In this document: one piece after another, positions 1-51,054 of the stretch | Layout of the letters: every line of letters begins with the position of its first letter | How positions within the stretch are numbered: the first letter of the stretch is position 1 | IMG/VR virus record: IMGVR_UViG_3300010352_001565 | Coordinates: 1-51,054 of that record | Origin: a virus | DNA length: 51,054 nt | Strand: one strand, 5' to 3' | Notes under the pieces: generated by a model | The model's input: only the letters and a program-made list of their open reading frames with translations | Database searches by the model: none | What the model was told of the DNA's origin: nothing | Made by a program: the position numbers and the translations under genes

Positions 1-291
1 AGTCGGAGACGGAACACCGTTGCTCCTGGCGCCGAAGCACCCGCCGCTGAAGCACCTGCTGAAACCTCCGAAAGTTCTGCTCCGGTCGCCGAAGCCGAAA
101 CCTCGGAAGCTCCTGCTGAAGCTCCCGCTGGCGACGCCAAAACCAAACCGTCCATCAACCAGAACATCAGCGTCGTCGCTCTGCTTGTCAGTGCGCTGCA
201 GATCGCTGAAGTCGACAGCAAGCCCGGTGCCGAAAGCCGTCGCAAGAAGCTGAACGACCTTCTCCAGGAATACAACCAAGTGATTGGTTAA
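1..291 (+). CDS. 3' end of a gene that starts upstream of the window (frame 1). It has a low-complexity Ala/Glu/Pro-rich region followed by a structured C-terminus (...NQNISVVALLVSALQIAEVDSKPGAESRRKKLNDLLQEYNQVIG*).
   Basis: Frame 1 is open from base 1 to TAA at 289-291 and reads as a plausible protein. The track ORF at 20..253 in another frame reads as K/P/L-rich nonsense. The stop is followed immediately by a strong terminator. Confidence 0.5.
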   Translation, partial: SRRRNTVAPGAEAPAAEAPAETSESSAPVAEAETSEAPAEAPAGDAKTKPSINQNISVVALLVSALQIAEVDSKPGAESRRKKLNDLLQEYNQVIG

Positions 292-323
292 AATTTCCCT
301 TAAAACCACACCCCTCCAATGCC

Positions 324-360
324 GAGAGCCTGGGACTAGTTCCCAGGCTCTTTTTGTTTG
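324..360 (+). terminator. Rho-independent terminator
   Basis: GAGAGCCTGGGA-ctagt-TCCCAGGCTCT hairpin followed by TTTTTGTTTG. Confidence 0.75.
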
Positions 361-1388
361 CGGTTCTATCTAGAGTGCCAAACGTTCAACTAAAAGCACC
401 AGCAAAACCAGAAGAGACTCCGAAGAATGAGCACATCTTTCCGGCTACAAAGCTGACTGAGTACGCCATCAGATGGAAGGAGCTCAATAGCAAGGGCCGA
501 CACCGTGAGGCGTCTGAGCTCCTCGAGTACATCATCATCGAATCTACGGCGATGTTCGAACGGCTGGCTCAGTACGAAGACTTTCACCGCACTGTTGACC
601 TTCCAATTCTCGTCGCCGCGGCGCAAGAAAAGGTGGTCAAGTGGCTTCTGCGCTGGAAGCCAAAGAAAGGAAAGCTCTTCACCTGGTTCTCGAAGTGTGC
701 CAAGAACGCGTTCAGGTCTGAAGTGGTAAAGGTGTCTCAGTACCGCAAGCGCTTCCACGTCACTGGTGACAACCTTGAGAAGTTCTACGGGTTCGAGGAA
801 CATGAGGTTGACAAGCACGACGCGGCAAGGCAGGTGCGCAACCGCCTGTCAGAAATTACGTCGAGATGGGGCTCTCCTGAAGAGATCGGATCGCTGCACT
901 TCCTGACCGAATGCATCATCTCTGACACCCACGACAAGCAATCGGCCATAAAGGGCTGCGCTTACGCATACGGAATTCCTATCGATTTAGCCAAGTTTTT
1001 CTACACCTGGTCGCTTGTGTCTCTACGCGACGTCATGTACGATCAGGTCTATGTTCCTTTCACAGAGCAGGACTTGTTCCGCCACCGGTTCAGCTACACC
1101 CACCTCCCAGACCTTCTCAATATCCTAACGTGGGACCAACTGCGCCGACTCATTGTTACTCGCGGCGGGATGAGGTTCAAGATCCCCACGATTGCCCAGA
1201 TTGCCCAGCTCAAAGAAGACTACAATACCTTCCGGGAGGTAGAAGCCACGGATAAAGATCCTGACTCTATCGCCGCCGTCGCGAAGAATCGAAAGAGAAC
1301 TCCGCGCACAGCGCAGGAAGCTTATGAATCCATGGTCGAAACTTTGAATCCTGACCGCTCTGGAGAATTTCAGGTGTACGAGGATTGA
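354..1388 (+). CDS. gp55-like late sigma factor (sigma-70 region 2-like). The true start is uncertain.
   Basis: TEYAIRWKELNSKG and LFTWFSKCAKNAFRSEVVK resemble T4 gp55 (LQAIIDWKTELANNKD; ITQACFNAFVQRIKK) and the sigma-70 region 2.2-2.3 pattern. The gene sits directly after the terminator. The track start is TTG, and no ATG precedes the conserved region. Confidence 0.5.
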   Translation: MFAVLSRVPNVQLKAPAKPEETPKNEHIFPATKLTEYAIRWKELNSKGRHREASELLEYIIIESTAMFERLAQYEDFHRTVDLPILVAAAQEKVVKWLLRWKPKKGKLFTWFSKCAKNAFRSEVVKVSQYRKRFHVTGDNLEKFYGFEEHEVDKHDAARQVRNRLSEITSRWGSPEEIGSLHFLTECIISDTHDKQSAIKGCAYAYGIPIDLAKFFYTWSLVSLRDVMYDQVYVPFTEQDLFRHRFSYTHLPDLLNILTWDQLRRLIVTRGGMRFKIPTIAQIAQLKEDYNTFREVEATDKDPDSIAAVAKNRKRTPRTAQEAYESMVETLNPDRSGEFQVYED

Positions 1389-1405
1389 TGCGCCTGCCAT
1401 CACCG

Positions 1406-1465
1406 AAATAAATTTACACTTTTTTGCAAAAAAGTGTTTACTTTATATTCACGTACGGTTAGATT
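1406..1465 (+). promoter_or_regulatory. T4-early-type promoter region: AAATAAAT upstream element, a 22-bp perfect palindrome, a GTTTAC -35 at 1436-1441 and TAGATT at 1460-1465.
   Basis: It shares the AAATAAAT-(T)TTACA head with the promoters at 14281, 28492 and 35614. ACACTTTTTTGCAAAAAAGTGT at 1416-1437 is a perfect inverted repeat overlapping the -35. Confidence 0.45.
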
Positions 1466-1483
1466 GTCCATGTTGGTCAAACA

Positions 1484-1505
1484 AAATTTTCGTCAAATTT
1501 TCGTC
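1484..1505 (+). repeat. Tandem direct repeat AAATTTTCGTC x2 ending 4 nt before the ATG at 1510
   Basis: Exact 11-mer duplication read in the sequence. Its position suggests a translational or transcriptional operator. Confidence 0.6.
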
Positions 1506-1509
1506 CTAT

Positions 1510-3021
1510 ATGGCCCAAACTATTACGGAGTTGCTAACCCCGCGTCCAGGTAGCTCGCTCTTCCTCGTATTCAAGGACCCCCACCATCGTCCCCCAGTCT
1601 TAGATGAGATGATGGAAGACATCAATCACGTCATCACGTCTATCGCGACGAGATACACCGATACGAGCTGTCCTCAGCTCCACTTCGAAGACCTCGTCGC
1701 TGAGGGACGGTTCAAGCTCGCAGAGATCATCGACAAAGGCCATCTCAGCCGCCTTCCAAACCGCGTCGAATTCTTCAAATTTTTCAAGACAGCGGTGAAC
1801 AACCACATCAAGGGGTTGGTTCACCGACACAGGTTCACGGTAAAACGCACGGGTCACCGACCTCCTCCTAAAGAAGACCGCTTCAACTTTAATCCAGACA
1901 GCCATGCTGAGTCAGGAAAACCAGTAGAGATCAGCCTTGATGACCCTGATTCACACCTGCAGATAAGCGACAGCGACATCGAGAGCTTCTCTGGAGGCGG
2001 AGGAGTCGGAGATAGCGATCTTCTGGAAGAGATAGAGCAGATCCTTAGTCCGATCGAAAAGCTTGTCATGCGCCAAATGATTGAGCCCAACCCAGAAGCG
2101 CTGACATTTGCCATGGTTGAGTCGCACATGGGGAAGAAACCGAGTTCTGTTAAAATCAAAGTCAGGTATCAGCACATGGCTGATGGTCTCGGTATTGGAA
2201 TTGACCAGTTCACCAAGATCCAAGAGTCAATTAAAACAAAGGTTAGCGAGTTTATGCAACAATCTCAAGCGTCACCAGACGCCATCAAATACAACGTGGC
2301 AATTTCTCAGCTCTCTGAGCTGTTTGGCGTTCAGATTCCTCGCTCGATTGACAAGCTAGTGATTCGCCGACTGCTCACGATCGCCGCACGCGATCAGTTT
2401 GAGAAGGTGAACGCTGACGTTCGAGAGATGCTGGCGACTGTCGGAGCAAAAGCTCCCGATGCGAAAGGTAGCATCCTCTCGTGCTACGGAGTCCTCTACC
2501 AGCGCGGCCACAAAATATGCAGTACGTGCGGAATGCTTGAGTCGTGCAAGACTGAAGCGGCTAACGTGGGTCTCGGAGAGATCACGCTGTCGCCAAAGCT
2601 TCTTGGCACAAAGCAAACGCGAATCCCTATCCTGGTTGCGAGACAACAGCCCAAGCTCCAAGAAGAGCAGAGCAGCATTCCTGCTCCTGACATCTCGTCC
2701 ATCAAAGACGACGGCGCTCCCCTCTCCAGCGAGCGCGACGACGAAATCTTTAATTTCCTCTCAGAGAATTTTCGTCAGGTCAAATACGCGAACGAACCTT
2801 ATTTCAGGCACAAGGAGCTCCCTCCAAGCAAGAAGGTCAAATACATCTTTTGGTTCCATCGCGTCAGCGGAGAACCTATGCAGCTTCGATTCTGCAACCC
2901 TCCTGCCACCATTATCGGGCGCCTTGAAAAGCGCAAGAATGGGTATTATCTTCCAAGCGCCACTCCTGCAAAGGACGCCGCTGAACTGATCAACCTACAC
3001 GCAACTGCCACATTCAAATGA
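1510..3021 (+). CDS. Second gp55-like sigma-region-2 protein, with a ~300-aa C-terminal extension containing a Cys cluster (CYGVLYQRGHKICSTCGMLESC).
   Basis: DLVAEGRFKLAEIIDKGHLSRLPNRVEFFKFFKTAVNNHIKGLV matches the sigma-70 region 2 pattern DLIQEGNIGL..KFD..RG.RFSTYATWWIRQAI. It is paralogous to the 354..1388 product. Confidence 0.55.
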   Translation: MAQTITELLTPRPGSSLFLVFKDPHHRPPVLDEMMEDINHVITSIATRYTDTSCPQLHFEDLVAEGRFKLAEIIDKGHLSRLPNRVEFFKFFKTAVNNHIKGLVHRHRFTVKRTGHRPPPKEDRFNFNPDSHAESGKPVEISLDDPDSHLQISDSDIESFSGGGGVGDSDLLEEIEQILSPIEKLVMRQMIEPNPEALTFAMVESHMGKKPSSVKIKVRYQHMADGLGIGIDQFTKIQESIKTKVSEFMQQSQASPDAIKYNVAISQLSELFGVQIPRSIDKLVIRRLLTIAARDQFEKVNADVREMLATVGAKAPDAKGSILSCYGVLYQRGHKICSTCGMLESCKTEAANVGLGEITLSPKLLGTKQTRIPILVARQQPKLQEEQSSIPAPDISSIKDDGAPLSSERDDEIFNFLSENFRQVKYANEPYFRHKELPPSKKVKYIFWFHRVSGEPMQLRFCNPPATIIGRLEKRKNGYYLPSATPAKDAAELINLHATATFK

Positions 3022-3308
3022 AATCTGAGACAGCCCTAAGAGAGGTCGGATTCTTCAAGCCGATAGACGCGGTCCTTGCGGCGATCATATCGCTCGCGGT
3101 CATCACAGCCTTCGTGCTCATGATCTGCGGCGCGAAGTGGTCTAGCCTTGCGGTGGCCGTTGCTTGCATAATCGTGACGCAGCTCTGGATTGTGTCACTG
3201 GTTTACAGGTGCAATTGGTACGTGATCAAGGTGTGGGCAGACGTTAAGATGATGCCCGCTGATGCTGCGAAACTGGCCGTCGGCTTTATCCAGCGAGGAG
3301 GAGAGTGA
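3018..3308 (+). CDS. Small two-TM membrane protein
   Basis: There are two long hydrophobic segments (AVLAAIISLAVITAFVLMICG; LAVAVACIIVTQLWIVSLVY). The ATGA start overlaps the stop of the upstream gene. Confidence 0.45.
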   Translation: MKSETALREVGFFKPIDAVLAAIISLAVITAFVLMICGAKWSSLAVAVACIIVTQLWIVSLVYRCNWYVIKVWADVKMMPADAAKLAVGFIQRGGE

Positions 3309-3997
3309 AAGATCTCTTTTTAGAGCGCGTCGCAGTTAGCATAGCGGATGCCGCTCGCGAATACTCTGGACTGTCTGTATTTTCAGATCCTGACATGGCG
3401 CGTCGCTGCCAGGTTGCGATGGGAAACCGTCAAGACATCAGCGACGACGCCCTGTCAGATCTAAATCTCGCTTTCGCGCCAAGAACTCCTCAAATAGCGC
3501 GGCAAGGCAGGTTGCTTTCGTGCTTCTGGAAAACCTATCCGTTCGCGCTTTCAAACGCACTCAGCAGACTGCTTGTCAATCCTCCATCTGACATCAACCC
3601 TGGAGAAGGATTTTCAATGACTCTTAAGACCCAGTCGTGGGTTGAAGGAATTCATGGTGCGTGCATATTTAACAGAGAGCTCACACCAATAGAGGTAGTT
3701 TCAATACCAGGGGCGTTCTCGTCTTTTTTCGACGACGTTACTGTTTTTTGGGACTACGGATTTGGAGAGGATTGGTTCCTCGGAACTAGCGTGGTTGTGG
3801 ACCGAATTATGCCAGGGTCAACGGTGACTCTTGTTCGACCGAGCGCGCATCACAACACCTGGATCGGTTGGAGTGGAATCGACCTGTCGTTTAAAAGACT
3901 CCTAGCGAGCATCAACAGCAAGTACAAGCTTCGCGAGCTGTCCGTGAACACGGTCGGAAACATCGAAGTTGCCATACTTGGAGTTGAAGCAAAATGA
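3305..3997 (+). CDS. Hypothetical protein
   Basis: 230-aa ORF with a GTG start overlapping the upstream stop and an ATGA junction to the next gene. No recognisable motif. Confidence 0.4.
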   Translation: MKDLFLERVAVSIADAAREYSGLSVFSDPDMARRCQVAMGNRQDISDDALSDLNLAFAPRTPQIARQGRLLSCFWKTYPFALSNALSRLLVNPPSDINPGEGFSMTLKTQSWVEGIHGACIFNRELTPIEVVSIPGAFSSFFDDVTVFWDYGFGEDWFLGTSVVVDRIMPGSTVTLVRPSAHHNTWIGWSGIDLSFKRLLASINSKYKLRELSVNTVGNIEVAILGVEAK

Positions 3998-5727
3998 GAC
4001 TTGGAGATTCTGGAGAAAGTGTACGTCAGCTGCAACAGTGCCTTAACCTCATAGGTGAAAGGGTCCCAGTGTCGGGACACTACTGCCAGCGGACAAAAGC
4101 GGCAGTAATGAGGTTCCAGCAGGCGAACGGGCTTCAGCAGGACGGCATTGTTTCTCAGAAGATATGTGACATGATGGTTCGACAGGCAGACACTCATCGC
4201 CTGAACCCTCCTGTCCGCGTGGAGCCGACGCCTGAAAAGAGGGAAGAAATGGGACGAGGCGTCTGGTCTGAATTCTCCCTGGATGGCCTTCCTGGCCTCC
4301 AGATTGTCATTACGGCTCACAACGCTGGCCCCTGGATAACCGATTGCCTCCTGAGCGTAAAACGCGCCATGCGTCATTTAAAGAGCGGGTGGAAAGTCCT
4401 GGTGGCTGATGACTCCAGCACGGATCACACGTACGCTCTCGTTTCTGAGCTTAATGGCCAATTTCCATCCCTGACTATAAAACGCTTTCCAAAATCTCGC
4501 AGCGTTGGCGCGGCAAGAAACAAGGCCATCAGCATGGCCATGGGCGACTCGACCAGAGAGTTTCCTGCCATCTGCATGGTTGACGCTGACGACACGCTGT
4601 CTGAGGACCACGGCACTCTGCTTCGCGCGATGGTAGACTCTGGAAGCCTTGCGGTCTTTGGCGACTATTTCAAAGGAAACGAACTCGTCATCGCCGCTCC
4701 TGAAAATCAGGTCCGAGGGAACATCAAATGTGGCGCGGTAATGTTCCACCACAGCCTCATTCCAGGAAACGGAGCTCTGTTTCGCGAAGACTTAGAGATC
4801 AACGAAGAAGCTGCTTTGTGGATGTCGTGGTTTAAGCGCGAGATCAACATGAAGGCCTGTCCTGGAACAGTGGTCTACAACTATAACATTCACGATGGGT
4901 CGGCGTCGAACCCGCTGGATTTGCAGTTTAAAGAGGCTGCGCTTAAAAAGTGGGCCTCGATAAGAACGTCCATCATGGACGCAGGAACTTCAATTTGCGA
5001 GCCTCTCGTGTCTTGCTTGATGCTGACCGGAAAATGCCCAGAACGGTTGCCGTTGGCCCGCGTCGCCATTCGCTGCTTTCTCGATCAGACGTGGCACAAC
5101 AAGCAGCTGGTGATTATCAATCACGGGGACACCCCTCTATCAACAGGAGATCCACGCGTTGTCGAAGTGATGACGACAAAAGGACCTGATGTTTCTCTTG
5201 GCGATTTGAGAAACATGAGCATCGACGCCGCCAGCGGAGAATGGTGCGTGCAGTGGGATGACGACGACTGGCACCACCCTACGCGCATTGCCCAGCAGAT
5301 GAAGGAAGCCAGGCATGACGCTCTGGTGACCTATCTCTGGCAGATCAGGTTGAACCTGGTCACCGGCTCGGCGTTTTATGACAAGATGGAAGGAGGTCAG
5401 CACATGTCGGTGCTATTCCACAGGTCAGTGGCTCACCGCTATCTAAAGCTTGAACGAGCAGAGGACACCGCTTTTGTAAAGAGCTTTAGCAGAATTATCG
5501 CAATTGATAACTCCATTCTAAACCCGTTCACAGACCCACTTCAGTACGTCAGGACTTACCACGGAAGAAACATCTGGGATGCATCACACATTATGCGCGG
5601 AAGCGACCAGAAGAACGTTGACCACCCCGCTGAGATGAAGCTGACGGAGTACCACGCCGACAAGGTGCGTGGTATTATTGAAACCTACCAGATCCAGCCA
5701 GGTTACACGGCTGGAACGAATGTGTAG
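3994..5727 (+). CDS. Peptidoglycan-binding domain fused to two GT-A (family 2-like) glycosyltransferase domains
   Basis: N-terminal GDSGESVRQLQQCLNLIG...QDGIVSQKICDMM fits the PG_binding_1 pattern. VITAHNAGPWITDCLLS...VLVADDSSTDHT...GAARNKAI...DADD is a GT2 signature. A second GT-like unit follows (VSCLMLTGKCPERL...WDDDDWHHP). Confidence 0.7.
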   Translation: MRLGDSGESVRQLQQCLNLIGERVPVSGHYCQRTKAAVMRFQQANGLQQDGIVSQKICDMMVRQADTHRLNPPVRVEPTPEKREEMGRGVWSEFSLDGLPGLQIVITAHNAGPWITDCLLSVKRAMRHLKSGWKVLVADDSSTDHTYALVSELNGQFPSLTIKRFPKSRSVGAARNKAISMAMGDSTREFPAICMVDADDTLSEDHGTLLRAMVDSGSLAVFGDYFKGNELVIAAPENQVRGNIKCGAVMFHHSLIPGNGALFREDLEINEEAALWMSWFKREINMKACPGTVVYNYNIHDGSASNPLDLQFKEAALKKWASIRTSIMDAGTSICEPLVSCLMLTGKCPERLPLARVAIRCFLDQTWHNKQLVIINHGDTPLSTGDPRVVEVMTTKGPDVSLGDLRNMSIDAASGEWCVQWDDDDWHHPTRIAQQMKEARHDALVTYLWQIRLNLVTGSAFYDKMEGGQHMSVLFHRSVAHRYLKLERAEDTAFVKSFSRIIAIDNSILNPFTDPLQYVRTYHGRNIWDASHIMRGSDQKNVDHPAEMKLTEYHADKVRGIIETYQIQPGYTAGTNV

Positions 5728-6587
5728 CGGTTAAGCGCCGTCGTGCTGATTCCCTCACCATCTCTTCCACCCGCGACTAGAGGTGTCTCTAAGCTAAATT
5801 TACGGTAAGGATTAGTAGTCGCGTAGAGAGGACCTACTTGAGACATCACCATTGACGCAATGGCGTCGGCGCGGCCTCGTTCAGGTCCTTGGAGAGACGT
5901 TTCGACTTCTTGGTGCGCAAGAAATTTATGGTCGACATCGACACACAGCACGTCTGATCCTTCAAACTTCAGCAAACCTGCCATGCGAGCGCGGTGAGTG
6001 TAGTCGCAGTGCTCTTCTCCAAACTTACCGAAGCGGGTGTCAAAGTAGCCGATTCGGTCAACCAGGTCGCGCGTGATTGAGATGGCGATTCCGGTCATTC
6101 GAGAAAGTATCTTGACAGTGTACCCATTCGACCTCGCAGATCTCCATCGATATGAGTCAGACGTGAAGTCGCAAAAGCAAAACATTCCAATTCCAAGGTC
6201 AGCGTGTGCTTTTCGATAGAAATCCTCGAAAGGACCACGAACCTCGATGTCATCGTTTATTATCACGAGGTGATCCGCTCTAATATGGCGCATCCACGCA
6301 ATCGCTTTGTTGGACTGAGCTGCCACACCGAGGTTTCTCCTTCCCATGAAAACTGAAATGTTCGGAAGCCACCCTGTGTACTGATCACTTTCGATGGAGT
6401 CAGCAAATCCTGACTTGACCTTTGAACCGCGAGTCAGCAGCGACTCGGTCTCATCCATTCCACCGCAGTCCTCAAAGACGGCCACGGGTGTTTTTCCGCA
6501 GTGGTCTTTGAGGCCTTTTAGGCAGGTTGCGAGTGATTCGACGCGGTTATATGTTAAAACGGCGATGGCTGACTTTGCACTGGTCAT
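5703..6587 (-). CDS. Glycosyltransferase family 2-like
   Basis: IAVLTYNRVESLATCLKGL...VFEDCGG...VIINDDIEV is a GT-A N-terminal signature. Its 3' end overlaps the previous gene by 25 nt (convergent). Confidence 0.65.
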   Translation of the reverse strand: MTSAKSAIAVLTYNRVESLATCLKGLKDHCGKTPVAVFEDCGGMDETESLLTRGSKVKSGFADSIESDQYTGWLPNISVFMGRRNLGVAAQSNKAIAWMRHIRADHLVIINDDIEVRGPFEDFYRKAHADLGIGMFCFCDFTSDSYRWRSARSNGYTVKILSRMTGIAISITRDLVDRIGYFDTRFGKFGEEHCDYTHRARMAGLLKFEGSDVLCVDVDHKFLAHQEVETSLQGPERGRADAIASMVMSQVGPLYATTNPYRKFSLETPLVAGGRDGEGISTTALNRYTFVPAV

Positions 6588-6623
6588 GGAGTGTAGAACT
6601 GACCGCTGTCCTGTAGCTAGGCT

Positions 6624-7316
6624 GTGAATAACGTTTCTAGAATAATCGGAGAAATGACATCGGCAAGCGGAGTTCCAGCTGTTGACGGACCTCCTATCGG
6701 AGTCGCGTCTAGCAAGCGCTTCAGCTTTCGCCGACGCAAACCAGCTGGTAACGCTGGCAAGGTCATTGGTGAAGATGGAAATGACGAGCCGATTATTCCT
6801 AAAGATGCCCGCGAGATTGAACTTGAGGTTGAAGTCGGAAGCCCTAATCAGAGCACCCAGGATAACAGCAGCGACAACGATCCTGGAGACCTCATTAACC
6901 CATCCTCCGCGCTCGTAGCCCCTGACGTTACACCCGACGCAATGAAGCCCATTGACCCATCAATGGTGCCTCCTCCGAAACAAGATCCAGCCATCAGCGT
7001 CGTGCTTGGTCAGCAGCCTCAGACTCCGGCTTCTGCGACTCCAGTCCCTGCTCCTCAGCCTTCTGCTCCTGCTCCTGCGGTAATCACTCCTCAAAATCCA
7101 GTCGAGTCTATCAACTGGAGATCCATGGTTGGAAAGTCAGTCAGCGAATCGGCGCCTGCAAGCCTTCCAGGAATCCCTACCATCGCGTCACTCGGAGAGA
7201 GCCAGTCTGCCATTCCAACTGGAGACGCAGCCCTTAACGCGAATGCTCCGATGCCCGCACCTGTTCAGGCCCAGCCTGGTAAGGTGATCGATGCATTCAG
7301 GAGATTTGTGGGTTGA
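6624..7316 (+). CDS. Intrinsically disordered Pro/Ala/Ser-rich protein
   Basis: Low-complexity PASATPVPAPQPSAPAPA stretches. The start may be at the internal MTSASG. Confidence 0.35.
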   Translation: MNNVSRIIGEMTSASGVPAVDGPPIGVASSKRFSFRRRKPAGNAGKVIGEDGNDEPIIPKDAREIELEVEVGSPNQSTQDNSSDNDPGDLINPSSALVAPDVTPDAMKPIDPSMVPPPKQDPAISVVLGQQPQTPASATPVPAPQPSAPAPAVITPQNPVESINWRSMVGKSVSESAPASLPGIPTIASLGESQSAIPTGDAALNANAPMPAPVQAQPGKVIDAFRRFVG

Positions 7317-7600
7317 TAGAGAAGACCTACATTGTAAGCCCGACAACTACCCCTCAGGGGCTCCACGTCGAAATAGAGCGCGAGCCCTTCATGGAGTGGT
7401 TCACGTTCAAGCTGTCTAACGGGCACACCGAAGACCTTGAGCCAGATGAAGCTAGGACGTGGTTCAGAGATCGCGGCGCAAACATGGAAGCCGTTGAAAA
7501 GGCACTAGATTACGCATGGAACTTCTATCACGCGGAGGTTTACATCGCGAACCCGAAAGAGCCTACGTTTAGCAATCCGCGCTTGCGCCCGTCCATCTAG
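7313..7600 (+). CDS. Hypothetical small protein
   Basis: 95-aa ORF coupled to the upstream gene by start/stop overlap. Confidence 0.4.
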   Translation: MIEKTYIVSPTTTPQGLHVEIEREPFMEWFTFKLSNGHTEDLEPDEARTWFRDRGANMEAVEKALDYAWNFYHAEVYIANPKEPTFSNPRLRPSI

Positions 7601-7691
7601 CTCGCCATAACGGTAGAGATTGATCATCAACCCTCTGAGGCGTGAATGGGGAGTGCCCCTTAGCTGAACGTGGTAAACAAACAGTTATCGC

Positions 7692-9200
7692 ATGTCGAAA
7701 ATGCTGCTTGAGGATAATTTCGGTACGTTCGTTCCAGATCGTTCAAAGATGGTAACAGAAAGTACCCCCTCGGGTAAGCAGCTTACCAGAATTCCGGGTC
7801 TTTTCTCACTGTGCGATACGCTGAACGGAAACAATCGCCGATATTCGCGCAAAGTGTGGGAAAAGAATCTCGCCACTGGATCCACGCTTCAGTCCGCCAT
7901 CTCTGCTAATGCCGCTTTCGGTTTGCTTGAACACCCGAAAGACGGACACGTCGACCTTCTCAGCCCCATCGCTATCTCCACCACGCAGGTTTCACTGAAT
8001 GAAAAAGGTGAAGTTGTCGGTGAGATTACAGTGCTCGGTACCCCTGAGGGACAACGCCTTATTGCTCTGATCGAGGGTGGATGGAATCCGACGGTGTCAA
8101 GCCGCGGGTTTGGATCCTTGGTTCGCGGGACTGACGGCGTCGACGAGGTTCAAGAAGATTATGTCTGCGAAGGATGGGACGTCGTGCTGAAACCGAGCTT
8201 TGTGAAGGCCATCTTCAATGCTCACTCGAAACCTACCTCTGAATCCACGGCTCCCGTGGCTCCTCCTGCAGCACCAAGTTTGAGGGAGTCGAAGCCCTCT
8301 TCTAGCCCATCGGCTAGCCAAAACACCCAAGTAAATCAGACCAAAAAAGTCATGAGTGAGTCAATAAAGCAGCGCTTAGCGGCGCTCCGAGCAGTCGATT
8401 GCTCGAAGATGGATCCCGCCCGTTTCGCTGGTGGGCTGGCCGAAATGAACTCGCTTCACCAGGAGGTAGCCAACTATCTTTCTGAAGATGCGAAGAGGTC
8501 GTGGGAAGCTCAGCAGCTCCACACCGATATTTCTGCCTTGGAACAGACTTGGACGCAGGCGGCGAAAGCTCCCTCTGTTCAAGCCACGAAGCTCTCTGAA
8601 GACCGGAGCAAACTCCTTCAGGTTACCTCTGCAGTTGTTGCAGCGGCTGATAAGTTCCGCACCCGTCTCGGTGAAGCTATTAACACGATCGCCGGTCAAA
8701 AGCAGCTGGTCTCAGCTGCTGTTACCCGCGGTAAATTCTGGCGCAACAAATGCGAGCAGCTTGAGTCCAGGCTGGCCGTCCTTGAACAGCGCTACGATGT
8801 GGCAACTATCGCCTTGGACAAGCTGACTGAGCGCTATCACACCGATACCGTTCCCCTTGCTCGGCGCGTTATTCAGCTCGAATTCGCTGAACAGGCCAAA
8901 ACCCCTGAGATTAAGAAAGCCCTCTCTGAAGCGACCCGCCTCAAGCACATCGTCGCCATCCGTGAGAGCATTTCGAAGCCCGCTGCTCCTGCAGCTGCGG
9001 CTACTCCGGCTGCTGCGCCTGCTCCCGCTCCTGCTACACCGGCCGCTACCCCAGCTCCTGCAGCTCCCGCTCCCGCGGCGCCTGCTCCTGCTGCTCCTGC
9101 GGCGAACGAGAACATCAACACGCAACCTTTCGCAGGTGCGCGATCCATTTCTGAGTCAGTCGCTGTTGCTCAGCGCCTGTCACGGACAACCGCCCAATAA
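7692..9200 (+). CDS. Prohead core protease (T4 gp21-like) fused to a C-terminal coiled-coil scaffold-like domain
   Basis: RRYSRKVWEK..LLEHPKDGH..SSRGFGS..DYVCEGWDVVLKPSF matches T4 gp21 RRTYPKEIWEA..GELDHPADR..SSRGTGS..DFDFTGFDLVATPS. The C-terminal 300 aa are helical, ending in an (AAPAP)n tail. The gene lies immediately upstream of the MCP gene. Confidence 0.75.
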   Translation: MSKMLLEDNFGTFVPDRSKMVTESTPSGKQLTRIPGLFSLCDTLNGNNRRYSRKVWEKNLATGSTLQSAISANAAFGLLEHPKDGHVDLLSPIAISTTQVSLNEKGEVVGEITVLGTPEGQRLIALIEGGWNPTVSSRGFGSLVRGTDGVDEVQEDYVCEGWDVVLKPSFVKAIFNAHSKPTSESTAPVAPPAAPSLRESKPSSSPSASQNTQVNQTKKVMSESIKQRLAALRAVDCSKMDPARFAGGLAEMNSLHQEVANYLSEDAKRSWEAQQLHTDISALEQTWTQAAKAPSVQATKLSEDRSKLLQVTSAVVAAADKFRTRLGEAINTIAGQKQLVSAAVTRGKFWRNKCEQLESRLAVLEQRYDVATIALDKLTERYHTDTVPLARRVIQLEFAEQAKTPEIKKALSEATRLKHIVAIRESISKPAAPAAAATPAAAPAPAPATPAATPAPAAPAPAAPAPAAPAANENINTQPFAGARSISESVAVAQRLSRTTAQ

Positions 9201-9238
9201 GGCGTCAACATAAACAACACACACTGAGAAAATAGTAT

Positions 9239-10714
9239 ATGGTAATACTTGATTCTGTTGGGAGGCCTACTTTAGCCACGCCAGGCGGTAGCATCTCCCG
9301 TTTCACCGAAGTGCTCGAACTCGGCTGGCGCCTTGCGGAAACTCCCGTCGGAGTTCCTGAGGGCAGCTCCAGCAAAGGTCTCTGGGAATCCCGAGGCTGG
9401 AAAGAGTTCGTGCAGCACATGCCCGAATACAAGAGACCCCTTGCCGCGATCATGCTGGAAAACTGCCGCGCGCGCTTCGGCCGTATGGACGAAGTCACCC
9501 GCACGCAGAACCTCGGCACGTTCGACAAGTGGATCTTCCCGGTCATCGCAAACATGTCCGAAAACGACGTGATCGACCAGTTGGTTGCCCTGCAGCCCAT
9601 GGCTGGCCCCGTTTCGCAGATCGTGTTCATGGACATCGTGACTGGTCAGCGCAAAGGCCGCATTCCTGCTGGCGCTCCCATGTGGCGCGCTCTGCAAGGT
9701 GCTGTTGACCGCTACGACGACGCCGATGAGCTGATCACCGGTGAGGTCATGTCCAACACCATCCAGACCAACACGGCTACCAACAACCTCGAGTGGTTCC
9801 CCATTCGCCCTGGCACTGTCCAGGTGACTGTCGGTAACGATGTGGCGGTTGACGATGGCAACGGCGGCTTCCAAGCCAGTGGCAAGATCCTCGCGACTTC
9901 GACCATCAACTACGTCACCGGCGAACTCGTCGTGAGGACGTCTGCTGTGGCCGATGGAACTGAAGTTGACGTGACCTACGCGTACAACTCTGAAGGCAAC
10001 CAGAAGATCCAGAACTATGACATCAAGCTGTCCAGCACCCCGGTGACTGCGAAGGTCTTGAAGCTCAAAGCCACCTGGACCGAGGAAGCCGATCAGAACC
10101 TTCAGGCGATGTACAACATCAAGGCCGAACCGGTCTTGCTGAACGCCCTGACCAACGCGCTGCAATACCAGAAGCATCGCCAGGTCATCGCTGACATCCG
10201 CGCCCGCGCTGATGCCGGTTTCGTTGTCTGGGACGCCACGCCTCCGGCTAACGTCAACTACCAGACCCACAAGTTCAGCATCATCGACGCCTTCGAGACT
10301 GCCTCGAACTTCATCTACAGCTCGACCAACATGGTCGCTGGTAACTGGATCATCTGCGGTTTGCAAGCTGCGACCGTGGTTGTGACACTTCCTCAGTTCG
10401 TGCCCAAGAACAATCGCACGAACATGCAGGGCATCACCTACCTGGGTGACCTCGGCAACAAGAAAGTGTTCGCTGACCCGCACTTCCCGAACAACGAATT
10501 CCTCGTTGGTCACAAGGGCGATCAGTTCCTGACCACCGGCTACGTTCTGGCTGAATACCAGAAGCTGTACACCACGCCCGACATCCAGTTGCCCGACTTC
10601 ATCCACCAACGTGGCTTTGCGACCTCGTTCGCGAAGAAAGTCGTGAATTCGAAGATGTACTGCCGCGGTATCATCCGCAACAGTCCCTCGAGCTTCGGCA
10701 CCGTGATCGGTTAA
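9239..10714 (+). CDS. Major capsid protein, T4 gp23-like
   Basis: QLVALQPMAGPVSQIVFMDIVTGQRKG matches T4 gp23 LIAFDICGVQPMNSPTGQVFALRAVYGKD. The gene is followed by a strong terminator and sits downstream of the protease/scaffold gene. Confidence 0.8.
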   Translation: MVILDSVGRPTLATPGGSISRFTEVLELGWRLAETPVGVPEGSSSKGLWESRGWKEFVQHMPEYKRPLAAIMLENCRARFGRMDEVTRTQNLGTFDKWIFPVIANMSENDVIDQLVALQPMAGPVSQIVFMDIVTGQRKGRIPAGAPMWRALQGAVDRYDDADELITGEVMSNTIQTNTATNNLEWFPIRPGTVQVTVGNDVAVDDGNGGFQASGKILATSTINYVTGELVVRTSAVADGTEVDVTYAYNSEGNQKIQNYDIKLSSTPVTAKVLKLKATWTEEADQNLQAMYNIKAEPVLLNALTNALQYQKHRQVIADIRARADAGFVVWDATPPANVNYQTHKFSIIDAFETASNFIYSSTNMVAGNWIICGLQAATVVVTLPQFVPKNNRTNMQGITYLGDLGNKKVFADPHFPNNEFLVGHKGDQFLTTGYVLAEYQKLYTTPDIQLPDFIHQRGFATSFAKKVVNSKMYCRGIIRNSPSSFGTVIG

Positions 10715-10754
10715 GCGCCGCAGAATAGCCGATAACAATTCACAGGCCCTCGGA

Positions 10755-10782
10755 AACGAGGGCCTTTTTTGTTATCATTTTC
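10755..10782 (+). terminator. Rho-independent terminator after the MCP gene
   Basis: GGCCCTCG-gaaa-CGAGGGCC followed by TTTTTTG. Confidence 0.85.
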
Positions 10783-10796
10783 GTGTTCTATCCCGT

Positions 10797-11198
10797 ATGA
10801 ATATCTCTCGACGCGAAGCTATTTCATCTCTGGCTGCGGTTGGAGGCGCTCTGATTGCCTTCCCCGCTACGCTCGCTTGCAAGCTTAAGGCCGCTCCAAA
10901 GCCTGAGGAGCAAAAGCGGAGGGTGGACATCTACCGCCTCAAGCACATCATCCATGACTCAGTCACCATCGAGACCCACTTAGACAAGCCATTCGCAGAT
11001 ATTCAGAAGGGCGACGTTATTGTTGTCAGATCTGATGACGCGTGCAACGGCGCTTACTGGTACGCCAATTCCACCTTCAACGAAAAAGGAGTGCGCGGAA
11101 TAGAAGGGTTTCAGATCGACGTTCCGAATGTTCCGTGCTGGGCCGCGCACATCCAGTGGCACCGCTTGGAGAGATGGGCCGAAGAGCACGCGGTGTAA
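10797..11198 (+). CDS. Putative Tat-exported lipoprotein
   Basis: N-terminus MNISRREAISSLAAVGGALIAFPATLAC has a twin-arginine motif, an h-region and an L-A-C lipobox-like cysteine. Confidence 0.45.
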   Translation: MNISRREAISSLAAVGGALIAFPATLACKLKAAPKPEEQKRRVDIYRLKHIIHDSVTIETHLDKPFADIQKGDVIVVRSDDACNGAYWYANSTFNEKGVRGIEGFQIDVPNVPCWAAHIQWHRLERWAEEHAV

Positions 11199-11297
11199 TT
11201 AGAGCGTGAAACGGCATCCATTAGCAGACTTCTTGGACGGAGATCCATTCAGGCGGCAATGGACAAGAAAATGGCTGAGTACGCGGGTTCGCAATAG

Positions 11298-11744
11298 ATG
11301 ACAGCTAGCGCAATAATCGAAGCTCTCGTTCCTGACAAAGGAAGCGTCCTTAAGATGAACGACGATGGCTTGTTCGAGCCATGCGCAGTCCAGGTATCTC
11401 AAGGTCCTGAGCGCGTTATCGCCGTAGCGACCCAGATGGCCGGAGTTACCCTGCTTGGAAGGCCGTCTGACATCCACGCAACCCTTTCTGAAGGATACTG
11501 GGACTTTCTTGAGCAGACAGACCCAGAAGGTTTTGCCAAACTCCAGGTCAACTTTGAGTGGGCGCACCACGGCTGGTTCACCAACAAAGGTCGTTTTGTC
11601 GACAACGAAGAAGCTGCAAAGCTGCACAACACAGACGTCGATGCCTTCGCAGAAGAAAATCGCGAAAATACCATCCTTCACCCAGAACACTCTGACTACC
11701 GCTTCGAGTACGGACCCGGAGGCAAGCTTCGTCGGAAGCGCTAG
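11298..11744 (+). CDS. Hypothetical acidic protein
   Basis: 148-aa ORF. It was chosen over the overlapping antisense ORF 11199..11690 because its composition is more protein-like. Confidence 0.35.
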   Translation: MTASAIIEALVPDKGSVLKMNDDGLFEPCAVQVSQGPERVIAVATQMAGVTLLGRPSDIHATLSEGYWDFLEQTDPEGFAKLQVNFEWAHHGWFTNKGRFVDNEEAAKLHNTDVDAFAEENRENTILHPEHSDYRFEYGPGGKLRRKR

Positions 11745-11751
11745 TTAGCAT

Positions 11752-13020
11752 ATGCGCAGCTTGCGTGCCTTAAGGGGACCTCTTATGAAGAGTCCCGCGA
11801 TGATCGACCCTAGCGGAGTCGTGTATTCTGGAGAAGCCGTCTGGGACGCTCTTGACAAGAACCCCGAACTCGCCGCTGAGATTGAGGATGCGGGTCTGTA
11901 CGGAAACTACCACGACGTCTTCGCGGCCGTCACTGGGAGGGACATCGATTCCTATTTGCGAGATGGGTGGATTAGGTGGGCAGTTGGAGATCCGAGCAAA
12001 GACGAGGTATTTGTTCAGAGCTCACAAATCTCGCACCGGCAGCGGGCAGTTCTTGACCAATTCGCAGAAGATAACCCGTCTGTGAAGGTGACTTTCATCG
12101 GCTTGGTTCGAGAAGGGTGCGACGACACTTCAAAGCTTGGACTACCTCCAGAAGCTCGGACCTTCTCTAAGCTCAACTCCAGGAATGGAGGATTGGGTCC
12201 TAGGAAGCCCAAGGCCTACATTGACATGGTTGCAGCCATCACCAATCAAAAGAGCCGTAAGCATGGTTTCTGCAACAAGGATGGTGGCCAGAAGGTTCAG
12301 CATGCAATAAAAGAGTCCTTGGGATACATTGGAATGTTCTCAGGAGGAGGAATGGTCGTTCACGCCATTACAGCGGAGCAGGTTGACGACCATTCGTATG
12401 ACCACAGCGATGTTGGAAAAGCACTTGGAGCTACTGGACGATTCCGCTACAACCCCAACAGACCCGATGTTGTCGTGTGGAGCGACGAGCCGTCTAAGGA
12501 GCAGATGGAGGAAGTTGAAGACTTTCTGGCGCGGCGAGGGTTTAATCCATCAAAGCACAAAGTGTGGGCATGGGCCGACGGTGGACAAACACGGATTATT
12601 TCTAAAGAAGGTTCCCAAGATAGTTATGGCATGAATAATGAGTCTCTCGCAAGCAAACTGGTTGAGGAATTGATTGGAGACGAAAACGGGAAAAGCGGAA
12701 TTGAGATCGACGCCTTTATCCAGGAGCTGAGATCTGGAGGGTACGACCCTGAGCACGTTCGCGAGATGATCTCCGCGGCAACCAGCGCAAAGCGCTTGCT
12801 TGGCGGAGGCATTCAAGTCGTCACCAGCAACGAGCTTCAGGGAGCGGACATGATGGAGATGCTTGACCAGCTCGAAGCCCGCAGCGATCGCGCTGAAGCC
12901 GGCCAAGGTTTCGAGCGCGTCTTCCAATCTGGAGGAGCCCCATTCGCGCTTGAGTACATCACTCAGGGTGAGGACAACTTCACTGTTGTTTTCTTCACGA
13001 CCGCAGATCACCAGAAGTAA
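11752..13020 (+). CDS. Hypothetical protein (422 aa)
   Basis: Long ORF with balanced composition and no recognised motif. Confidence 0.45.
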   Translation: MRSLRALRGPLMKSPAMIDPSGVVYSGEAVWDALDKNPELAAEIEDAGLYGNYHDVFAAVTGRDIDSYLRDGWIRWAVGDPSKDEVFVQSSQISHRQRAVLDQFAEDNPSVKVTFIGLVREGCDDTSKLGLPPEARTFSKLNSRNGGLGPRKPKAYIDMVAAITNQKSRKHGFCNKDGGQKVQHAIKESLGYIGMFSGGGMVVHAITAEQVDDHSYDHSDVGKALGATGRFRYNPNRPDVVVWSDEPSKEQMEEVEDFLARRGFNPSKHKVWAWADGGQTRIISKEGSQDSYGMNNESLASKLVEELIGDENGKSGIEIDAFIQELRSGGYDPEHVREMISAATSAKRLLGGGIQVVTSNELQGADMMEMLDQLEARSDRAEAGQGFERVFQSGGAPFALEYITQGEDNFTVVFFTTADHQK

Positions 13021-13748
13021 ACCGGGGTGTCGTCAGCCTGGAACTTATTGCCGACGAACCACCCCCGTTCTGGATCAGGCCCTGGTATGGGTTTCCCGTT
13101 GGCACGGTTGAATGTGTCGTGGGCAAAGTGGTCATTTTTGAAGTGGCTTTCCCAGAAGGTGTCAAGGAAGTTGAAGTCTCCCCAAAATGCGTCTTGCTTC
13201 CAATCTTTAAGCCTCTGCTCAAACTCTGGAATGCGGTTGCACAAAGCACCCCACATCCCAGCCATGATGTGCTGAACGTGGTTTGGGTGGTCTCGCATGA
13301 CGTGGTAAGTCTTTCCAGACGCCAGCCACTCGCGCACAGCTTCAGCCTCTCTTTTTGTCAAGCGAGCGTCAGCGTCGCGTACTATCGCCACGCTGACTGA
13401 CGGATCAAACAAAGGCTCGAAGCGCCAGCGCATCCCTGAGCAGTCCACGTTGTCTGGCTTAATGATGATCTCTGCTCCAGAGTCGGAGAGTGCCTTCACA
13501 ACGCACTCAGGCACAGTTGAATCGACGTAAAACCGGCAGACAAAATTTGGATAGACGCTCTTTGCCAGCTCTGCGTTTTTAAGCGCGCCAACGGTGTACA
13601 TTGGCGCGCTTCCCCACAGGCTGTATGAAATGACCGACTTCACAGGGTTGAAAACGGGATTGCGTGGCCGGTGTACCCAGGCGCACTCCAGTAGCACGAT
13701 CCATTTAGCCTTGCGCGGCGTCCTCCGCTGCGATGGTAGTGATGACAC
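13008..13748 (-). CDS. Putative nucleotide-sugar transferase-like protein. The GTG start sits directly after an in-frame TAG.
   Basis: ISYSLWGSAPMY..CRFYVDSTVPECV..DADAR segments resemble GT-A type transferases. It overlaps the upstream ORF by 109 nt in the -1 frame. Confidence 0.35.
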   Translation of the reverse strand: MSSLPSQRRTPRKAKWIVLLECAWVHRPRNPVFNPVKSVISYSLWGSAPMYTVGALKNAELAKSVYPNFVCRFYVDSTVPECVVKALSDSGAEIIIKPDNVDCSGMRWRFEPLFDPSVSVAIVRDADARLTKREAEAVREWLASGKTYHVMRDHPNHVQHIMAGMWGALCNRIPEFEQRLKDWKQDAFWGDFNFLDTFWESHFKNDHFAHDTFNRANGKPIPGPDPERGWFVGNKFQADDTPVYFW

Positions 13749-14269
13749 CTAACAGAGTGGCAAGGGTTGCTCACGGTTAAACCTGCTTCTACGGCTTTTT
13801 GCGCCAGATAGGTGTCGCATCCGTCAATTCCAAGTATGATGTCATCTTGCATTTTGCAGATGGGAGCTTTGAACACCCACGTGTCTTGCGACCACTGATT
13901 TTGAAGCTGGCCATCTTCATTTACACGAGTGATGCAAAACAGATGGTTGTCCCAGCGGCTCGGAGGAAGCGACGCTAGCAGCTCCATTGTGCTGTCGTAC
14001 TTGATGTCTGTATTTGAAACCACGACGAACTCTCCGAGCAATGACTTATTGGCGAATTCGAAGTAGGCTCCGTATGTGGGACGGTCACTGACGCTAACAA
14101 ACTCCAGCTTCGGGTGCTCAATAGGTGGGAGGTACCCCCTCTCGCAGAAAATAAAGACGCGGCTGAAAAATGGCTGGTCAAGATTGTGCTTGATGCAGTG
14201 CACCAGCTCTTCTTCGCGCGGTTCATTCTTGAAAAACGTGGTCAGCAAGATCATGAGTTGGTAGAACAA
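13640..14269 (-). CDS. Hypothetical protein, possible glycosyltransferase N-terminal module
   Basis: FFKNEPREEELVHCIKHNL...VSNTDIKY...GIDGCDTY. The last ~36 residues look like out-of-frame readthrough. Confidence 0.35.
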   Translation of the reverse strand: MFYQLMILLTTFFKNEPREEELVHCIKHNLDQPFFSRVFIFCERGYLPPIEHPKLEFVSVSDRPTYGAYFEFANKSLLGEFVVVSNTDIKYDSTMELLASLPPSRWDNHLFCITRVNEDGQLQNQWSQDTWVFKAPICKMQDDIILGIDGCDTYLAQKAVEAGLTVSNPCHSVRCHHYHRSGGRRARLNGSCYWSAPGYTGHAIPFSTL

Positions 14270-14280
14270 AAAATAGTTGC

Positions 14281-14317
14281 AAATAAATGTTTACAAATTT
14301 CCGTTTCGTGATATAGT
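14281..14317 (+). promoter_or_regulatory. T4-early-type promoter: AAATAAAT upstream element, GTTTACA -35 (14289-14295), 16-nt spacer, TATAGT -10 (14312-14317), ATG 6 nt downstream
   Basis: Read directly. It is near-identical to the module at 28455-28492 (minus strand). A 7-bp inverted repeat GTAGAAC/GTTCTAC flanks it. Confidence 0.55.
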
Positions 14318-14323
14318 TCTACC

Positions 14324-14698
14324 ATGATTACGAACGAAACAGTTACCAGAGACAACATCGATAACGAAAGCTTCTACAACGTGGTTCAGCTTTGCAATAT
14401 CACTGGTTATGCTGATCCTGTGGCTGCTCTCAAATCCACTGGTGAGACTGTTCGCGTAACGCGAGACAACGGAGGAAACATTACTGGCGGCGAGCTGATC
14501 AGAAAGAGCGGCAACGAAAGCGCGAGAAACCTGTTCCGCTACATTCCTTCTCACAACGAATACTCCACGGTTGACGAAGCTGCCGCTGGAATGGAGAAAA
14601 CAGATACTGCTGTTGAGCAGCTTGTCAATGGAAAGTGGGTTCATTTTCGCACTCTTACCGCCCAGGACCACGCCGACGCCGCTTGGATGCAGGAATAA
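14324..14698 (+). CDS. Hypothetical early protein
   Basis: ORF starting 6 nt after the promoter -10. Confidence 0.45.
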   Translation: MITNETVTRDNIDNESFYNVVQLCNITGYADPVAALKSTGETVRVTRDNGGNITGGELIRKSGNESARNLFRYIPSHNEYSTVDEAAAGMEKTDTAVEQLVNGKWVHFRTLTAQDHADAAWMQE

Positions 14699-14704
14699 TC
14701 GCAT

Positions 14705-14983
14705 ATGGTTAACAAAAAGCGTTTACACTCTGCGCGTTCGCGCTATATTAGCGGTATGAATACTGTTCCTAAAATTGACTTATCCGAGCTTGAGGCTGCG
14801 GTAAGCGTCATGCAGGAAGGGACTTCAATCGAAGAGCCGATGACGAATTTCAGCCTCGAGGTGATCCACGAAGGTTTACTTCGCTTGACATCAAACGTCA
14901 CCAAGAGAGTGATTAACCTCCCGCTGACGGGGCGCTGCCCAATGTCAGTGATGGCGGGATTCGCAAAACGCCAAATGGCATAG
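14705..14983 (+). CDS. Hypothetical protein
   Basis: 92-aa ORF in an operon-like array. Confidence 0.4.
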   Translation: MVNKKRLHSARSRYISGMNTVPKIDLSELEAAVSVMQEGTSIEEPMTNFSLEVIHEGLLRLTSNVTKRVINLPLTGRCPMSVMAGFAKRQMA

Positions 14984-14990
14984 TTAAATC

Positions 14991-15488
14991 ATGAATATTG
15001 GAGATCGAATAGAGTTTAACGGGCGCGGTGAGACGATCCGTGGCACTGTCACCGATACTAAGCTCAGGCGCACCGGGTCGAGAAACCCGCTGGTTAAAGC
15101 TTACGGTCTCCAAGTTCCAGGCCAACGCGTGCTGATCATCATGTCAGACGACGGAAAGGTCTGGAACGTTCCTGAACGCATGGCCAAAAAGATCGGAACA
15201 GCAAGCGCTGCCGATCAGCAGACTGCGCGGTCTGGCGCTGCAGATCTCATAAGCAAGTACGTCAGAGCGAAAAATGATCGCAACAACGTGCGCAAAGATT
15301 CTGCGTACAATTCTGGTTTTTACAGCATGAACAAAGGCGATGACATCGAGATCCAGTTCCGCGGCGGAATGTGGAGACCGATGAAGTTCTCGCACCTAAC
15401 TGGAAGCGGCCAGGTCGGATTCTACGATCCCACTTTCCCGTCGCGTGTGCGATTCACGCCAGCTCAGTTTGCCAGAAAGCCGCAGTAA
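14991..15488 (+). CDS. Hypothetical protein
   Basis: 165-aa ORF with no recognised motif. Confidence 0.4.
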   Translation: MNIGDRIEFNGRGETIRGTVTDTKLRRTGSRNPLVKAYGLQVPGQRVLIIMSDDGKVWNVPERMAKKIGTASAADQQTARSGAADLISKYVRAKNDRNNVRKDSAYNSGFYSMNKGDDIEIQFRGGMWRPMKFSHLTGSGQVGFYDPTFPSRVRFTPAQFARKPQ

Positions 15489-15749
15489 AATGGTGTTCTT
15501 ATTGTCGTCAGCGGCGGTCAACAAAACCTGTGGCGACAATTCAACATCTTTTGAATTTTAAGCTGGTAATCACGCCAGCGGGTGACCATATACTGGGCGC
15601 AGCCCGCCCGTTTAAGTGGGACTACGGTTAGCTGTGGTAGGGCTTCGCCCGAAACGATAACATTTATCGCTGAAGGCGCGGTGAGTCATCCCATCGCGCC
15701 TTTTAATTTTGCCGAGCAGCATAATCCACTGCTTGTTTCAAAAAGAGAA
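15489..15749 (+). ncRNA. Candidate structured non-coding RNA or leader. It has several GC-rich hairpins and ends at a terminator.
   Basis: Hairpins GCTGG-taatcac-CCAGC, GGGCG-cagc-CCGCCC and GGCGCG-N14-CGCGCC. There is no plausible ORF. The track ORF 15582..16328 runs through the terminator, so its N-terminus is spurious. Confidence 0.25.
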
Positions 15750-15780
15750 AGGCCCGGAGCGAAAGCTCCGGGCCTTTTTG
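15750..15780 (+). terminator. Rho-independent terminator
   Basis: GGCCCGGAGC-gaaa-GCTCCGGGCC followed by TTTTTG. Confidence 0.85.
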
Positions 15781-15791
15781 GTAGTTACGCC

Positions 15792-16328
15792 ATGCAAGCA
15801 GTTATAGGCGGGCACAATTTCGGAGTGAGAGCAGCGATCGTGATGCTGTTCACTACGCCCATTGCGGAACCGGGAAGGCAAACAGCTGGGAATCCTCCGA
15901 GTAACCCGCCTGTCGCCACGGTCTCCAACGTTGGAGATTCACTCAAGTATCTTTTCTCGAGCCCAAACGGGGCATTCACCAGGAACATCTACGTTGACCC
16001 GAGTGGAGAGATTGTTGATGAAGTGGTCGACAACACTGATTTCAGCAGCAAAATCATCCTGGATGACCTGAGGTTGTTTTTCGTATCTCCTAATGGCCTA
16101 TACCTCAGAGTGCTTGGGGTCGCAGACGACGGCACCCCAACTGACTGCGTTATTGATGCTCCTGTCTTGCACGCGACAACCGATGCGCTTAAAATTCAGA
16201 ATTTGATCCGACAGTGCTTCGCCGTTCCAGGTGAAAGCAACTACCTTCACATAGGGGTCGACGACCTAGGAGACCCTTTCAACACCATCGAACCTTTCAG
16301 GGTAGCGCAGCAGCCCGTGTCATCTTAG
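15792..16328 (+). CDS. Hypothetical protein with an N-terminal hydrophobic segment. The start was reassigned to the ATG after the terminator.
   Basis: MQAVIGGHNFGVRAAIVMLFTTPIA. The upstream in-frame region contains the terminator. Confidence 0.45.
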   Translation: MQAVIGGHNFGVRAAIVMLFTTPIAEPGRQTAGNPPSNPPVATVSNVGDSLKYLFSSPNGAFTRNIYVDPSGEIVDEVVDNTDFSSKIILDDLRLFFVSPNGLYLRVLGVADDGTPTDCVIDAPVLHATTDALKIQNLIRQCFAVPGESNYLHIGVDDLGDPFNTIEPFRVAQQPVSS

Positions 16329-16332
16329 TTTT

Positions 16333-17805
16333 ATGAAGTTAAACGCAACACTCGCAACATTGTTTATCGCTGGATCTTGTTATGCCGGCACACCGGTCAT
16401 ACTTCCGCTCGGAGGAGAGCGGAATCCCGCGACAAAAACGAACGTCGTAAATTGGTTGATTGACGGCATCAACCTTTACGGGCTGAATCCAATCGGCCAA
16501 GTTACCACGTCATCGAACGCCCTTCAAGGACAGATAACCACAACATCCAACTCTCTTGTCCTGTCGTCAAATTCGCTGCAAACTTCAATCACGACTGCAT
16601 CCAACGCTCTCCAGACGGCGATCACTACCACGTCCAATGCGCTTAACTCGGTCGGAATTACCACATCCAACGCTCTGCAGACCTCAATCACGACAACGTC
16701 GAATCAAATGATTACGGCGTCAAACAACCTTCAAAGCGTGATTAACACGAAAGCCGCGACAAACGCGACGCTGTACGCTACCCCAGGTGGGGCGTTTGTG
16801 GTGGACTCAATAGGTGCAGTAGGAACTAGCATGACAAACTACGCCGGAACTGGAGCAAACGGTGACGGGCTAATAGCGGGATCGTTTACCTCTGGTCGCT
16901 GGGGAGGAAACGGCGGATCATTTATTGCAACTGCGGGATCTGGAGGTAGCGGGTCGTCGCAGACGGCGCAATCTGGGGGCATGGGAGGAAACGGAGGAAG
17001 CGTCGCGCTGACTGCTGGAACCGGCGGTAACGGAGGACCAAACAACGGAGGAGCAGGTAGCGGCGGTGACGTCACTTTAAAGCCAGGAAGACCTGGAGTG
17101 CAAAACGGGAGTGGAGCTGCGGGGTCTCCCGGGTACGTTTATGTGGATGCTGCGGCAGGAGGGTCAGTCAGGGTAAGAGCTTACGCCGCGGTAGATCCAT
17201 CAAGCTCTAGCGTATACGCCCAGATCTACGCTAAAACAAACACCACGGGAACAGGAGGTACGATCGGATATGCCGAAATGTACGTCCGCGACGGATCAGG
17301 AAACGTGACCTTGATCAGCCCTCACGCCACCGACGTTCCAGAGTGGTTCATGGACCAATGGACGCCGAACCCGATCATCACAAAGCACTACAACGTCTAC
17401 CTCGGCCAGGTCTACTACGAGAACGAAACGCGGTCGCGCTGGATCGTCCAACTTATGGCGGCAGGAACTAACGTCAACGCCTGGGAGCCGAAGTACCGAC
17501 AGACGATGTACGTCGAAAGCTTCGATCAGTACAACGCGCGGCACGGTTTCACGAATGGCATGGACGGCTTCCTTAAGATCGAAAACTGGTATGTTGACGC
17601 CTCTGCAGAGAGGCAGGCGTACGACGCCGAATACCAAAAAAAGTCGAAGATATTTGAAATCCTATCTGCGTGGTACAAGCGAGGATACAACGATGATGGA
17701 GAGCCATTCACTGAGGAGCCTGGATTGCCGGCGTATAACCCTCCTCCTGCCACTCTCCCTCCACCCGAGTGGCTCTACAACCGCGGTATTCTTAACGAAA
17801 GATGA
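16333..17805 (+). CDS. Secreted or surface fibrous protein. It has a Sec-type signal peptide, about six 11-residue repeats (TTSNALQTSIT) and a Gly-rich region; it may be a tail fiber or adhesin-like protein.
   Basis: N-terminus MKLNATLATLFIAGSCYAGTP. The 33-bp DNA repeats at roughly 16500-16740 are coding hendecads. GGNGGS/GTGGNGG glycine runs. Confidence 0.5.
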   Translation: MKLNATLATLFIAGSCYAGTPVILPLGGERNPATKTNVVNWLIDGINLYGLNPIGQVTTSSNALQGQITTTSNSLVLSSNSLQTSITTASNALQTAITTTSNALNSVGITTSNALQTSITTTSNQMITASNNLQSVINTKAATNATLYATPGGAFVVDSIGAVGTSMTNYAGTGANGDGLIAGSFTSGRWGGNGGSFIATAGSGGSGSSQTAQSGGMGGNGGSVALTAGTGGNGGPNNGGAGSGGDVTLKPGRPGVQNGSGAAGSPGYVYVDAAAGGSVRVRAYAAVDPSSSSVYAQIYAKTNTTGTGGTIGYAEMYVRDGSGNVTLISPHATDVPEWFMDQWTPNPIITKHYNVYLGQVYYENETRSRWIVQLMAAGTNVNAWEPKYRQTMYVESFDQYNARHGFTNGMDGFLKIENWYVDASAERQAYDAEYQKKSKIFEILSAWYKRGYNDDGEPFTEEPGLPAYNPPPATLPPPEWLYNRGILNER

Positions 17806-18272
17806 AAGCTGTTGTAATCGCTGTTGCTCTCTCCGCCGTCCAAGCTATCGCTCAGGACGGCGGGGGTGTTTTAAAGAGGCCATTCGTATACCACCACCCG
17901 GACCCTCTTCGTTACTACGCACCGTTTGACATGCCGTTTCCGGCTGAGCATGTCGAGAAGTTCATGGATGCCAGCCGAACGAATGCGCTTGCATTCTGGA
18001 AAATTTTGCAGACGGACGACGTCAAGAAGATCCACGAGATGGCGCAGGCGCAGCTGACAGCGCACTTTCAGCTGATTGACCAGATGCACTTCTATCCGAG
18101 CCGCGATCTTTCGTGGCACGTCTGCTGCTCTCCTTCTTGCGAGTCAAATGGTTGCCCGTTCGTGTTCGATCTCGACAACATACGGCCAGGATACGCTGAC
18201 ACCTTCAAGTTCTGGTGCGACCACAGGACGGATACCAACACCGTCGTGATTGGTCCGAAGCCGTCGCAATAG
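17802..18272 (+). CDS. Secreted Cys-rich protein with a signal peptide
   Basis: MKAVVIAVALSAVQAIAQD N-terminus, then a Cys-rich C-terminus (CCSPSCESNGCPF..WCDH). Confidence 0.45.
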   Translation: MKAVVIAVALSAVQAIAQDGGGVLKRPFVYHHPDPLRYYAPFDMPFPAEHVEKFMDASRTNALAFWKILQTDDVKKIHEMAQAQLTAHFQLIDQMHFYPSRDLSWHVCCSPSCESNGCPFVFDLDNIRPGYADTFKFWCDHRTDTNTVVIGPKPSQ

Positions 18273-18279
18273 TTAGCGC

Positions 18280-20835
18280 GTGAGCCAAGCTACCATTTTG
18301 GAGGACACGCTGAAGAGTCTCGGCGGCGTCCATGCATCGATTGAGCGGTCGCACGCTGAGTCTGACCAGCTCGGGAAGTCTTGGTCCATTCTCTCCACCA
18401 TCACAAACGCTGTGTCTGTCGGCGCCACTGGGTGGCTGCTGAGCATGTCGGGCGTAGGGCGCCACGTCAAATCCATCTATCACGAGCTCAAAGAAGTGTC
18501 GCAGATGAAGGACTTGATTGACATCGGCAACGCAGACGAGCGCCTGGCGACCCTGTCAGAGTCCCTCGCATATCTCTCTGAGAAGGGGCTCAAAGATGGA
18601 AACGCCCAGTACGACCTAGCAAAGAAGCAGGTTAAGATGGCAGAGCTTGAGCTTCAGCAGATCAAGTGGAAAAATGAAGCTCGCAAGGAGTACGTTGAGC
18701 TCGGAAAGATTGAGGTCAAATGGCTGGTGCTTGCTGGAACGACCATTGCTGGGATGCTTTCCACGTCTCGGACTCTGAACGAGTCTCTGATTCATGCGAA
18801 CTCATCCATCGCAGCAAGATACGACCTTCTCACCAAGATTTACAAGGTTCAATCCGAAACCGGAGCCTCAACCAGAGAGATGTCTGTAGTTGCGCATGCG
18901 CTGACCGAGTACGGCATTGACCTCAACAGCAACTTTGCTGACAGCGCGAAACTAGTCTATCAGATGAACTCGGGGCTTGGAGTAAGCGTCCAGCACGGGG
19001 CGGAGCTAGTCAGCGCTTTCCAGCGTCTTGGAGTCGACGTTAGGAGCGTCGGCGATGGCATTGCAAGAGTAACTGCTGATACAGCTCTTAGCGCGGATGA
19101 AGCCTCGCGGTTTTCAATTAACATCGCTCGCGCGCTTTCGACGATGCGCACTGGAATGGGTAAAGGATCTAGTGAGGTTGCTGAGTTTTTAAACCGCATC
19201 GAAGGCCAGCTCAAATCTGCCACTGGCGTGACTGGCGAGCTTACAGCAATGTACACCAGGATGACCACGACCCTGGATGGCGCTGGCGTCGCTCACATGC
19301 TTGGCATCAAAAACATCGAAAGCCTCGGTGGAAAAGACGGCGCTGAGCGCATGACAAAAGCTTTGCGGAGTCTGGTTGACAACACTTTGCGCGGTCTCGG
19401 TGGAGATGCGCGCTTGAGCGCTCTTGAAAGTCTGTCTGAAATGACTGGAATGAGCACCCTTGCGCTTTCATCACTGAGCACAGCGATGGACGACGCAAGT
19501 AAGAAGATGGGCTCAAGGACGACCATTGAGCAGGCGTGGAAAAACCAGCTGGTAACGACAGGAGAAGCGGTAAACTCAATGATCGGGTCTTTGCGCTTTT
19601 TAGCCATTAAAGTTGTCCAGCCTCTTCTACTTCCGATTCAGATGCTATCAAAGGCGGCTGCTTCACTCATAGGAACTGTTTCAAAGATTCCAGGAATCAC
19701 AGTCGCTCTTCAAGGCCTTGCGCTGATGGCCATACCATACCTCATTAAGCAGGTTTACTCTCTGACTACAAGCCTTATTTTTCTAGCCAGAGCTGCAGCT
19801 ATGGCTGCTAAAAGCGCTGCTGCGGCCGCCGCTTCTCAAGCAACTGAGGGAACGCTTGAGCGCGGATCAGGAATTTTTGACGCCATTAAAGACATCATCG
19901 GGAACAAAGGCGGATCTCCTGGAAGAGGGACTCCGGGACCTGGACCCGCTGGTTTTGGATACGGAGGCGTGGTTACCAGAGCAGGAAGCGCTGCAGCAGC
20001 TGCAACATCAATGGAACGCCTGACCTCCGCCTTCACTAAGGGATACGAGTTTCAGAAGCTCCTTATGGTCGCAAGATTTGAGAATCTCAGATCGATGGTT
20101 GCGATGAGCAAAGCGTACCAGTGGGGAGCATCTGCCGTTACTGCCGCAAGCGGGGCGATCGGGAGAATTCCGACGCTGTTTGGAAAGGCGGCTTCGTCTG
20201 GTGTTTCATCCCTAGCAATGCGCATGCTTCTCCCTATGATGGGAGGCCTTGGAGCGGTAGCTGGAGCGGCTGTTCCAGTCATTATTGGGGCTGTTGCCGC
20301 CTACGGCCTGTACAAAATTGCAAACGCTGCTCTGGGTGGAAAGCTTGACAACTGGCAACAGAAGTTCTTTTCCAGCTTCATGGCTCAGAAGAAGGATTAC
20401 ACGAAGCAGGACGCCTTTACTACGGACGTCAAGAGAATGGTCCGCACAAAGACAGAGCAGGGCGCCTCTGCAAGCGAGATCCGCGACGCCATTGAGAAGG
20501 AAAAGAAGATTGGAAAGCTGAAAGGCCTATCCGATATTGACGTCGCCATTGCAATTGGAAAAGGAATGCGCGAGCGCGAAAGCCTGCTGACAGCCAAGCT
20601 CACAAAAGCACAGCTTAACCTTGGAACTGGACAGAGCGACCAGAAGACTGCTGAGTACCTGAAGAAGCAGCTTGAAGTGAACGAAGAGATTGCTGAGTCT
20701 CTCCGAGTCATGGTGTCTACCGCCAGAAAAGAAGCTCAGGAGAACGAGAAGCGCGAGAATGCTCGCGACAACGAAGCCATAATCCGATCTCTTGGAAATC
20801 ACATCGGGTGGGCTCCAGTTCCAGTAGGACACTAA
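18280..20835 (+). CDS. Tail tape-measure-like protein (851 aa)
   Basis: Long alpha-helical, Ala-rich protein with internal hydrophobic segments and a Gly-rich patch. Assigned to the tail by composition only; no direct gene-order support. Confidence 0.45.
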   Translation: MSQATILEDTLKSLGGVHASIERSHAESDQLGKSWSILSTITNAVSVGATGWLLSMSGVGRHVKSIYHELKEVSQMKDLIDIGNADERLATLSESLAYLSEKGLKDGNAQYDLAKKQVKMAELELQQIKWKNEARKEYVELGKIEVKWLVLAGTTIAGMLSTSRTLNESLIHANSSIAARYDLLTKIYKVQSETGASTREMSVVAHALTEYGIDLNSNFADSAKLVYQMNSGLGVSVQHGAELVSAFQRLGVDVRSVGDGIARVTADTALSADEASRFSINIARALSTMRTGMGKGSSEVAEFLNRIEGQLKSATGVTGELTAMYTRMTTTLDGAGVAHMLGIKNIESLGGKDGAERMTKALRSLVDNTLRGLGGDARLSALESLSEMTGMSTLALSSLSTAMDDASKKMGSRTTIEQAWKNQLVTTGEAVNSMIGSLRFLAIKVVQPLLLPIQMLSKAAASLIGTVSKIPGITVALQGLALMAIPYLIKQVYSLTTSLIFLARAAAMAAKSAAAAAASQATEGTLERGSGIFDAIKDIIGNKGGSPGRGTPGPGPAGFGYGGVVTRAGSAAAAATSMERLTSAFTKGYEFQKLLMVARFENLRSMVAMSKAYQWGASAVTAASGAIGRIPTLFGKAASSGVSSLAMRMLLPMMGGLGAVAGAAVPVIIGAVAAYGLYKIANAALGGKLDNWQQKFFSSFMAQKKDYTKQDAFTTDVKRMVRTKTEQGASASEIRDAIEKEKKIGKLKGLSDIDVAIAIGKGMRERESLLTAKLTKAQLNLGTGQSDQKTAEYLKKQLEVNEEIAESLRVMVSTARKEAQENEKRENARDNEAIIRSLGNHIGWAPVPVGH

Positions 20836-20836
20836 C

Positions 20837-21697
20837 ATGCTATTCTCTCCATTCACCGAAAATCGAGTTTACTCCCGCACTAGCACGTACGGTTTTGGAT
20901 CTCTGAAGTCTCTGGTGTCTCAGCTGACTCCGGCATCAGTGTCAGTCCTCACGGGTGGATCAACCGTGTCAAACGCGGTGATCATCAACTTCCCTGCGAT
21001 GCCTGATTCCATAGAGCTGGCGCGCAAGGCCAATTACGTCGTCTATGAGAATTTTACTGCGCCAGACGGGTCGCATCACAGGTACAAAGGAACGACTCCT
21101 CTGGAGATTCCGTTTTCATTTAAAGTGCATGCCTACGACTCCTCCTTCTGTCCTCAGGCCGGCCTTACGCTGCTTGACATTGCAGCCAAGCTTCATTCCT
21201 TAACTCTCCCGATCGGGGACAGCGCCCGTCTTATTTCTGCAACTTCTGCTGGAGAAGCGTTCACGCCAAAGCAGTCCGCAGGAGATGATGCAAAAGGGGC
21301 GGCGTCACCAAATACCGGCGACACTCCCACGCTTAACGACAAAGATGCGGATGCTGTGGCCTTTCCAGTCGCCGCAGTTTTGGATTTGATCAAGGCCGGA
21401 GGACAAGCTCCTGGCGTGCGCTGCGTGGGGTACGTCAAGGACGTTTCGACAAAGTTTGGTGGTCCGTGGATCTGCTCTCCAGACTTTACCCTGGTCAACA
21501 TTCCTACCACGCTTGAAGCCTCGTTCGTGTTTGTGCACCGCCCGAGTCACACCAACAACTTTGGAACAAGCCAGCTGTCATCGTCGATCACTCAGCAGAA
21601 CGTCCAGGCGTACGCGGACGACGTCAAGAAATCGCTGTACAACACGATGGATCTGGCTCTCAAGGTAGGAAACAGCTACACCGGCTACAAGCACTAG
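20837..21697 (+). CDS. Hypothetical structural protein
   Basis: 286-aa ORF coupled to the tape-measure-like gene. Confidence 0.35.
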   Translation: MLFSPFTENRVYSRTSTYGFGSLKSLVSQLTPASVSVLTGGSTVSNAVIINFPAMPDSIELARKANYVVYENFTAPDGSHHRYKGTTPLEIPFSFKVHAYDSSFCPQAGLTLLDIAAKLHSLTLPIGDSARLISATSAGEAFTPKQSAGDDAKGAASPNTGDTPTLNDKDADAVAFPVAAVLDLIKAGGQAPGVRCVGYVKDVSTKFGGPWICSPDFTLVNIPTTLEASFVFVHRPSHTNNFGTSQLSSSITQQNVQAYADDVKKSLYNTMDLALKVGNSYTGYKH

Positions 21698-23649
21698 CGC
21701 TTCCACGCGAGGCTCGTAACCCTGCCTTCTTTCGATACCTCGAGGACGTGATCGGCGTAATTCTGGACTTCCTCATGGTGGTCCACAATGAAGATCAGAA
21801 TCCCAAGCTTGTTTGCTAGCTCCTTGAGGTAGCTGAACAGACTGCGGCGCGTTGATGGCTGGAAGTTTCCAGTCACCTCGTCATACCACCTGAATCCGAC
21901 TCTGTTCCAAACCTGCCCGACTTCAGCGAATGTCTCAGCAACAATCAGGTTTGTCTCACCACGCTCGCCCTTCGAGCTTCCCTCTGCTCTCTTGCACCCA
22001 AGCTTGTTGTCAACCTTGATTGACAGCTGGCATCGGTCTTCACCGCTAGCGAGCGTCTTCGTGGTCGCGAATGACACATTAAGGGTCCCCTCGGTCATAA
22101 TGTGGCTGATTCTCTTCGCGATGTCGTTTAAAGGTGCCACAGAATCGCGCAGAATCATATTAGGGATGCCGGTTGGCCCATACCCTTCTACCCAGTAGGC
22201 TATGGCTTTCGTGGCCTCCTTAGCGTCACTGAATGAGGCAGAAGAGGTGTCAACTCGCAACTCAGCAGACTTGAGCTGGCGCTTCCGCTCACCGAGGACG
22301 GCTTCGGCGCGGTTAACCCTCGACGCATCGGGTCCTTGGCGAAGGACCGCTACCGAAGACTCCATGGACGCAATGTCATCCGACGCGGTTCTGATGGCGC
22401 GGTTTAAGGCTGAAATTTCATCTTCGACGTCCTCGCAATCCTCGCTAAGCTGTTTGACCTTATCCCGAACACCCAGCGCCGCGGTCTCTTCGTCAAGGAC
22501 GTTTAACTGGCCGTTGTAGGTGGAGGCGTCAGCAACAGCTTCAGAAACGAGAGCGTCGAATTTCTTTTGGCGCTCCTTGATCCCATTGATTTTTGCCTGT
22601 TGGTCTGAAAGCTCTTGAGCGCTGTGTCGGGCGTCCCACGGACGGTTGCACCTTGGGCATGACGTCGGAGCGTCTTTCATGGCCTGAAGCGCTCTTTCGG
22701 CGGCTCGCGCATTTGACTTTAGGTCTTCAATTCGATCAAGACGCCGCTGTCTGAACGACCGAGCCTGAGACAGTTTCTTGTTGATCTTCTGCTTCTTCAC
22801 CTCAATCTGGTGGTAGCTCTCAGCGCTGTCGTTCTCAAGCTTCCTTATTTTCGAGGTGATTTCCTTGATCTCTTCTCGCTTGTCAGCGACCGCATCCTGC
22901 TTTTTCTTAAGCTCCTCTCTGGCTCTGGAAAGACGGTCTTCCGCTCTCTGGAGCTTTTCAGAATGCTCGAGCTTTTCTTTCTCGTGGGCAGATCGCTCGC
23001 TGCTTAGAGTTTCCTCAGCATCGGAGATGTCCTGAGTCACGGTGTCGACTGCTCTCTTGGCCTCATTATAGGCTGACTCTGCGGTGGTTTCTTCCTTCTT
23101 GAACTTTTCAAGGACCTTCAAAGCGTGCTTGTGGTATTTTGACCACGGAGGGGTGGCAAGCGACGCCATCACGAGGTCAACCGCGTCCTTCTGGGACAGC
23201 GTTGCAAAGTTCAGCCCGCCGTCGATAAAGACCACCCACTCTGCCAGCTGAGGAGTTACCCCGAGGATTTTGATCAATTCCTCTCGAGTTGATGAGATAA
23301 CATCGCGCCAGACAACCTTTCCGTCGTGGGTGAACCTGAATCCCTCACCGGTTGAAGAAAGCTCAGAGCACTTGTATCCAAGTTCGACAACCAGCGGCTT
23401 TTCACCACGGTCTGCCTCGATTTTGACGTAGGAATTCTTTCCGGAGTCATCGCAGGCGTAGTGTGCGACTTGCGTAAATCTTCCCTTAACGCCAACTAGC
23501 GCTCGGCACAGAGCTTCACCGAGCAGCGTCTTTCCGGCTCCGATCGGGCCAGAAACGAGCACTAACCCACGGTCTGGAAAATCGATCTTCGCCTCGCGAA
23601 TAGTTCCCCAATTTCGAATTTCAACTGATTTTAGCTTAGCAGATGGCAT
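21694..23649 (-). CDS. SbcC/Rad50-like recombination ATPase (T4 gp46-like). The start was reassigned to MPSAKLKSVEIRNW.
   Basis: Walker A GPIGAGKT, a long coiled coil, a CPRCNRPW zinc hook and a C-terminal IFIVDHHEE Walker B/D-loop-like segment. Confidence 0.8.
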   Translation of the reverse strand: MPSAKLKSVEIRNWGTIREAKIDFPDRGLVLVSGPIGAGKTLLGEALCRALVGVKGRFTQVAHYACDDSGKNSYVKIEADRGEKPLVVELGYKCSELSSTGEGFRFTHDGKVVWRDVISSTREELIKILGVTPQLAEWVVFIDGGLNFATLSQKDAVDLVMASLATPPWSKYHKHALKVLEKFKKEETTAESAYNEAKRAVDTVTQDISDAEETLSSERSAHEKEKLEHSEKLQRAEDRLSRAREELKKKQDAVADKREEIKEITSKIRKLENDSAESYHQIEVKKQKINKKLSQARSFRQRRLDRIEDLKSNARAAERALQAMKDAPTSCPRCNRPWDARHSAQELSDQQAKINGIKERQKKFDALVSEAVADASTYNGQLNVLDEETAALGVRDKVKQLSEDCEDVEDEISALNRAIRTASDDIASMESSVAVLRQGPDASRVNRAEAVLGERKRQLKSAELRVDTSSASFSDAKEATKAIAYWVEGYGPTGIPNMILRDSVAPLNDIAKRISHIMTEGTLNVSFATTKTLASGEDRCQLSIKVDNKLGCKRAEGSSKGERGETNLIVAETFAEVGQVWNRVGFRWYDEVTGNFQPSTRRSLFSYLKELANKLGILIFIVDHHEEVQNYADHVLEVSKEGRVTSLAWKR

Positions 23650-23665
23650 GCTGTATTTAGAACGC

Positions 23666-24382
23666 ATGACGGCTCGTAGTATCATCGAACAGATCTTTTT
23701 CACAGGCGCGGTGTTTTTCGACACCTCTGGCCGCGGCTATATCGGTTCGAATGGGGTCTTCTTCATGCGCCACGACGGATCAAAGATCATTCCAGCTCTC
23801 GAGAAGTTTGTCAACCTGTGGTCGCGCTCAAAGAAAAATCGCGAGACCCTGATGATGGACCCGCTAGCATCTGCAGTAAGCATGATTGAGAGGCACGGAC
23901 TCGTGGTTATGTTTCATGGAATCGCCATGTACGACGTGGTGATAAGCCGCGACCGTCCAAAACTGACGCAAGATCAGCTCAACTGGATCGACGCGCACTT
24001 CTCGCAGGGTCTCGGAGAAAGCGTCCTCTGGTTCAAGACTATCGACGCTCCTCCTACCAAGACCACGGTGGGCGCACTTCTGTATGGCGAAAAGGAGCCG
24101 CGTAGAATGGACAAGGTAATTCGCCAAAAAACGAAGTGGGAAAAGAGGACGCCGGCAGACGACGAGTTTGACGCTATGGTGAACGACTACGCTGCGTCCG
24201 TTAAGCCTGACAACCGACCAGCCCACCAAAAACCGCAGCCCATCACGCACGCGCCGCCTCCTGGGTACGATCCAAAGGCGTCCGGAAAGAAGGATGTCCT
24301 TCGCATGCGTTGGACAAAAGGATTTCCAGCTCCAGCCAAGTGGTCTCCTAACCAAGATCCGAAGCTGACTGTGCACTCATGA
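23666..24382 (+). CDS. Hypothetical protein. The start is ambiguous: the track start at 23648 shares the CATG palindrome with the divergent gp46-like start.
   Basis: ORF with a plausible Met at MTARSII. Its stop overlaps the next start (ATGA). Confidence 0.4.
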   Translation: MTARSIIEQIFFTGAVFFDTSGRGYIGSNGVFFMRHDGSKIIPALEKFVNLWSRSKKNRETLMMDPLASAVSMIERHGLVVMFHGIAMYDVVISRDRPKLTQDQLNWIDAHFSQGLGESVLWFKTIDAPPTKTTVGALLYGEKEPRRMDKVIRQKTKWEKRTPADDEFDAMVNDYAASVKPDNRPAHQKPQPITHAPPPGYDPKASGKKDVLRMRWTKGFPAPAKWSPNQDPKLTVHS

Positions 24383-25704
24383 AGCCCATCTTGCAAAAAT
24401 TTACCTGGGCTGAAGTCTTCAGCGGTCCAGTGTTCGAGCGGCTAAGCTTTGCCCAGCTATTGCAGCGCAGCGAACCTCGCCGAAAAGTCAGAGCGCTGAC
24501 AGTCCGCGGACCACCGTTAAAGATCGCAACCGGATCTGACTCGATCTATTACATTTTCAACTTTAAGTCATTCCCGAGTACTACCGGTTTCCGCCACCAC
24601 GGGTTCATTAAGTTCCTTCGTCCTCGCCGACAAAAGCGACTTCAGGACGTTGAGTGCATTGTGGACTGCACATGCCCCGACTACAAGTACCGCTGGGCGT
24701 GGACAAACAAGCAGCGCGGGTCAAGCGTCGTGGGCGGCCAGAGCATGAACAAGGCCTGGAACAGAGCTCCGCGCATCACGAATCCAGCCGGTAAAGTTGG
24801 GTTGTGCAAGCACTTGATTGCTCTCCAAGAGTACATCGGAAATTCAATGTCTCCTGAGGTGTTTCCGTCTAGCGGCGGAAGCGAAGACCAGGATAAAGCG
24901 ATGCGGAAGTTGCTCAAGTACTCAAATGACCGCTGGGTCAACGTTCCGCCAGGTACGAGCGCGCAGGCGCTTGACCGAGAAGCCGAGGTGCGCGCAAACG
25001 CGCAGCGAAGAAACAGAGGCCAGGAGCCGTCAAACGCTCCGAGCGCTCCACCTGCCGTGGGAGATAACGCAGGAGTCGAAGCTCCAGACAAAACTTCGAA
25101 TCCTGAAAACCCGCGAAACCCAAACAACACACCAAACAGCGACACGCCTAATGGCGAACCCGAGCCAGGTGAAACTGAGGAGGGACTAGTAGTTAATGCA
25201 CATATGCAAGCTTTGAAAGACGCCCACAAATTGGTTGAAGAGCTGGAAGACAGTTTTCAAAATGAACTGAGTGGACCTGAAGCTGGTTCAGCCGGTGGAC
25301 CCGCTGGTCCTGACGGCGGATTTGGATCCGAACCCACGCCTCCTCAAGGTGGCCAAGACCAGGGTGAAGAAGCTCTCAGCCTGCTGAGAGACATCGCCTC
25401 TGGAATCCAGCGCCTCTCTACCGCTTTGGAAAATCCTGCGATGAACCCTGCTGCAGCCCCTGCGGCACCCGCTGCTCCTGCTGCTCCCGGTGCCCCTGGC
25501 GAGCTCGCTGTTCCTGAATACCCTTCTGGTGGCGAAGCTCCTGGCGCTCCTGCTGACGACCTCGATGGTCTCGAAGGTGGCGAAGGTGGCGAGGGTGGAG
25601 AGGGTGAGGGTGAGGGAGATGAAGGTGAAGAGGACGAACCACCCGCAAAACCCGCTCGGCGCCGCAGCTTCCGCTCTCCTGACGCCAGCAGAAACGCCGA
25701 ATAA
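24379..25704 (+). CDS. Putative SWIM-like zinc-finger protein with an acidic low-complexity C-terminal tail
   Basis: C-x-C (VDCTCPDY) ... C-x-H (LCKHLIAL) preceded by a beta-rich segment. The C-terminus has GEGGEGGEGEGEGDEGEED and PAAPA repeats. Confidence 0.4.
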   Translation: MKPILQKFTWAEVFSGPVFERLSFAQLLQRSEPRRKVRALTVRGPPLKIATGSDSIYYIFNFKSFPSTTGFRHHGFIKFLRPRRQKRLQDVECIVDCTCPDYKYRWAWTNKQRGSSVVGGQSMNKAWNRAPRITNPAGKVGLCKHLIALQEYIGNSMSPEVFPSSGGSEDQDKAMRKLLKYSNDRWVNVPPGTSAQALDREAEVRANAQRRNRGQEPSNAPSAPPAVGDNAGVEAPDKTSNPENPRNPNNTPNSDTPNGEPEPGETEEGLVVNAHMQALKDAHKLVEELEDSFQNELSGPEAGSAGGPAGPDGGFGSEPTPPQGGQDQGEEALSLLRDIASGIQRLSTALENPAMNPAAAPAAPAAPAAPGAPGELAVPEYPSGGEAPGAPADDLDGLEGGEGGEGGEGEGEGDEGEEDEPPAKPARRRSFRSPDASRNAE

Positions 25705-25709
25705 ATTTT

Positions 25710-26201
25710 ATGCACCCCGGAGAATACGCACAACCGCTGAATCGGACCACCTCAGGTTCGGCTCCTATCGAGTCGGGCTTTGTTGGTCTTCGCTTCCGTG
25801 CGTCTCAAAAACCGACAGGCACCACTCAAAGCCTCTGTCAGGTTCTGCTTGAGAACACTGGGAAGTCACAATTCACCGTGCTCATTCAGGGCACAGACAA
25901 TCACTCGCCTGCCGGCACGAGAGCGCAGCTGAGTGAAGTGGTCCTCATGCCTGGCGGCCAGAAGACAGTCAGCGTCACGCCAGTCACGAAGTACATCGAA
26001 TTCGAAGGCTCTGCGGGATCTGGAAATCTTAAAGTCCAGATTACCTCTGAAATCCGCTGGGAGCCTCTCGCGTTCTCGAAAGTTGACACTGAGTATGACA
26101 TCCTGGGTCTGACCCAAGCGGCTGACGCCGATCTGGATGCTTCTCGCGGTGCAACTACAGTATTTGGTCAATCAGGGAGTGCGGGTGAGGTGACCAGTTA
26201 G
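25710..26201 (+). CDS. Hypothetical beta-rich protein
   Basis: 163-aa ORF followed by a strong terminator. Confidence 0.4.
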   Translation: MHPGEYAQPLNRTTSGSAPIESGFVGLRFRASQKPTGTTQSLCQVLLENTGKSQFTVLIQGTDNHSPAGTRAQLSEVVLMPGGQKTVSVTPVTKYIEFEGSAGSGNLKVQITSEIRWEPLAFSKVDTEYDILGLTQAADADLDASRGATTVFGQSGSAGEVTS

Positions 26202-26228
26202 TCAGCATCAGAAACTGTTATCCATAGT

Positions 26229-26258
26229 GAAGCTCCTCCTTGTGGAGGAGCTTTTTAG
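26229..26258. terminator. Rho-independent terminator between convergent genes
   Basis: AGCTCCTCC-ttgt-GGAGGAGCT followed by TTTTT. Confidence 0.75.
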
Positions 26259-26261
26259 CAT

Positions 26262-27548
26262 CTACCCGCGTGAAGGATCGCGAACTTCGCGAGAGGTCGG
26301 ACCGATCGTAGACGACCCCACAGCCAGAAGGCTGATTTGCTGCCCTTGCGCCTCGTTCGCGCTAGAAACTATATTCGTGTTACCGGCATCTCGCATAGCC
26401 TGTTGGCTAGCGCGATTCGTCTGAAGCTCACCTCGATGCAGGGTGAAGGCGCTAACGAGGTCTCCCTTGTCGATGACATGCGTGGACTGAGATACACTGT
26501 AATATCCAGCCCACGAAGTGTCGGCGCCACTCTTACCAAGCTTGATGTCGATGAAGTCGTTAATGCGGAGAAGCGGGGTTTTTGTGGTCTTGAGCTCAAG
26601 AGAATACATCGCTGATCTCTGCTGCTCATATTTGTTTTGGATGATGTTTTCTCCCTCAACAGCCCCATTTTCACCCACGTGGTACGAGAAAATGCGGTCG
26701 TACTCTTGAGGGATTTCCGGGGCTGAGTTCCCGATCTTTAGGACTCGTGAACTGTCAGATCGAACAGCTTGGGTCTCTCCCGTCATCGGGTTGTGAGCAA
26801 CCATCCTGACAACAGCCCCAGCCGCCCCATCCTCGCATTGCACCTGTGAGCGGTCGCTCTGAATCAGCGACAGGCTGTTAGTTGGACCAAAGTACGACAG
26901 CTCCTTGAGCTCGGATTGGTAATCTGGAGAGTGGAAATGAAGCACGCTGTCCTTCACGTACAGCCTGAAGTTCCCGCGTCCTTTTTCGTTCACCGCTCTT
27001 GAGATGCACCTGTCGACAATGAAAGTGAAGTCGGAGATCCGAGGCTGAACGAGGCTAAATTTTCCGATGGTTGGCTCGACAATCGCTTCGATCTGGTGTT
27101 CGGCGGCGATCGCCTTGACCATGTCGCTAATCAGCCCCTGCCGCGAAACAATCTTGTGCGCTCGGCTGATCTTCCATAACGGGTCAGCTGTGCATATTTT
27201 GACGTGGTGGGTCCCGTTACCGTATGGGATGGCTGAAAATTCCGTAATGAAATGGCGCTGCCACGGAAGCCATTGCATGGCGCGTGGTGTTCCAATCCCA
27301 AACCTGATCTTGCACTCAGGCTCACCAGACGACATTGCTGGTTGGACTACTCTGATGACTTCCTCGTCACTTGAGGCAAGGATGGTGACTGACTCGGACC
27401 ATGCATTGATCCGTTCCTTGATAGTAGTAGTGCAATGGTCAGCAGTTCCGCGTACGTCGACGACAGACTGCTGACCATTGACGGTTACTCCGATTTGAAA
27501 GATGCACTGAGCGTTCCCGCTGTTCGCAATGGTCGTTGATGTCGGCAC
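26262..27548 (-). CDS. Baseplate hub protein, P2 gpD / T4 gp27-like
   Basis: LISDMVKAIAAEHQIEAIVEPTIGKFSLVQPRISDFTFIVDRCISRAVNEKGRGNFRLYVKD parallels P2 gpD LGAIVKAIATRNRLEARVAPSLAGIKIPHIDQSQESDAKFLTRLAERNGGEVSVKMGKLLFLK. Confidence 0.5.
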   Translation of the reverse strand: MPTSTTIANSGNAQCIFQIGVTVNGQQSVVDVRGTADHCTTTIKERINAWSESVTILASSDEEVIRVVQPAMSSGEPECKIRFGIGTPRAMQWLPWQRHFITEFSAIPYGNGTHHVKICTADPLWKISRAHKIVSRQGLISDMVKAIAAEHQIEAIVEPTIGKFSLVQPRISDFTFIVDRCISRAVNEKGRGNFRLYVKDSVLHFHSPDYQSELKELSYFGPTNSLSLIQSDRSQVQCEDGAAGAVVRMVAHNPMTGETQAVRSDSSRVLKIGNSAPEIPQEYDRIFSYHVGENGAVEGENIIQNKYEQQRSAMYSLELKTTKTPLLRINDFIDIKLGKSGADTSWAGYYSVSQSTHVIDKGDLVSAFTLHRGELQTNRASQQAMRDAGNTNIVSSANEAQGQQISLLAVGSSTIGPTSREVRDPSRG

Positions 27549-27561
27549 TTCCTAACTAGCG

Positions 27562-28275
27562 TCACTCTTCTTCGTGCTCGCACAGGGCAACTCTTGGGCG
27601 GTTGAAGAAATCGCGGTGCTCAGACGGCTCATCTGGAACTGACCAGACGTGCTCAAGTCCCTTTTCAGTAACCTTGTAAGCGTCGCCCATCCCAAGAGTG
27701 TGGGTGGTATGCTGAACGCGCGCCAACTGAGTTGGGATGATGCACTGGCGCGATGCCACGAGCGTCAGATAGTCGGTGTCGCTGAATTTCCACGTCCATG
27801 CCTGCAGCGACTGATTTTTGCGATACACGAACATCTCGCCACCTTCGAACCAAATCAGCCCAACTGATCCGTGCGCTCTCTGCAGAGCGCGGGTCTTGAT
27901 AAGAGGCCCTAAGCACTCGCTGTCGACCACCACGCCGGGTCGGATCAGGTTGTAATTGGAGATGATGCCGTTGTGCGCATAGACAACCCCTTCAAACTCA
28001 AACGGGTGAGCGTTGACGTCGGTGTGCGCACCATGTGTGGCATAGCGGACGTGGCCAAATCCGAGTCGGCTGACGCGGGCGGCACGCTCGATGCGGTGAT
28101 TGCAGTTGCGCAGAAACACCGCCGGGTGAATTGCTCGCTTGAACACTTTCAGGGGGTGCCCTGTCTCAGCGTAGGCAAGGCCAACAGAGTGCGGTCCGTA
28201 TGGAATCGATCTCCCATACATCTCACGCAGCAGCGGGGTGCTGATTTTACCAGCCCATCCAATAATCGCGCACAT
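27562..28275 (-). CDS. Stand-alone class-II glutamine amidotransferase / Ntn-hydrolase domain protein. The start was reassigned to MCAIIGW.
   Basis: Met-Cys N-terminus (MCAIIGWAG), then GHVRYATHG..NAHPF..YAHNGIISNY..VVDSEC, which is the GATase_2 signature. The track start at 28335 adds 20 non-conserved residues and overlaps the upstream small ORF. Confidence 0.65.
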   Translation of the reverse strand: MCAIIGWAGKISTPLLREMYGRSIPYGPHSVGLAYAETGHPLKVFKRAIHPAVFLRNCNHRIERAARVSRLGFGHVRYATHGAHTDVNAHPFEFEGVVYAHNGIISNYNLIRPGVVVDSECLGPLIKTRALQRAHGSVGLIWFEGGEMFVYRKNQSLQAWTWKFSDTDYLTLVASRQCIIPTQLARVQHTTHTLGMGDAYKVTEKGLEHVWSVPDEPSEHRDFFNRPRVALCEHEEE

Positions 28276-28280
28276 ATTAT

Positions 28281-28448
28281 TTAAAAAGAAGAGTTGCCAC
28301 TTTGAACGACCCGAACAAGCAGAGCGCTGCTCCAACTGAGGCTATCAGCGCACCAGCAGAATCCGGTGAGAGATAGAAGCACAAGCGATAGTATTACAGT
28401 GAAATAGTCGTCGAGTTTATCCACGACGTTGCATTTGTTCGCGTTCAT
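28281..28448 (-). CDS. Small membrane protein (55 aa), first gene after the promoter
   Basis: ATG 7 nt downstream of the TATAGT -10. Hydrophobic core FTVILSLVLLSLTGFCWC. The TAA stop is 5 nt before the MCAIIG start. It is below the 60-aa ORF-track cutoff. Confidence 0.4.
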   Translation of the reverse strand: MNANKCNVVDKLDDYFTVILSLVLLSLTGFCWCADSLSWSSALLVRVVQSGNSSF

Positions 28449-28454
28449 ATCAAT

Positions 28455-28492
28455 ACTATATCACGAAACAAGAATTTGTAAACATTTATTTT
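28455..28492 (-). promoter_or_regulatory. T4-early-type promoter (minus strand): AAATAAAT, TGTTTACA, 16-nt spacer, TATAGT
   Basis: Minus-strand reading AAATAAATGTTTACAAATTCTTGTTTCGTGATATAGT. It differs from the 14281-14317 module at only 3 positions. Confidence 0.55.
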
Positions 28493-28953
28493 TAAAGTCC
28501 CAATTCTCGCTTCCTGTCTAGAACTGTTTGGACGGCCTGGTTTCCTACGCTGTCACCAGCGTTGATCCTCACCAGTTTCCATTCGTGGCCAGAGGCATAC
28601 TGGTCTTTCATCTTGTCGCGATTCACTTGGCGACCTGAGCGGTGATAGCGCCGCGAGTCAATTTCAATGAGAAGCCGCAGGTTAGGAAATGCAAAGTCGT
28701 AGATGAACCCACCCATCTCGTATTCCGCCTTGGCGTAGATCTTCGCAACTTGGAGAGCTTCGCGCACTTTACGCTCAGGGTAGCTCTCGTTGTTTTGGCG
28801 AGTGCCGCGCGTAATCTCAGGAGTCTCAAGGCAGTGAAGACAGATCCAGTAGTAAGAGTTGAACCTTGACCTGCTCTTGAACTTCTTGCAGAGACTCGCC
28901 GCTTTCTGCTTGCCGCACTTACGGCATAGCTGAGGCAAGGAATCAGTACTCAT
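28492..28953 (-). CDS. DUF559 (Vsr-like) endonuclease-fold protein with an N-terminal zinc ribbon, homing-endonuclease-like
   Basis: CRKCGKQ...CLHC, then GGFIYDFAFPNLRLLIEIDSRRYH...NRDKMKDQYASGHEWKLVRI matching the DUF559 pattern. Confidence 0.55.
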   Translation of the reverse strand: MSTDSLPQLCRKCGKQKAASLCKKFKSRSRFNSYYWICLHCLETPEITRGTRQNNESYPERKVREALQVAKIYAKAEYEMGGFIYDFAFPNLRLLIEIDSRRYHRSGRQVNRDKMKDQYASGHEWKLVRINAGDSVGNQAVQTVLDRKRELGL

Positions 28954-29231
28954 CGACTGGGTCGAATAATTCGCGGATTTTATCGAGGACGGGGTCTGTC
29001 AGCTCGAGGGCATAGAGCTCGATGGACGCCTTGGAAACCCCGAGAGCGTCGAAGAATTGTTGAACCGTGGATTCGTCTTGAAGCAGCTTCTCGCACTCTT
29101 CCTTGTTGAATTCAAGGTTTCCTTGCGCAGTAGCAACGATCATGCGAGACGACTCAATCGTACCGACGGTTTCGTCTCCAAGAGCTTCAAGTTCCTCCAA
29201 CAAATCACCAATTTCAGCAGGCATTTTCATA
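28943..29231 (-). CDS. Small acidic protein; start taken at MKMPAEIG
   Basis: The upstream 55 residues of the track ORF are low-complexity (R/C/Q-rich). TTTACG-17-GATAAC-6-ATG gives a promoter-like context at 29232-29270. Confidence 0.35.
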
Positions 29232-29400
29232 TTGTAGTTATCGCGTGCGATTTCAAGAACGTAAAGATTTTCTTTCGAACCCAGATGTTTTTGGGTTGCA
29301 AGATACTCAGACAGCCCTGAGAATCTACAACGAGTGGTGCGTACGCCACTCTGCGAATCCACGCCCAAAGTTTCTTGAAGTTGACCGCAGCGCATCAAGA

Positions 29401-29805
29401 ATGGATCCGCTGTGGCATTCGCACGTAGGTCCTGTTCAATTCACGCGAGAGCTTGATGTTCCCTGCATCAACGTGTTTCAAAAGCCGTCGTGGAGGCTGA
29501 CTCAGATGGGAATCATCGCCTGCCGCCAGGACAAGTTCATCATTGCCCACAACACCCTTCAGCAGCTCGATTATTTCCCTGAGCGCGGTGACAAGGTTGT
29601 ATGGAACGGGTACCGCTATGTGATCCTCAACGTGGTAATCGATCCGGAAGCTTACTGGCAACAGACGCAGCAGTGGATGGGTTTAACTGTTGAATGCGTC
29701 GTTCCTCCTGAAGGTGATTCGACTCCAGTCATCGACGCTAAGACGCTGACTCCAAGCGAGAAATCTACGGCGTTCCAAAAGCTTAGCCAACATCGCGAGG
29801 CCTAA
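29401..29805 (+). CDS. Hypothetical protein; start taken at MDPLW
   Basis: The part of the track ORF upstream of 29401 overlaps the divergent gene's promoter region. Confidence 0.35.
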   Translation: MDPLWHSHVGPVQFTRELDVPCINVFQKPSWRLTQMGIIACRQDKFIIAHNTLQQLDYFPERGDKVVWNGYRYVILNVVIDPEAYWQQTQQWMGLTVECVVPPEGDSTPVIDAKTLTPSEKSTAFQKLSQHREA

Positions 29806-30152
29806 TGCTTGGAAATGCCATAGACGACGCGGTCTACGCTTCGATAACTGCAAAGCTCAACGAAATGAGCGACGCGGAACGCCAGAAGGTTTCCAACGCC
29901 ATATACACCTGGCTGAGCACGGAGACCAGGAAGCTTCCGACGGCAGATATTCCTTCCAAACTCGAGGCGTGGCGCGGACGAATTGACAGGATGTGCAAGG
30001 AACTGGTATTTAAGATAGACGGCCAGAAGTTTGAAATATCTGCTTCGGGCGACGCGGATTTGACCCTGATCGGTCTTACCCGCGGAACGGACTGGTTTGT
30101 TGGCCATCCCGATCTCGCGCGCCTCGTAGTGGAGACAGTATTTAGCTCATAA
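29805..30152 (+). CDS. Hypothetical protein
   Basis: 115-aa ORF; ATG overlaps the upstream stop. Confidence 0.4.
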   Translation: MLGNAIDDAVYASITAKLNEMSDAERQKVSNAIYTWLSTETRKLPTADIPSKLEAWRGRIDRMCKELVFKIDGQKFEISASGDADLTLIGLTRGTDWFVGHPDLARLVVETVFSS

Positions 30153-30162
30153 TTTAAACAAA

Positions 30163-30441
30163 ATGAAATCGAATGTAACAGCCCGAATCGAAGAAGCTCT
30201 GAAGACTGTGGACCTCAAAAAGCCCGCCACCGTTACGGAAGCTGCACGCCGAATCATTGAGTCTCCTGTTGATCTGAGCGCTGGAAACTCGGTTGCCGTC
30301 ATTGACGACCCGACGTTCCCTGCGTCTGGACAGGTTGGAAAGGTCCGCGGTAAATCCGCGAAAGGTGAGGGTTTTGTTGACGTTGAACTCGCCAACGGTA
30401 CCGTTATGCCCCTCCAAGCTGACTTGCTGATCAAGCTTTAA
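30163..30441 (+). CDS. Hypothetical small protein
   Basis: 92-aa ORF. Confidence 0.4.
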   Translation: MKSNVTARIEEALKTVDLKKPATVTEAARRIIESPVDLSAGNSVAVIDDPTFPASGQVGKVRGKSAKGEGFVDVELANGTVMPLQADLLIKL

Positions 30442-30456
30442 TCGCATGATCCGAAC

Positions 30457-31314
30457 ATGCCATCTATCGTCACAGCGGACGCCGTAATCAAACCCGATGG
30501 ACTCGGAGGCTCTCTCCGATGGCATGAACTCGCTTTGCAGCGGTGGCTACACCGCTGCTTTTTAGTCTCCTCAGGTTACCCAGTTCCTGTGATCTTCTCC
30601 AACCCAATGGATGCGTTCGCTCAGTTCAGCATCCTGTGGAGAGACAAGGACAACCCATTCAGCTACTTGCTTGAGCTCAAGGACGAGCACGGTCGCCCGC
30701 GGTATCAGCCGTACCCTGCTCCGCCGCTCTATCCTCTGCTTTCAGTTCATCGCCTTGGTTGGCGCCCACGCGCCTCTCAGAGCTGGGGAGTCCGCGTTCA
30801 CAGGAACGTCGGGTGGCTGACCATAAGCGACAACGCCAAAAAGCAGGATCTCGCGAACGTTGCGCAGGTCAGGATGCCGTCTGCCTGGGACTTCCGCTTC
30901 CAGATTGACCACTTCTGCATGAACCCGAGTACGCAGTCGAACTTCATCACATCGCTGATGCAGGCGTTCAGCTACTTTGGAGGACAGCCTCAGACGTGGA
31001 TCGACGCAGTTTACCCGGGTCACTGGGGGCACCAAACGCTCCACATGGTTATGGATGGAGATATTCAGTCCGTGACTCCAGAAGTTGCGCCTGAAGGAGA
31101 AGTCACCCAGTTTCGTACGAGCTTCAGCGTAACGGTTGAAGGTTACTGCCCAGAAATCAACTACGCTGTCGTGCCTTCCCTTTGGACCCTCGTAGCTGAG
31201 AGTAAAGCGGTGGCACCTGACGCTCTCACAAAGATTTTTTCAACTGACGACTTGAGGCCTGACGATGGCAACGACGATTTAAACTCGCGGCCAAACATCC
31301 CGCCTAAGCTGTAG
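30457..31314 (+). CDS. Hypothetical tail-associated protein
   Basis: 285-aa ORF immediately upstream of the sheath gene (gene-order argument only). Possibly gp15-like (sheath stabilizer). Confidence 0.35.
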   Translation: MPSIVTADAVIKPDGLGGSLRWHELALQRWLHRCFLVSSGYPVPVIFSNPMDAFAQFSILWRDKDNPFSYLLELKDEHGRPRYQPYPAPPLYPLLSVHRLGWRPRASQSWGVRVHRNVGWLTISDNAKKQDLANVAQVRMPSAWDFRFQIDHFCMNPSTQSNFITSLMQAFSYFGGQPQTWIDAVYPGHWGHQTLHMVMDGDIQSVTPEVAPEGEVTQFRTSFSVTVEGYCPEINYAVVPSLWTLVAESKAVAPDALTKIFSTDDLRPDDGNDDLNSRPNIPPKL

Positions 31315-31345
31315 ATAAGGCCGATAACAAGAGAACAGAATTTTT

Positions 31346-33496
31346 ATGGCAACGATTCACGCATCAACTTTTCCCGGTGTCTACTCAAAAGTCACCGACC
31401 AAAGCTTCGTTACTGAAACCACCAGCCGCTATCACCCTGGGTTGATCGGCGTTGCTGAAAAAGGTCCGTTTGACGTTCCGACCGCGGTCCGCTCAAAACG
31501 CGACTACTTGAAGACGTTCGGCAAATCCATTCCGAACCGCTACATGGCGCACTATGGCGCAGTTCTCGGTGACTTGTCCGATGGCCTTACGGTTGTCCGC
31601 GTCGGAAATCGCTACAAGACGGTTGCGACCGGTGGTTCTGGCGAAGCTGGAAGCCACACCGTCCACGTCGGCTCGAAAGCGGTGCTGTTCAGCGTCAACG
31701 AATTCGTCCGCGTCTCTCAGCCTGGCAAGAAGACCTCCGTCAACATGCAGATCGCCCAGATCTCTGGAGGAAACCTCTTGCTCAGCACTCAGGATGCTGC
31801 GCTTGCTGACACGTACCATGGCGCTGTGGTTGATTCTGCTGAAGTTTCTGGCGCAGCCAACGAAGCTGAAGCGTTTCTCGACACTTACACATACGACTCT
31901 CCGATTACGTCGCTTGGAACGATCGTGGGTCGCAAGAACGAGTACAAGCTCACAGTTACCGCGGATGCCTCTGCCGCGTTGCACGTTGGCGACCTGATCA
32001 AGATCGAGCAAGAAGGCCGCATCACGACCTCTGAAATTCGCGTCAAGGACGTCGGCCCGTTGGTCAGCGGTTTGGCTACCATCACTTTTGACACATCGAA
32101 CGATGCGGAGTACGGCTACCAAGCTGTGGCGCTCCAGGACTCTTATCTGGATCCTTCGCTCTACGACAATGCCATCCCGGCTGCCACCATCTCGAAGGTG
32201 GCGAAGAACGCTGACGGATCTCCTGTCACACGGACGGCCATTCCGCTTATTGCGTCATCCGCTGGTGAGTGGGCGAACTCGGACGGTGTGAAGACTGGCC
32301 TTGTGGTTCAAGTGAGCCCTGGGTCAAAACCGGGCACCAAGAAGCTGCTCGTCTACGAGAACTCTGGCCTTGTTGAGACCATCGACAACTTGTCTCTGGT
32401 CCAGAGTGACGATAACTTCTACAACAAGCGCATCCAAGGTTCCTCGTACATCGCCATCCCGGCTGGTTACACTGTAGCGGTTCATCCTGCTAACACAGTC
32501 AACCCCTGGAACACCGCGGTGGCCACGACAGTCAACTTTGCAGCGTTCAATGGTGGATTCAACGGTGACTCTCCGAGCATCCAAGACTTCATCGGCACCA
32601 TTAACCCCGCAGACGACTCTCCGACTGGGTTGCAGTGCTTCGATGACGAAAACTTGGACGTGGACGCCATCGCTGCTCCTGACGTCCCTGAGTTGTTCGC
32701 TGAGAACGACGTCGCGATCCTTCAGGAAATCGCTCGCGTGGGCCGCAAGGTCTACGCCAACGGCTTCGCTGACATTCCTCGCGGTTTGAACGCTCGCAAC
32801 GCGATCGACTATCACAACGGCGCAGGTTTCTACGCCTCTCGCGGCCGCATCGACAACTACTCGCTGTCGACCTGCTGGAACTGGATCCAGATCGCTGACT
32901 CTTACAACGGAAACCTCGTGTGGGTTCCTCCCTCTCTTGGTTTCATGCGCTGCCAAGCTGCTACATTCGATGGCTTCAAGCCCTGGTTTGCTGCTGCTGG
33001 TGAAGTTCGCGGTATCATCCCCGAAGCTCTCGCGGTTGAGTTCGAGCGCGTGTCTTCTGACACTAAGTCGGCGATGTACGGCGACGGAAACAGCGTGAAC
33101 CCGATCTTGCTTCAACGCGGGCGCATCATGGTCTATGGCGATCGCACGATGCAGCGCGCCGAAAGCAAACTGACGGCCACTCACAGCGTCTGCTTGACGA
33201 ACAACATGCTCAAGAATATGGGCCTGATTGCTCGCAAGTTTGTGTTCGATCCGAACGATCCGACCCTGCTTTCTTCGCTGAACCTGTCCATGACAGCGTT
33301 CCTCGAAACGGTGAAAGACGGCCGTGGCGTGGAAGAGTACCTGCTGGTCCTCGATACCACAAACAACACTGCCGACACCCGAAACAAGCGCGAAGTCATC
33401 GTGGACTTCTCCTACATCCCGGTTGATGCAGCGGAACGCATTTACATCAACGCTACTGTTCGTGAGAGTGGCGCGACCCTTAACAAAATCGTTTAA
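31346..33496 (+). CDS. Contractile tail sheath protein, T4 gp18-like
   Basis: The C-terminus VLDTTNNTADTRNKREVIVDFSYIPVDAAERIYINATVRESG matches T4 gp18 VCDTTNNTPSVIDRNEFVATFYIQPARSINYITLNFVATATG. The VYGDRT segment and the N-terminal PGVY motif also match. Confidence 0.9.
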   Translation: MATIHASTFPGVYSKVTDQSFVTETTSRYHPGLIGVAEKGPFDVPTAVRSKRDYLKTFGKSIPNRYMAHYGAVLGDLSDGLTVVRVGNRYKTVATGGSGEAGSHTVHVGSKAVLFSVNEFVRVSQPGKKTSVNMQIAQISGGNLLLSTQDAALADTYHGAVVDSAEVSGAANEAEAFLDTYTYDSPITSLGTIVGRKNEYKLTVTADASAALHVGDLIKIEQEGRITTSEIRVKDVGPLVSGLATITFDTSNDAEYGYQAVALQDSYLDPSLYDNAIPAATISKVAKNADGSPVTRTAIPLIASSAGEWANSDGVKTGLVVQVSPGSKPGTKKLLVYENSGLVETIDNLSLVQSDDNFYNKRIQGSSYIAIPAGYTVAVHPANTVNPWNTAVATTVNFAAFNGGFNGDSPSIQDFIGTINPADDSPTGLQCFDDENLDVDAIAAPDVPELFAENDVAILQEIARVGRKVYANGFADIPRGLNARNAIDYHNGAGFYASRGRIDNYSLSTCWNWIQIADSYNGNLVWVPPSLGFMRCQAATFDGFKPWFAAAGEVRGIIPEALAVEFERVSSDTKSAMYGDGNSVNPILLQRGRIMVYGDRTMQRAESKLTATHSVCLTNNMLKNMGLIARKFVFDPNDPTLLSSLNLSMTAFLETVKDGRGVEEYLLVLDTTNNTADTRNKREVIVDFSYIPVDAAERIYINATVRESGATLNKIV

Positions 33497-33507
33497 TACT
33501 CAAACTT

Positions 33508-34125
33508 ATGACAATGCTATACAAAAACCTGTGGGGTACGGCGAACCAAGGTTTCGACCAACAGCGCGCCGATTTGTTCGAGGTCGAGATTATCTTGCCT
33601 GCGGCCTGCGGTGGTGTGTCAGCGTGGAATAACCATGTCAAATTTGCGGTCCAGAAGTTTCCCTTCCCCGACCGCAAGAGCGACACGATTCCAGTCAAAT
33701 ACATGAATCAGACGAACCACGTGCTTGGAGCTGACGCTCCCACTGGTCCGATCGAAATTCCTGTGCGGTACGCGTTCAACCAGGAAACCCATCGCCGGTT
33801 GGAGATGTGGAAGTGCCTGTGCTCGAACCCTCGCTCTGGTGGCGTGGCGCTGACAAGCTTTGCGAAAGCGATGGGAGAATTCCGCTGGTTGATTCCAGAC
33901 ATGCGGGCTCAGCAGAACTTCGATGAGAAGATGGCCTTCATCAAAGGCCAGGAATACACCTTGGAAGGAATCCTGATCACTGGATTGAAACCTGGTGGCG
34001 CCGACATGGCCGCAACAGGCGACGCCTCGCTGGTCAACCTTGAGTTCACACTTCAGGTCGACCGCTACTATCCGAAGGACTTGGACAATATGGTCTTTTC
34101 CTCGAACGTTGGAAACAGACCGTAA
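33508..34125 (+). CDS. Tail tube protein, T4 gp19-like
   Basis: QQRADLFEVEI..IPVKYMNQTNHVLGAD..NQETHRRLEMW matches gp19 FARPNLFQVEI..IPVGFMNRKINVAGD..NDEAHDARQKFVDW. Confidence 0.85.
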   Translation: MTMLYKNLWGTANQGFDQQRADLFEVEIILPAACGGVSAWNNHVKFAVQKFPFPDRKSDTIPVKYMNQTNHVLGADAPTGPIEIPVRYAFNQETHRRLEMWKCLCSNPRSGGVALTSFAKAMGEFRWLIPDMRAQQNFDEKMAFIKGQEYTLEGILITGLKPGGADMAATGDASLVNLEFTLQVDRYYPKDLDNMVFSSNVGNRP

Positions 34126-34153
34126 GTCGGGTTGGGGATTGGTTGCTACGAAC

Positions 34154-34188
34154 TGGCCGCACGTAACGTGCGGCCAGTCTCGTTTTCA
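34154..34188 (+). terminator. Rho-independent terminator after the tail tube gene
   Basis: CTGGCCGCACG-taa-CGTGCGGCCAG followed by TCTCGTTTT. Confidence 0.75.
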
Positions 34189-34190
34189 GA

Positions 34191-34622
34191 TTAGATGACC
34201 ACCACGCCAAGGTAGCTTTGAGCCGCCTCGTGGTTGCAACTGCCAGTGACGTCCACAACCATTGGAGGGACGCCAAAGGTCAGCACCGTGACCCGCGCGC
34301 CAACCACTGACAGCGCCTGAAGCCCCTTCGGGAAGACGACTGCCCGCTTGCCGCTGGCGTCACGCAGATCAAGGATCGAGTTGTCCTTGCGGTTGTTGGT
34401 CACATTGAATCCTGAGTGGTTCAGAGTGACGATGTTGTACCTCGAGCGGAGTTCCTGAGTAATGCGGTCAAGCATATGCTGAGAAACATCGCACATGACG
34501 TGCGCGTCAGACGAGGTTGTGATTGTGACGACCCCATTGTCAATCACGATAGACTTGATGTCTTGCGTGTTGATCGCCACCGGGGTGGGACCGCCGTTAA
34601 GAAGCACGTATGTCGGTTTCAT
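34191..34622 (-). CDS. Hypothetical protein
   Basis: 143-aa ORF whose ATG lies 4 nt after the stop of the upstream -1-frame ORF. Confidence 0.45.
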   Translation of the reverse strand: MKPTYVLLNGGPTPVAINTQDIKSIVIDNGVVTITTSSDAHVMCDVSQHMLDRITQELRSRYNIVTLNHSGFNVTNNRKDNSILDLRDASGKRAVVFPKGLQALSVVGARVTVLTFGVPPMVVDVTGSCNHEAAQSYLGVVVI

Positions 34623-34626
34623 AGTT

Positions 34627-35013
34627 TCAATTGTCGTAAATCCTGGTCAGCAGTCCTCCCTCAACGGGAATCGACCGCCCAGCCGGAAGCGACTTCCGGG
34701 TGTATCCTGCAGTTCTCTGATAAATCTCGGCTTTCGCGCGGCCGCCTCGCTTCAGCTTTCCGAGCCTCACAGTAATCTCATTGAGGACGCAGCGGTCGAA
34801 GATCAGGTGGCTGAGCACCATTCCAACAAACCAGACTGCGGGCAAAATGCAAACCCACCGAAGTGGGCTATGCGTGGCAATGAGGAGTCCGCTGACAAAG
34901 GCTAATGGCCCGTAAATGAGAGCCCCTGTCTTGTTGAATCGGCGGTTTATTTGTATGATCCGCTGAACTCGATCAGGTTGCAGCTCGAACGCAATTTTTG
35001 CACGTCTAAATTT
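34627..35013 (-). CDS. C-terminal membrane / PH-like domain ORF with no start codon of its own. It is reachable only by a -1 frameshift from the 34947..35537 frame (slippery A_AAT_TTA at 35007-35013).
   Basis: The -1 frame is open across the stop of the upstream ORF and encodes TGALIYGPLAFVSGLLIATHSPLRWVCILPAVWFVGMVLSHLIF (two TMs) plus a basic C-terminal domain. There is no ATG or GTG after the upstream stop. Confidence 0.35.
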   Translation of the reverse strand, partial: KFRRAKIAFELQPDRVQRIIQINRRFNKTGALIYGPLAFVSGLLIATHSPLRWVCILPAVWFVGMVLSHLIFDRCVLNEITVRLGKLKRGGRAKAEIYQRTAGYTRKSLPAGRSIPVEGGLLTRIYDN

Positions 35014-35537
35014 GGAGCTCGCAAAACTGCGCCATCGGGATACAACACCATGGCACCATCGGGTGCAAACGTTACCTTGCTGGCTCCCTTGAGGGCCACC
35101 AGCGACGTTGTTGACGGTGACACTGGCAGGCTCGACCGCTGGCTGCTGCTGGGAGGCGCTGCCACCATCTCCAAAGGGGACGGTTCCGGTTTCTCCGCAC
35201 TGGGTTGAGACGGGGCTGTCGGGGACTGAATTTGCGCTTCCCGCAGCGGCGCCACTGGAGGCAACGTCGACACAGACGCAGACCCCGCTTGAGTCGGAGG
35301 GACTCCCATGACTTGGGCGAACTTGGCCGGAAGGGCCAGATTCAGGGATTGAAGGTGCTTCAAGAAAGTGGCTTCGGTACCAGAGCTTGACGCTGAGCAG
35401 AGGCCTTCTGAGGCCATGGTCTCGACGACGACTTTCTTCGAGGGACGGCTGGCAATCGCCAGTGCGGTCTCGACTTTGGTCAAGACGCCCTGAGCTTGCT
35501 CCGCCGACAGACAGGCAATTTTCGATTTTTTGATCAT
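34947..35537 (-). CDS. Early protein (196 aa) with a helical N-terminus and a Pro/Ser-rich linker. It is the zero-frame product of the candidate frameshift gene.
   Basis: ATG about 40 nt downstream of the promoter -10. The N-terminus MIKKSKIACLSAEQAQGVLTKVETALAIAS looks protein-like. Confidence 0.5.
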   Translation of the reverse strand: MIKKSKIACLSAEQAQGVLTKVETALAIASRPSKKVVVETMASEGLCSASSSGTEATFLKHLQSLNLALPAKFAQVMGVPPTQAGSASVSTLPPVAPLREAQIQSPTAPSQPSAEKPEPSPLEMVAAPPSSSQRSSLPVSPSTTSLVALKGASKVTFAPDGAMVLYPDGAVLRAPNLDVQKLRSSCNLIEFSGSYK

Positions 35538-35574
35538 ATGTTTGTTTAGCTGCGAACAGCATAAGTTTCATCAG

Positions 35575-35614
35575 CACTATAGCATGCGAATAAAACTTTG
35601 TAAACATTTATTTG
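35575..35614 (-). promoter_or_regulatory. T4-early-type promoter (minus): AAATAAATGTTTACA, 17-nt spacer, TATAGT
   Basis: Minus-strand reading AAATAAATGTTTACAAAGTTTTATTCGCATGCTATAGT. Confidence 0.5.
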
Positions 35615-35665
35615 AAAGAATTATTGGCAGCCCGCAGTACACCGAAGAACAGTTCTAATTCGAAT

Positions 35666-36439
35666 ATGGCTCTAAAGACCAATCTGACAAGCCTCACGCC
35701 AGCGCGTGAGAAATTCAAACGCGAGATCACTTTACTCTCGCATGGCTACGCTGCTCCTCAGTCTTTTCCTGACGGCAAAATCACGGTCTACCCATGGGAC
35801 CCTGAGACTGATGACTGGATTGTTGACCGCATTCGCCGCTCTGGCGGAAGCTCGAATTTTATGTGGGATCTCTGCGCTCGACAGTGCGATTTGAAAGGCT
35901 GTCCAATCGACCGCTTTGTTGTAGGCGACGTCAACACCGTGATCTTGGTTTCACGCGGCATCATGAACCGCAACGTCGTTCAGATCTCTCCAAAATGCCC
36001 GATGTGCGGCAAGCAGGCGACCGAAGAAATCAAGGTTCCTGACAACCTGTCAAAGATTGGTGAAAAATCAGCAGACTATCCAGGTTACGACACCATCACT
36101 CTTCCTGACTGCAAAGACGCAGTCAAGATTCGTCCGCTCGTCGTCGGCGACATGAAGAAGATCGATGGCCGCCCTGAAGATGACAAGCTGATCCTTCCTG
36201 ACCGCCTGCTGAAAATCCTCGTTCCTGTCGTCGAAGTTAACGACACAACGCCTGATACGTTTAGTGAGCTTCAGAGCTGGTACGACGCTCTCCACCCGAT
36301 CGACAAACAAGAGCTGCAAGACAAGGAAGACGAGCTTTACCCTCATCTCGACCAGAACCTCAGCGTCCAGTGCGACAACCCGGACTGCAAGCACATCTTC
36401 CAGCACATTCTAACATTCAACGAAAAGTTTTTTCGCTAA
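35666..36439 (+). CDS. Hypothetical protein with two CxxC zinc-ribbon-like pairs; start taken at MALKTNL
   Basis: The track start is a TTG inside the divergent promoter. CPMCGKQ and CDNPDCKH motifs. Confidence 0.4.
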   Translation: MALKTNLTSLTPAREKFKREITLLSHGYAAPQSFPDGKITVYPWDPETDDWIVDRIRRSGGSSNFMWDLCARQCDLKGCPIDRFVVGDVNTVILVSRGIMNRNVVQISPKCPMCGKQATEEIKVPDNLSKIGEKSADYPGYDTITLPDCKDAVKIRPLVVGDMKKIDGRPEDDKLILPDRLLKILVPVVEVNDTTPDTFSELQSWYDALHPIDKQELQDKEDELYPHLDQNLSVQCDNPDCKHIFQHILTFNEKFFR

Positions 36440-36476
36440 CGCGGCTCTCATCGGTCAGGAAGACTACTACCGTGAG

Positions 36477-36614
36477 ATGGCAGAAGCCGCATATATTGGG
36501 CGTGGTTTGACGATTGACCTTACCAGAATTCCGAGCTGGGCGATCGACGTCATCATGAAACACCAGGAACGAATTTCAAAAGAGCTGAAAACCCTAGAGG
36601 GAACTAAGCAATGA
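36477..36614 (+). CDS. Small ORF (45 aa) translationally coupled to the RNase H gene
   Basis: The ATG at 36477 opens a frame ending in TGA that overlaps the rnh ATG as ATGA. It is below the ORF-track cutoff. Confidence 0.3.
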   Translation: MAEAAYIGRGLTIDLTRIPSWAIDVIMKHQERISKELKTLEGTKQ

Positions 36615-37477
36615 GCACAAACAGCAACTACGGGATATGGGACGCAAACTCATGGTACAGCCGGTCGTACTATGCGGCTAACGAGGACGTCCACGAGGGG
36701 TTCAAGCTTGGCATCACAACGCTGCTGAACCAGCTTGACTTCCACTCGTCGCGCCTTCCAGACGTGCTGACTCACACCCTCTTCTGCTGGGACACCGGAC
36801 GAAAGTCCAATAAGCCACGCGATCCGAAGCCAAAAGAGTACGACGAAGGGATTGTCACCATCCGCGAGATCCTGACCAAGCTCTTTAACTCTGCCCACGC
36901 CATTCCTCCTTGCCACGAAGCAGATGACGCCGTTGCCACCGCAGCACTTCGCCAGAAGACTGGAAATGTGTACGTCATTTCCGGGGATAAGGACCTGCAC
37001 GCCCTTATCGGCGACAACTGCTACTATTACTGCCTGAACAACCGGGCAGTCCTTTCCAGGAACTTCGTCCTATCGAAGTGGGGCATCAAGCGGCCATCTC
37101 AGGTCCCGCTCGCCTTGGCCATTATCGGCGACCACAGCGACGGAATCACAGGAATCAGAGGGTGGGGACCTGCTAAAGCCAAGGCATTGTTTGAGAATGT
37201 CACCGAGGACATGAGTTTCAGCCAGGCCCTAGACAAGATAGACTCGATGATCCCGGATGCGAAGAAGGATGAATTCTACACATCCTTGAATGCCACGATG
37301 CTAGATCCAGAGGTTCCCGGCGTCCCGGAGCCAGCACCGTTGAGATTTACGGATGAACCGATCCTTGAGGAGCTGGGCTTTCCTACTGTCCAGACATACT
37401 ATGACCAGGTGAAGCTCCAATACGAAGACCGAGCGACGGATTCTGCCCCAGGAAAGTTCGACGAAGCGGAGTATTAA
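36611..37477 (+). CDS. rnh: RNase H / 5'-3' exonuclease (FEN family, T4 rnh-like)
   Basis: HEADDAVA and ISGDKDL acidic motifs of the PIN/53EXO fold, plus helix-hairpin-helix ITGIRGWGPAKAKAL. Confidence 0.8.
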   Translation: MSTNSNYGIWDANSWYSRSYYAANEDVHEGFKLGITTLLNQLDFHSSRLPDVLTHTLFCWDTGRKSNKPRDPKPKEYDEGIVTIREILTKLFNSAHAIPPCHEADDAVATAALRQKTGNVYVISGDKDLHALIGDNCYYYCLNNRAVLSRNFVLSKWGIKRPSQVPLALAIIGDHSDGITGIRGWGPAKAKALFENVTEDMSFSQALDKIDSMIPDAKKDEFYTSLNATMLDPEVPGVPEPAPLRFTDEPILEELGFPTVQTYYDQVKLQYEDRATDSAPGKFDEAEY

Positions 37478-37953
37478 AACGGAGGCTCGCTGTTCGGATC
37501 ATTCGGGCCCTCATCCTCAATATCCCGCCTGAGGTCATCAAGGTCCTGCCGAAGCCGCCGCATTCCAGGTTCAGAGATCAGCAGCTGTCGGGCTGTCTTT
37601 GCCACCTCGTCAGCCACAGAGACTAGGTTAGCGTTCAGCAGATACTTCTTGTCCCAGAGAGTGTTTCCAGAGTTTCCAGGGTCGATATTGCTGATGCGGA
37701 CGGTGAACTTGCTGCTGTGATCAAGCGCCCAAGCGTTTTCCTTTGCATCCGGTGTGTTGCGATCGAATTGGATGTGGTTTAAGATCTCGACCGATTGAAC
37801 GAATCCCTGGCTAGTGCGGTGGGTTAGCGACTTTCTGGTCTCGCGAGGAAGCTTCTCATAGGAGTAATCCGTAAGCCTCGCCAACAAGAGCTGGCGAAGC
37901 TTACGAGTGACTGCGTGACCAATCACAGATTCAATTAGACGCCTTGATTTCAT
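37474..37953 (-). CDS. Hypothetical protein
   Basis: 159-aa ORF in a minus-strand array. Confidence 0.4.
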   Translation of the reverse strand: MKSRRLIESVIGHAVTRKLRQLLLARLTDYSYEKLPRETRKSLTHRTSQGFVQSVEILNHIQFDRNTPDAKENAWALDHSSKFTVRISNIDPGNSGNTLWDKKYLLNANLVSVADEVAKTARQLLISEPGMRRLRQDLDDLRRDIEDEGPNDPNSEPPF

Positions 37954-38537
37954 TTCAGTTTGCTGAAAGAGCGGCGTCTCAGCTCCTCGTTGTCGGGATA
38001 CTCGCGCCGTTTTGTCTGCGGTTTCGGAGCAGGACGATCTTCAGCGCTGAGGTAATCGGCGTAGTTGTCAGGGTCGTAGTTTTTGACGAGCCGCAGAATG
38101 TTCTGCTTCGTCCCAGAAAACTCGTACACCGGCCAACCGCCTCCAGGGCCGTTTTTCTTGATAAGACGCGCAGTGCACCCGTACTTTGACGCCCAATCAA
38201 CGGTGTTAGCATGAACATCTCCTCTCTTTGTATCTTCAGGCTCAACGGCGATGTCCAGCTGAACAGAAATGACTTCAGATGAGTTCGATTTCACGCCGAG
38301 GCGTGTCGATAAGCCACCGAGGTTCTGTTGAGTCTGAGGTCCCTCTTCAAGCAAGCTGGCGACGACAGCCTCAGCGACCTTTTCCTTCGATGGTTTTTTC
38401 TTGAGGTGAGGGTTCTGGCAGATACACCCGATGTCGCTTGCCACGCCGTGTCGCGTCCACTCGGCTGGTGAAACTTCACGCCCGTTGACCTTCATAGATG
38501 TCATACCCCCGCACGATTTGCAAAATGTTTGTTTCAT
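37950..38537 (-). CDS. Hypothetical protein with an N-terminal zinc ribbon
   Basis: CKSCGG...CICQNPH. Confidence 0.4.
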   Translation of the reverse strand: MKQTFCKSCGGMTSMKVNGREVSPAEWTRHGVASDIGCICQNPHLKKKPSKEKVAEAVVASLLEEGPQTQQNLGGLSTRLGVKSNSSEVISVQLDIAVEPEDTKRGDVHANTVDWASKYGCTARLIKKNGPGGGWPVYEFSGTKQNILRLVKNYDPDNYADYLSAEDRPAPKPQTKRREYPDNEELRRRSFSKLK

Positions 38538-38540
38538 AAG

Positions 38541-38954
38541 TTATCCTCGCATCCTGCGCATTATGATGCTGTTTTGGAGAATTTTGTCGTCGCTTCCACG
38601 CCTGACTGAATAATGCTTCCCGTCAAGATCAACGGCAAACAGGCCCCCTGGAAGGGTGAAAAACACCGTTTGCTCTGGAAGGTCGACGTAGCTTTCGCGA
38701 TTGTGGCGGCTGTATCCGCCGTTCCACTCAGACGCGAGAACTTTAATTGGGTTTGGAACAACCACGGCGTACCCGACAGGGAGCTCGTCCCAGGAAAACC
38801 CGTCGTTTCCGATTCCTGGATTGTCTCTGCGCTGCAGAAACTTTCGGTTGTCAGCCGGTCTTTTGTAGGCGGCTGAAACGCGGGCTCCTTCAGCCTCGTC
38901 GCGCAAGTCAAGCCCTTCGACAACAAGCTGCTCAATAATCTGCTTTGATTTCAT
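38541..38954 (-). CDS. Hypothetical protein
   Basis: 137-aa ORF. Confidence 0.4.
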   Translation of the reverse strand: MKSKQIIEQLVVEGLDLRDEAEGARVSAAYKRPADNRKFLQRRDNPGIGNDGFSWDELPVGYAVVVPNPIKVLASEWNGGYSRHNRESYVDLPEQTVFFTLPGGLFAVDLDGKHYSVRRGSDDKILQNSIIMRRMRG

Positions 38955-38957
38955 ATC

Positions 38958-39458
38958 TTATGGTTGGCCGTCAGACGGAGCCCGACCGCCAGTTGGATCT
39001 TGAGGGTCAAGCTCGTAAGCAAGCTTGTACCAGTACATTTCGCAGGTTGACGGACCCCATTCAGCAAACGGAGAAAGGCATCCGCTACGAGGATCTGGGT
39101 CTTCGATCATGGCGATGGCAATTCCGTCATTTTTGCCCTCTTCACCTTCTTCTTCAACCTCTGCGTTAGCGAATGCACCTTTGATGCTCTTGTCATCCGG
39201 AATGACGTAGATGGAGTGGCCTGTAAAGCCTTGAGATTCGACCTGTTCGATCGTTCCGTGGACGTCCTTGAATCCTGGAGTGAGCCCGTCAGCGTACTGA
39301 GTGAGGACTATCCGCTGACCTTCTTTAAGACCCTTGAATTGCTCAGGAGTCAGACCACCGTTGGCCATTACATCTTGAACATTGTCTGCTTTCGGTGGTT
39401 CGTTCTCGCCGAGAAGTTTCTCGACGAGCTGCTCAGCCTTCTTTTCGTTTTGTTTCAT
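38958..39458 (-). CDS. Acidic early protein; start reassigned to MKQNEKK
   Basis: The ATG lies 6 nt after the TATATT -10 of the promoter at 39465-39495. The first 7 residues of the track ORF fall inside the promoter. Confidence 0.5.
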   Translation of the reverse strand: MKQNEKKAEQLVEKLLGENEPPKADNVQDVMANGGLTPEQFKGLKEGQRIVLTQYADGLTPGFKDVHGTIEQVESQGFTGHSIYVIPDDKSIKGAFANAEVEEEGEEGKNDGIAIAMIEDPDPRSGCLSPFAEWGPSTCEMYWYKLAYELDPQDPTGGRAPSDGQP

Positions 39459-39464
39459 ACGAAT

Positions 39465-39495
39465 AATATAGCACAGATTCAAAAATCTGTAAACA
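39465..39495 (-). promoter_or_regulatory. T4-early-type promoter (minus): GTTTACA, 17-nt spacer, TATATT
   Basis: Minus-strand reading AAGTGTTTACAGATTTTTGAATCTGTGCTATATT. Confidence 0.5.
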
Positions 39496-39496
39496 C

Positions 39497-39835
39497 TTAC
39501 ATGCTCAAGATCGGAAGCGGACCGCCAGCCGGTCGGTCAGCCGTGCGAGTCACGGAGAAGTCAAGAAGGGCGCCACCGGAAGCGTTGCCAGACAGGCGAA
39601 CTTGAGGATAGCTCGAGGTGACCACGCATGGAACAGTTTGACCAGCGATAAGGGTGCTGGTGTTTCCAACGTCGACCCAGGCAGTCCCGTTAAACTCTTG
39701 CCAGCGATAGTTGACGGTGTTAGTTCCGGCGTTTCTCAGGGTGACCAGAGCGGAAACTTGACCTTGTTGGAGCATCGAAAAGAGGACAGCATCGACCTCT
39801 CCCACTACGGCGGTGTCAGACACGAAAATTTTCAT
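39497..39835 (-). CDS. Hypothetical beta-rich protein
   Basis: 112-aa ORF. Confidence 0.4.
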   Translation of the reverse strand: MKIFVSDTAVVGEVDAVLFSMLQQGQVSALVTLRNAGTNTVNYRWQEFNGTAWVDVGNTSTLIAGQTVPCVVTSSYPQVRLSGNASGGALLDFSVTRTADRPAGGPLPILSM

Positions 39836-39854
39836 GCCTTAAATACCCGAGGTC

Positions 39855-40595
39855 TTAGATTCCGGCTTCGCGCTCGATCTTTCGAATATGAGCTTCGCCT
39901 GGAAGGACAGCGGAAATCGAGCCCCAGTCTTCGCCGTCATTCTTGTAAAAGTAGCCGGATTTAGCTTTTCCGCGCTTTAAAAGACCACGCATTCTTCCGT
40001 TCGCGTGGCTGTCGCCATGAGGGCGATACTCGCTATTGCTCATCTTACCGACGATCTCAAGCTCAAAGATGTCAGGCTTCGAATCGAGAGGAATTGGCTG
40101 GCCGTTTGAGAACGTGGCGGGCTTGTACTCTCCAGGATAGAAGTCATCCTCTGGAAACGGAGACCCGAACCCGCAGTTGAACCCTGTTGGTCGTATCCCT
40201 CTTTTTTGAAGAGTCCTTTTGCCGCACAAGAGAGTCTTGCCGTACTCTCGAGTGCCGTCCCAGACTCCGCTCACAGGATAGCCGATAGTGGCAGTGAGCG
40301 CCTCGTAAGCAGCAAGGTGGGTTCCAACGTGAAGTCCGGTGGCGCCTCCCCTGAGATCTCCACTTGCAGTCCCATGCCAGTACGCCTCGATGAGGCTCTC
40401 GCATTGCTTCGAATCCACCCCCGCCATAATAGCGTTGGCAAACCAACCAATCATGGTTCCTTCATCTGAAGGAATGGAGGGGTTCTTTTTGATGCAGCTG
40501 CAGAATTCTTTTGCCCACACAACGGCGTCTGTCGTTTGGGGTATTGGCTTTCCGTCTTGGCCAACAAGCTGCTCAATTGCCTGCTTCGCGTTCAC
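39855..40595 (-). CDS. Hypothetical protein (246 aa)
   Basis: Well-formed ORF with no motif I can name confidently. Confidence 0.45.
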   Translation of the reverse strand: MNAKQAIEQLVGQDGKPIPQTTDAVVWAKEFCSCIKKNPSIPSDEGTMIGWFANAIMAGVDSKQCESLIEAYWHGTASGDLRGGATGLHVGTHLAAYEALTATIGYPVSGVWDGTREYGKTLLCGKRTLQKRGIRPTGFNCGFGSPFPEDDFYPGEYKPATFSNGQPIPLDSKPDIFELEIVGKMSNSEYRPHGDSHANGRMRGLLKRGKAKSGYFYKNDGEDWGSISAVLPGEAHIRKIEREAGI

Positions 40596-40601
40596 GGCTA
40601 A

Positions 40602-41144
40602 CTAGCATCTGATACTCCACGACCAGACAGGCGAGAAATCGTCAGACTTGTTGATGCCCACATAGGTCTTGCGGGCGATGAGAGTTTCGTTTCCAGAGAA
40701 GAGTCCCATTTCCTTAATGAGATAGCCGTTGGCTTCACCAGCCCCAATTGAAAACTCCACGCGGGAAACGAATGGGCGCGGCCAGTCAACGCCGTCGATC
40801 TCCTTGAGATAAACCTCCTGGCCTTCGACGAACGAAATCGGGCTTTCAAGACCGACATCAGTGACTTTCGGGGCGGTTGTTCCAGTACCGACGCCGAATT
40901 TGGCGCAGACGTAGTCAGATGTCGGATTCTTGCCACCAAACAGGTAACTGAGCATCTGGCGGCCTTGGTCGACAAACAGGTTGGATCCAAGCACTATCTC
41001 TCCGTCACGCACATCCCAGCCTCGGCGAGAGGTGGAGCAGCGCGAATCTAGGAGCCAGCCAAATTTGATTGCTTTTTCAAGCGGAACGTTCTTCCCGTTG
41101 GAAGAGTCAACGAGTCGCATCGTAACAAAGCCTTTGATATTCAT
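40602..41144 (-). CDS. Hypothetical protein
   Basis: 180-aa ORF. Confidence 0.4.
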   Translation of the reverse strand: MNIKGFVTMRLVDSSNGKNVPLEKAIKFGWLLDSRCSTSRRGWDVRDGEIVLGSNLFVDQGRQMLSYLFGGKNPTSDYVCAKFGVGTGTTAPKVTDVGLESPISFVEGQEVYLKEIDGVDWPRPFVSRVEFSIGAGEANGYLIKEMGLFSGNETLIARKTYVGINKSDDFSPVWSWSIRC

Positions 41145-41199
41145 GTCGTGATAACTATCGATCTCAGTTTATGTTCGTTGCCAATGCGAAACTTTCATT

Positions 41200-41229
41200 G
41201 TTTACATTTCAGCGCTTGTGCTGTACATT
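41200..41229 (+). promoter_or_regulatory. T4-early-type promoter: GTTTACA, 17-nt spacer, TACATT, ATG 6 nt downstream
   Basis: ATTGTTTACATTTCAGCGCTTGTGCTGTACATT, then gacagt ATG. Confidence 0.5.
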
Positions 41230-41235
41230 GACAGT

Positions 41236-41637
41236 ATGAAGAACTCCTTGATGTTATCAGTCTTGCTAGCGCTGTTGTGCGGGTGCACCATTGCCCCTGT
41301 CAGGTACCCTCCTTCGTCATTTCAGCCCACATCCGAGGGAAAGACTAGCCCTCCTTTCATGCGCGGAGATCTCGTGGTCCTGAAGACTCAAGAGGTCAAT
41401 TACCCTGGAAGTGCGCGCGGCCAGGTGGTCTGTGGCTACTGGGATCCGATGTTTTGCACTTGGCGGTATCAGGTAAAATTTCCGAGAGGAGCGTGGGGAG
41501 ACTTCTACCCATACTTTGCGGGAATCCGTCAGTCGTACTACTACGAAAACTACTACGACTTCGACGTCTGGGTTTGTGGATACGAGCTTCTTCGCGTTGA
41601 CGAGCCGCGAGCGGTTACTTTTCCGTTGAGTAGGTAA
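41236..41637 (+). CDS. Putative lipoprotein expressed from an early-type promoter
   Basis: MKNSLMLSVLLALLCGC is signal-peptide-like with Cys at the cleavage region. Start moved from the track's GTG at 41218 to the ATG. Confidence 0.45.
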   Translation: MKNSLMLSVLLALLCGCTIAPVRYPPSSFQPTSEGKTSPPFMRGDLVVLKTQEVNYPGSARGQVVCGYWDPMFCTWRYQVKFPRGAWGDFYPYFAGIRQSYYYENYYDFDVWVCGYELLRVDEPRAVTFPLSR

Positions 41638-41640
41638 AGT

Positions 41641-41982
41641 ATGCCAGGTCGACTAATATGCGTTACGGGAGCCCAAAACGCTGGTGGAGCAGTTTTTACC
41701 GGCAAGCCAGGAGCTCCAGAATTTGGTGGAGGAGAGGCAGTCACAAACACCTGCACGGCGTCCTGTCCTGCAGCAGCCGGTCAAGGACCTGGAGGATACG
41801 GGCTTCACCCTGTCGATGCGTTAGGAAACCGGATGGCGATGGACTCGACTCCACTGCTTCCATTCTGCAGCCAAATTGTGAGATACAACACCGATGCTGT
41901 TGCGCTGGTTGGAACGATGACGTCGTGCGGTCATGCGATGACCCAAGCAGGAATGAACGGGTGCGCGACAAGCGCCACCTAG
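41641..41982 (+). CDS. Small Gly/Ala/Cys-rich protein
   Basis: The ORF exactly fills the gap between the lipoprotein gene and the convergent gene. Its odd composition makes the coding call tentative. Confidence 0.25.
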   Translation: MPGRLICVTGAQNAGGAVFTGKPGAPEFGGGEAVTNTCTASCPAAAGQGPGGYGLHPVDALGNRMAMDSTPLLPFCSQIVRYNTDAVALVGTMTSCGHAMTQAGMNGCATSAT

Positions 41983-42575
41983 ATCATCATGTCTTTGATG
42001 CTCGATTTAAGCTCGGCCATCTCTCGATTCTTTCTCTGAATTGCCTGATTTCCAAGAGCTGAAGGACCAGCAGCAAGGTTCTTGGCATAGTCGTTAACAG
42101 CCGCTCCAGCCGCCCCCATCGCGGCCCCTGTATTTTCAGCCGCATGACACATTCCATCGGCGCACCTGATGTAGCCTTGAATCTTTCCAAGGTCAATGTT
42201 CATATGGTGCTGAAACCTTGCCAGACATTTCTTAAAACGGTCCAATCGCAATGCCGCGTGACTGTCAATCTGATCGCACAGATGGGCGTACGCTTTGTTG
42301 AGCTCTCCTCTTAGCTGGTCAATTCCAAGAAGGTTGTCCATGTCTGCGTAAGGAAGATTCAGGAATGGGCAGCTGTTTCTAAGGTCGTTGTAAAGCGTAA
42401 GATCGATGTTGGAAACAGGAATAAGGTTCGCAGGGTTCGGCACCAGCGTCTTGAGGTCAGCCGCTTGCTCAATGAGGTCAGCCATCCGCTGCATCGACTC
42501 AACGCGGCGGTTCATGCGGTCAATAAGACCAAGCTGGTGCTTTTGAAGCGAATCTAAGACACGACAAGCGCTCAT
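41979..42575 (-). CDS. Hypothetical baseplate-module protein
   Basis: 198-aa ORF, third gene in an array downstream of the spike gene. Confidence 0.35.
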   Translation of the reverse strand: MSACRVLDSLQKHQLGLIDRMNRRVESMQRMADLIEQAADLKTLVPNPANLIPVSNIDLTLYNDLRNSCPFLNLPYADMDNLLGIDQLRGELNKAYAHLCDQIDSHAALRLDRFKKCLARFQHHMNIDLGKIQGYIRCADGMCHAAENTGAAMGAAGAAVNDYAKNLAAGPSALGNQAIQRKNREMAELKSSIKDMMI

Positions 42576-42850
42576 ATTCCAACAGTTTCGTCAAAGATCT
42601 TTGTTTTTGCAGCGGCCGTCTTGATGTAGATCTTGAGACGGACAGACGCCTCAGGGATCATGTCGATCAGCTTGAGAATCAAGTTAATAAGCTCCTGAAT
42701 GTGGTCCCCTAGCCACTTTAGGACGTTCGGAAGATCCGGAAGCTTGATAGTGGGGATTGCCGGTATCCACGCCCCTAAGCTAAACGTAGGGATCGGGATG
42801 GTCACCGAAATGATCAGGTTCAAACCGTTTGCTTCAATCATCTGGGTCAT
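42572..42850 (-). CDS. Hypothetical small protein downstream of the spike gene
   Basis: 92-aa ORF coupled by start/stop overlap on both sides. Confidence 0.35.
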   Translation of the reverse strand: MTQMIEANGLNLIISVTIPIPTFSLGAWIPAIPTIKLPDLPNVLKWLGDHIQELINLILKLIDMIPEASVRLKIYIKTAAAKTKIFDETVGI

Positions 42851-43923
42851 ACAAAAGTAAATCCTGTAGCAGGGTCTATGGTTAAGGTGTGTGCTCCAGC
42901 TTGAATTATGATTGGAACTGGAGTAGGGCCAGATTTTATCGTGACTCCGGCCGGAGTGGTCTGGACAGTCAGCTGTGATCCTAGCGCTGATCCTACCGTA
43001 AATCCAGCGGTGTCAAAATTGATGGAGTTGCACATGAACGTAACGCTGCTCAGCCCCGTGTTATCCACGGTGATAGAAGCACCGGGAAGCCCGGTGGTTA
43101 ATGGCGCGGCGTAAAGCACTACCTTCTGACCGTCAACGCTCACGTACGACCCAGTAGACGCAGAGATCGCTCCAGCTCCATCTCCAAGCGCAATGGCTCC
43201 GCCTCCGCTGTCTGTCACTGCAAATTTTCCATTTTTCAGCGACAGCGTGGAGCATTCTTCGTCACCAGAGAAAATTGAAAAACCCTTGCCTGCCTGTAGG
43301 ATGTAGTCCTCATCAATAATAAGGGCCATGTCCTTCGTCGTGTAGGTGATCGCGACATCGGCCGAGAACCGCATCCTCTTTATCGCCTCAAAATCAAAGT
43401 CGTTAGCAAGCACCACCCACTGCTCACCGATGTTGTAGGTCAGGTCCTCGTTAATGTGGAGAAGACCACCGTTGCACTTGTCATCCAGCATCCAGGCGTT
43501 TCCTTTCGCCGAGATTTCAAGGATTGACTCGCTGTTAAACTCGATGGTGTGGCCATACCTGGTCAGCGCAGCGCGCTTAGGAAGCCCTGTCTTTTCATCA
43601 TGCTGGTGCAGCTTAAGATTCTCAGTTCCCGCAATGGTTTGATTACCCCACTCCCAGATTGGCTTCTCTGGCTCAAGATTCAAAAACCTGACGTACACTT
43701 GGTCGCCAGGTTCTGGGAGCCAGGAGATACCACCGGATGCAGGAGAGTTGCCAGCGGGCATGCCGACAGGAAGCGCCCATGGAATGTCCTTGGTGCTGAC
43801 AGACCCGAAATCGCTCTTGGACGGGCCATAGATGTGCGGAACACGGACCTTGAGCCGACCCATCTTCAACGGATCGGCGTTATCTTCAACAGTACCAATA
43901 AATGTCCCGCTTAGCTGACTCAC
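42847..43923 (-). CDS. Baseplate central spike, P2 gpV / T4 gp5 N-domain-like, with a C-terminal beta-helix-like extension
   Basis: GTVEDNADPLKMGRLKVRVP...WLPEPGDQVYVRFLNLEPEKPIWEWG fits the Phage_base_V OB-fold pattern G.V..dp...GRvrVr.p...W..P..G..V.V.F..Gd...P...G. Confidence 0.7.
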   Translation of the reverse strand: MSQLSGTFIGTVEDNADPLKMGRLKVRVPHIYGPSKSDFGSVSTKDIPWALPVGMPAGNSPASGGISWLPEPGDQVYVRFLNLEPEKPIWEWGNQTIAGTENLKLHQHDEKTGLPKRAALTRYGHTIEFNSESILEISAKGNAWMLDDKCNGGLLHINEDLTYNIGEQWVVLANDFDFEAIKRMRFSADVAITYTTKDMALIIDEDYILQAGKGFSIFSGDEECSTLSLKNGKFAVTDSGGGAIALGDGAGAISASTGSYVSVDGQKVVLYAAPLTTGLPGASITVDNTGLSSVTFMCNSINFDTAGFTVGSALGSQLTVQTTPAGVTIKSGPTPVPIIIQAGAHTLTIDPATGFTFV

Positions 43924-43961
43924 GCCGTAACTACCGTCCGTAGTTATAGCACGAAAGGCCT

Positions 43962-44687
43962 ATGTCAATCTTAAAATCAGCCATAAACCCGTGGGGAAGA
44001 TCAGGTAGCGGAGCCGAGCTACAGAGGGCCGACCTGTGGGAAATTGACTTCCAGATACCGTTCAACTTTTTTACCTCGAACGGAATCTTTGGGGGAGGAT
44101 TTTACGGGATTGACATCAAATACAACGCGGTGTCCGTCTCATTTCCAGAGGTTCGGACAAATCCTGAAGTTGTTCGTAGAGACTCGCGCCCGTACAACTT
44201 CCCAGGATGGGATGAGGCTGTTGGCGCGCTTCGCATTGTATTTCGCGTTGATGCAGGAGCTGCGGCGTCGTCAAAGACAGCAGGTGTCAGAGAGTACGCT
44301 TACAGCCGATCACAGCTTCTTAAGTTCCTAGACACATGGAGAGCTGTAGTGAGGGCTGGCCGCGGTCCCATGTCGAACGAGCGCCATTTCGTGAATAACG
44401 TCGCGTACGGCACTCCATACGCTCACGACTTCGGAATCAACCTGCTGAGAGGGGCCTCCAACCCATCTCTGGACGACTCAAGCTCTGGAATGTCGTACAG
44501 CACGAAGCTTACCGCAAAAAACGCCTGGTTGAGCTCGACTCAGCTTAGCGACTTGTCCTACGAGAAGGGCAACGAAATCTTCACGGTGTCTACTGTGTTC
44601 TTTTGCGATGACATCCTGAACGCAAACGGGACTGAGGGGCTTCAAACGTACAATGAGCTTCCAAGCTCTTCCATCGCGCCGTACTAA
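43962..44687 (+). CDS. Tail-tube paralog (T4 gp54/gp48-like tube initiator)
   Basis: N-terminus LQRADLWEIDFQIPF mirrors the tube protein's QQRADLFEVEIILP. Confidence 0.45.
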   Translation: MSILKSAINPWGRSGSGAELQRADLWEIDFQIPFNFFTSNGIFGGGFYGIDIKYNAVSVSFPEVRTNPEVVRRDSRPYNFPGWDEAVGALRIVFRVDAGAAASSKTAGVREYAYSRSQLLKFLDTWRAVVRAGRGPMSNERHFVNNVAYGTPYAHDFGINLLRGASNPSLDDSSSGMSYSTKLTAKNAWLSSTQLSDLSYEKGNEIFTVSTVFFCDDILNANGTEGLQTYNELPSSSIAPY

Positions 44688-44815
44688 CCGGGAAGATTGG
44701 TCTTCAACTTCGAGAATAAAGCGCAAATCAAAATTGTGCTTATTACGACGCGGATAACTTTGTGGGTGATCTCGCAAGTTCGCTGCGAAAACGTTAAAAT
44801 TAACACACAAATATT

Positions 44816-45271
44816 ATGAATCAACAAAGTTGCATTGGATTCGGCACAGACGCTAACGTTCTGGCCGCGTATGCTAACCGCGCTAACGAGCGCCTCGGCT
44901 CCTTCAGCTTCCTGATCGAGAACACCGGCAACAACGCCCTGTACCTCCAGTTCAAAGAGTGGGATGGCACAACCTCCCCCAGCGGCTGGTCTCCGATCGG
45001 CACCCCGGTCACTGTTGCGGCTCGCGGACAGGTCACGAAGAACTTCACCCTGAACTCCAAGAAGGTTGGCTTCTTCGGCTCTGGAAACACCACGGCGAAC
45101 ATCTCGACTGTCATCCGCAACCCTGCGGATTTGCGCGGTGCTCAGATCGACATCAACGCCACTGGTCGGCGCGGTTGGGGCTTCGACGACGGCTTCGACA
45201 CCAAGCAGATGGTTGCTGGTTACGGCCAAGCTCCCGATGGTACTGCCGCTGACAAAGCGATTGGTGAATAA
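44816..45271 (+). CDS. Putative abundant virion protein
   Basis: 151-aa ORF followed by a strong terminator. Confidence 0.4.
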   Translation: MNQQSCIGFGTDANVLAAYANRANERLGSFSFLIENTGNNALYLQFKEWDGTTSPSGWSPIGTPVTVAARGQVTKNFTLNSKKVGFFGSGNTTANISTVIRNPADLRGAQIDINATGRRGWGFDDGFDTKQMVAGYGQAPDGTAADKAIGE

Positions 45272-45291
45272 CTGAGCGTCTCACCGAATTC

Positions 45292-45323
45292 AAGCCCTGG
45301 CGTAACAGCCAGGGCTTTTTTGT
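45292..45323 (+). terminator. Rho-independent terminator
   Basis: AGCCCTGGC-gtaaca-GCCAGGGCT followed by TTTTTTG. Confidence 0.85.
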
Positions 45324-45333
45324 TCTCCGCATT

Positions 45334-45909
45334 GTGAAAAGTCCTGATGAGAACACCACGTTTACAGTCGTCCAGCGCCACGACGCTAAAGACATTCCGA
45401 TGCCGCTTGATGCCTCAGACAAGAGGTACGTCGACCCGGATGCAGAGGGAATTCAGATGGTCAGGGACGCCCTCATGAGCGCCGGGTTTAGAGACGAGTG
45501 CCCAATCGACTACGAGTACGGAATCCGGCTCGTGCTGAGGGGGACCGCAGTTGACGTGTCACTTTGCAAAGATACCTCACGCGTGGCCTATGTTACAAGC
45601 GTCAGGGTGTCCGACTCAAAAGTTAAGAGCAATGTGAAATATCTTGGAGACGCGCTGCGATCTAGGAGAGCAATTCAGGTGCTGATCGGAAGCGGAGGAG
45701 TGGACCCGATCTACGTTCCCATAGATGGCATACGCGATGAGGAGAGGGCGGACTACATTGTGCGGTCTGTCCTTGCCGCGGTGGCGGCAGTCGCGGCAAG
45801 GATGAACGCCTTTACTCATGAGGCTGTAAGAGCCATTGCTGAGCGATCAGAGCAGCGCAGCGCTTACGTTCCGGAAACCGCTCCAAGCACACCTTCCGAG
45901 GAAATGTAG
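45334..45909 (+). CDS. Hypothetical protein
   Basis: 191-aa ORF. Confidence 0.4.
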   Translation: MKSPDENTTFTVVQRHDAKDIPMPLDASDKRYVDPDAEGIQMVRDALMSAGFRDECPIDYEYGIRLVLRGTAVDVSLCKDTSRVAYVTSVRVSDSKVKSNVKYLGDALRSRRAIQVLIGSGGVDPIYVPIDGIRDEERADYIVRSVLAAVAAVAARMNAFTHEAVRAIAERSEQRSAYVPETAPSTPSEEM

Positions 45910-46445
45910 CAGTAAGACTTCCCGTCGATGCTGAGCGCGTTAACTTGACCCTTGTTGAGGATGAGCTCAGTTCCAGGCGCGAGGTCGTAATCAACCCAAG
46001 CACCTTTCTGAACGAGCTTGAAGCGCTGCATCTCATTGGTGTTGTCGATATTCCCAGGGATAATGATCGGAGAGTCCTTGCGGGAGGTAAATGGCTCCAC
46101 CAGCAACCAGCGCCCGAGCATCTCGAAGTTTTTCAGCGTGACCTTTGCGGACTTCAGCCTGGCCACCATGTCATTTTGGTGGAGCACAATGCCGCTGAAC
46201 GAAGGAGACTCATACGCAGCTTGCTGCAGCATGTAGTCGTTCGACTGAAAGAGCACGGTGTCTCCTGGAGAAAGCTGGGTGTCGCGGGCAGGGGCGCCGT
46301 CGACAGTCTTGCTTACGGAAACCACGGATCCAAGAAGGTGAGATTTGCGGCCTGTGCCAGGAGGAAGGACAATAAGACCCTCATGCTTTTCCTCGACGAC
46401 TTTTAAGGCAACGCGAGAACCGAAAACGAGAACGTTATTTTTCAT
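45864..46445 (-). CDS. Tandem GroES-like co-chaperonin (T4 gp31 functional analog)
   Basis: Two GroES-like halves: EEKHEGLIVLPPG..GSVVSVS..GDTVLF and SPIIIPGN..LAPGTELILNKGQ..A. Confidence 0.45.
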   Translation of the reverse strand: MKNNVLVFGSRVALKVVEEKHEGLIVLPPGTGRKSHLLGSVVSVSKTVDGAPARDTQLSPGDTVLFQSNDYMLQQAAYESPSFSGIVLHQNDMVARLKSAKVTLKNFEMLGRWLLVEPFTSRKDSPIIIPGNIDNTNEMQRFKLVQKGAWVDYDLAPGTELILNKGQVNALSIDGKSYCYISSEGVLGAVSGT

Positions 46446-47484
46446 TACCTTCTAAGAACTGATCGAGCTGGGTAGACAAGCTTTCGACAGGACACGACTT
46501 GCGTCTTACAAGAAAGCGGTCCCAAGCAAAGTCGACGTCGTCGTTAGGATCGAGTGTCCGGTTGTCTGCAGTTCGAGGAAGAGACGCCACAGTCGCGGTT
46601 CGCTGGTTGACCAGCCTCTCGGCTGACTTCCAAGATTCAGCGGTTGAGTCAGCGTCGAACATGAGGCAAAACTCTTTGACCCCTCGCAAGCTGAGCAGCT
46701 TTGAAATCTGAGGCTTGCTCATGTTGTGCTTGAACACCGCGACAGGGACCACGCTCTTTGCTCCGATCTTCTCTATCTTCTTTTCGAGCGACAGCACGTT
46801 GAATATTGCTTCAACGATTATGATGGTCTCTGGCTTAACCTCGCGCACCCTGTCAATGTTGTAGACCCAATACTTGGATCCTAGCGGGACCTCTCTGCGG
46901 CTAGGAAATTTCTTAGTTCCCTCACCCGGAGGAGGCTGTCCATACATGCGCCCTTGGTAATAGACCAGCTTCCCCCACTCCATCACAGGAAAGATGGTGT
47001 ATGGCTCCCAGTATGGGTCTTCCATGGTGTATCCCGCGCCAGCTTTTATAAAGTCGCTAATGTGGAGATTTTTGCGCTCTGCCATTTCAGCGACAAGGCG
47101 GTAGTAGGTTGACCGAGGATTGTCCTTAAGCAGCCTGAAGCCACGCGGTAGCTTCGCATTTGACATTAGAGGGGTTATTGTGCGCACTCCTATGCTGTCT
47201 GTTTCGTCGATCAGCTTCTCAACCTCTGAGATGTCTGGATCAACAATTCCGTCCTCAACCTCGTATCCAAGGCGCTGAACCCACTTAAAGAAGTTAGCGT
47301 GACCGACGTTGCAACGCCAGCAGTTCGTCCTTCCAGTCCTGAGGTTGACAGACCGGTTTCCCGACTTATCCGCGCATCCTGGCTGAGGGCAGATAAAGAC
47401 GAGTTCGTCCGTGGTGGAGCGATCCTTGTTGACCTCAAACAGCTCGTCCACTGTTCGCTTAATCTTTGACGCAAGCGCACTCAT
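46435..47484 (-). CDS. DNA primase, T4 gp61-like (zinc ribbon + TOPRIM)
   Basis: FICPQPGCADKSGNRSVN..CWRCNVGH parallels gp61 FRCPVCGDSKTD..HCYNCNYH. IIIVEAIFNVLSLE and CLMFDAD match the TOPRIM motifs. Confidence 0.8.
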   Translation of the reverse strand: MSALASKIKRTVDELFEVNKDRSTTDELVFICPQPGCADKSGNRSVNLRTGRTNCWRCNVGHANFFKWVQRLGYEVEDGIVDPDISEVEKLIDETDSIGVRTITPLMSNAKLPRGFRLLKDNPRSTYYRLVAEMAERKNLHISDFIKAGAGYTMEDPYWEPYTIFPVMEWGKLVYYQGRMYGQPPPGEGTKKFPSRREVPLGSKYWVYNIDRVREVKPETIIIVEAIFNVLSLEKKIEKIGAKSVVPVAVFKHNMSKPQISKLLSLRGVKEFCLMFDADSTAESWKSAERLVNQRTATVASLPRTADNRTLDPNDDVDFAWDRFLVRRKSCPVESLSTQLDQFLEGNEK

Positions 47485-47496
47485 GGTAGTTATGGC

Positions 47497-47697
47497 ATGG
47501 ACAACAGCTTATACGATCGCATCGCAACCGCGCAGAAGTTCCAGCAGGGAGAACAAGGCAAGACTGGATCTCCCGACGCTGAAAAACTCGCTTTTGGCAT
47601 GGGGGTTGTTAAAAACATGCAAGATAAAACGCATGAGAGGAACAGCATCCCGCAGAGTGAAGTGGTCGCACGTCCTGCGTATCCCATTCCGAATTAA
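47497..47697 (+). CDS. Small hypothetical protein (66 aa) in the gap between the primase and gp47-like genes
   Basis: Hydrophilic ORF on the strand opposite its neighbours. An antisense 65-aa ORF is also possible. Confidence 0.2.
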   Translation: MDNSLYDRIATAQKFQQGEQGKTGSPDAEKLAFGMGVVKNMQDKTHERNSIPQSEVVARPAYPIPN

Positions 47698-48758
47698 GCG
47701 TCAGCAGCCTCGGCAAGCTGATCTCCGAATTCGGCCATTTCCTCGACAGAAATAAGCACTCCACGCGTGTCTGGAGTCGCCTGACCAAGATACCTCAACA
47801 GCACGTCTTTTCGACCCTGAAGCTGCGCAGGAACTGCAGCTGCTTTCGCGTCGTCTGAGGCTTTGTAGTCGTAGATCGGCTCGCATCGCGTGGACAACGG
47901 GTGGGCATAAAACTTTTCGGCTTCTTCGTACGACGTCAGGACGACCTTGTAGCGATCTTCGCTGTCGACCTTAGCAGTCGCCATGAACTCATTAAGCCCA
48001 ACTGTCCTGTAGCTTGGAAATCCTGTAATTGGCACCCATTCAACTGTGCATGCTTCAGTATCGACGATCCCGACGCGCTTGTTCTCATTGGCTTCTCCAA
48101 AATCTTGCTGGAATGGCGATCCAACATAGTGGATGTTTTCGCTGAGCTCCTGGGGTTTGTGGACATGCCCTAGAATTGCCAGGTTAACCTCAGACATGAC
48201 TTCTAGAGGCACCCCTGTCAACGACACCCCGCTGTTCATCTTGCATCCCACGACCTGAAAGTGGCCAATCACAACGATCTTCTCGTCAGGGTAGCACTGG
48301 TCAACCGCGTCAGCGATCCACTTAGCCTGAACCGCCGAGTCTTCCTCGTAAGCGCAGCATAAAATCGCCGTCTTGTGCCACCGGATGATTTGAGATTCAC
48401 CGACGACTTGGAAGTACGGCTTGAACATCCTTCCACTGTGCACGCTGGTGTTGCGGAAGTATTGGTCGTGGTTTCCGATCAGTTTGATGTTCAACTGTGA
48501 TGCAGGAAACTGCTCAATTCCCTCGATTACGGCGTCAAGCGCAGGCACAGGAATGCTTGACCTGTCATCAAACATGTCTCCAAGGTCCCAGATGGCGGAG
48601 CAGCGGTGCTTTTTGTAGATCTGCGCGAGCTCAGAGTAAAACTTCTTGACGCGCCAGATTTGGAGCGACTCTGTAGGGCTGTTGAAACACCTATCAGAGC
48701 CGTCCGTCGCTTGAAGATCGCCGTAAACGAGAGCTTTCATGCTGCTTAGAATCCGCAA
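47694..48758 (-). CDS. SbcD/Mre11-like nuclease (T4 gp47-like), calcineurin-like phosphoesterase
   Basis: GDLQ..D, GNHD and ILGHVH phosphoesterase motifs. Confidence 0.8.
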   Translation of the reverse strand: MRILSSMKALVYGDLQATDGSDRCFNSPTESLQIWRVKKFYSELAQIYKKHRCSAIWDLGDMFDDRSSIPVPALDAVIEGIEQFPASQLNIKLIGNHDQYFRNTSVHSGRMFKPYFQVVGESQIIRWHKTAILCCAYEEDSAVQAKWIADAVDQCYPDEKIVVIGHFQVVGCKMNSGVSLTGVPLEVMSEVNLAILGHVHKPQELSENIHYVGSPFQQDFGEANENKRVGIVDTEACTVEWVPITGFPSYRTVGLNEFMATAKVDSEDRYKVVLTSYEEAEKFYAHPLSTRCEPIYDYKASDDAKAAAVPAQLQGRKDVLLRYLGQATPDTRGVLISVEEMAEFGDQLAEAADA

Positions 48759-49279
48759 AGATCAAAGCGGGCGGCAAAAACCTTGTCAACGTTCGCTGTA
48801 AGAAACTCACCGAGACCTCCGGCCCACTTGGAATGCGGGATAAAGTCGAACAGCTCCTCCAGGGTGACGATGCGGTGTTCGGGGTGCTTGTCAGGCTCCT
48901 TATTCACGAAAGTCTCGAGGGTTTTGACGCGCAGCGCTGTGATATGGATGATCCAGTGCCACTGAGGGTCATTCGGCGCGTTTTCAATCTCTGGCGCAAT
49001 GTTTTCAAAAAACCCGATGTTGATTGGATCAAATGTGTCGAAACACGCCTCAACTCCGCACTCCTCCTTGAGCTCCGCGGCGAATTGTTCGGCGGCAGTT
49101 AGCCCAACTTCATGCAGCCCGGTGACCAAGCTCCAGCAGTTTTTGGCTGATCGTATATTTGGTCCCCTGTAAAGTATTGGAAGCCTCCCGTGATCGTCAA
49201 ACGCGATGCCGCCAATAGTGGCGTAAGGGCGCGGTTCATCAAATTTTTTCCATCCGACAACATTAGATAAATTTTTCAT
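48746..49279 (-). CDS. Nudix-hydrolase-like protein
   Basis: GLHEVGLTAAEQFAAELKEECGVEA approximates the Nudix box Gx5Ex7REUxEExGU but is degenerate. Confidence 0.4.
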   Translation of the reverse strand: MKNLSNVVGWKKFDEPRPYATIGGIAFDDHGRLPILYRGPNIRSAKNCWSLVTGLHEVGLTAAEQFAAELKEECGVEACFDTFDPINIGFFENIAPEIENAPNDPQWHWIIHITALRVKTLETFVNKEPDKHPEHRIVTLEELFDFIPHSKWAGGLGEFLTANVDKVFAARFDLCGF

Positions 49280-49286
49280 TTTTGGT

Positions 49287-49313
49287 GTTTACATTCTCGA
49301 TACGAGGTATAGA
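49287..49313 (+). promoter_or_regulatory. Possible early-type promoter: GTTTACA, 14-nt spacer, TATAGA
   Basis: GGTGTTTACATTCTCGATACGAGGTATAGA. The spacer is shorter than in the other copies. Confidence 0.3.
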
Positions 49314-49337
49314 ACTTTCAATATTACGTCCACCACT

Positions 49338-49523
49338 ATGAAATCACACCTCGTAACTCTTGGGGACCTCGTGTCCTCCGTTTGCAACTCAAAAGCCTGC
49401 CATGCCCCAGCTGCATTTCTGACTCTTCTTGGAGAAATAGGATGCATTCGCACCGCAAAGGGAAAACGTCACATCACGTTTATCGCACCCACCCACAAGA
49501 CAGTTAGCAGGCAATCCTGCTAG
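49338..49523 (+). CDS. Small hypothetical protein (61 aa)
   Basis: ORF downstream of the possible promoter. Confidence 0.25.
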   Translation: MKSHLVTLGDLVSSVCNSKACHAPAAFLTLLGEIGCIRTAKGKRHITFIAPTHKTVSRQSC

Positions 49524-49743
49524 TCAGACTTCTTGTCTTACTCCGAAGAGTTCTTACTTCATGGAAACTTAATTCGTGCAAGTAAGAGCTTACGCATTAG
49601 AGCTGAACGGCGCACCAGCCTGCACCGTCAGCATTGAGACTCCAAGGTGGCTTCCCGTTCGACCGCGGGTTAACGCCACTTGGCTGCGAGGAGTCGTGCA
49701 GATTGCTCTAACACGCTGCTTTAAGACAAGGAGTAGTTAACTC

Positions 49744-50151
49744 GTGAACGCAAACCAAGCCGCACAGTTTTTGATTGAAGGTGACGACGAGAACTACGAC
49801 GCAAAAGTCTTTGCTGATCGTCTTCTTCTTCGCATTTACTCGGCGCCGTCGCTGCTGGCGTATCTCCATGACATTGCTATGATTAAGGAGAGCGACGAGG
49901 GGAAGAGCGGAGTCATTTTCCAGATCAAGTTCTCGAAGCTTCCTGAAGAAACCATCTCTCAGGTTAAAGACTTGATCGGAGTCCCTGGAATCAGGGCGCT
50001 TGCCTTTGACGAGGAACGCAAGCCTTGCACGGGATTTCAGTTTTTCATTTCTGACGAGCAGCTAAGTGCTTCGAAGTCTGAGAAGCAGCGCCCGAATACG
50101 CGAGGCGAAGGATTTGGTCAGACAGGACGTCAGCAACCGGCCCTAGGTTGA
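49744..50151 (+). CDS. Hypothetical protein (GTG start after an AAGGAG RBS)
   Basis: AAGGAGTAGTTAACTCGTG context. It overlaps the convergent 50045..50353 ORF by about 100 nt. Confidence 0.35.
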   Translation: MNANQAAQFLIEGDDENYDAKVFADRLLLRIYSAPSLLAYLHDIAMIKESDEGKSGVIFQIKFSKLPEETISQVKDLIGVPGIRALAFDEERKPCTGFQFFISDEQLSASKSEKQRPNTRGEGFGQTGRQQPALG

Positions 50152-50353
50152 TCGTCCGTCCCTCTTCCGCCCATGTGCGAACGAGGGATCTAAGTTGAGG
50201 TTCAAACTGGCGGTCAACCCTCTCCGCCTTCACAATACAAAAAGCCACCCAAAGAAGACTAAACTTCTTGATCGTGACAAGCGTACGGGTGTCCGTAAAA
50301 CGGATCTTTTCAGATCCGAACAACTTGCCTCGCTCGACAGCAAATCCAGTCAT
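50045..50353 (-). CDS. Hypothetical protein downstream of the RHH gene, possibly a toxin-like partner; start taken at MTGF
   Basis: The track start is TTG; an in-frame ATG lies 2 codons later. It sits 15 nt after the RHH gene's stop. Confidence 0.3.
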   Translation of the reverse strand: MTGFAVERGKLFGSEKIRFTDTRTLVTIKKFSLLWVAFCIVKAERVDRQFEPQLRSLVRTWAEEGRTINLGPVADVLSDQILRLAYSGAASQTSKHLAARQK

Positions 50354-50368
50354 ACCCAATCGGAGTAG

Positions 50369-50584
50369 TTAACTGGTGAGCCCGTTTACCACGGGATCGC
50401 GCTTACGGTCGGCTGGATTCAGGTAGACCAGGCGGCCAGCAAGAAAGTCAATAACAAGCTTACGTGCAAACTGATTGCCAGACCGGATACCGATGATCTT
50501 AGGTTCAACAGCTTTAGTCTCTAAATTGGATGCGAGGTTATCTGGGATTCGGAAGGCAACAACTCGCTCTTTTGTATTGTCCAT
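50369..50584 (-). CDS. Ribbon-helix-helix (CopG/Arc-like) DNA-binding protein
   Basis: N-terminus MDNTKERVVAFRIPDNLASNLETKA fits an RHH beta-strand plus helix. Confidence 0.4.
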   Translation of the reverse strand: MDNTKERVVAFRIPDNLASNLETKAVEPKIIGIRSGNQFARKLVIDFLAGRLVYLNPADRKRDPVVNGLTS

Positions 50585-50628
50585 GCGACTTAAGAACTGG
50601 AGAGTTTGCAGATTCTTATAACCAGAAT

Positions 50629-51054
50629 GTCTCCTACATCACTAAAAATATTCAATCACCTAGGACTCATTGGTTCGACAGGAGTTCCGACAGGGTCACT
50701 TGTTCCTAGAGCCAACACGGTCTCTGCGCGGCAGCAAGCCACGCAAGATTTCAGTGACGCAGGGAGACTCGCTGATCCTGACATTTGGTCAAAGTACAAC
50801 TCGCTGACGCGGCGGCCGACATCGTTCGACGCCATGCTTCAGCTGTGGAACGAGATGGCTGACTGGGACCTTATCTGCGCCGCCCTATCTGAAATCGTCC
50901 ACGAAGCTACCCAGACCGATGCTACGAGCCCCGGATCACTTTGGTACGAATGCAATGACCCAAGCATGGAAGACGAGCTAAATGACATGCTTGGCGTTAT
51001 CGGCGTCGAAGACATCCTTCCATCTCAAGTGTGGCACGTTGCTGGGTTAGGCAA
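50629..51054 (+). CDS. Portal vertex protein, T4 gp20-like (N-terminal part; continues beyond the window)
   Basis: SFDAMLQLWNEMADWDLICAALSEIVHEATQTD and ELNDMLGVIGVEDILPSQVWHVAG parallel gp20 [31 protein letters not shown] and [26 protein letters not shown]. Confidence 0.75.

Follow-up and report, generated by a model that had tools for sequence, protein, structure and literature searches.

Two adjacent genes of an uncultured T4-like phage probably encode two different sigma factors of the sigma-70 superfamily, one (ORF1) a counterpart of T4 gp55 that carries a Mor/MuC domain and the other (ORF2) an ECF-like factor with a regulatory extension, which form a conserved pair in T4-like myophages. 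We give this reading a probability of about 0.6. The genes lie near the start of the 51,054-nt stretch of viral DNA that was analysed (IMG/VR record IMGVR_UViG_3300010352_001565; hereafter the window), in a region with the following elements:

324..352, + strand: intrinsic terminator of the upstream gene (12-pair stem with 7 G-C pairs, then a T-run)
375..1388, + strand: ORF1, putative gp55-like late sigma with a fused Mor/MuC-like domain (337 aa, or 344 aa in the mechanical ORF, which begins at TTG 354)
1417..1438, no strand assigned: perfect palindrome of 22 nt, ACACTTTTTTGCAAAAAAGTGT, in the spacer between ORF1 and ORF2, read directly from the sequence
1435..1465, + strand: sigma-70-like promoter TGTTTACT-N17-TAGATT, 44 nt upstream of the ORF2 start, of a class repeated in the window
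1510..3021, + strand: ORF2, predicted two-domain sigma with a clade-specific extension of roughly 250 aa (503 aa)

A sequence-only reading had proposed two ORFs here, and the ORF listing of the window gave them on the same strand at 354..1388 (TTG start) and 1510..3021 (ATG start); homologues and synteny bore them out. Both are real genes, each with more than 100 full-length metagenome homologues (55-80% identical for ORF1, 31-51% for ORF2). An ORF2 homologue lies directly downstream of an ORF1 homologue, on the same strand, in 20 of 22 IMG/VR loci, and the arrangement recurs in three further contigs. The pair is conserved in an uncultured clade of T4-like phages whose contigs reach about 260 kb. 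The window carries genes for a gp23-type capsid, an S77 prohead protease, gp46/gp47-like SbcCD, primase, sheath and baseplate hub, and in the related contigs that were inspected the pair has a RecA/UvsX-like gene upstream of it. DNA and protein searches with both genes returned zero matches among GenBank phages, the window's capsid protein shares at most 30% identity with its counterparts in cultured phages, and the window phage has no cultured relative. PHROGs searches on 30 ORFs identified no sliding clamp in the window. When 185,579 species genomes were searched, the sole match was a 5.9-kb contig of a Verrucomicrobiota MAG; this single contig is too thin a basis for naming a host.

The true start of ORF1 is likely GTG 375, giving 337 aa, because the T-run of the upstream gene's terminator runs into the TTG at 354, homologues begin about 7 codons later, and a second contig with an identical ORF1 gene has it called at 337 aa. 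The upstream gene ends at 291, and its terminator stands about 20 nt before the ORF1 start. The spacer between the two genes, in which the palindrome is a possible candidate operator, is missing in relatives. There the genes overlap or nearly abut, so that a separate early ORF2 promoter is not conserved, and in most relatives ORF1 and ORF2 look co-transcribed. The promoter upstream of ORF2 in the window belongs to a TGTTTACW class, which occurs 7 times in the window against 1.41 expected (0 of 100 shuffles reached 7). The T4 late promoter TATAAATA has 0 occurrences in the window, a difference from the gp55 system, and a hunt for a late-promoter motif there found none. GATAAC and GTTCTATC, recurrent by eye yet not enriched, were rejected as late-promoter motifs.

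AlphaFold2 models had a mean pLDDT of 84.7 for ORF1 and 81 for ORF2; with a pTM of 0.39 in both cases, they do not give the arrangement of the domains. The parts of ORF1, numbered here and below in the 344-aa frame, are:

429..443, + strand: N-terminal short motif E-H-I-F-P (residues 26-30), behind a disordered tail
429..758, + strand: sigma region-2 / gp55-like core (residues about 26-135), with a last helix of 28 residues (108-135)
813..1049, + strand: middle four-helix domain (residues about 154-232), perhaps sigma-3-like or HTH-like
1059..1343, + strand: Mor/MuC-family domain (residues about 236-330), with a GG-x4-IP linker and a helix-turn-helix
1350..1385, + strand: C-terminal tail motif P-x-R-x-G-E-[YHF]-x-[IVL]-[YF], then acidic residues (residues 333-344)

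Structure comparison upheld the earlier proposal that both proteins share a sigma region-2 core, of the sigma-70-superfamily kind. For ORF1 the resemblance points to the T4 late sigma gp55 (PDB 7D7D; PMC7892883), which ties for its best structural match: the core is of the region-2 four-helix type, and its unusually long last helix matches the gp55-specific long H4 helix described in PMC7892883. Searches with Sigma70_r2 and gp55 profiles, which the sequence-only reading had named as a check, gave a divided answer. Among 43 ORF1 relatives, 13 matched Pfam Sigma70_r2 and 28 matched the gp55 PHROG, phrog_234 (best E 3.4e-4), whereas ORF1 itself reached E 0.18 with phrog_234, Pfam gave no match in either window protein, and Pfam plus NCBIfam gave nothing above cutoff for them. 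Against the PDB, sequence and profile searches that used each protein and each family alignment returned chance-level matches only. In hhalign comparisons with T4 gp55, a 23-sequence gp55 alignment, T4 gp33 and E. coli RpoE, the region-2 helix of both families fell in register and never reached significance (E 0.019-0.1 for the ORF1 family against the 23 Tevenvirinae-type gp55 sequences). ORF1 showed no gp33 similarity by hhalign, and a T4 gp33 relationship was rejected for both families on these non-significant scores. At the sequence level, then, the evidence for sigma identity of the window proteins is weak.

The genome context of ORF1 is T4-like, yet the protein departs from gp55 in size and composition. 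At 337-344 aa, against about 170-190 aa, it is about 150 aa longer and has two further domains, the middle one and the Mor/MuC-type HTH domain, a feature overlooked in the sequence-only reading. In the T4 family there is no region-4 or other DNA-binding domain, and gp55 works with a separate gp33. The middle domain of ORF1 (helices 154-165, 175-189, 195-206 and 210-227; pLDDT 86-96) matched none of the other domains against which its profile was compared.

Profiles also recognized the C-terminal domain of ORF1: 42 of the 43 relatives matched phrog_836, with a best E of 2e-10, and 23 matched Pfam Mor, with a best E of 6e-6, and Sigma70_r4 was absent among the 25 Pfam families that they matched most. 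Residues about 250-330 match Mor/C (PDB 1RR7, 9L0X) by profile and by fold, with a GG-containing beta linker, in which the Mor hallmark GG-x4-IP is conserved, and then a helix-turn-helix at the C-terminal end. Mor and C themselves are separate proteins of about 130-140 aa and work as tetramers together with sigma-70. In ORF1 the domain forms one chain with the sigma core ahead of it, and most of the N-terminal dimerisation region is missing: the match begins at profile position 48 of 133.

Short conserved motifs stand at both ends of ORF1, as MuC bears a clamp-binding motif at each of its ends. The N-terminal one follows a tail with pLDDT below 50 at residues 1-16; F29 is invariant, E26, H27, I28 and P30 reach at least 90% conservation, and divergent relatives have Q-H-I-F in place of E-H-I-F. 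A MAFFT alignment set E-H-I-F-P opposite the N-terminal clamp-binding motifs of Mor (EDLF) and MuC (HDLF), and aligned the tail motif position-for-position with the C-terminal clamp-binding motif of MuC, QPDLF (PMC12867686). In the tail motif, which lies in modelled coil beyond the last helix, G337 and E338 are invariant and R335 is present in 42 of 43 sequences. This hydrophobic/aromatic motif in a disordered acidic tail occupies the place of the clamp-binding motif of gp55, although it reads GE[YHF]x[IVL][YF] and not SLDFLY as in T4. The motifs occupy equivalent ends, and (E/Q)HIF and GE[YHF]x[IVL][YF] are both off the consensus Qx[DE][LM]F / QPDLF (PMC12867686); the tail motifs fit neither the bacterial clamp consensus QL[SD]LF nor the T4 form (S/T)LDFL. 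The tail motif was sought at the ends of other window proteins and found in none. An internal EQDLF (residues 238-242) is unlikely to be a clamp motif, as it lies in a modelled helix and only 20 of 43 sequences have the closing Phe. Mor/MuC proteins require the clamp for transcription (PMC12867686), and MuC also makes contact with sigma region 4 and, probably, with the tip helix of the beta flap (bioRxiv 10.1101/2025.05.02.651988).

ORF2 is built differently, from these parts:

1600..1833, + strand: sigma-2 domain (residues 31-108), then a conserved T-x-K-R-T-G (residues 110-115)
2005..2268, + strand: sigma-4 domain (residues 166-253)
2275..2442, + strand: three-helix module (residues 256-311), with the conserved stretch VRRLLTIAARDQ
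2458..2568, + strand: four-cysteine module (residues 317-353), C325-x11-C337-x2-C340-x5-C346; predicted metal site, [4Fe-4S] or Zn
2722..3018, + strand: C-terminal alpha/beta domain of YjbR / YdhG (frataxin-like) fold (residues 405-503), after a disordered linker

From its model, ORF2 is predicted to be a two-domain (sigma-2 plus sigma-4, ECF-like) sigma that is not specifically gp55-like. Two separate high-confidence domains each match their sigma counterpart, in the right order from N to C terminus, structure comparison aligned full-length sigma factors with ORF2 over 135-149 residues, and neither fold nor profile showed a gp55-specific resemblance beyond the generic sigma-2 fold. By sequence, ORF2 matched TIGR02937 at E 0.007 (16 bits against a cutoff of 42.9), and just 1 of 43 ORF2 relatives matched Sigma70_r2 (E 0.09). 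A BFVD fold search with ORF2 gave two matches, at E 3e-4 and 1.8e-3, neither of them informative.

The proposal that the two genes are gp55-like paralogs survived in part. BLASTP of ORF1 against ORF2 gave nothing significant and full-length profile comparison a probability of 8%, whereas hhalign restricted to the sigma-2 cores gave 77% and E 2e-5. Some members of both families also carry homologous inteins (37% identity, E 1e-81) at the equivalent position of a sigma-2 helix, which flags this site as functionally critical. These alignments indicate that the sigma-2 cores are distantly homologous. Outside the core no ORF1-ORF2 domain pair aligns, the ORF1 C-terminal domain and ORF2 sigma-4 included, and together with the BLASTP result this argues that the two genes are not recent duplicates.

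The C-terminal extension of ORF2 had been described as a 300-aa region with a Cys cluster. The cluster and a long extension were confirmed, but residues 166-253 are sigma-4, leaving about 250 aa (254-503) beyond a normal sigma factor; the Cys peptide quoted earlier, CYGVLYQRGHKICSTCGMLESC, is ORF2 residues 325-346. The three-helix module had no match to any other domain tested. All four cysteines are invariant in the family alignment, and C-x10-12-C-x2-C-x5-C is kept in 179 of 180 full-length relatives (x11 in 177 of these). Residues 321-360 are modelled with mean pLDDT of 79, 88, 91 and 75 in successive 10-residue blocks. From the spacing of its cysteines alone, the site most likely binds metal, with [4Fe-4S] slightly favoured over Zn. 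C-x2-C-x5-C occurs in the N-terminal [4Fe-4S] cluster of NuoG and [FeFe]-hydrogenase, in the endonuclease III/MutY loop and in WhiB-like sigma-binding proteins, which act on sigma region 4. ORF2 resembles these sites in its x2/x5 spacing, its distant fourth ligand and its small, mostly helical module, and differs in that the distant ligand is a Cys at -11, and not His -3/-4 or Cys -6. The only PDB profile match of the module, to a C-x2-C-x5-C stretch of an Fe-hydrogenase alpha subunit (residues 88-122), was not significant (E 4.1), no significant sequence or fold match to such sites was obtained, and Fe-S families were absent among the Pfam families most matched by ORF2 relatives.

Beyond a disordered linker (368-401), the last domain of ORF2 has the alpha/beta sandwich fold of YjbR / YdhG (DUF1801; B. 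subtilis Fra; PDB 2FKI, 9T2W), a group whose B. subtilis member YdhG (Fra) binds iron and is homologous to frataxin (PMC4934914). The likeness is one of fold only, with no Pfam or sequence match, and the ORF2 domain differs in being fused to a sigma factor. A profile of the whole extension searched against 1.84 billion protein representatives retrieved the same family only, with no cellular source, which suggests that the extension is clade-specific. Structure prediction, also called for by the sequence-only reading, thus resolved a helical module, a linker and a YjbR/YdhG fold; neither an anti-sigma fold nor the ZAS motif H-x3-C-x2-C was found in the extension, contrary to the suggestion of a fused anti-sigma domain. 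A cis-regulatory role nevertheless seems a reasonable idea. According to the available text of PMC7826278, ECF sigmas with regulatory C-terminal extensions are known, some of them Cys-rich, and the extension there replaces the anti-sigma factor as regulator. Like these group 4 ECFs (ECF41/42; Cys-rich ECF238/CorE2, ECF287 and ECF288), ORF2 has a conserved Cys-containing extension after sigma-4; unlike them, it is phage-encoded, scores below the ECF model cutoff and has an extension confined to its phage family. The tail of ECF238 is about 20 aa in the same text, against about 250 aa in three modules in ORF2, where the cysteines lie 70-90 residues after sigma-4 and not in a short tail, and the extension types that this text describes include neither the ORF2 Cys pattern nor a YjbR-like domain.

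Three other explanations were weighed. ORF1 might be an ordinary sigma-2/sigma-3/sigma-4 protein whose last domain is a divergent region 4, with no special link to gp55, Mu or the clamp. We regard this as unlikely, since the phrog_836 and Mor matches are specific and recurrent while Sigma70_r4 is missing from the most-matched families, the GG-x4-IP linker is conserved, the domain does not align with the sigma-4 of ORF2, and the gp55 PHROG was matched by more relatives than Sigma70_r2. Slightly less credible is the original proposal that the two genes arose by duplication of a gp55-type late sigma and serve two late promoter classes, the second with an anti-sigma-like domain in cis. The alignable sigma-2 cores, an intein of the same family at the same site in both families, and the ECF precedents for regulatory, partly Cys-rich extensions (PMC7826278) speak for it, but ORF2 is not specifically gp55-like and its extension showed no anti-sigma fold.

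ORF2 might instead be no sigma at all, but a DNA-binding regulator or DNA-metabolism protein that combines HTH-like domains with an Fe-S module of the DNA repair/nuclease type. C-x2-C-x5-C is also the spacing of Fe-S clusters of the endonuclease III/MutY and AddB/Cas4 types, DNA binding is annotated for YjbR-family proteins, and the sigma matches of ORF2 fall under curated cutoffs. This is very improbable all the same: the two domains match sigma domains in order, with full-length sigma factors aligning along them, no nuclease or glycosylase fold appeared among the top matches, the gene adjoins a gp55-like gene in 20 of 22 loci, and the intein marks its sigma-2 helix as critical.

On the preferred reading of two different sigmas, ORF1 is most likely a late sigma, possibly tethered to the sliding clamp. 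Its region-2 core would bind the beta-prime clamp helices of RNA polymerase and read a -10-type late promoter element, the Mor/MuC domain would fill the role of sigma region 4 or T4 gp33 by contacting upstream DNA and/or the beta flap, and the end motifs may hold the factor on the clamp, coupling late transcription to replication. ORF2 is most likely an early-expressed sigma regulated via its metal site; it is probably early because it has its own host-type promoter in the window. Made from that promoter, it would steer the host polymerase towards phage promoters of a -35/-10 class, with the extension as a built-in regulatory or sensor module whose metal cluster may gate sigma activity or add a DNA contact. 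Bacillus phage SPO1 runs a sigma cascade of gp28 and then gp33/gp34. The pair could likewise reprogram the host polymerase in stages, although it has no sequence relationship to the SPO1 factors and looks co-transcribed in most relatives.

A bolder form of this reading, which we hold only tentatively and think doubtful, makes ORF1 a natural single-chain hybrid of the T4 gp55 sigma-2 core and the Mu Mor/C DNA-binding module with clamp-binding peptides at both ends, and ORF2 the first sigma with its own iron-sulfur cluster and frataxin-like domain. If it holds, the clamp-dependent late-transcription systems of T4 and Mu would be evolutionarily or mechanistically connected, a Mor-type domain could replace sigma region 4 or gp33, and ORF2 would make phage transcription directly sensitive to the iron or redox state of the host. 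The textbook example of gene expression coupled to DNA replication is T4 late transcription, with gp55, gp33 and the sliding clamp. In a 2026 study the activator C of Mu, an unrelated protein, was found to depend on the clamp as well, and the study raised the question of how dissimilar proteins share a mechanism; the protein players of T4 and Mu have recently been described as 'nothing alike'. A widespread uncultured T4-like lineage with a gp55-type core and a Mor/C-type domain in one protein would be a testable bridge between the two systems, and ORF1 offers a possible picture of an 'unsplit' late sigma. ORF2 would bring sigmas with built-in regulators to phages, with a module (invariant four-Cys site plus frataxin-like fold) unique among the 1.84 billion representatives. 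Neither combination, a gp55-like sigma with a Mu-type activator domain or a two-domain sigma with a four-cysteine tail, has been described before. The inteins at the same sigma-2 helix are, in addition, an unusual example of an intein common to paralogous targets.

Two open reading frames, 354..1388 (344 aa) and 1510..3021 (503 aa), lie on the same strand at the place where the sequence-only reading had put two adjacent gp55-like paralogs, the second with a Cys-cluster extension, and the peptide quoted from that extension, CYGVLYQRGHKICSTCGMLESC, was recovered as residues 325-346 of ORF2. BLASTP and full-length profile comparison of ORF1 (a gp55-like late sigma candidate fused to a Mor/C-type domain) with ORF2 (an ECF-like sigma with regions 2 and 4 and a long extension) gave little signal. 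When hhalign was restricted to the sigma-2 cores, 43 columns aligned with a probability of 77% and an E value of 2e-5; no alignment was obtained in domain-restricted hhalign for the remaining domain pairs. Both families were also found to carry inteins. One interrupts P0278, an ORF2-family protein of 899 aa (...HLKS/C...VVHN/CVNNH....), and the other the ORF1-family gene L029:2417-4744 (775 aa; ...FLSK/C...VVHN/CAKNAF...). Both inserts contain LAGLIDADG and intein-splicing domains, share 37% identity across 454 residues (E 1e-81) and, in the register of the full-length hhalign, occupy the same position in the same sigma region-2 helix. The core alignment together with homologous inteins at the same site argues that the two cores are homologous and have a critical site in common. 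The paralogy claim thus stands for the sigma-2 cores and does not extend to the whole proteins, which are different architectures and not recent duplicates. We are aware of no earlier description of an intein in a sigma factor. The searchable literature, whose incomplete coverage leaves absence unproven, yielded neither a gp55-Mor/C fusion nor a sigma factor that bears an ORF2-type extension or is interrupted by an intein.

The left end of the window has the following features:

1-291, + strand: upstream gene, truncated at the start of the window; its product ends in low-complexity sequence rich in Ala, Pro and Glu and then a helical tail that looks conserved
324-352: strong intrinsic terminator, after the end of the upstream gene at 291

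In the related contigs examined, the gene at 1-291 corresponds to the one of ~245 aa in front of ORF1. Because the TTG at 354 falls within the T-run of the terminator, homologues start about seven codons further downstream in the alignment, and the identical gene on a second contig was called at 337 aa, we placed the ORF1 start at GTG 375. For ORF2, an alternative start at Met34 would leave out the upstream sequence RPPVLDEMM, which is conserved in the family, and ATG 1510 was therefore kept.

The window belongs to a T4-like myophage, and a remote one. Its products include a major capsid protein of the gp23 type, an S77 prohead protease, SbcC/gp46-like ATPase and SbcD/gp47-like nuclease, primase, tail sheath, tail tube and baseplate hub proteins, and its capsid protein shows at most 30% identity to that of any cultured phage. 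DNA and tblastn searches of GenBank phages returned no match for ORF1 or ORF2. Both genes belong to large metagenomic families, on contigs of up to ~260 kb, annotated as 'hypothetical' throughout except for two entries named 'sigma24' and one with an enzyme name that is evidently spurious; identity to the window protein is 55-80% for ORF1 relatives and 31-51% for ORF2 relatives. An ORF2 homologue directly follows ORF1 on the same strand in 20 of the 22 IMG/VR loci that the ORF1 profile retrieved, and three longer contigs share the order RecA/UvsX-like gene, metallopeptidase-like gene, ~245-aa gene, ORF1, ORF2, several genes, prohead protease and capsid. Since no ORF2 homologue lies downstream in the two most divergent loci, L025 and L029 (42% identity), where its place is taken by an unrelated gene (159 aa and 401 aa, respectively), the pairing has exceptions. 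A search of 185,579 species genomes gave a single match, locus L030 (JBEKZM010000197.1), a 5.9-kb contig binned into a Verrucomicrobiota MAG of peat origin, which represents either a weak hint of the host or a binning artefact. As a separate observation, a 577-aa protein encoded at 3994-5727 (+), opposite an ORF at 5703-6587 (-), has a peptidoglycan-binding domain and two stretches of family-2 glycosyltransferase in one chain, and family-2 and family-9 glycosyltransferase genes were seen upstream of the sigma pair in related contigs.

ORF1 is most likely the late sigma of this lineage and ORF2 a self-contained sigma set by its extension. Domain assignments, conservation and gene order come straight from the analysis; binding to core polymerase, promoter classes, clamp binding and metal binding are inferred. 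The gp55-type core of ORF1 would bind the clamp helices of beta-prime and a promoter element of the -10 type, and its fused Mor/C-type domain would contact upstream DNA and/or the flap, a contact that is delegated to gp33 in T4 and to region 4 in ordinary sigmas; the phage Mu activator MuC is described in the literature as contacting sigma region 4 and probably also the beta flap tip helix. Two terminal motifs of ORF1 would tether it to a sliding clamp. After a disordered tail, the N-terminus carries (E/Q)-H-I-F-P, with F29 (numbered in the 344-aa frame) invariant and the Q-H-I-F form present in the divergent relatives L025 and L029. Past the last helix, the C-terminus carries P-x-R-x-G-E-[YHF]-x-[IVL]-[YF] and then acidic residues, with G337 and E338 invariant. 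The N-terminal QHDLF and C-terminal QPDLF of MuC align opposite these two motifs. Each of these MuC motifs is a binding site for the beta sliding clamp, Mu late transcription depends on this binding, and clamp-binding motifs are general across the Mor/C family (PMC12867686, 2026). T4 gp55 has its own clamp-binding motif in a C-terminal tail similar to that of ORF1. As the ORF1 motifs match neither published clamp-binding consensus, clamp binding through them is put forward as a hypothesis and not as a finding. The architecture is surprising and bears on the question, raised in 2026, of how T4 and Mu both arrived at the clamp. Elsewhere in the window, the protein of a primase-like gene at 46435-47484 (-) ends in ...STQLDQFLEGNEK, a tail closer to the T4 gp55 clamp-binding tail (SLDFLYEAND) than that of ORF1.

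The extension of ORF2 has four parts, the last a YjbR/YdhG-like domain:

residues 254-503: whole extension
residues 256-311: three-helix module
C325-x11-C337-x2-C340-x5-C346: four-Cys module, all four Cys invariant
residues 368-401: disordered linker

The Cys pattern is kept in 179 of 180 full-length relatives, with exactly x11 in 177 of these. A profile of the extension alone, run against 1.84 billion cluster representatives, retrieved 154 proteins, all of them ORF2-family members or fragments, and the only match in a PDB profile search was non-significant (E 4.1), to the C-x2-C-x5-C stretch of an Fe-hydrogenase alpha subunit (residues 88-122). We take the x2/x5 spacing to be typical of [4Fe-4S] sites, as in NuoG/HydA, endonuclease III, AddB/Cas4 and WhiB; the putative metal at the ORF2 site may also be zinc. 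The C-terminal domain is tandemly doubled in some relatives (P0075, P0230 and P0062), which argues for an autonomous module. ORF2 would act as a -35/-10 sigma under the control of its own extension, which would work through a putative metal site. ECF sigmas with C-terminal extensions (PMC7826278) offer a model for this regulation, from which ORF2 would differ by that predicted site.

Analysis of the window for promoters revealed seven copies of TGTTTACW against 1.41 expected, a number reached in none of 100 shuffles. They occur in the context TGTTTACA-N16/17-TATAGT or close variants, often with AAATAAA in front:

1435, 14288, 28484 (-), 35606 (-), 39495 (-), 41199, 49286: sites of the TGTTTACA-N16/17-TATAGT class
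1435-1465: putative ORF2 promoter of the same class, TGTTTACT-N17-TAGATT, 44 nt upstream of ORF2
1417-1438: perfect 22-nt palindrome ACACTTTTTTGCAAAAAAGTGT, abutting the ORF2 promoter at its -35 element

At five of the seven sites an ATG lies only 4-6 nt past the -10 element, a spacing that implies early mRNAs without leaders. The mechanical starts of ORFs 34627..35607, 38958..39482 and 41218..41637 should move to the ATG just past the promoter, and at 14291-14704 the likelier gene is the + strand ORF 14324..14698. With a member of the class 44 nt upstream, ORF2 probably has a host-type promoter in the window, and the palindrome may be an operator; the spacer holding it is missing from related genomes. 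The terminator lies so close in front of ORF1 that it leaves no space for a promoter. Relatives have the two genes overlapping or abutting; the arrangement in the window is therefore not conserved, and we make no claim of a fixed cascade from ORF2 to ORF1. Under the proposed mechanism, promoters would fall into three classes: the host-type TGTTTACA-N17-TATAGT class, another -35/-10 class read by ORF2 and a -10-only class read by ORF1. The window contains no copy of the T4 late promoter TATAAATA, and two further motifs spotted there by eye were rejected as not enriched. Upstream of the prohead protease gene lies a candidate control region for late genes, picked out by eye from no more than three genomes. 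A TTGAT-nn(n)-TCAA palindrome is found there (window 7601-7691; related loci L003 ~14640-14758 and L005 ~14680-14788), and in L003 and L005 GTTTCC-n-GG(G)TG-n-TTA-n-AAG stands ~15-35 nt before the start codon.

Follow-up and report, generated by a model that had tools for sequence, protein, structure and literature searches.

A perfect 22-bp palindrome as a predicted UP-type module of a T4-early-type promoter ahead of a phage sigma-like gene

In the activator sites of phage Mu, Mor and C recognise 16 bp in which a G/C-rich hexamer is flanked by 5-bp inverted repeats; these sites have their centre at -43.5 and replace a missing -35 element. The E. coli UP-element consensus, as quoted from Estrem et al. 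1998 (PMC5664571), reads NNAAA(A/T)(A/T)T(A/T)TTTTNNAAAANNN from -59 to -38. T4-type early promoters carry GTTTAC at -36 to -31 and an A-rich region at -40 to -44 that resembles a UP element (PMC1524935), and in most early promoters of T4 the UP, -35, TGn and -10 elements are described as excellent matches (PMC2988021).

Here we analyse a palindrome in a 51,054-nt stretch of DNA from an uncultivated phage; the whole of this stretch is called the window below. The element shares with UP elements of the rrnB P1 type an A/T block at -59 to -38 in which a T-tract, two bases and an A-tract are followed by the -35, and differs from them in that the distal A-rich part (-57 to -53) is replaced by ACAC. 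UP elements need no symmetry, whereas the element here is perfectly dyad-symmetric over 22 bp. With T4-type early promoters, the locus has in common GTTTAC at -36 to -31, an A-rich -40 to -44 region, a 17-nt spacer and a TAnnnT -10, except that TGn is lacking and the -10 (TAGATT) is weak. With the phage Mu sites, it has in common a dyad centred in the mid -40s that touches the -35, together with a Mor/C-like domain encoded next door. In contrast to those sites, the element here is 22 bp long with an A/T-rich core, its -35 (TTTACT) is present and its dyad is unconserved, so that the palindrome does not have the make-up of a Mor/C-type activator site.

Genes for a T4-type major capsid protein (Pfam Gp23) and for a prohead protease (Peptidase_S77) lie in the window; this phage and T4 have both in common, and otherwise their relation is distant. 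The genes that flank the palindrome have homologs on metagenomic contigs of about 200-250 kb.

The palindrome and the promoter that it adjoins

The sequence ACACTTTTTTGCAAAAAAGTGT at 1416-1437 is a perfect 11+11 inverted repeat of 22 bp; on re-reading, its letters, symmetry and coordinates are those given by the first-pass annotation. It is the longest perfect palindrome of the 51-kb window, where the runner-up has 8-bp arms. Its exact sequence occurs in 0 of 100 dinucleotide shuffles, and 5 of 200 shuffles that keep the 100-bp local composition (~2.5%) yield some perfect palindrome whose arms reach 11 bp or more. The palindrome is real and moderately non-random: chance is unlikely, but only moderately so, because A/T tracts readily form palindromes. 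A search for further copies, which the first-pass annotation had proposed, returns no second copy of ACACTTTTTTGCAAAAAAGTGT in the 51-kb window with up to three mismatches allowed. Likewise, the half-site (up to two mismatches) has 15 matches in the window against 15.0 expected, which is no enrichment, and the window holds no other A/T-rich CAC-N10-18-GTG site. A metagenome scan with the 20-mer returned one contig of the same phage (4.4 kb, from JGI) plus unrelated matches; the 4.4-kb contig has an identical copy of the locus, with 99.97% identity over 3.1 kb.

The palindrome sits in a 121-bp gap between two + strand genes. This gap runs from the stop codon that closes ORF 375-1388 to the ATG that opens ORF 1510-3021, and its G+C content is 34% against a window mean of about 53%. 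The final two bases of the palindrome overlap a -35 region, GTTTACT (1436-1442, +), and the earlier reading of GTTTAC at 1436-1441, abutted or overlapped by the palindrome, holds. A -10 hexamer, TAGATT (1460-1465, +), follows TTTACT (1437-1442) after 17 nt and is preceded by GGT, so that it is not an extended -10 of the TGn type. The predicted transcription start is 1472 (+), 7 nt past the -10, as standard sigma70 promoter geometry would have it. With the start at 1472, GTTTAC occupies -36 to -31 and AAAAA (1428-1432) occupies -44 to -40, which is the T4 early geometry, and the palindrome spans about -56 to -35 with its centre near -45.5. Specifically, the T6 tract (1420-1425) lies at about -52 to -47, the T-tract position of the distal UP subsite, while the A6 tract (1428-1433) lies at about -44 to -39, the position of the proximal UP A-tract and of the A-rich -40 to -44 element of T4-type early promoters, and ends 3 nt before TTTACT.

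Just upstream, the element AAATAAAT (1406-1413) is present as previously noted, and together with TTTACA it forms an orphan upstream half of a promoter (1406-1418, +), which ends in ACA, the start of the left arm of the palindrome. This half resembles AAATAAATG-TTTACA elsewhere in the phage, copies of which lie at 14290 (+), 28482 (-) and 35604 (-) in the window. A reading of AAATAAAT as a separate box like that of a T4 late promoter was rejected; the GTTTACA promoters of this phage usually carry it as their upstream element. A second promoter starting from TTTACA at 1413-1418 was rejected, there being no acceptable -10 at 16-18 nt, and a minus-strand promoter with the palindrome as its UP element was rejected, as a leftward -35 and -10 are absent.

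The predicted 5' leader of ORF 1510-3021 (1473-1509, +) is about 38 nt long and has no Shine-Dalgarno sequence. It contains a tandem direct 11-nt repeat, AAATTTTCGTC twice (1484-1494 and 1495-1505), that ends 4 nt from the ATG at 1510; a homologous locus, L002, has a similar ATTTTTCGTC 8 nt ahead of its ATG. Judging from its position and sequence, the repeat could serve as a translational operator or enhancer. A 27-codon ORF at 1470-1553 (+) has its ATG 4 nt past TAGATT and overlaps the start of ORF 1510-3021 in another frame; it would be leaderless if transcription started at 1470, and it is probably not a real gene.

Both flanking genes encode proteins with similarity in fold or sequence to T4 gp55 or to sigma domain 2, the hallmark of gp55-like late sigma factors. 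They had both been called gp55-like; sigma-like is apt for the two of them, gp55-like for ORF 375-1388 only. The product of the upstream gene (375-1388, +) is a gp55-like sigma factor whose C-terminal region is Mor/C-like. Among 35 homologs of this protein, Pfam Mor is matched in 18 (best E 6e-6, residues 234-313), one of them above the gathering score, and Sigma70_r2 is matched in 10, below threshold; in the window's own protein there is no Pfam Mor match even at E <= 10. The downstream gene (1510-3021, +) encodes a sigma-like protein of 503 aa with sigma2-like and sigma4-like domains, a four-cysteine motif whose invariant residues are C325, C337, C340 and C346, and a C-terminal alpha/beta domain that resembles YjbR/YdhG and the MotA DNA-binding domain. 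The public gene call P0001 (470 aa) begins at M34 of this ORF, and homologs conserve residues upstream of that point.

Sister promoters, related loci and recurrence of the core

A scan of the window with the pattern TTTAC-N15-18-TAnnnT identifies six further sites that read aAATAAATG-TTTACA-N16/17-TATAGT/TATATT/TACATT, at 14290-14326, 14722-14758 and 41201-41238 on the + strand and at 39493-39456, 35604-35569 and 28482-28446 on the - strand. At all six, an ATG that opens an ORF of 55-314 aa lies 6 nt (once 4 nt) past the -10; this implies leaderless messages, and the six sister promoters look like drivers of leaderless early mRNAs, unlike those of T4. Many genes in the window have no Shine-Dalgarno sequence. 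Two of the sister promoters, 14290 (+) and 28482 (-), carry TGA before TATAGT, and TTTACT-17-TAGATT is a predicted weaker member of the family, without TGn and with a leader of ~38 nt. The dyad is absent from every other family promoter in the window.

Several side observations concern gene starts in the window. The longest ORF at 14291-14704 is on the - strand (137 aa) and the + strand ORF 14324-14698 has 124 aa; the latter, at the leaderless position of the strong promoter 14290, is more likely to be the gene. The motif AGTTATC(g/a)c stands directly before start codons at 7684 (+), 29237 (+) and 41155 (-), ahead of the prohead protease gene (7692), ORF 29245 and ORF 41144 (-), and GATAAC occurs in two other intergenic regions, at 10728 and 31320. 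This GTTATC motif may be a phage-specific promoter or start signal; the three gene-start cases are too few to say more.

Deposited phages include no near DNA match for the window, and a single-protein scan of viral contigs returned no close relatives. An alignment-based scan returned 25 loci, mostly with overlapping genes and no spacer. The gene order RecA/UvsX-like, metallopeptidase, small ORF, gp55-like and second sigma-like gene is shared by the loci L001-L003, L094-L118 and L141-L145. Because the two sigma-like genes overlap or abut in 20 of 28 related loci, the spacer with its predicted intergenic promoter is a feature of one subclade.

Among the related loci, L141-L145 have upstream genes that are 69-83% identical to that of the window and promoters that can be compared with it. 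The promoter reads ATTATTTTTGCAAATTTTTG-TTTACT-17-TACAGT in the closest relative, L141 (upstream gene 83% identical), ACACAAAAGTG-TTTACA-16-TAGAAT in L142-L144 (70%), where the stretch from stop to start is TAG-TCAACACAAAAGTG-TTTACA-16-TAGAAT-8-ATG, and ACATAAAAGTG-TTTACA-17-TAGAAT in L145 (69%). Thus the -10 is TAGAAT in L142-L145 and TACAGT in L141, and the relatives keep the promoter as A-tract-GTG-TTTAC-N16/17-TAGAAT and have lost the dyad. In particular, no dyad was found in L142-L145, where 14-25 nt separate the stop codon from the -35. L141 has only an 8-bp palindrome, TTTGCAAA, with TTTTTGCAAA at an unchanged distance from the -35; five changes have occurred in its right arm and none that would compensate for them in the left arm. 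Because the relatives keep the promoter and not the dyad, the right arm of the palindrome (A-tract-GTG-T) is on this comparison ordinary promoter sequence. Elsewhere among the related loci, L002 has an A/T dyad, GCAAAAATTTTTGC, at 2886-2899, 16 nt upstream of GTTTAC (about -66 to -53), and L117 has 15-bp arms, AAACAAAATTGTTTG and CAAACAATTTTGTTT, at about 2272-2318, the right arm running into GTTTAC; both dyads differ from the palindrome of the window in sequence and position.

With -59 placed at 1413, 12 of the 15 positions that the quoted UP consensus NNAAAWWTWTTTTNNAAAANNN specifies agree with 1413-1434, and the T-tract, the NN (GC) and the A-tract are in exact register, by an E. coli consensus that may not be that of the host. 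The window has 23 matches of at least 12, where shuffles have 2.4, and several of the others lie directly upstream of GTTTACA promoters (14267, +; 35627, -). The location of the palindrome, -56 to -35, is that of a UP element, A/T-rich between about -60 and -38 and next to the -35. The proximal subsite reportedly has the consensus AAAAAARNR, attributed to Estrem et al. in 1999. AAAAAAGTG would match that consensus in full.

The core of the palindrome, the 16-mer CTTTTTTGCAAAAAAG, recurs in 89 IMG/VR stretches, which reduce to 75 unique contexts and 150 orientations. In 12 of the 150 orientations, TTGAC or TTTAC follows the 16-mer after 2-3 nt, where about 1 would be expected; other offsets from 0 to 65 give 0-3 matches each (mean about 0.5), and the offset to TTTAC in the window itself is 2. 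These 12 represent about eight unrelated promoter families, and all of them have a -10 at 16-17 nt, which is TATAAT or TACAAT in six. Furthermore, L131, an unrelated metagenome contig, has the same 20-mer directly before TTTGCA-17-TATAAT. Because the 16-mer repeats at the same register in unrelated phage promoters, T6-GC-A6 is an upstream element that recurs among phage promoters of the sigma70 type. In 3 of 8 promoter-associated families with a right flank other than GTG, the T-tract is preceded by CAC. In one unrelated phage (IMG/VR 3300006802_000502), AAAAAAAATCACTTTTTTGCAAAAAAGRTA-TTGACC occurs at 477, 5313 and 5670, three times within 6 kb, and this triple is a promoter family of that phage built on T6-GC-A6.

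Weighing the possible functions of the palindrome

We favour, at a probability of roughly 55%, the reading of the palindrome as the UP-type upstream A/T module of a host-sigma70-dependent, T4-early-type promoter for ORF 1510-3021. Its basis is the sequence, the register to the -35, the promoter family, the conservation of the promoter and not of the dyad, and the recurrence of the 16-mer. From these we infer that alpha-CTDs bind and stimulate transcription, where transcription starts and that it is early. The promoter formed by GTTTACT (1436-1442), 17 nt and TAGATT (1460-1465) would give ORF 1510-3021 its own early start near 1472. Two alpha-CTDs of the host RNA polymerase would dock in the minor groove of T6 (-52 to -47) and A6 (-44 to -39), and this docking would strengthen a core promoter whose -10 is mediocre and lacks TGn. 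The dyad symmetry would be mostly a by-product, because T6-GC-A6 is self-complementary by construction; its right flank, GTGT, would be the extended -35 of the family (RTG-TTTAC), and its left flank, ACAC, the tail of the orphan AAATAAAT-TTTACA(C) promoter half. Against this reading, the symmetry extends 4 bp past the A/T tracts on each side, and ACAC at -56 to -53 is not predicted by the UP consensus. The A/T palindromes near GTTTAC in L002 and L117 could point to selection for symmetry.

The first-pass annotation took the palindrome for the footprint of a dimeric repressor or activator. An operator for a dimeric transcription factor that gives the second sigma-like gene dedicated control is, in our estimate, unlikely. 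It could take the form of a site for a class II or Mor/C-type activator that is centred near -45 and contacts sigma region 4 or the alpha-CTD, or of a site for a repressor that occludes the -35; its putative binder would be the Mor/C-like C-terminal domain of the gp55-like protein (375-1388) or another phage or host protein. The perfect 11+11 symmetry accords with such a site, as do the centre at about -45.5, close to that of the Mor site of Mu Pm (-43.5), and the Mor/C-like domain in the adjoining gene. However, the palindrome is a single copy in 51 kb whose half-sites are not enriched, and the dyad is neither conserved nor covarying in L141-L145, though the putative binder is 69-83% identical there; moreover, the two genes of most relatives overlap and leave no spacer. 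In Mor sites, a G/C-rich hexamer separates the 5-bp repeats and the site takes the place of the -35, whereas the centre here is A/T-rich and the -35 is typical of the family. In addition, the sigma-like protein of ORF 375-1388 would act as a monomer within holoenzyme, and in the window it lacks a Pfam Mor match at any E up to 10. With a single copy, a dyad that the closest relatives lack at their orthologous promoters and a register that fits UP and T4-early elements, the claim of a dedicated footprint is not upheld. The RHH protein suggested as a binder (50369-50584, -) is a 71-aa ORF for which neither Pfam nor PHROG gives a match at E values up to 10, and that suggestion is unsupported. The palindrome would be a poor fit to the consensus of a CRP-like or IHF-like site. 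Highly improbable, in our view, is a lineage-specific operator bound as a dimer by the Mor/C-like domain of the gp55-like protein or by another phage factor; if true, the operator would make a feed-forward switch, with the promoter of the second sigma-like protein under the direct control of the first.

A perfect dyad may also be fortuitous in an A/T-rich spacer, with a function just as A/T-rich DNA, and 2.5% of composition-preserving shuffles do reach 11-bp arms; the single copy in the window and the want of conservation in relatives agree with this. It is nevertheless a doubtful account, as the register to the -35 is exactly UP-element-like, unrelated phage promoters have the 16-mer at this register too, and the proximal A-tract-GTG is conserved in relatives and sister promoters. 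At the RNA level, the palindrome, which lies 28 nt past the stop codon of ORF 375-1388, could fold into a 9-bp stem with a 4-nt loop, followed by the U-rich UUACUUUAUAUU, in which 5 of the first 8 bases are U; it is common for a terminator to precede a promoter, and such a hairpin might act as a weak terminator or attenuator or as a 3' stabiliser that partly insulates the sigma-like genes. Rho-independent terminators likewise have a hairpin and then a U-rich stretch downstream of a stop codon, but here the stem is weak and consists mostly of A-U pairs, and the U-run has interruptions. The predicted energy of the stem, which has 2 G-C pairs, is -6.3 kcal/mol, and 12 of 200 shuffles fold equally well, whereas the four clear terminators of the phage have -18.7 to -21.8 kcal/mol and uninterrupted T-runs. 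Furthermore, a terminator scan gave no call at the palindrome, Rfam gave no match, relatives have no compensatory changes, and most of them co-transcribe both genes from overlapping reading frames. An intrinsic terminator as the main role was rejected on energetics, and we regard a hairpin function of any of these kinds as very unlikely.

Implications for the phage and its relatives

Read as a UP-type module, the palindrome itself is a minor matter, one more such element on a T4-style early promoter of an uncultivated phage. Its value for annotation is that it would mark an early, host-polymerase-dependent start, as predicted, for a sigma-like gene that in most relatives overlaps and is co-transcribed with the gp55-like gene. 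It also carries a caution, namely that self-complementary UP elements made of a T-tract and an A-tract can mimic operators. Of greater interest than the palindrome is its context: a conserved pair of divergent sigma-like genes, one gp55-like with a Mor/C-like domain and the other with sigma2/sigma4, a Cys4 motif and a MotA-CTD/YjbR-like domain, as well as a set of early genes that appear to be leaderless.

Follow-up and report, generated by a model that had tools for sequence, protein, structure and literature searches.

Background

Among the closest described counterparts of the enzyme studied here are K4CP of E. coli (2z86) and PmHS2 of Pasteurella (8vh7), bifunctional glycosaminoglycan polymerases which, like the phage enzyme, are soluble and consist of two tandem GT2-type glycosyltransferase (GT) domains of the GT-A fold, each with DxD. 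Among phage-encoded GT2 enzymes of this fold, TarP of a S. aureus prophage and GtrB alter host surface glycopolymers; GtrB carries transmembrane (TM) helices at its C-terminus and has GtrA and GtrC as partners. The envelope-modifying GTs known from phages so far (gtrABC, TarP) have a single domain and come from temperate phages. Virion glycans have precedents in mycobacteriophages Che8, Corndog and Myrna and in the capsid-glycan enzymes of chloroviruses and mimivirus. The alpha- and beta-glucosyltransferases of T4 have GT-B-type folds, unrelated to GT2. GT-A-fold phage enzymes with R...DDD...ED motifs glycosylate 5hmC, while GT-B enzymes add heptose; GTs of DNA hypermodification usually cluster with ThyS/hydroxymethylase, 5mYOX/TET and methyltransferase genes (Pyle et al., bioRxiv 10.1101/2023.12.21.572611). 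Virion glycosylation was assigned to Che8 gp108-110 and Corndog gp38 (Freeman et al. 2023, as related in PMC12363180 and PMC11256854), gp110 of Che8 being reported as essential for capsid glycosylation in PMC12363180.

In this work, we are describing an island of GT genes in the viral record IMGVR_UViG_3300010352_001565, the window being the whole analysed stretch of 51,054 nucleotides. The island is best explained as an operon for glycan building that is conserved and evolves fast in an uncultured phage lineage distantly resembling T4. K4CP and PmHS2 are the top Foldseek matches to the model of its whole 577-aa enzyme (E 1.8e-17 and 1.4e-15, respectively), but identity is 12-14%, the domain arrangement is not superposable (rmsd ~20 A) and, unlike the phage enzyme, neither has a peptidoglycan (PG)-binding module. 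TarP and TarS are among its structural and profile matches, whereas GtrA, GtrC and C-terminal TM helices of the GtrB type are all absent from the island. The mycobacteriophage genes similarly combine several GT-A enzymes with methyltransferase-type domains; Che8-type phages, however, infect Actinobacteria and are siphoviruses whose GT genes lie at the right end of the genome, in clusters without PG-binding domain or TM partner. PBCV-1 A064R and the multi-GT proteins of giant viruses also join several GT-A domains in one chain, sometimes along with methyltransferases, but their substrates are the capsid or fibril proteins of viruses of eukaryotes, and we know of no giant-virus multi-GT enzyme with PG_binding_1. 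Endolysins of the phiKZ gp144 type share the N-terminal PG_binding_1 and the lack of an export signal, and the phage has a 2-TM protein upstream, but they carry a muralytic catalytic domain in place of the GT pair. The T4 enzymes and the GT-A DNA enzymes of Pyle et al. are likewise GTs of large lytic phages; the latter, however, are clustered with genes of the MT/5mYOX or ThyS type, none of which is present here, and the PG-binding, TM and sulfotransferase partners are ill-suited to DNA modification.

Results and discussion

Organization of the locus

The features of the locus (position in the window, strand) are:

324-352, plus: strong intrinsic terminator-like hairpin, 12-bp stem (7 GC pairs) then T run, closing the upstream transcription unit
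354-1388, plus: conserved 344-aa protein, the probable 'gene 55' of the preliminary description; possibly a very remote gp55-like factor
1416-1464, plus: sigma70-like promoter; TGTTTAC at 1435-1441, 17-nt spacer, TTAGAT
1510-3021, plus: 503-aa protein, first operon gene; weak sigma-70 region-2-like similarity, Cys cluster
3018-3308, plus: 96-aa protein with two predicted TM segments; start overlaps stop of the 503-aa gene
3305-3997, plus: 230-aa protein, only in the sub-clade with intact N-terminal GT catalytic motifs
3994-4203, plus: PG_binding_1 domain (PF01471), residues 1-70 of the 577-aa protein, modelled as three helices; pI 9.1
4204-4293, plus: flexible acidic linker, residues 71-100; pLDDT <50 at 72-86, length variable among aligned homologues
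4294-4983, plus: N-terminal GT-A/GT2 domain, residues ~101-330; DDSSTD at nt 4408-4425, DADD at nt 4582-4593
4984-5727, plus: C-terminal GT-A/GT2 domain, residues ~331-577; invariant WDDDDWHHP (DDDD at nt 5257-5268), LGDLRN, REDT, YHGxNxW
5703-6587, minus: convergent 294-aa GT-A glycosyltransferase; NDD at nt 6249-6257, 3' end overlapping the 577-aa gene by 25 nt
10744-10765, plus: strong terminator-like hairpin 3' of the major capsid protein (MCP) gene; 9-bp stem (7 GC pairs), T6
13008-13643, minus: 211-aa ORF, putative glycosyltransferase of a ~215-aa family with RDxDSR motif
13640-14269, minus: 209-aa ORF of an uncharacterised domain family, the domain often fused to GT2 or FkbM methyltransferase

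All four island ORFs of the preliminary description (3018-3308, 3305-3997, 3994-5727 and, on the minus strand, 5703-6587) are present as noted, encoding 96, 230, 577 and 294 aa, respectively. The four packed genes of 1510-5727 overlap at their boundaries (stop/start ATGA, GTGA, ATGA), and all relatives examined have a common order: sigma-like 344 aa, sigma-like 503 aa, 2-TM, (230 aa), PG-binding-GT-GT. Compared with this phage, MCP of clade relatives is 70-78% identical, the 577-aa protein only 32-48%. Genes of S77 prohead protease and gp23-like MCP directly adjoin the island in seven of eight distinct clade loci; in L096 the island is parted from head genes, still linked to the sigma-like genes and TM protein. 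The slot beside the convergent GT gene is occupied by sugar-tailoring enzymes that differ between relatives, namely a sulfotransferase, a GH130-like domain, an O-methyltransferase-GT8 fusion or an uncharacterised protein of 296-314 aa; L096 has a sugar O-methyltransferase plus GT combination, and such combinations recur.

The complete PG-binding-GT-GT architecture occurs in a clade of which the examined loci are phage contigs with T4-like head genes and not prophages. The 51-kb window, with T4-like lytic core genes, contains no integrase and no endolysin domain. Flippase, exporter or lipid-carrier-priming enzyme was not seen, nor was a KpsMT-type exporter near the gene in the loci examined.

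The membrane protein announced in the preliminary description is borne out by two hydrophobic stretches of the 96-aa ORF (hydropathy peaks at residues ~17-41 and ~44-64). It has orthologues in L007, L008 and L010 (21-39% identity) with invariant W57, R64, K77 and AA83-84, tblastn detected its C-terminal 38 residues in L096 (63% identity), and it matched no recognised holin family. Orthologues of the 230-aa protein were found in L007 (39-40% identity) and L096 (33%), none in L008 or L010. Pfam, PHROGs, NCBIfam and PADLOC gave nothing informative for it, and a PDB profile search gave weak leucine-rich-repeat-like matches only (4per, E 2e-4), judged uninformative.

Promoters, terminators and sigma-like genes

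The two strong hairpins bracket the block 354-10714, and no strong terminator was found between 352 and 10744. The promoter ahead of the operon is overlapped by a perfect 22-bp palindrome, ACACTTTTTTGCAAAAAAGTGT, at 1416-1437. TGTTTAC occurs eight times in the window, seven of them intergenic (intergenic DNA being 7.4% of the window; P = 9e-8), and the aligned sites give TGTTTACa-N16-17-TGnTATAgT. This sigma70-like class is common to non-structural genes, whereas protease, sheath and hub genes are preceded instead by (G/C)ATAAC.

The placement beside 'gene 55' could not be confirmed, as neither 354-1388 nor 1510-3021 has a significant match to a gp55 or sigma model. The 344-aa protein, which is 43-68% identical among clade relatives and always 5' of the operon, gave no Pfam, PHROG, NCBIfam or PDB match; in hhalign its family is collinear with the gp55 family profile (22-126 vs 9-116) at a non-significant E of 0.19 (probability 0.3%). 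The 503-aa protein, 32-45% identical across all clade loci, has its best match, under the cut-off, in NCBIfam TIGR02937 (sigma70-ECF, E 0.007), and a PDB search returned no match.

The 577-aa enzyme and its relatives

The proposed combination of a PG_binding_1 domain with two GT-A/GT2 units was upheld by Pfam scores and the AF2 model. PF01471 is matched at residues 6-57 (47.7 bits, cut-off 23; E 1.7e-12) and PF00535 in two stretches (92.1 bits, cut-off 23.3; E 4.8e-26). The motifs are where they had been reported: DDSSTD at residues 139-144, DADD at 197-200 and WDDDDW at 421-426. In the model (pLDDT 85) a three-helix N-terminal domain is joined by a disordered linker (72-86) to two Rossmann-like GT-A domains.

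The PG-binding domain is kept across the aligned clade and is most like those of holin-dependent endolysins; its profile matches the phiKZ gp144 endolysin at 3e-10 and PHROG endolysin families down to 2.6e-11. The term 'peptidoglycan-anchored' used earlier calls for a caveat: no signal peptide or TM segment was found in the 577-aa protein, so the module would be synthesised inside the cytoplasm, like that of holin-dependent endolysins.

The N-terminal GT, with its best PF00535 stretch at residues 104-224, gave PDB profile matches to K4CP, TagF, PmHS2, TarP and TarS. Its Asp motifs are kept in homologues P0002-P0010 and lost in P0012-P0022, i.e. in 10 of the 19 aligned. The designation 'double' glycosyltransferase therefore suits this phage but not all of its clade, and alternating co-polymerisation cannot be the conserved function.

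The C-terminal GT, to judge from the alignment, is the universally conserved catalytic core of the clade enzyme: nearly all of the 71 columns invariant across 20 aligned sequences lie in it. Residues 336-446 match NCBIfam WcaA, and modelled alone (pLDDT 82.8) the domain finds PmHS2, 6p61, SpsA, K4CP and TarP in Foldseek (2e-10 to 1e-7); the 577-aa protein also has a weak GtrB-like PHROG match (E 0.0048). By homology, this putative core derives from a family of stand-alone enzymes of bacterial polysaccharide clusters. The family is large, with members in such clusters, jumbo phages and giant viruses. Its 433 cellular relatives, the closest in Verrucomicrobiota (43-48% identity), have GT4/GT1, Wzi, WecG and sulfotransferase genes as neighbours. 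The family often adjoins sulfotransferases, and both bacteria and the phage clade repeatedly pair it with a GT9-like gene as well as a sulfotransferase; elsewhere, capsid genes of the gp23-like and NCLDV types are found no more than ~5 kb from members. Top BFVD matches are GT2 proteins of Megaviridae and Moumouvirus and long GT proteins of uncultured Caudovirales.

The third, convergent GT of the preliminary description is likewise supported, by PHROG glycosyltransferase phrog_2456 (3.1e-16) and by conserved motifs, with PF00535 0.9 bit short of the cut-off (22.4 vs 23.3 bits). Four orthologues, 41-53% identical, retain LTYNR, FEDCG, NDD and GEEHCDYT. Among isolated phages, only GT genes of M. 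abscessus phages are related to it: over its full length it is 25% identical to the N-terminal half of phiGD20-1 gp107, the first gene of its cluster, whose C-terminal half is 52% identical to Che8 gp108. That cluster and the Che8 GT operon share their right-arm position.

Possible targets of the enzyme

It is more likely that the enzyme acts on the host envelope or the virion than on DNA. These two targets, already named as alternatives in the preliminary description, give the two best readings, although the target itself we infer. We tentatively favour remodelling of host envelope glycoconjugates, as possible rather than probable. Host RNA polymerase would express the operon ahead of late genes, a timing suggested by sequence motifs only. 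The enzyme would stay cytoplasmic, recruited to the inner face of the cytoplasmic membrane by the 96-aa TM protein and/or the PG-binding module. Its C-terminal GT, predicted to be a DxD/metal-dependent, probably inverting GT2, would move sugar from a nucleotide sugar to a membrane-associated envelope precursor (candidate acceptors: undecaprenyl-linked glycan, LPS core, peptidoglycan precursor). The product may then be lengthened and decorated by the convergent GT, by the N-terminal GT in those phages that keep it intact and by the variable set of tailoring enzymes, and its display by host export machinery would change the infected-cell surface. Such a change might mean, e.g., receptor masking, superinfection exclusion or progeny kept from adsorbing to debris. 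We count for this role the soluble enzyme with its conserved, translationally coupled 2-TM protein, the endolysin-like PG-binding domain retained across the clade, the polysaccharide-cluster relatives of the core with their GT9-like/sulfotransferase pairing, the promoter class shared with non-structural genes, and L096, in which linkage is kept with sigma-like genes and TM protein but lost with head genes. Fast evolution of the 577-aa protein and swapping of accessory enzymes are as expected of a host-interface function. Against envelope remodelling, the PG-binding module is on the wrong membrane side for mature peptidoglycan; the abutting protease/MCP genes, the GT-like ORFs beyond MCP and the mycobacteriophage GT cluster that holds the relatives of the convergent GT also speak against it, as does the lack of integrase, flippase, exporter and lipid-carrier-priming enzyme, the known counterparts being temperate.

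The same head-gene neighbourhood, with the island directly 5' of S77 protease and MCP in the seven loci and no strong terminator in between (352-10744), would suit O-linked glycans built in the cytoplasm on proteins of the head or tail, either ahead of assembly or in the course of it. This is rather unlikely in our judgement; if true, it would mean a lineage-variable glycan coat. The two GT-like ORFs just past MCP, the link of the convergent GT to Che8 gp108 through its M. abscessus relatives, the capsid-gene neighbours of the core family elsewhere, the giant-virus multi-GT proteins among structural neighbours and the recurring O-methyltransferase/GT combinations all agree with virion glycosylation. 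It leaves the PG-binding domain and TM partner without a role, however, and the promoter is not of the type before structural genes, the island of L096 lies apart from head genes, homology to the Che8 gp108 N-terminus, gp109 and gp110 is not detectable, and a conserved acceptor tail rich in Ser/Thr is not obvious on MCP. If the PG-binding module had a stem-peptide-bearing precursor as ligand, its cytoplasmic location would be understandable; a 2-TM protein followed by a PG-binding protein, in a window without endolysin domain, resembles holin-endolysin order. With an early-type promoter, this would fit glycosylation of a cytoplasmic host protein (cf. GT-A glycosylating toxins) or of UDP-MurNAc-pentapeptide/lipid II for host takeover or wall-synthesis/lysis control, targets which even jointly we consider improbable, since no evidence of PG_binding_1 binding cytoplasmic precursors was found, the tailoring enzymes suggest an elaborated glycan, not a single inactivating sugar, and toxin GT families are similar in common fold only. 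Least credible, and very improbable, is glycosylation of hydroxylated pyrimidines of phage DNA to evade restriction, a reading which, according to the preliminary description, the position next to gene 55 invites. LGDLRN...WDDDDW...REDT of the core, a GT9-like gene near uvsX in the clade and an early/middle promoter, which would suit a replication-coupled function, are in its favour. ThyS/hydroxymethylase, TET/5mYOX and DNA (C5-)methyltransferase genes, however, are absent from the window, from within 10 kb of the gene in L001, L007, L008 and L010, and from the 25 families most often found as neighbours at 14 other viral core-GT loci, which disfavours DNA glycosylation. The GT domains are moreover mildly acidic (pI 6.3-6.4), we know of no precedent in DNA modification for sulfotransferase, GH130-like or PG-binding modules, and cellular relatives of the core sit in polysaccharide clusters. 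As the T4 enzymes are of GT-B type, the positional analogy carries no homology.

ORFs beyond the capsid gene

The GT-like nature ascribed to the ORFs at 13008-14269 is supported indirectly, by GT2/FkbM fusions and O-GlcNAc transferase names, while direct HMM and PDB searches gave no matches. The domain family of the 209-aa ORF has 2819 representatives at E <= 1e-3, the long members of which carry PF00535 or PF05050 beside the domain. For the 211-aa ORF, 299 homologues without Pfam domains were found, some named 'protein O-GlcNAc transferase' by JGI; the best PDB match of this family is PBCV-1 A64R, at a non-significant E of 0.36. The true start of the 13008-13643 ORF is probably GTG 13643, giving 211 aa, not 246; this GTG overlaps the upstream stop (GTGA), and the family N-terminus is MKKVISFSLWG.

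Domain organisation of the 577-aa protein

All four open reading frames (ORFs) that the preliminary description had placed in the glycosyltransferase (GT) island are present there, and its three plus-strand genes overlap at ATGA/GTGA junctions. The genes concerned are:

354-1388, 344-aa sigma-like protein
1510-3021, 503-aa sigma-like protein, first gene of the operon 1510-5727
second and third genes of the operon, 96-aa protein with two transmembrane (TM) segments and 230-aa protein
3994-5727 (+), 577-aa protein, last gene of the operon
5703-6587 (-), convergent 294-aa ORF

The reading of the 577-aa protein as a fusion of PG_binding_1 with two GT2 units was borne out by Pfam, with PF01471 at 47.7 bits and PF00535 at 92.1 bits in two stretches (gathering thresholds 23 and 23.3 bits, respectively), and NCBIfam WcaA-type matches span both halves. 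The Asp motifs also lie where they had been read: DDSSTD at residues 139-144 and DADD at 197-200 belong to the N-terminal GT (GT-N), and DDDD at 422-425 to the C-terminal GT (GT-C), whose set is NHGD, WDDDDW and REDT. In an AlphaFold2 model (20 homologues, pLDDT 85) this architecture, here called PGB-GT-GT, appears as a three-helix bundle (PG_binding_1 helices at residues 8-19, 32-44 and 55-70), a disordered linker (72-86) and two GT-A domains. The PG_binding_1 profile matches phiKZ gp144 at 3e-10. The start of the protein is backed by the PG-binding domain match and by the homologues; the public JGI call (P0001, 539 aa) starts too late and loses the PG-binding domain. As to an export route, the domain begins at residue 2 and no hydrophobic segment was found in all 577 aa, while an N-terminal extension occurs in 0 of 19 homologues and a signal peptide in none of the aligned sequences.

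Foldseek placed the whole model nearest to K4CP (1.8e-17) and PmHS2 (1.4e-15) with an rmsd of about 20 Å, and the domain arrangement is therefore unlike that of these two enzymes. The next neighbours were the single-domain GT2 enzymes WrtF, TarS, TarP and RmlT, and the matches of the GT models to K4CP, PmHS2, SpsA, TarP/TarS and WrtF ranged from 1e-17 to 1e-8. GT-C modelled separately (pLDDT 82.8) returned generic GT2 neighbours only, and no specific function was obtained for it from the PDB profile search (best E 0.033) or from NCBIfam, where scores fell far under the equivalog cut-offs. In a viral structure library the best matches came from giant viruses and uncultured tailed phages, in both cases multi-GT proteins.

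The source phage

The window carries the following T4-type core genes, together with those for a gp5-like hub, an SbcC/gp46-like ATPase and a primase:

7692-9200, S77 prohead protease with a scaffold-like tail fused
9239-10714, gp23-like major capsid protein (MCP)
31346-33496, tail sheath

The MCP shares at most 30% identity with that of any isolated phage, most window ORFs have no match in Pfam, ARAGORN found no tRNA in the window, and no integrase was seen in its 51 kb. Because of the T4-type core genes, the distant MCP, the few Pfam matches and the lack of an integrase, the source is taken to be a very divergent T4-like myovirus, apparently lytic and known from metagenomes only. An identical copy of the 577-aa protein is present on seven contigs (ENA, JGI and Logan assemblies). 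Among the isolated phages of INPHARED, tblastn with the 577-aa query gave only four partial matches, each to the PG-binding or the GT-N part, and the 344-aa and 503-aa sigma-like proteins had none. The Moraphages, jumbo phages with Bacteroidota as predicted hosts (PMC12619734), were considered and dropped, as no link to the window was found.

Conservation across the clade

PGB-GT-GT proteins were found 21 times in the databases, with identities of 31-66%. In an alignment of 20 sequences (the window protein and 19 homologues) the PG-binding domain is kept throughout, with L17, G21, Q42 and G51 invariant, and nearly all invariant columns fall in GT-C (LGDLRN, WDDDDWHHP, GQHMS, REDT and YHGxNxW). 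The GT-N Asp motifs are kept only in the window protein and its database relatives P0002-P0010; in P0012-P0022 they are replaced by, for example, VVH.. or MAKD, the loss affecting 10 of the 19 aligned homologues, and in distant clade members GT-N was not detectable by tblastn. Because the invariant columns concentrate in GT-C while the GT-N motifs are lost in part of the clade, GT-C is the conserved catalytic core, and GT-N is catalytic in one sub-clade and probably structural in the other. Among relatives the MCP is 70-78% identical, as against 32-48% for the GT protein.

From database look-ups and local tblastn, the gene order in the clade opens with a GT9-like gene and uvsX, followed by the genes for the 344-aa, the 503-aa and the about 100-aa two-TM proteins, and then by the 230-aa gene, PGB-GT-GT, a variable slot, the convergent GT, a small protein, the protease and the MCP. 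The 230-aa gene is limited to the sub-clade with intact GT-N. The GT9-like gene gave only weak WaaC/WaaF matches, none of which could tell a protein heptosyltransferase from an LPS heptosyltransferase. In one relative (locus L007) the variable slot holds a Sulfotransfer_3 enzyme (E 9e-19), and in two others (L008 and L010) a 296-314-aa protein without Pfam match. The orthologue in locus L096 (IMGVR_UViG_3300045921_000952, 9002-11914) reaches 970 aa, with PG_binding_1, two GT2 domains and a GH130-like phosphorylase/mannosyltransferase domain, and is followed at 12030-13463 by a convergent protein combining Methyltransf_24 (O-methyltransferase) and GT8; beside this island, exonuclease and baseplate genes stand in place of head genes. 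Because the head genes are replaced there, what PGB-GT-GT is invariably linked to, as judged from gene order, is the pair of sigma-like genes and the gene for the TM protein, and not the head genes.

Partner and neighbouring genes

The 96-aa protein has two hydrophobic segments. For the 230-aa operon protein no informative match was obtained in Pfam, PHROGs or NCBIfam, and its PDB profile gave repeated weak leucine-rich-repeat-like noise. PADLOC found no match among all island proteins.

The convergent ORF had been described as a third GT2-like gene, which agrees with its match to the PHROG GT family phrog_2456 at 3e-16 and its conserved NDD; with PF00535 it scores 22.4 bits against the threshold of 23.3, that is 0.9 under it. 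LTYNR, FEDCG, NDD and GEEHCDYT are kept in four orthologues, NDD and GEEHCDYT being invariant. On the PHROG match and these motifs it is treated as a putative GT-A enzyme, with no CAZy family assigned.

The location beside gene 55 could not be confirmed, as neither the 344-aa nor the 503-aa protein had a Pfam, PHROG, tblastn or PDB-profile match. A T4 gp55 sequence was checked against record X01804.1 and a five-member gp55 alignment was built; with the 344-aa family, hhalign gave a collinear match to it (residues 22-126 with 9-116, 105 columns) at E 0.19 and a probability of 0.3%. The 503-aa family gave E 0.044 in an unrelated region, and its NCBIfam sigma70-ECF match was sub-threshold (E 0.007). 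Since sequence, profile-to-PDB and profile-profile tests were all non-significant, the gp55 label was withheld from both proteins. They remain adjacent, large, clade-conserved proteins with faint sigma-like signals. The 503-aa protein carries an invariant Cys cluster (C325, C337, C340 and C346), which suggests a zinc site. In L007 an additional Sigma70_r2 protein follows the MCP.

Two further ORFs described as GT-like lie beyond the MCP gene:

13008-13643 (-), 246-aa ORF re-started as 211 aa
13640-14269 (-), 209-aa ORF

Their assignment as GTs is backed only indirectly: direct Pfam, PHROGs, NCBIfam and single-sequence PDB searches came back empty, and what speaks for it is domain fusion and naming. 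The 209-aa domain family (2819 representatives) is fused in long proteins to GT2 and FkbM methyltransferase domains. The family of the 211-aa ORF, of about 215 aa and with an RDxDSR motif, includes members labelled 'protein O-GlcNAc transferase' by JGI; its best PDB match, the capsid-glycosylating A64R of PBCV-1, is not significant (E 0.36), and hhalign against two GT alignments was negative. The evidence thus points indirectly to glycan-related functions of both. The start of the 246-aa ORF is most likely GTG 13643, where a GTGA overlap with the upstream stop gives MKSVISYSLWG, as in the family; public calls begin it at M50 (197 aa).

Promoter-like and terminator-like motifs

Strong terminator-like hairpins at 324-352 and 10744-10765 flank the island block. 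Two motif classes, with the following sites, were distinguished in the window:

1435, 14288, 41199, 49286 (+), TGTTTAC class
28478, 39489, 7673 (-), TGTTTAC class
7606, 10731, 31323, 41150, 43941, 47489, (G/C)ATAAC upstream motif

Of the 8 TGTTTAC copies in the window, 7 lie in intergenic sequence, which makes up 7.4% of the window (P = 9e-8), and the aligned sites yield TGTTTACa-N16-17-TGnTATAgT, which resembles a sigma70-type promoter with an extended -10 element. The site at 1435 heads the operon 1510-5727, and the other sites stand before genes that carry no structural annotation (14324; 28335 (-); 39482 (-); 41218; 49338). The (G/C)ATAAC motif, with 12 of 35 copies intergenic (P = 4e-6), stands upstream of the genes for the protease, sheath, hub and primase and of the one that follows the MCP gene; positions 10731 and 31323 share GCCGATAACAA letter for letter. 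We consider it a candidate late-promoter element by analogy to T4 TATAAATA. Judging from these motifs, host RNA polymerase would transcribe the GT operon ahead of the late genes.

A perfect 22-bp palindrome, ACACTTTTTTGCAAAAAAGTGT, at 1416-1437 overlaps the -35 element of the operon promoter and looks like an operator. The sites at 14288 and 28478 have in common an extended motif of about 30 nt, AAATAAATGTTTACAAATTYYYGTTTCGTGATATAGT; in both, an ATG lies 6-9 nt past the -10 element, so that the mRNAs may be leaderless or have very short leaders.

Origin of the core GT family

The GT-C profile retrieved 771 proteins, mostly stand-alone enzymes of 210-260 aa, and 433 relatives were found in one-genome-per-species bacterial and archaeal data. 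The closest cellular relatives belong to Verrucomicrobiota (Limisphaerales, 48% identity; Chthoniobacter, 43-45%), and others to Balneolaceae/Rhodothermales, Betaproteobacteria, Sphingomonas, Planctomycetota and Actinomycetota; the family is also present on jumbo-phage and giant-virus contigs. Its neighbours at 12 cellular loci are GTs (GT2, GT4/GT1), sulfotransferases, Wzi and WecG, and in a Chthoniobacteraceae MAG (L013/L017) it is flanked by a sulfotransferase-like gene and a Mannosyl_trans3+GT9 fusion plus methyltransferases. GTs and sulfotransferases also surround it at 14 further viral loci, where a gp23 gene and an NCLDV capsid gene were each seen once. Because relatives of the core GT sit among GTs and sulfotransferases, the enzymes of the phage seem to have been acquired from a cellular pathway for a polysaccharide or glycoconjugate, possibly a sulfated one. 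With more than 770 homologues, 433 cellular loci and frequent sulfotransferase neighbours, the family is itself uncharacterised. Its adjacency to sulfotransferase (and GT9-type) genes recurs in bacteria, jumbo phages and the present clade (L013/L017, L014, L007 and the neighbour censuses), which hints at a shared sulfated glycan pathway, so far uncharacterised.

Comparison with known systems

A bifunctional polymerase of the K4CP/PmHS2/PmHAS type was rejected as the conserved function, GT-N having degenerated in half of the clade. Such an assignment would call for two catalytically competent GT-A domains across the family, and both are intact only in the window protein and P0002-P0010. K4CP itself is matched by the sequence profile in one domain only (E 2e-9), whereas Foldseek aligns both domains, at the rmsd of about 20 Å. 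The gtrABC seroconversion cassette, which combines the flippase GtrA with membrane-anchored GtrB and with GtrC, a GT of the GT-C fold class, differs as well: the window GT is without a TM segment, no family of that fold class was matched, the GtrB-like PHROG match is weak (E 0.0048), and TM segments number 2 in the 96-aa protein against 4 in GtrA. As regards the Che8 operon 108-110, in which gp110 is reported to be the essential capsid-glycosylating GT, hhalign of alignment A2 with gp109/gp110 and of A5 with gp108 gave E 0.28-0.78, and the sole link to the window is indirect, via phiGD20-1 gp107. With a holin-endolysin cassette the island shares the gene order (a small TM protein, then a PG-binding protein), but its catalytic domains are GT2, with no lysozyme, amidase or peptidase signature.

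Target of glycosylation

Phage GTs are known to glucosylate DNA, to bring about seroconversion when carried by temperate phages and, as found recently, to build glycan shields on virions. We rank envelope remodelling first, followed by virion glycosylation, an effector acting on a host protein or a peptidoglycan precursor and, last, DNA glycosylation, with part of the probability given to none of these. Remodelling of an envelope glycoconjugate is favoured tentatively, at somewhat less than even chances: it makes sense of the membrane partner and the wall-binding module, and also of the cellular ancestry, the rapid evolution and the exchange of tailoring enzymes, but the PG-binding domain is made in the cytoplasm and the envelope-modifying phage GTs known to date come from temperate phages. 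Glycosylation of the virion by the island GTs, which we hold to be rather unlikely, would fit the usual position of the island beside head genes, the additional GT-like ORFs past the MCP, the relation of the convergent GT to GT clusters of mycobacteriophages that resemble the Che8 operon, and the parallels with giant viruses; it leaves the PG-binding module and the TM partner without explanation, the operon promoter class is unlike that of the structural genes, and the linkage to head genes is gone in L096. Were the envelope the target, it would follow that lytic phages remodel the surface of the host in the course of infection; were it the virion, the glycan coats of mycobacteriophages would have a counterpart in T4-like phages with Gram-negative-type hosts.

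An effector on a host protein or peptidoglycan precursor is improbable. We also give little credence to a scheme in which the cytoplasmic PG_binding_1 domain would recognise the stem peptide of peptidoglycan precursors, with UDP-MurNAc-pentapeptide, lipid I and lipid II as candidate ligands on the cytoplasmic side of the membrane, and the tandem GT, held there beside the small TM protein, would glycosylate these wall precursors. Peptidoglycan synthesis, chemically rewritten or blocked, might then bring superinfection exclusion, a shield against the phage's own or rival lysins, or timed lysis, and such glycosylation would, if true, be the first viral GT-based intervention in murein synthesis. 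Least probable of all is DNA glycosylation. No base-hydroxylating enzyme or C5-methyltransferase was found in the window or within ±10 kb of the gene in the clade loci L001, L007, L008 and L010; the Pfam census of 49 further window ORFs yielded no DNA-modification partner, and there was no ThyS/TET among the 25 neighbour families listed for the 14 other viral loci. DNA-hypermodification pathways are usually clustered according to Pyle et al. (bioRxiv 10.1101/2023.12.21.572611). The GT domains are mildly acidic, and the sulfotransferase, GH130-like, TM and PG-binding partners are unprecedented in DNA modification. The 50 top-ranked PDB structural matches listed for the whole and GT-C models included no T4 GT.

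Phage GTs are already known, and public databases carry annotations of multi-GT genes from environmental phages. By full-text search of the literature we found no description of a conserved fusion of an endolysin-type PG-binding module to tandem GT-A domains in a phage; nor did we find described an operon in which PGB-GT-GT is joined by sigma-like genes and one for a small TM protein, or the lineage-wide retention of PGB-GT-GT with a decaying first GT domain. Throughout a lineage of large, apparently lytic phages a multi-enzyme glycan toolkit has been conserved, centred on an endolysin-type wall-binding module fused to two GTs and paired with a small membrane protein. Fast evolution relative to the capsid gene and the swapped sulfo-, methyl- and GH130-like enzymes point to a glycan at the host-virus or virus-environment interface. 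The anatomy of the PGB-GT-GT system is solid; the phage is uncultured and the acceptor candidates are only putative.

Other genes of the window

Between the convergent GT and the protease, 6624-7316 encodes an acidic 230-aa protein in which Pro, Ala and Ser make up 38% of residues and which is not present in L008 and L010, and the prohead protease (7692-9200) has a long C-terminal tail rich in Ala, Pro and Thr. Both this protein and the tail could be scaffold/core proteins or glycan acceptors. A Cpn10 (GroES-like) co-chaperonin, a NUDIX hydrolase and a DUF559 protein were found among the 49 scanned window ORFs. Two adjoining minus-strand genes were also noted:

27562-28335 (-), stand-alone class-II glutamine amidotransferase-like protein (GATase_6, E 1.8e-6), with a TGTTTAC-class promoter in front
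28492-28953 (-), MTES_1575 restriction-endonuclease-like protein

Follow-up and report, generated by a model that had tools for sequence, protein, structure and literature searches.

Leaderless phage mRNAs are known from lambda, where cI is transcribed from PRM, and from the middle and late genes of the Thermus phages phiYS40 and P23-45. Lambda has, to our knowledge, a single leaderless gene, and the two Thermus phages are not T4-like and infect a host lineage known to be rich in leaderless genes. The early mRNAs of T4 itself carry leaders that contain a Shine-Dalgarno (SD) sequence. As to the start codon, GUG initiates poorly in Escherichia coli when it is 5'-terminal, and GTG as well as ATG is reportedly found as a 5'-terminal start codon in mycobacteria.

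In T4 early promoters, GTTTAC lies at about -36 to -31, with an A-rich tract just upstream (about -40 to -44 and beyond), a TGn element, a -10 hexamer with A-11 and T-7, and small novel open reading frames (ORFs) of variable regions behind them (PMC1524935, PMC2988021). T4-family late promoters are built on an 8-bp TATAAATA box and involve gp55, gp33, and gp45 (PMC2988020). In bacteria, the leaderless genes of Actinobacteria and Deinococcus-Thermus, assigned to "group C" by GeneMarkS-2, have a Pribnow-type -10 box 6 to 8 nt from the start codon of the first gene of an operon and no ribosome-binding site (PMC6028130). Transcription starts are centered 7 bp past the -10 hexamer, the modal position in 49 bacterial species, where a Y-1 R+1 Y+2 "start element" is conserved (PMC12641261).

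Here, we describe promoter-like elements that abut start codons in an uncultured myovirus of ~223 kb with T4-like core genes. No cultured phage matches its major capsid protein at 30% identity or more, so kinship with T4 is distant, and the genome of the myovirus is 47% A+T (GC, 53%). Other public copies of the phage are all 100% identical. The window, the 51,054-nt stretch that we analyzed, yielded no tRNA genes and no match to an Rfam family. We put at roughly 70% the probability that sigma-70-type promoters in this T4-like myovirus abut ATG codons to give leaderless mRNAs, with a second motif, TAGTTA, acting as another start-codon promoter.

Hints at the host are few. The left flank of the window encodes an LPS heptosyltransferase, a hint at a Gram-negative host, and one 3.8-kb contig was binned with a Flavobacteriales MAG, the sole link of this kind. 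We give this link little weight because the promoters are of the canonical sigma-70 type. By inspection of the window and relatives, Bacteroidota-type promoters (-33 TTTG/-7 TAnnTTTG) were not seen, and TTTACA/TTGACA-N16-17-TANNNT stood in their place. The A-rich non-SD ribosome-binding site of the Bacteroidota type (TAAAAA; PMC6028130) was likewise not found, the box near start codons being TAGTTA, which is not A-rich.

Predicted GTTTACA promoters at start codons

Six start-abutting sites in the window share an A-rich UP-like tract, a -35 GTTTACA, a spacer of 16 to 17 nt, and a -10 of TATAGT, TATATT, or TACATT. The pattern GTTTAC-N15-19-TANNNT occurs 10 times in the window against 0.47 expected, and TTTACA-N16-17-TANNNT-N6-ATG occurs 5 times against 0.01 expected. 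An independent scan of positions 10001 to 30000 with the sigma-70 consensus placed 28482, 14290, and 14722 at the top, each with 10/12 matches. Across the family, the 25 nt before the -35 are 52 to 80% A+T, compared with 47% for the genome, and AAATAAAT or AAAAAGTG lies directly 5' of the -35. Canonical TGn is present at four of the six start-abutting sites, being absent at 14722 and replaced at 41201 by a TG that directly abuts the hexamer. At all six, GTTTAC lies 35 to 36 nt 5' of the predicted start base. The ATG had been placed 6 to 7 nt past the -10 in the preliminary description; the actual distance is exactly 6 nt at five sites and 4 nt at 35571.

The clearest layout begins with a UP-like tract (14262..14288, plus strand) that is A/T-rich (80% A+T in the 25 nt before the -35) and ends in AAATAAAT. 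It is followed by the -35 GTTTACA (14289..14295), whose TTTACA agrees with TTGACA at 5/6 positions, and by an extended -10 (14309..14317) made up of TGa and TATAGT. Six nucleotides further on is the ATG of a gene for a 124-aa ORFan (14324..14698, plus strand), with transcription predicted to start at the A at 14324. This gene has a codon score of +38, public gene callers give the same 124-aa product, and the product has no Pfam or PHROG match. A second promoter downstream (14721..14758, plus strand; -35 to -10 at 14721 to 14749), overlooked until now, has GTTTACA, a 16-nt spacer, TATATT, and 6 nt before the ATG at 14756, and would serve a 75-aa ORF (14756 to 14983, plus strand). The presumed early transcription unit begun at 14324/14756 would end at two strong intrinsic terminators (15672 to 15703 and 15748 to 15777, plus strand).

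Three start-abutting promoters lie on the minus strand. The first (28446..28491) reads AAATAAAT-GTTTACA-N16(TGa)-TATAGT, with 6 nt before ATG 28448, which opens a 55-aa membrane-like ORF of low codon score (28281 to 28448, minus strand); a gene for a class-II glutamine amidotransferase (27562 to 28275, minus strand) follows 5 nt past this ORF. The second (35569..35613) reads AAATAAAT-GTTTACA-N17(TGc)-TATAGT, with 4 nt before ATG 35571 and a second in-frame ATG at 35562. The coding potential of the 314-codon ORF behind it is weak and patchy, and the gene at 35571 is uncertain. The third (39456..39494) reads GTTTACA-N17(TGc)-TATATT, with 6 nt before ATG 39458, and precedes a 166-aa ORFan (38958 to 39458, minus strand) that is the first gene of a tightly packed operon. 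On the plus strand, the promoter at 41200..41238 reads GTTTACA-N17-TACATT, with 6 nt before ATG 41236 and the noncanonical TG mentioned above. The 133-aa ORF at 41236 begins with MKNSLMLSVLLALLCGC, which we read from the sequence as a lipoprotein-like signal peptide; since an N-terminal signal peptide begins there, ATG 41236 has independent support as the true start.

Seven GTTTAC sites had been proposed as one family. Those at 14289 to 14317 (plus), 28455 to 28484 (minus), 35575 to 35606 (minus), 39465 to 39495 (minus), and 41200 to 41229 (plus) are as described, and the other two fail in different ways. The site at 1436 to 1465 (plus) belongs to the family, as part of AAAAAGTG-TTTACT-N17-TAGATT (1429..1465, plus strand), but the frame opened by ATG 1470, 4 nt past its -10, closes after only 27 codons and differs from that of the 503-aa gene at 1510. 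Because ATG 1470 is not a gene start, this site has a leader: the ATG at 1510 is 44 nt past the -10, and the leader holds two tandem copies of AAATTTTCGTC at 1484 to 1505. The site at 29232 to 29270 (minus) drops out, with TTTACG, a 19-nt spacer, and TAACTA instead of TANNNT at the -10 position. A further GTTTAC at 49287 was not counted, as it has a 14-nt spacer and TATAGA. With two members in the left flank whose ATG is 19 and 33 nt past the -10, leadered members number three, and the start-abutting design within the GTTTACA family is frequent, not universal.

Some of these elements share more than their functional positions. The 17-mer AAATAAATGTTTACAAA is common to three copies, at the 14289 promoter, at 28475 to 28491 (minus), and at 35597 to 35613 (minus), and the 14289 and 28483 copies are near-identical across the spacer. 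Together with an HNH homing endonuclease gene (28492 to 28953) that adjoins the 28483 copy, and with the position of all copies before ORFans in variable regions, this would fit a mobile or recombination-prone regulatory cassette, akin to the promoter-early stem-loop cassettes of T4-type phages, in which the shared sequence reflects recent duplication and not selection for leaderless transcripts. We consider this very improbable. The remaining copies match at functional positions only and have unrelated spacers, and the distance to the ATG is kept in diverged relatives, where the sequences are unrelated and the -35 is TTGACA. A cassette origin is, moreover, compatible with promoter function.

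Spacing, reading frames, and relatives

With 6 nt in between, the ATG at five sites begins on the 7th base past the -10, and C or T stands immediately before the ATG at five of the six start-abutting sites. We regard leaderless mRNAs as the best reading because the 7th base past the -10 is the A of the ATG. The -10 box, 6 nt 5' of the start codon at five sites and 4 nt at one, compares with the 6 to 8 nt of first-in-operon leaderless genes. There is no room upstream for an SD or other 5' untranslated signal, and no SD-led in-frame alternative was found downstream in these genes. The ATG frame is the sole open frame over the first 30 codons at the start-abutting sites (codon score positive at 5/6), and public gene callers picked the same ATGs for the GTTTACA-class genes. 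The first 35 nt are weakly structured (mean, -2.3 versus -5.9 kcal/mol; P about 0.001).

The lack of SD signals extends to the whole window, bearing out an earlier remark that the late genes have no obvious SD. Searching 4 to 18 nt 5' of start codons, we found anti-SD pairing of -6 kcal/mol or better before 11% of 81 genes, compared with 11.6% of 2000 random positions, which is no SD enrichment across these 81 gene starts. Co-directional gene pairs are closely packed, 37/56 overlapping or lying ≤15 nt apart.

We compared these sites with those of 59 relatives, whose major capsid proteins are 62 to 77% identical. In the relatives, an ORF-opening ATG lies 6 to 11 nt past the -10 in 17/33 sigma-70-like sites. 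In contrast, among general phage contigs of IMG/VR that carry the same promoter pattern, mostly low-GC, the ATG lies at 4 to 8 nt in only 7/99 and at 26 to 50 nt in most. Fisher tests of the start-abutting design against other phages gave 6e-5 and 1e-7. The start-abutting design is thus common to diverged relatives and not to phages generally with this promoter. Homologues of the promoter-served genes were not found in IMG/VR, and the 166-aa product (38958 to 39458) has no relatives among 5.8 billion proteins; as ORFans, the promoter-served genes offer no orthologues to footprint. Searches with the RNase H-like and sheath proteins found no further early regions from relatives. We also considered short IMG/VR contigs that end just past the capsid gene as possible transcripts and rejected them, as these contigs begin within a variable protease-scaffold linker and no motif stands upstream of their 5' ends.

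These promoters could be real and the adjacent ATGs incidental, if gene starts were misassigned or transcription began elsewhere and produced ordinary leaders. Three family members are clearly leadered, the ATG at 1470 beside a -10 is spurious, and coding scores are weak for the ORFs that start at 35571 and 28448, all of which would fit. We nevertheless hold this to be improbable, given that exact 6-nt spacing recurs five times against 0.01 expected, that both alternative frames meet a stop within 30 codons and no SD precedes in-frame downstream starts, that a signal peptide begins at 41236, and that the spacing recurs in relatives and not in unrelated phages with the same promoter. Spacing, frames, SD absence, and relatives all argue for the leaderless reading advanced in the preliminary description, and many mRNAs of this phage probably have the start codon at their very 5' end, with translation that does without a ribosome-binding site.

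Under the leaderless reading, the GTTTACA elements would be strong sigma-70-type promoters, which we assume to be recognized by the host sigma factor. RNA polymerase would start at the 7th base past the -10, favored as a purine after a pyrimidine and here the A of the ATG, and the ribosome would recognize the 5'-terminal AUG directly, as it would have to because there is no room for an SD and none is present. What we infer in this scheme is that the promoters are active, which base is transcribed first, and how the ribosome binds. Downstream genes of each operon may be translated by coupling across overlaps or gaps of ≤15 nt. Behind these promoters lie small ORFans of variable regions, as would be typical of early genes under unmodified host polymerase, and by analogy the GTTTACA promoters may be early.

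TAGTTA boxes at other genes

Many other genes, structural genes among them, are preceded by a different motif, G-TAGTTA-N3-Y-RTG. TAGTTA-N4-RTG has 11 matches in the window against 0.17 expected, ten of them at gene starts, and TAGTTA with N4 is the top combination of hexamer and spacing in the window and relatives alike. Over 114 unique sites the spacing has its mode at 4 nt and ranges from 3 to 9 nt.

Four boxes in the window take their TAG from the stop codon of the preceding gene. These are TAGTTA-N4-ATG at 11742..11754 (plus; stop of 11298 to 11744, downstream gene of 422 aa) and at 14981..14993 (plus; stop of 14756 to 14983, 165 aa), TAGTTA-N4-GTG at 18270..18282 (plus; stop of 17802 to 18272, an 851-aa gene conserved in relatives), and TAGTTA-N3-GTG at 40593..40604 (minus; stop of 40602 to 41144, 246 aa). 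Within the gene at 11752 to 13020, an in-frame TAGTTA-N4-ATG (12621..12633, plus) may yield a nested 129-aa product. Another TAGTTA-N4-ATG (15782..15794, plus) follows the stem at 15748 to 15777 by 4 nt, right after the T-run of this strong terminator, and precedes a 178-aa gene. TAGTTA-N4-GTG is found before a 428-aa gene (27546..27558, minus), before a 186-codon ORF where coding assignment is ambiguous (29235..29247, plus), and before a 135-aa gene that also has AAGGAG upstream (49734..49746, plus). The eleventh match, TAGTTA-N4-GTG at 50366..50378 (plus), has GGAG upstream and no ORF of ≥40 codons, and lies outside the ten gene-start sites. Boxes also stand in divergent arrangements. TAGTTA-N7-ATG (41142..41157, minus) precedes a tail-fibre-like gene of 180 aa that points away from the 41200 promoter, TAGTTA-N4-ATG (47487..47499, plus) precedes a 66-aa ORF divergent from a primase-like gene, and back-to-back boxes on both strands (43921..43946) occupy a 38-bp divergent intergenic region. 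In the last of these, the minus-strand box is TAGTTA-N4-GTG before a baseplate-hub gene starting at 43923, and the plus-strand box is 15 nt from ATG 43962 of a tail-tube-like gene.

Standard gene callers chose other starts for three of these genes: 11800 (not 11752), 43863 (not 43923), and 40454 (not 40595). The GTG-started protein at 43923 has a Pfam OB domain from residue 9, and the 43863 call cuts into this conserved domain. Gene callers would thus misplace starts in such genomes.

Base preferences around the box point to transcription. GTG is the start codon at 21/36 N4 sites versus 1/21 at N5 to N9, and a pyrimidine precedes the start codon at 35/36 N4 sites versus 39/61 other genes. Where the start codon lies 5 to 12 nt past the box, the 5th base past TAGTTA is a purine at 19/22 sites. 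No -35 was seen: over 61 sites, positions -45 to -2 relative to the box carry ≤0.16 bit each, and only the G at -1 is conserved. The 4 nt from box to start base are fewer than sigma-70 geometry allows. Boxes lie directly after a terminator hairpin at 7/114 sites versus 1.1% of control positions. At ~60% of N4 sites, the box contains the stop codon of a co-directional gene that precedes it, an overlap that also fits a stop-restart or non-SD ribosome-binding signal; 13/36 N4 sites have no upstream co-directional gene.

The stop-codon overlap belongs to an alternative in which positions -10 to -5 from the start codon hold a "TA box", of which TAGTTA is the strong form, that acts in translation or coupling, and transcripts start further upstream. 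Its reader could be the ribosome, a phage factor, or termination-reinitiation, and the overlap with the -10 would be secondary. The commonest bases across the 81 gene starts, T at -10 and A at -9, would fit such a box, as would the variable 3- to 9-nt spacing, which is usual for a ribosome-binding site, and the reading of GeneMarkS-2 group B non-SD motifs near all genes as ribosome-binding sites (PMC6028130). In GTTTACA-class genes, however, the box coincides with the -10 of a near-consensus promoter, whose transcripts would not contain it, and the N4 sites that lack an upstream co-directional gene also count against the alternative. Some TAGTTA boxes also lie 2 to 8 nt past strong terminators or in the 38-bp divergent gap. 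The pyrimidine at -1 and purine at +1, the restriction of GTG to N4, and the purine at the 5th base where the ATG is distant point to a start of transcription and not of translation. We judge the translational alternative unlikely, though the least improbable of the three considered here.

Most likely, then, TAGTTA is a phage-specific promoter that starts transcription at the first base of the ATG or GTG, and this promoter class is possibly late. No gp55-like late sigma, gp33, or clamp was recognized among the proteins scanned in ~68 kb of the ~223-kb genome, and we found no description of a TAGTTA promoter in the literature.

Comparison with described phage and bacterial systems

If mapping confirms these starts, the phage would represent a T4-related lineage with leaderless mRNAs as the rule, produced by two promoter classes of different geometry. 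For a phage group that is abundant in the environment, TAGTTA would then be a new candidate consensus of late promoters, and both elements, the strong UP/-35/TGn/-10-ATG promoter and the 7-bp promoter-like box with ATG or GTG, would be compact, portable tools for the study of leaderless initiation. A broader and more tentative idea, which we rate as possible and do not favor, is that the whole expression program of the clade works essentially without ribosome-binding sites, with host-sigma promoters and a hitherto undescribed -10-only class (G-TAGTTA) firing exactly at the start codon, AUG or commonly GUG, and other genes translated through coupling or from G-poor, CA-rich leaders. Were this true, the phage could keep translating after disabling SD-dependent initiation in the host. 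Alternatively, the design could mark a host lineage unusually efficient in leaderless and GUG-initiated translation. This raises the question of whether SD-independent translation is favored by the phage or by the host.

The GTTTACA promoters resemble T4 early promoters in the position of GTTTAC, the A-rich tract, TGn, A-11, and T-7, which upholds at the sequence level the T4 likeness noted in the preliminary description, and also in the small novel ORFs of variable regions behind them. Unlike in T4, the ATG here is 6 nt past the -10 and an SD is absent. The TAGTTA box likewise recalls T4 late promoters, being a short -10-region box without a -35 that occurs on either strand, before structural genes, and often over the preceding stop codon. 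It differs in sequence, as G-TAGTTA and not TATAAATA (0 occurrences in the window), in lying 4 nt from the presumed start base instead of 5 nt as in T4, and in that this base would be that of the start codon itself. The group C genomes share the Pribnow-type box 6 to 8 nt from the start of a first gene and the lack of a ribosome-binding site; however, their internal operon genes keep strong SD sequences, which are not enriched here, and the promoters of the present phage have in addition a strong -35 and UP tract. Unlike in lambda and the Thermus phages, a host-type and a phage-specific promoter class both appear to be leaderless here, across a clade of jumbo phages.

Promoters abutting start codons

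The sequence at 14281-14326, AAATAAAT-GTTTACA-AATTTCCGTTTCG-TGA-TATAGT-TCTACC-ATG, is one of a family of predicted sigma-70-type promoters. GTTTAC-N15-19-TANNNT has 10 matches against 0.47 expected, and TTTACA-N16-17-TANNNT-N6-ATG has 5 against 0.01 expected, with ATGs at 14324, 14756, 28448(-), 39458(-), and 41236. At a sixth start-abutting site, the gap between the -10 and the ATG (35571(-)) is 4 nt. Three start-abutting sites ranked first in an independent consensus scan of the interval from 10 to 30 kb, each with 10/12 matches and two with a TGn. The 25 nt preceding the -35 are 52 to 80% A+T, compared with 47% genome-wide, and these tracts mostly finish in AAATAAATG or AAAAAGTG. The left flank of the window holds two more members with leaders, the distance from -10 to ATG being 19 and 33 nt.

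The preliminary description had listed seven such promoters, an observation that holds after correction: one site (14721-14758) had been omitted, one has a leader, and one is not a member. At 1436-1465, the ATG 4 nt past the -10 begins a frame of just 27 codons, which is not that of the real gene at 1510; this ATG is spurious, and the promoter there has a leader. The 29232-29270(-) site was rejected from the family, having TTTACG, a 19-nt spacer, and TAACTA where the -10 should be.

Three promoter copies (14270-14326, 28446-28502(-), and 35569-35624(-)) have a 17-mer, AAATAAATGTTTACAAA, in common, and those at 14289 and 28483 are almost identical across the spacer (…GTTTCGTGATATAGT), suggesting recent duplication, cassette shuffling, or a common operator in the spacer. 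An HNH homing endonuclease gene (28492-28953) adjoins one of the three. A perfect 22-bp palindrome, ACACTTTTTTGCAAAAAAGTGT, at 1416-1437 shares bases with both the UP tract and the -35 of the promoter at 1436, and a tandem repeat (AAATTTTCGTC x2) occupies 1484-1505 within the leader, devoid of a Shine-Dalgarno (SD) sequence, of a 503-aa gene; either could be a putative regulator binding site.

These promoters belong to a phage whose window (51 kb, 53% GC) encodes a T4-type major capsid protein of the Gp23 family (9239-10714), a prohead protease, tail sheath, baseplate hub, primase-like and GroES-like proteins, SbcC/Mre11-like nucleases, and an RNase H-like exonuclease. None of 50,697 deposited phage genomes matched the window at the DNA level, and its capsid protein is <30% identical to that of any cultured phage; 59 IMG/VR contigs of up to 238 kb (relatives) carry capsid proteins 62 to 77% identical to it. 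Several public assemblies hold the same phage at 100% identity, the longest contig with its proteins being 222,710 bp. Look-ups of window proteins added 8.5 kb of left and 8.2 kb of right flank, giving 67.8 kb for analysis. The left flank includes an LPS heptosyltransferase gene, a hint that the host is Gram-negative. The frame of a 187-aa gene spanning the window's left edge is shifted by a single-base indel between two assemblies of this phage (8219-8782 of contig L076 versus window 1-292), probably an assembly or strain difference.

Evidence for the proposed leaderless early mRNAs

At each of the six start-abutting sites, the ATG frame runs without a stop for 30 codons or more; at five, both other frames hold stops within the first 30 codons, and at five the ATG frame has a positive codon-usage score. 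Over whole open reading frames (ORFs), 14324 (+38) and 39458 (+42) have good coding scores, whereas those of 14756 and 41236 are modest and those of 28448 and 35571 are poor. Public gene callers give identical 124-aa and 166-aa products. The product from 41236 opens with MKNSLMLSVLLALLCGC, an apparent lipoprotein-type signal peptide, which is sensible only at an N terminus and so supports this ATG as a real start. Folding is weak over the first 35 nt of these ORFs (mean of -2.3 versus -5.9 kcal/mol in random windows; P of about 0.001). No Pfam or PHROG family matches any of the products, and the one searched against 5.8 billion proteins had no homologue. The promoter-bearing region (10.8 to 18 kb) is missing from the relatives; small ORFan genes in variable regions are typical targets of T4-type early promoters (PMC1524935).

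Across 49 bacterial species, transcription starts are centered 7 bp downstream of the -10 hexamer, the start base lying within a conserved pyrimidine-purine-pyrimidine triplet (PMC12641261). With six intervening bases, the seventh base after the -10 is the A of ATG; R+1 and Y+2 are provided by its A and T, and the preceding base is C or T at 5/6 sites. A Pribnow box 6 to 8 nt from the start codon marks leaderless first genes in Actinobacteria and Deinococcus-Thermus (PMC6028130), and the start-abutting sites carry this same signature. Furthermore, no in-frame downstream start codon of these ORFs is preceded by an SD. We consider leaderless mRNAs, as first proposed in the preliminary description, to be the best-supported reading of these promoters, with a probability of about 0.7.

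We asked how common this arrangement is elsewhere. In diverged relatives scanned for sigma-70-like sites (TTTACA or TTGACA, N16-18, and a good -10), an ORF-opening ATG lay 6 to 11 nt past the -10 at 17/33 sites. As a control, IMG/VR was scanned for TGTTTACA-N13-14-TGNTATAGT with downstream sequence unconstrained, yielding 99 unique sites, of which most lay on low-GC contigs. The distance to the first ORF start was 26 to 50 nt at 43 of these sites and 4 to 8 nt at only 7. The start-abutting share is thus 6/9 here and 17/33 in relatives, versus 7/99 in the control (Fisher tests, 6e-5 and 1e-7), a significant contrast indicating that the promoter type is widespread and that what marks this clade is its fusion to start codons.

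Probable translation without Shine-Dalgarno sequences and the TAGTTA box

We read the leaderless promoters as one element of a broader expression design that would dispense with SDs and would also draw on a second promoter-like motif, so far undescribed. Anti-SD complementarity upstream of 81 genes is the same as at random positions (11% versus 11.6% at ≤ -6 kcal/mol), bearing out an earlier remark that the structural genes lack obvious SDs. Co-directional neighbors overlap or lie ≤15 nt apart in 37/56 cases, close enough to allow translational coupling. In the major capsid gene, the leader (9201-9238) is CA-rich and low in G (for example, AACAACAACAAACAACACAC). It carries no SD, either in the window or at the equivalent position in about 50 relatives (e.g., L001, L003, and L049), among which its composition is kept while its sequence drifts, suggesting SD-independent initiation on an unstructured leader. 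Five relatives (L025, L027, L032, L045, and L053) have an internal ATG (…AAGACTATGGAACTGAACGA…) after a CA-rich stretch inside the protease-scaffold frame, about 900 to 1000 nt upstream of the capsid gene; it may serve as a nested start for the scaffold. The sequence of several short contigs starts about 40 nt upstream of this ATG; these ends look like assembly breaks.

At the other gene starts, the predominant signal is TAGTTA. The window has 15 copies of it (6.0 expected), of which 13 are ≤12 nt from an ORF start and ten have precisely 4 nt (N4) between the box and an ATG or GTG. TAGTTA-N4-RTG has 11 matches against 0.17 expected and is also the top hexamer-and-spacing combination in the relatives. 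The fuller form, G-TAGTTA-N3-Y-RTG, is found at 11742-11754, 12621-12633, 14981-14993, 15782-15794, 18270-18282, 29235-29247, 47487-47499, 49734-49746, 50366-50378, 27546-27558(-), and 43921-43933(-), and at gene starts in relatives L001 to L060. Over 114 unique sites, box-to-start spacing has a mode of 4 nt (36 sites) and a tail of 5 to 9 nt (21 sites). GTG is the start codon at 21/36 N4 sites and ATG at 20/21 N5-9 sites (P = 5e-5), and a pyrimidine precedes the start codon at 35/36 N4 sites versus 39/61 other genes (P = 1e-4). With the start codon 5 to 12 nt past the box, 19/22 sites retain a purine as the fifth base after TAGTTA. Upstream, the sole conserved base is the G directly before the box, with no -35. 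Seven sites lie 2 to 8 nt past a terminator and T-run (versus 1.1% of control positions), four with hairpins of -18 to -25 kcal/mol; one, at 15748-15794, is within the window. The 38-bp divergent gap at 43924-43961 holds two boxes back to back.

These patterns make TAGTTA a fairly likely candidate for a phage-specific promoter, possibly a late one, whose genes include those for the baseplate hub, a tail-fibre-like protein, and a tail-tube-like protein; its transcripts would begin exactly with the start codon. At about 60% of N4 sites, an upstream gene takes its stop codon from the box, and for this reason a non-SD ribosome-binding or stop-restart signal is still the chief alternative. A good SD-like GGAG 10 nt before a TAGTTA-linked GTG is seen only in the near-identical GGAG-TAGTTAACT-N-GTG copies at 49725-49746 and 50357-50378.

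Public gene callers start downstream of the TAGTTA-linked ATG or GTG at several genes (11752/11800, 43923/43863, 40595/40454, and 7692/7701). For the baseplate hub, the called start cuts into a Pfam OB domain that begins at residue 9 of the longer protein, and with the protease, the alignment to relatives begins at residue 1 of the longer form. The TAGTTA-N4-ATG at 12621-12633 is internal to and in frame with the gene at 11752-13020 (422 aa) and would yield a nested 129-aa C-terminal product. No gene was called in the 303 nt at 15489-15791, a gap that has two strong intrinsic terminators (15672-15703 and 15748-15777) and could hold a small RNA or serve as a double stop separating the putative early unit from the one after it.

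Comparison with known systems

The GTTTACA family resembles T4 early promoters in every sequence feature tested (PMC1524935, PMC2988021), in agreement with the earlier assignment to that type, but differs from them in having no SD and probably no leader. TAGTTA is similar to T4 late promoters in architecture, a short -10-region box without a -35 (PMC2988020), but differs in sequence, and TATAAATA is absent from the window. Unlike leaderless-rich bacterial lineages, this genome has no SD enrichment even at internal genes. Leaderless phage mRNAs include that of lambda cI and those of middle and late genes of Thermus phages. Our literature search found no report of leaderless mRNAs in T4-related phages or of a TAGTTA promoter.
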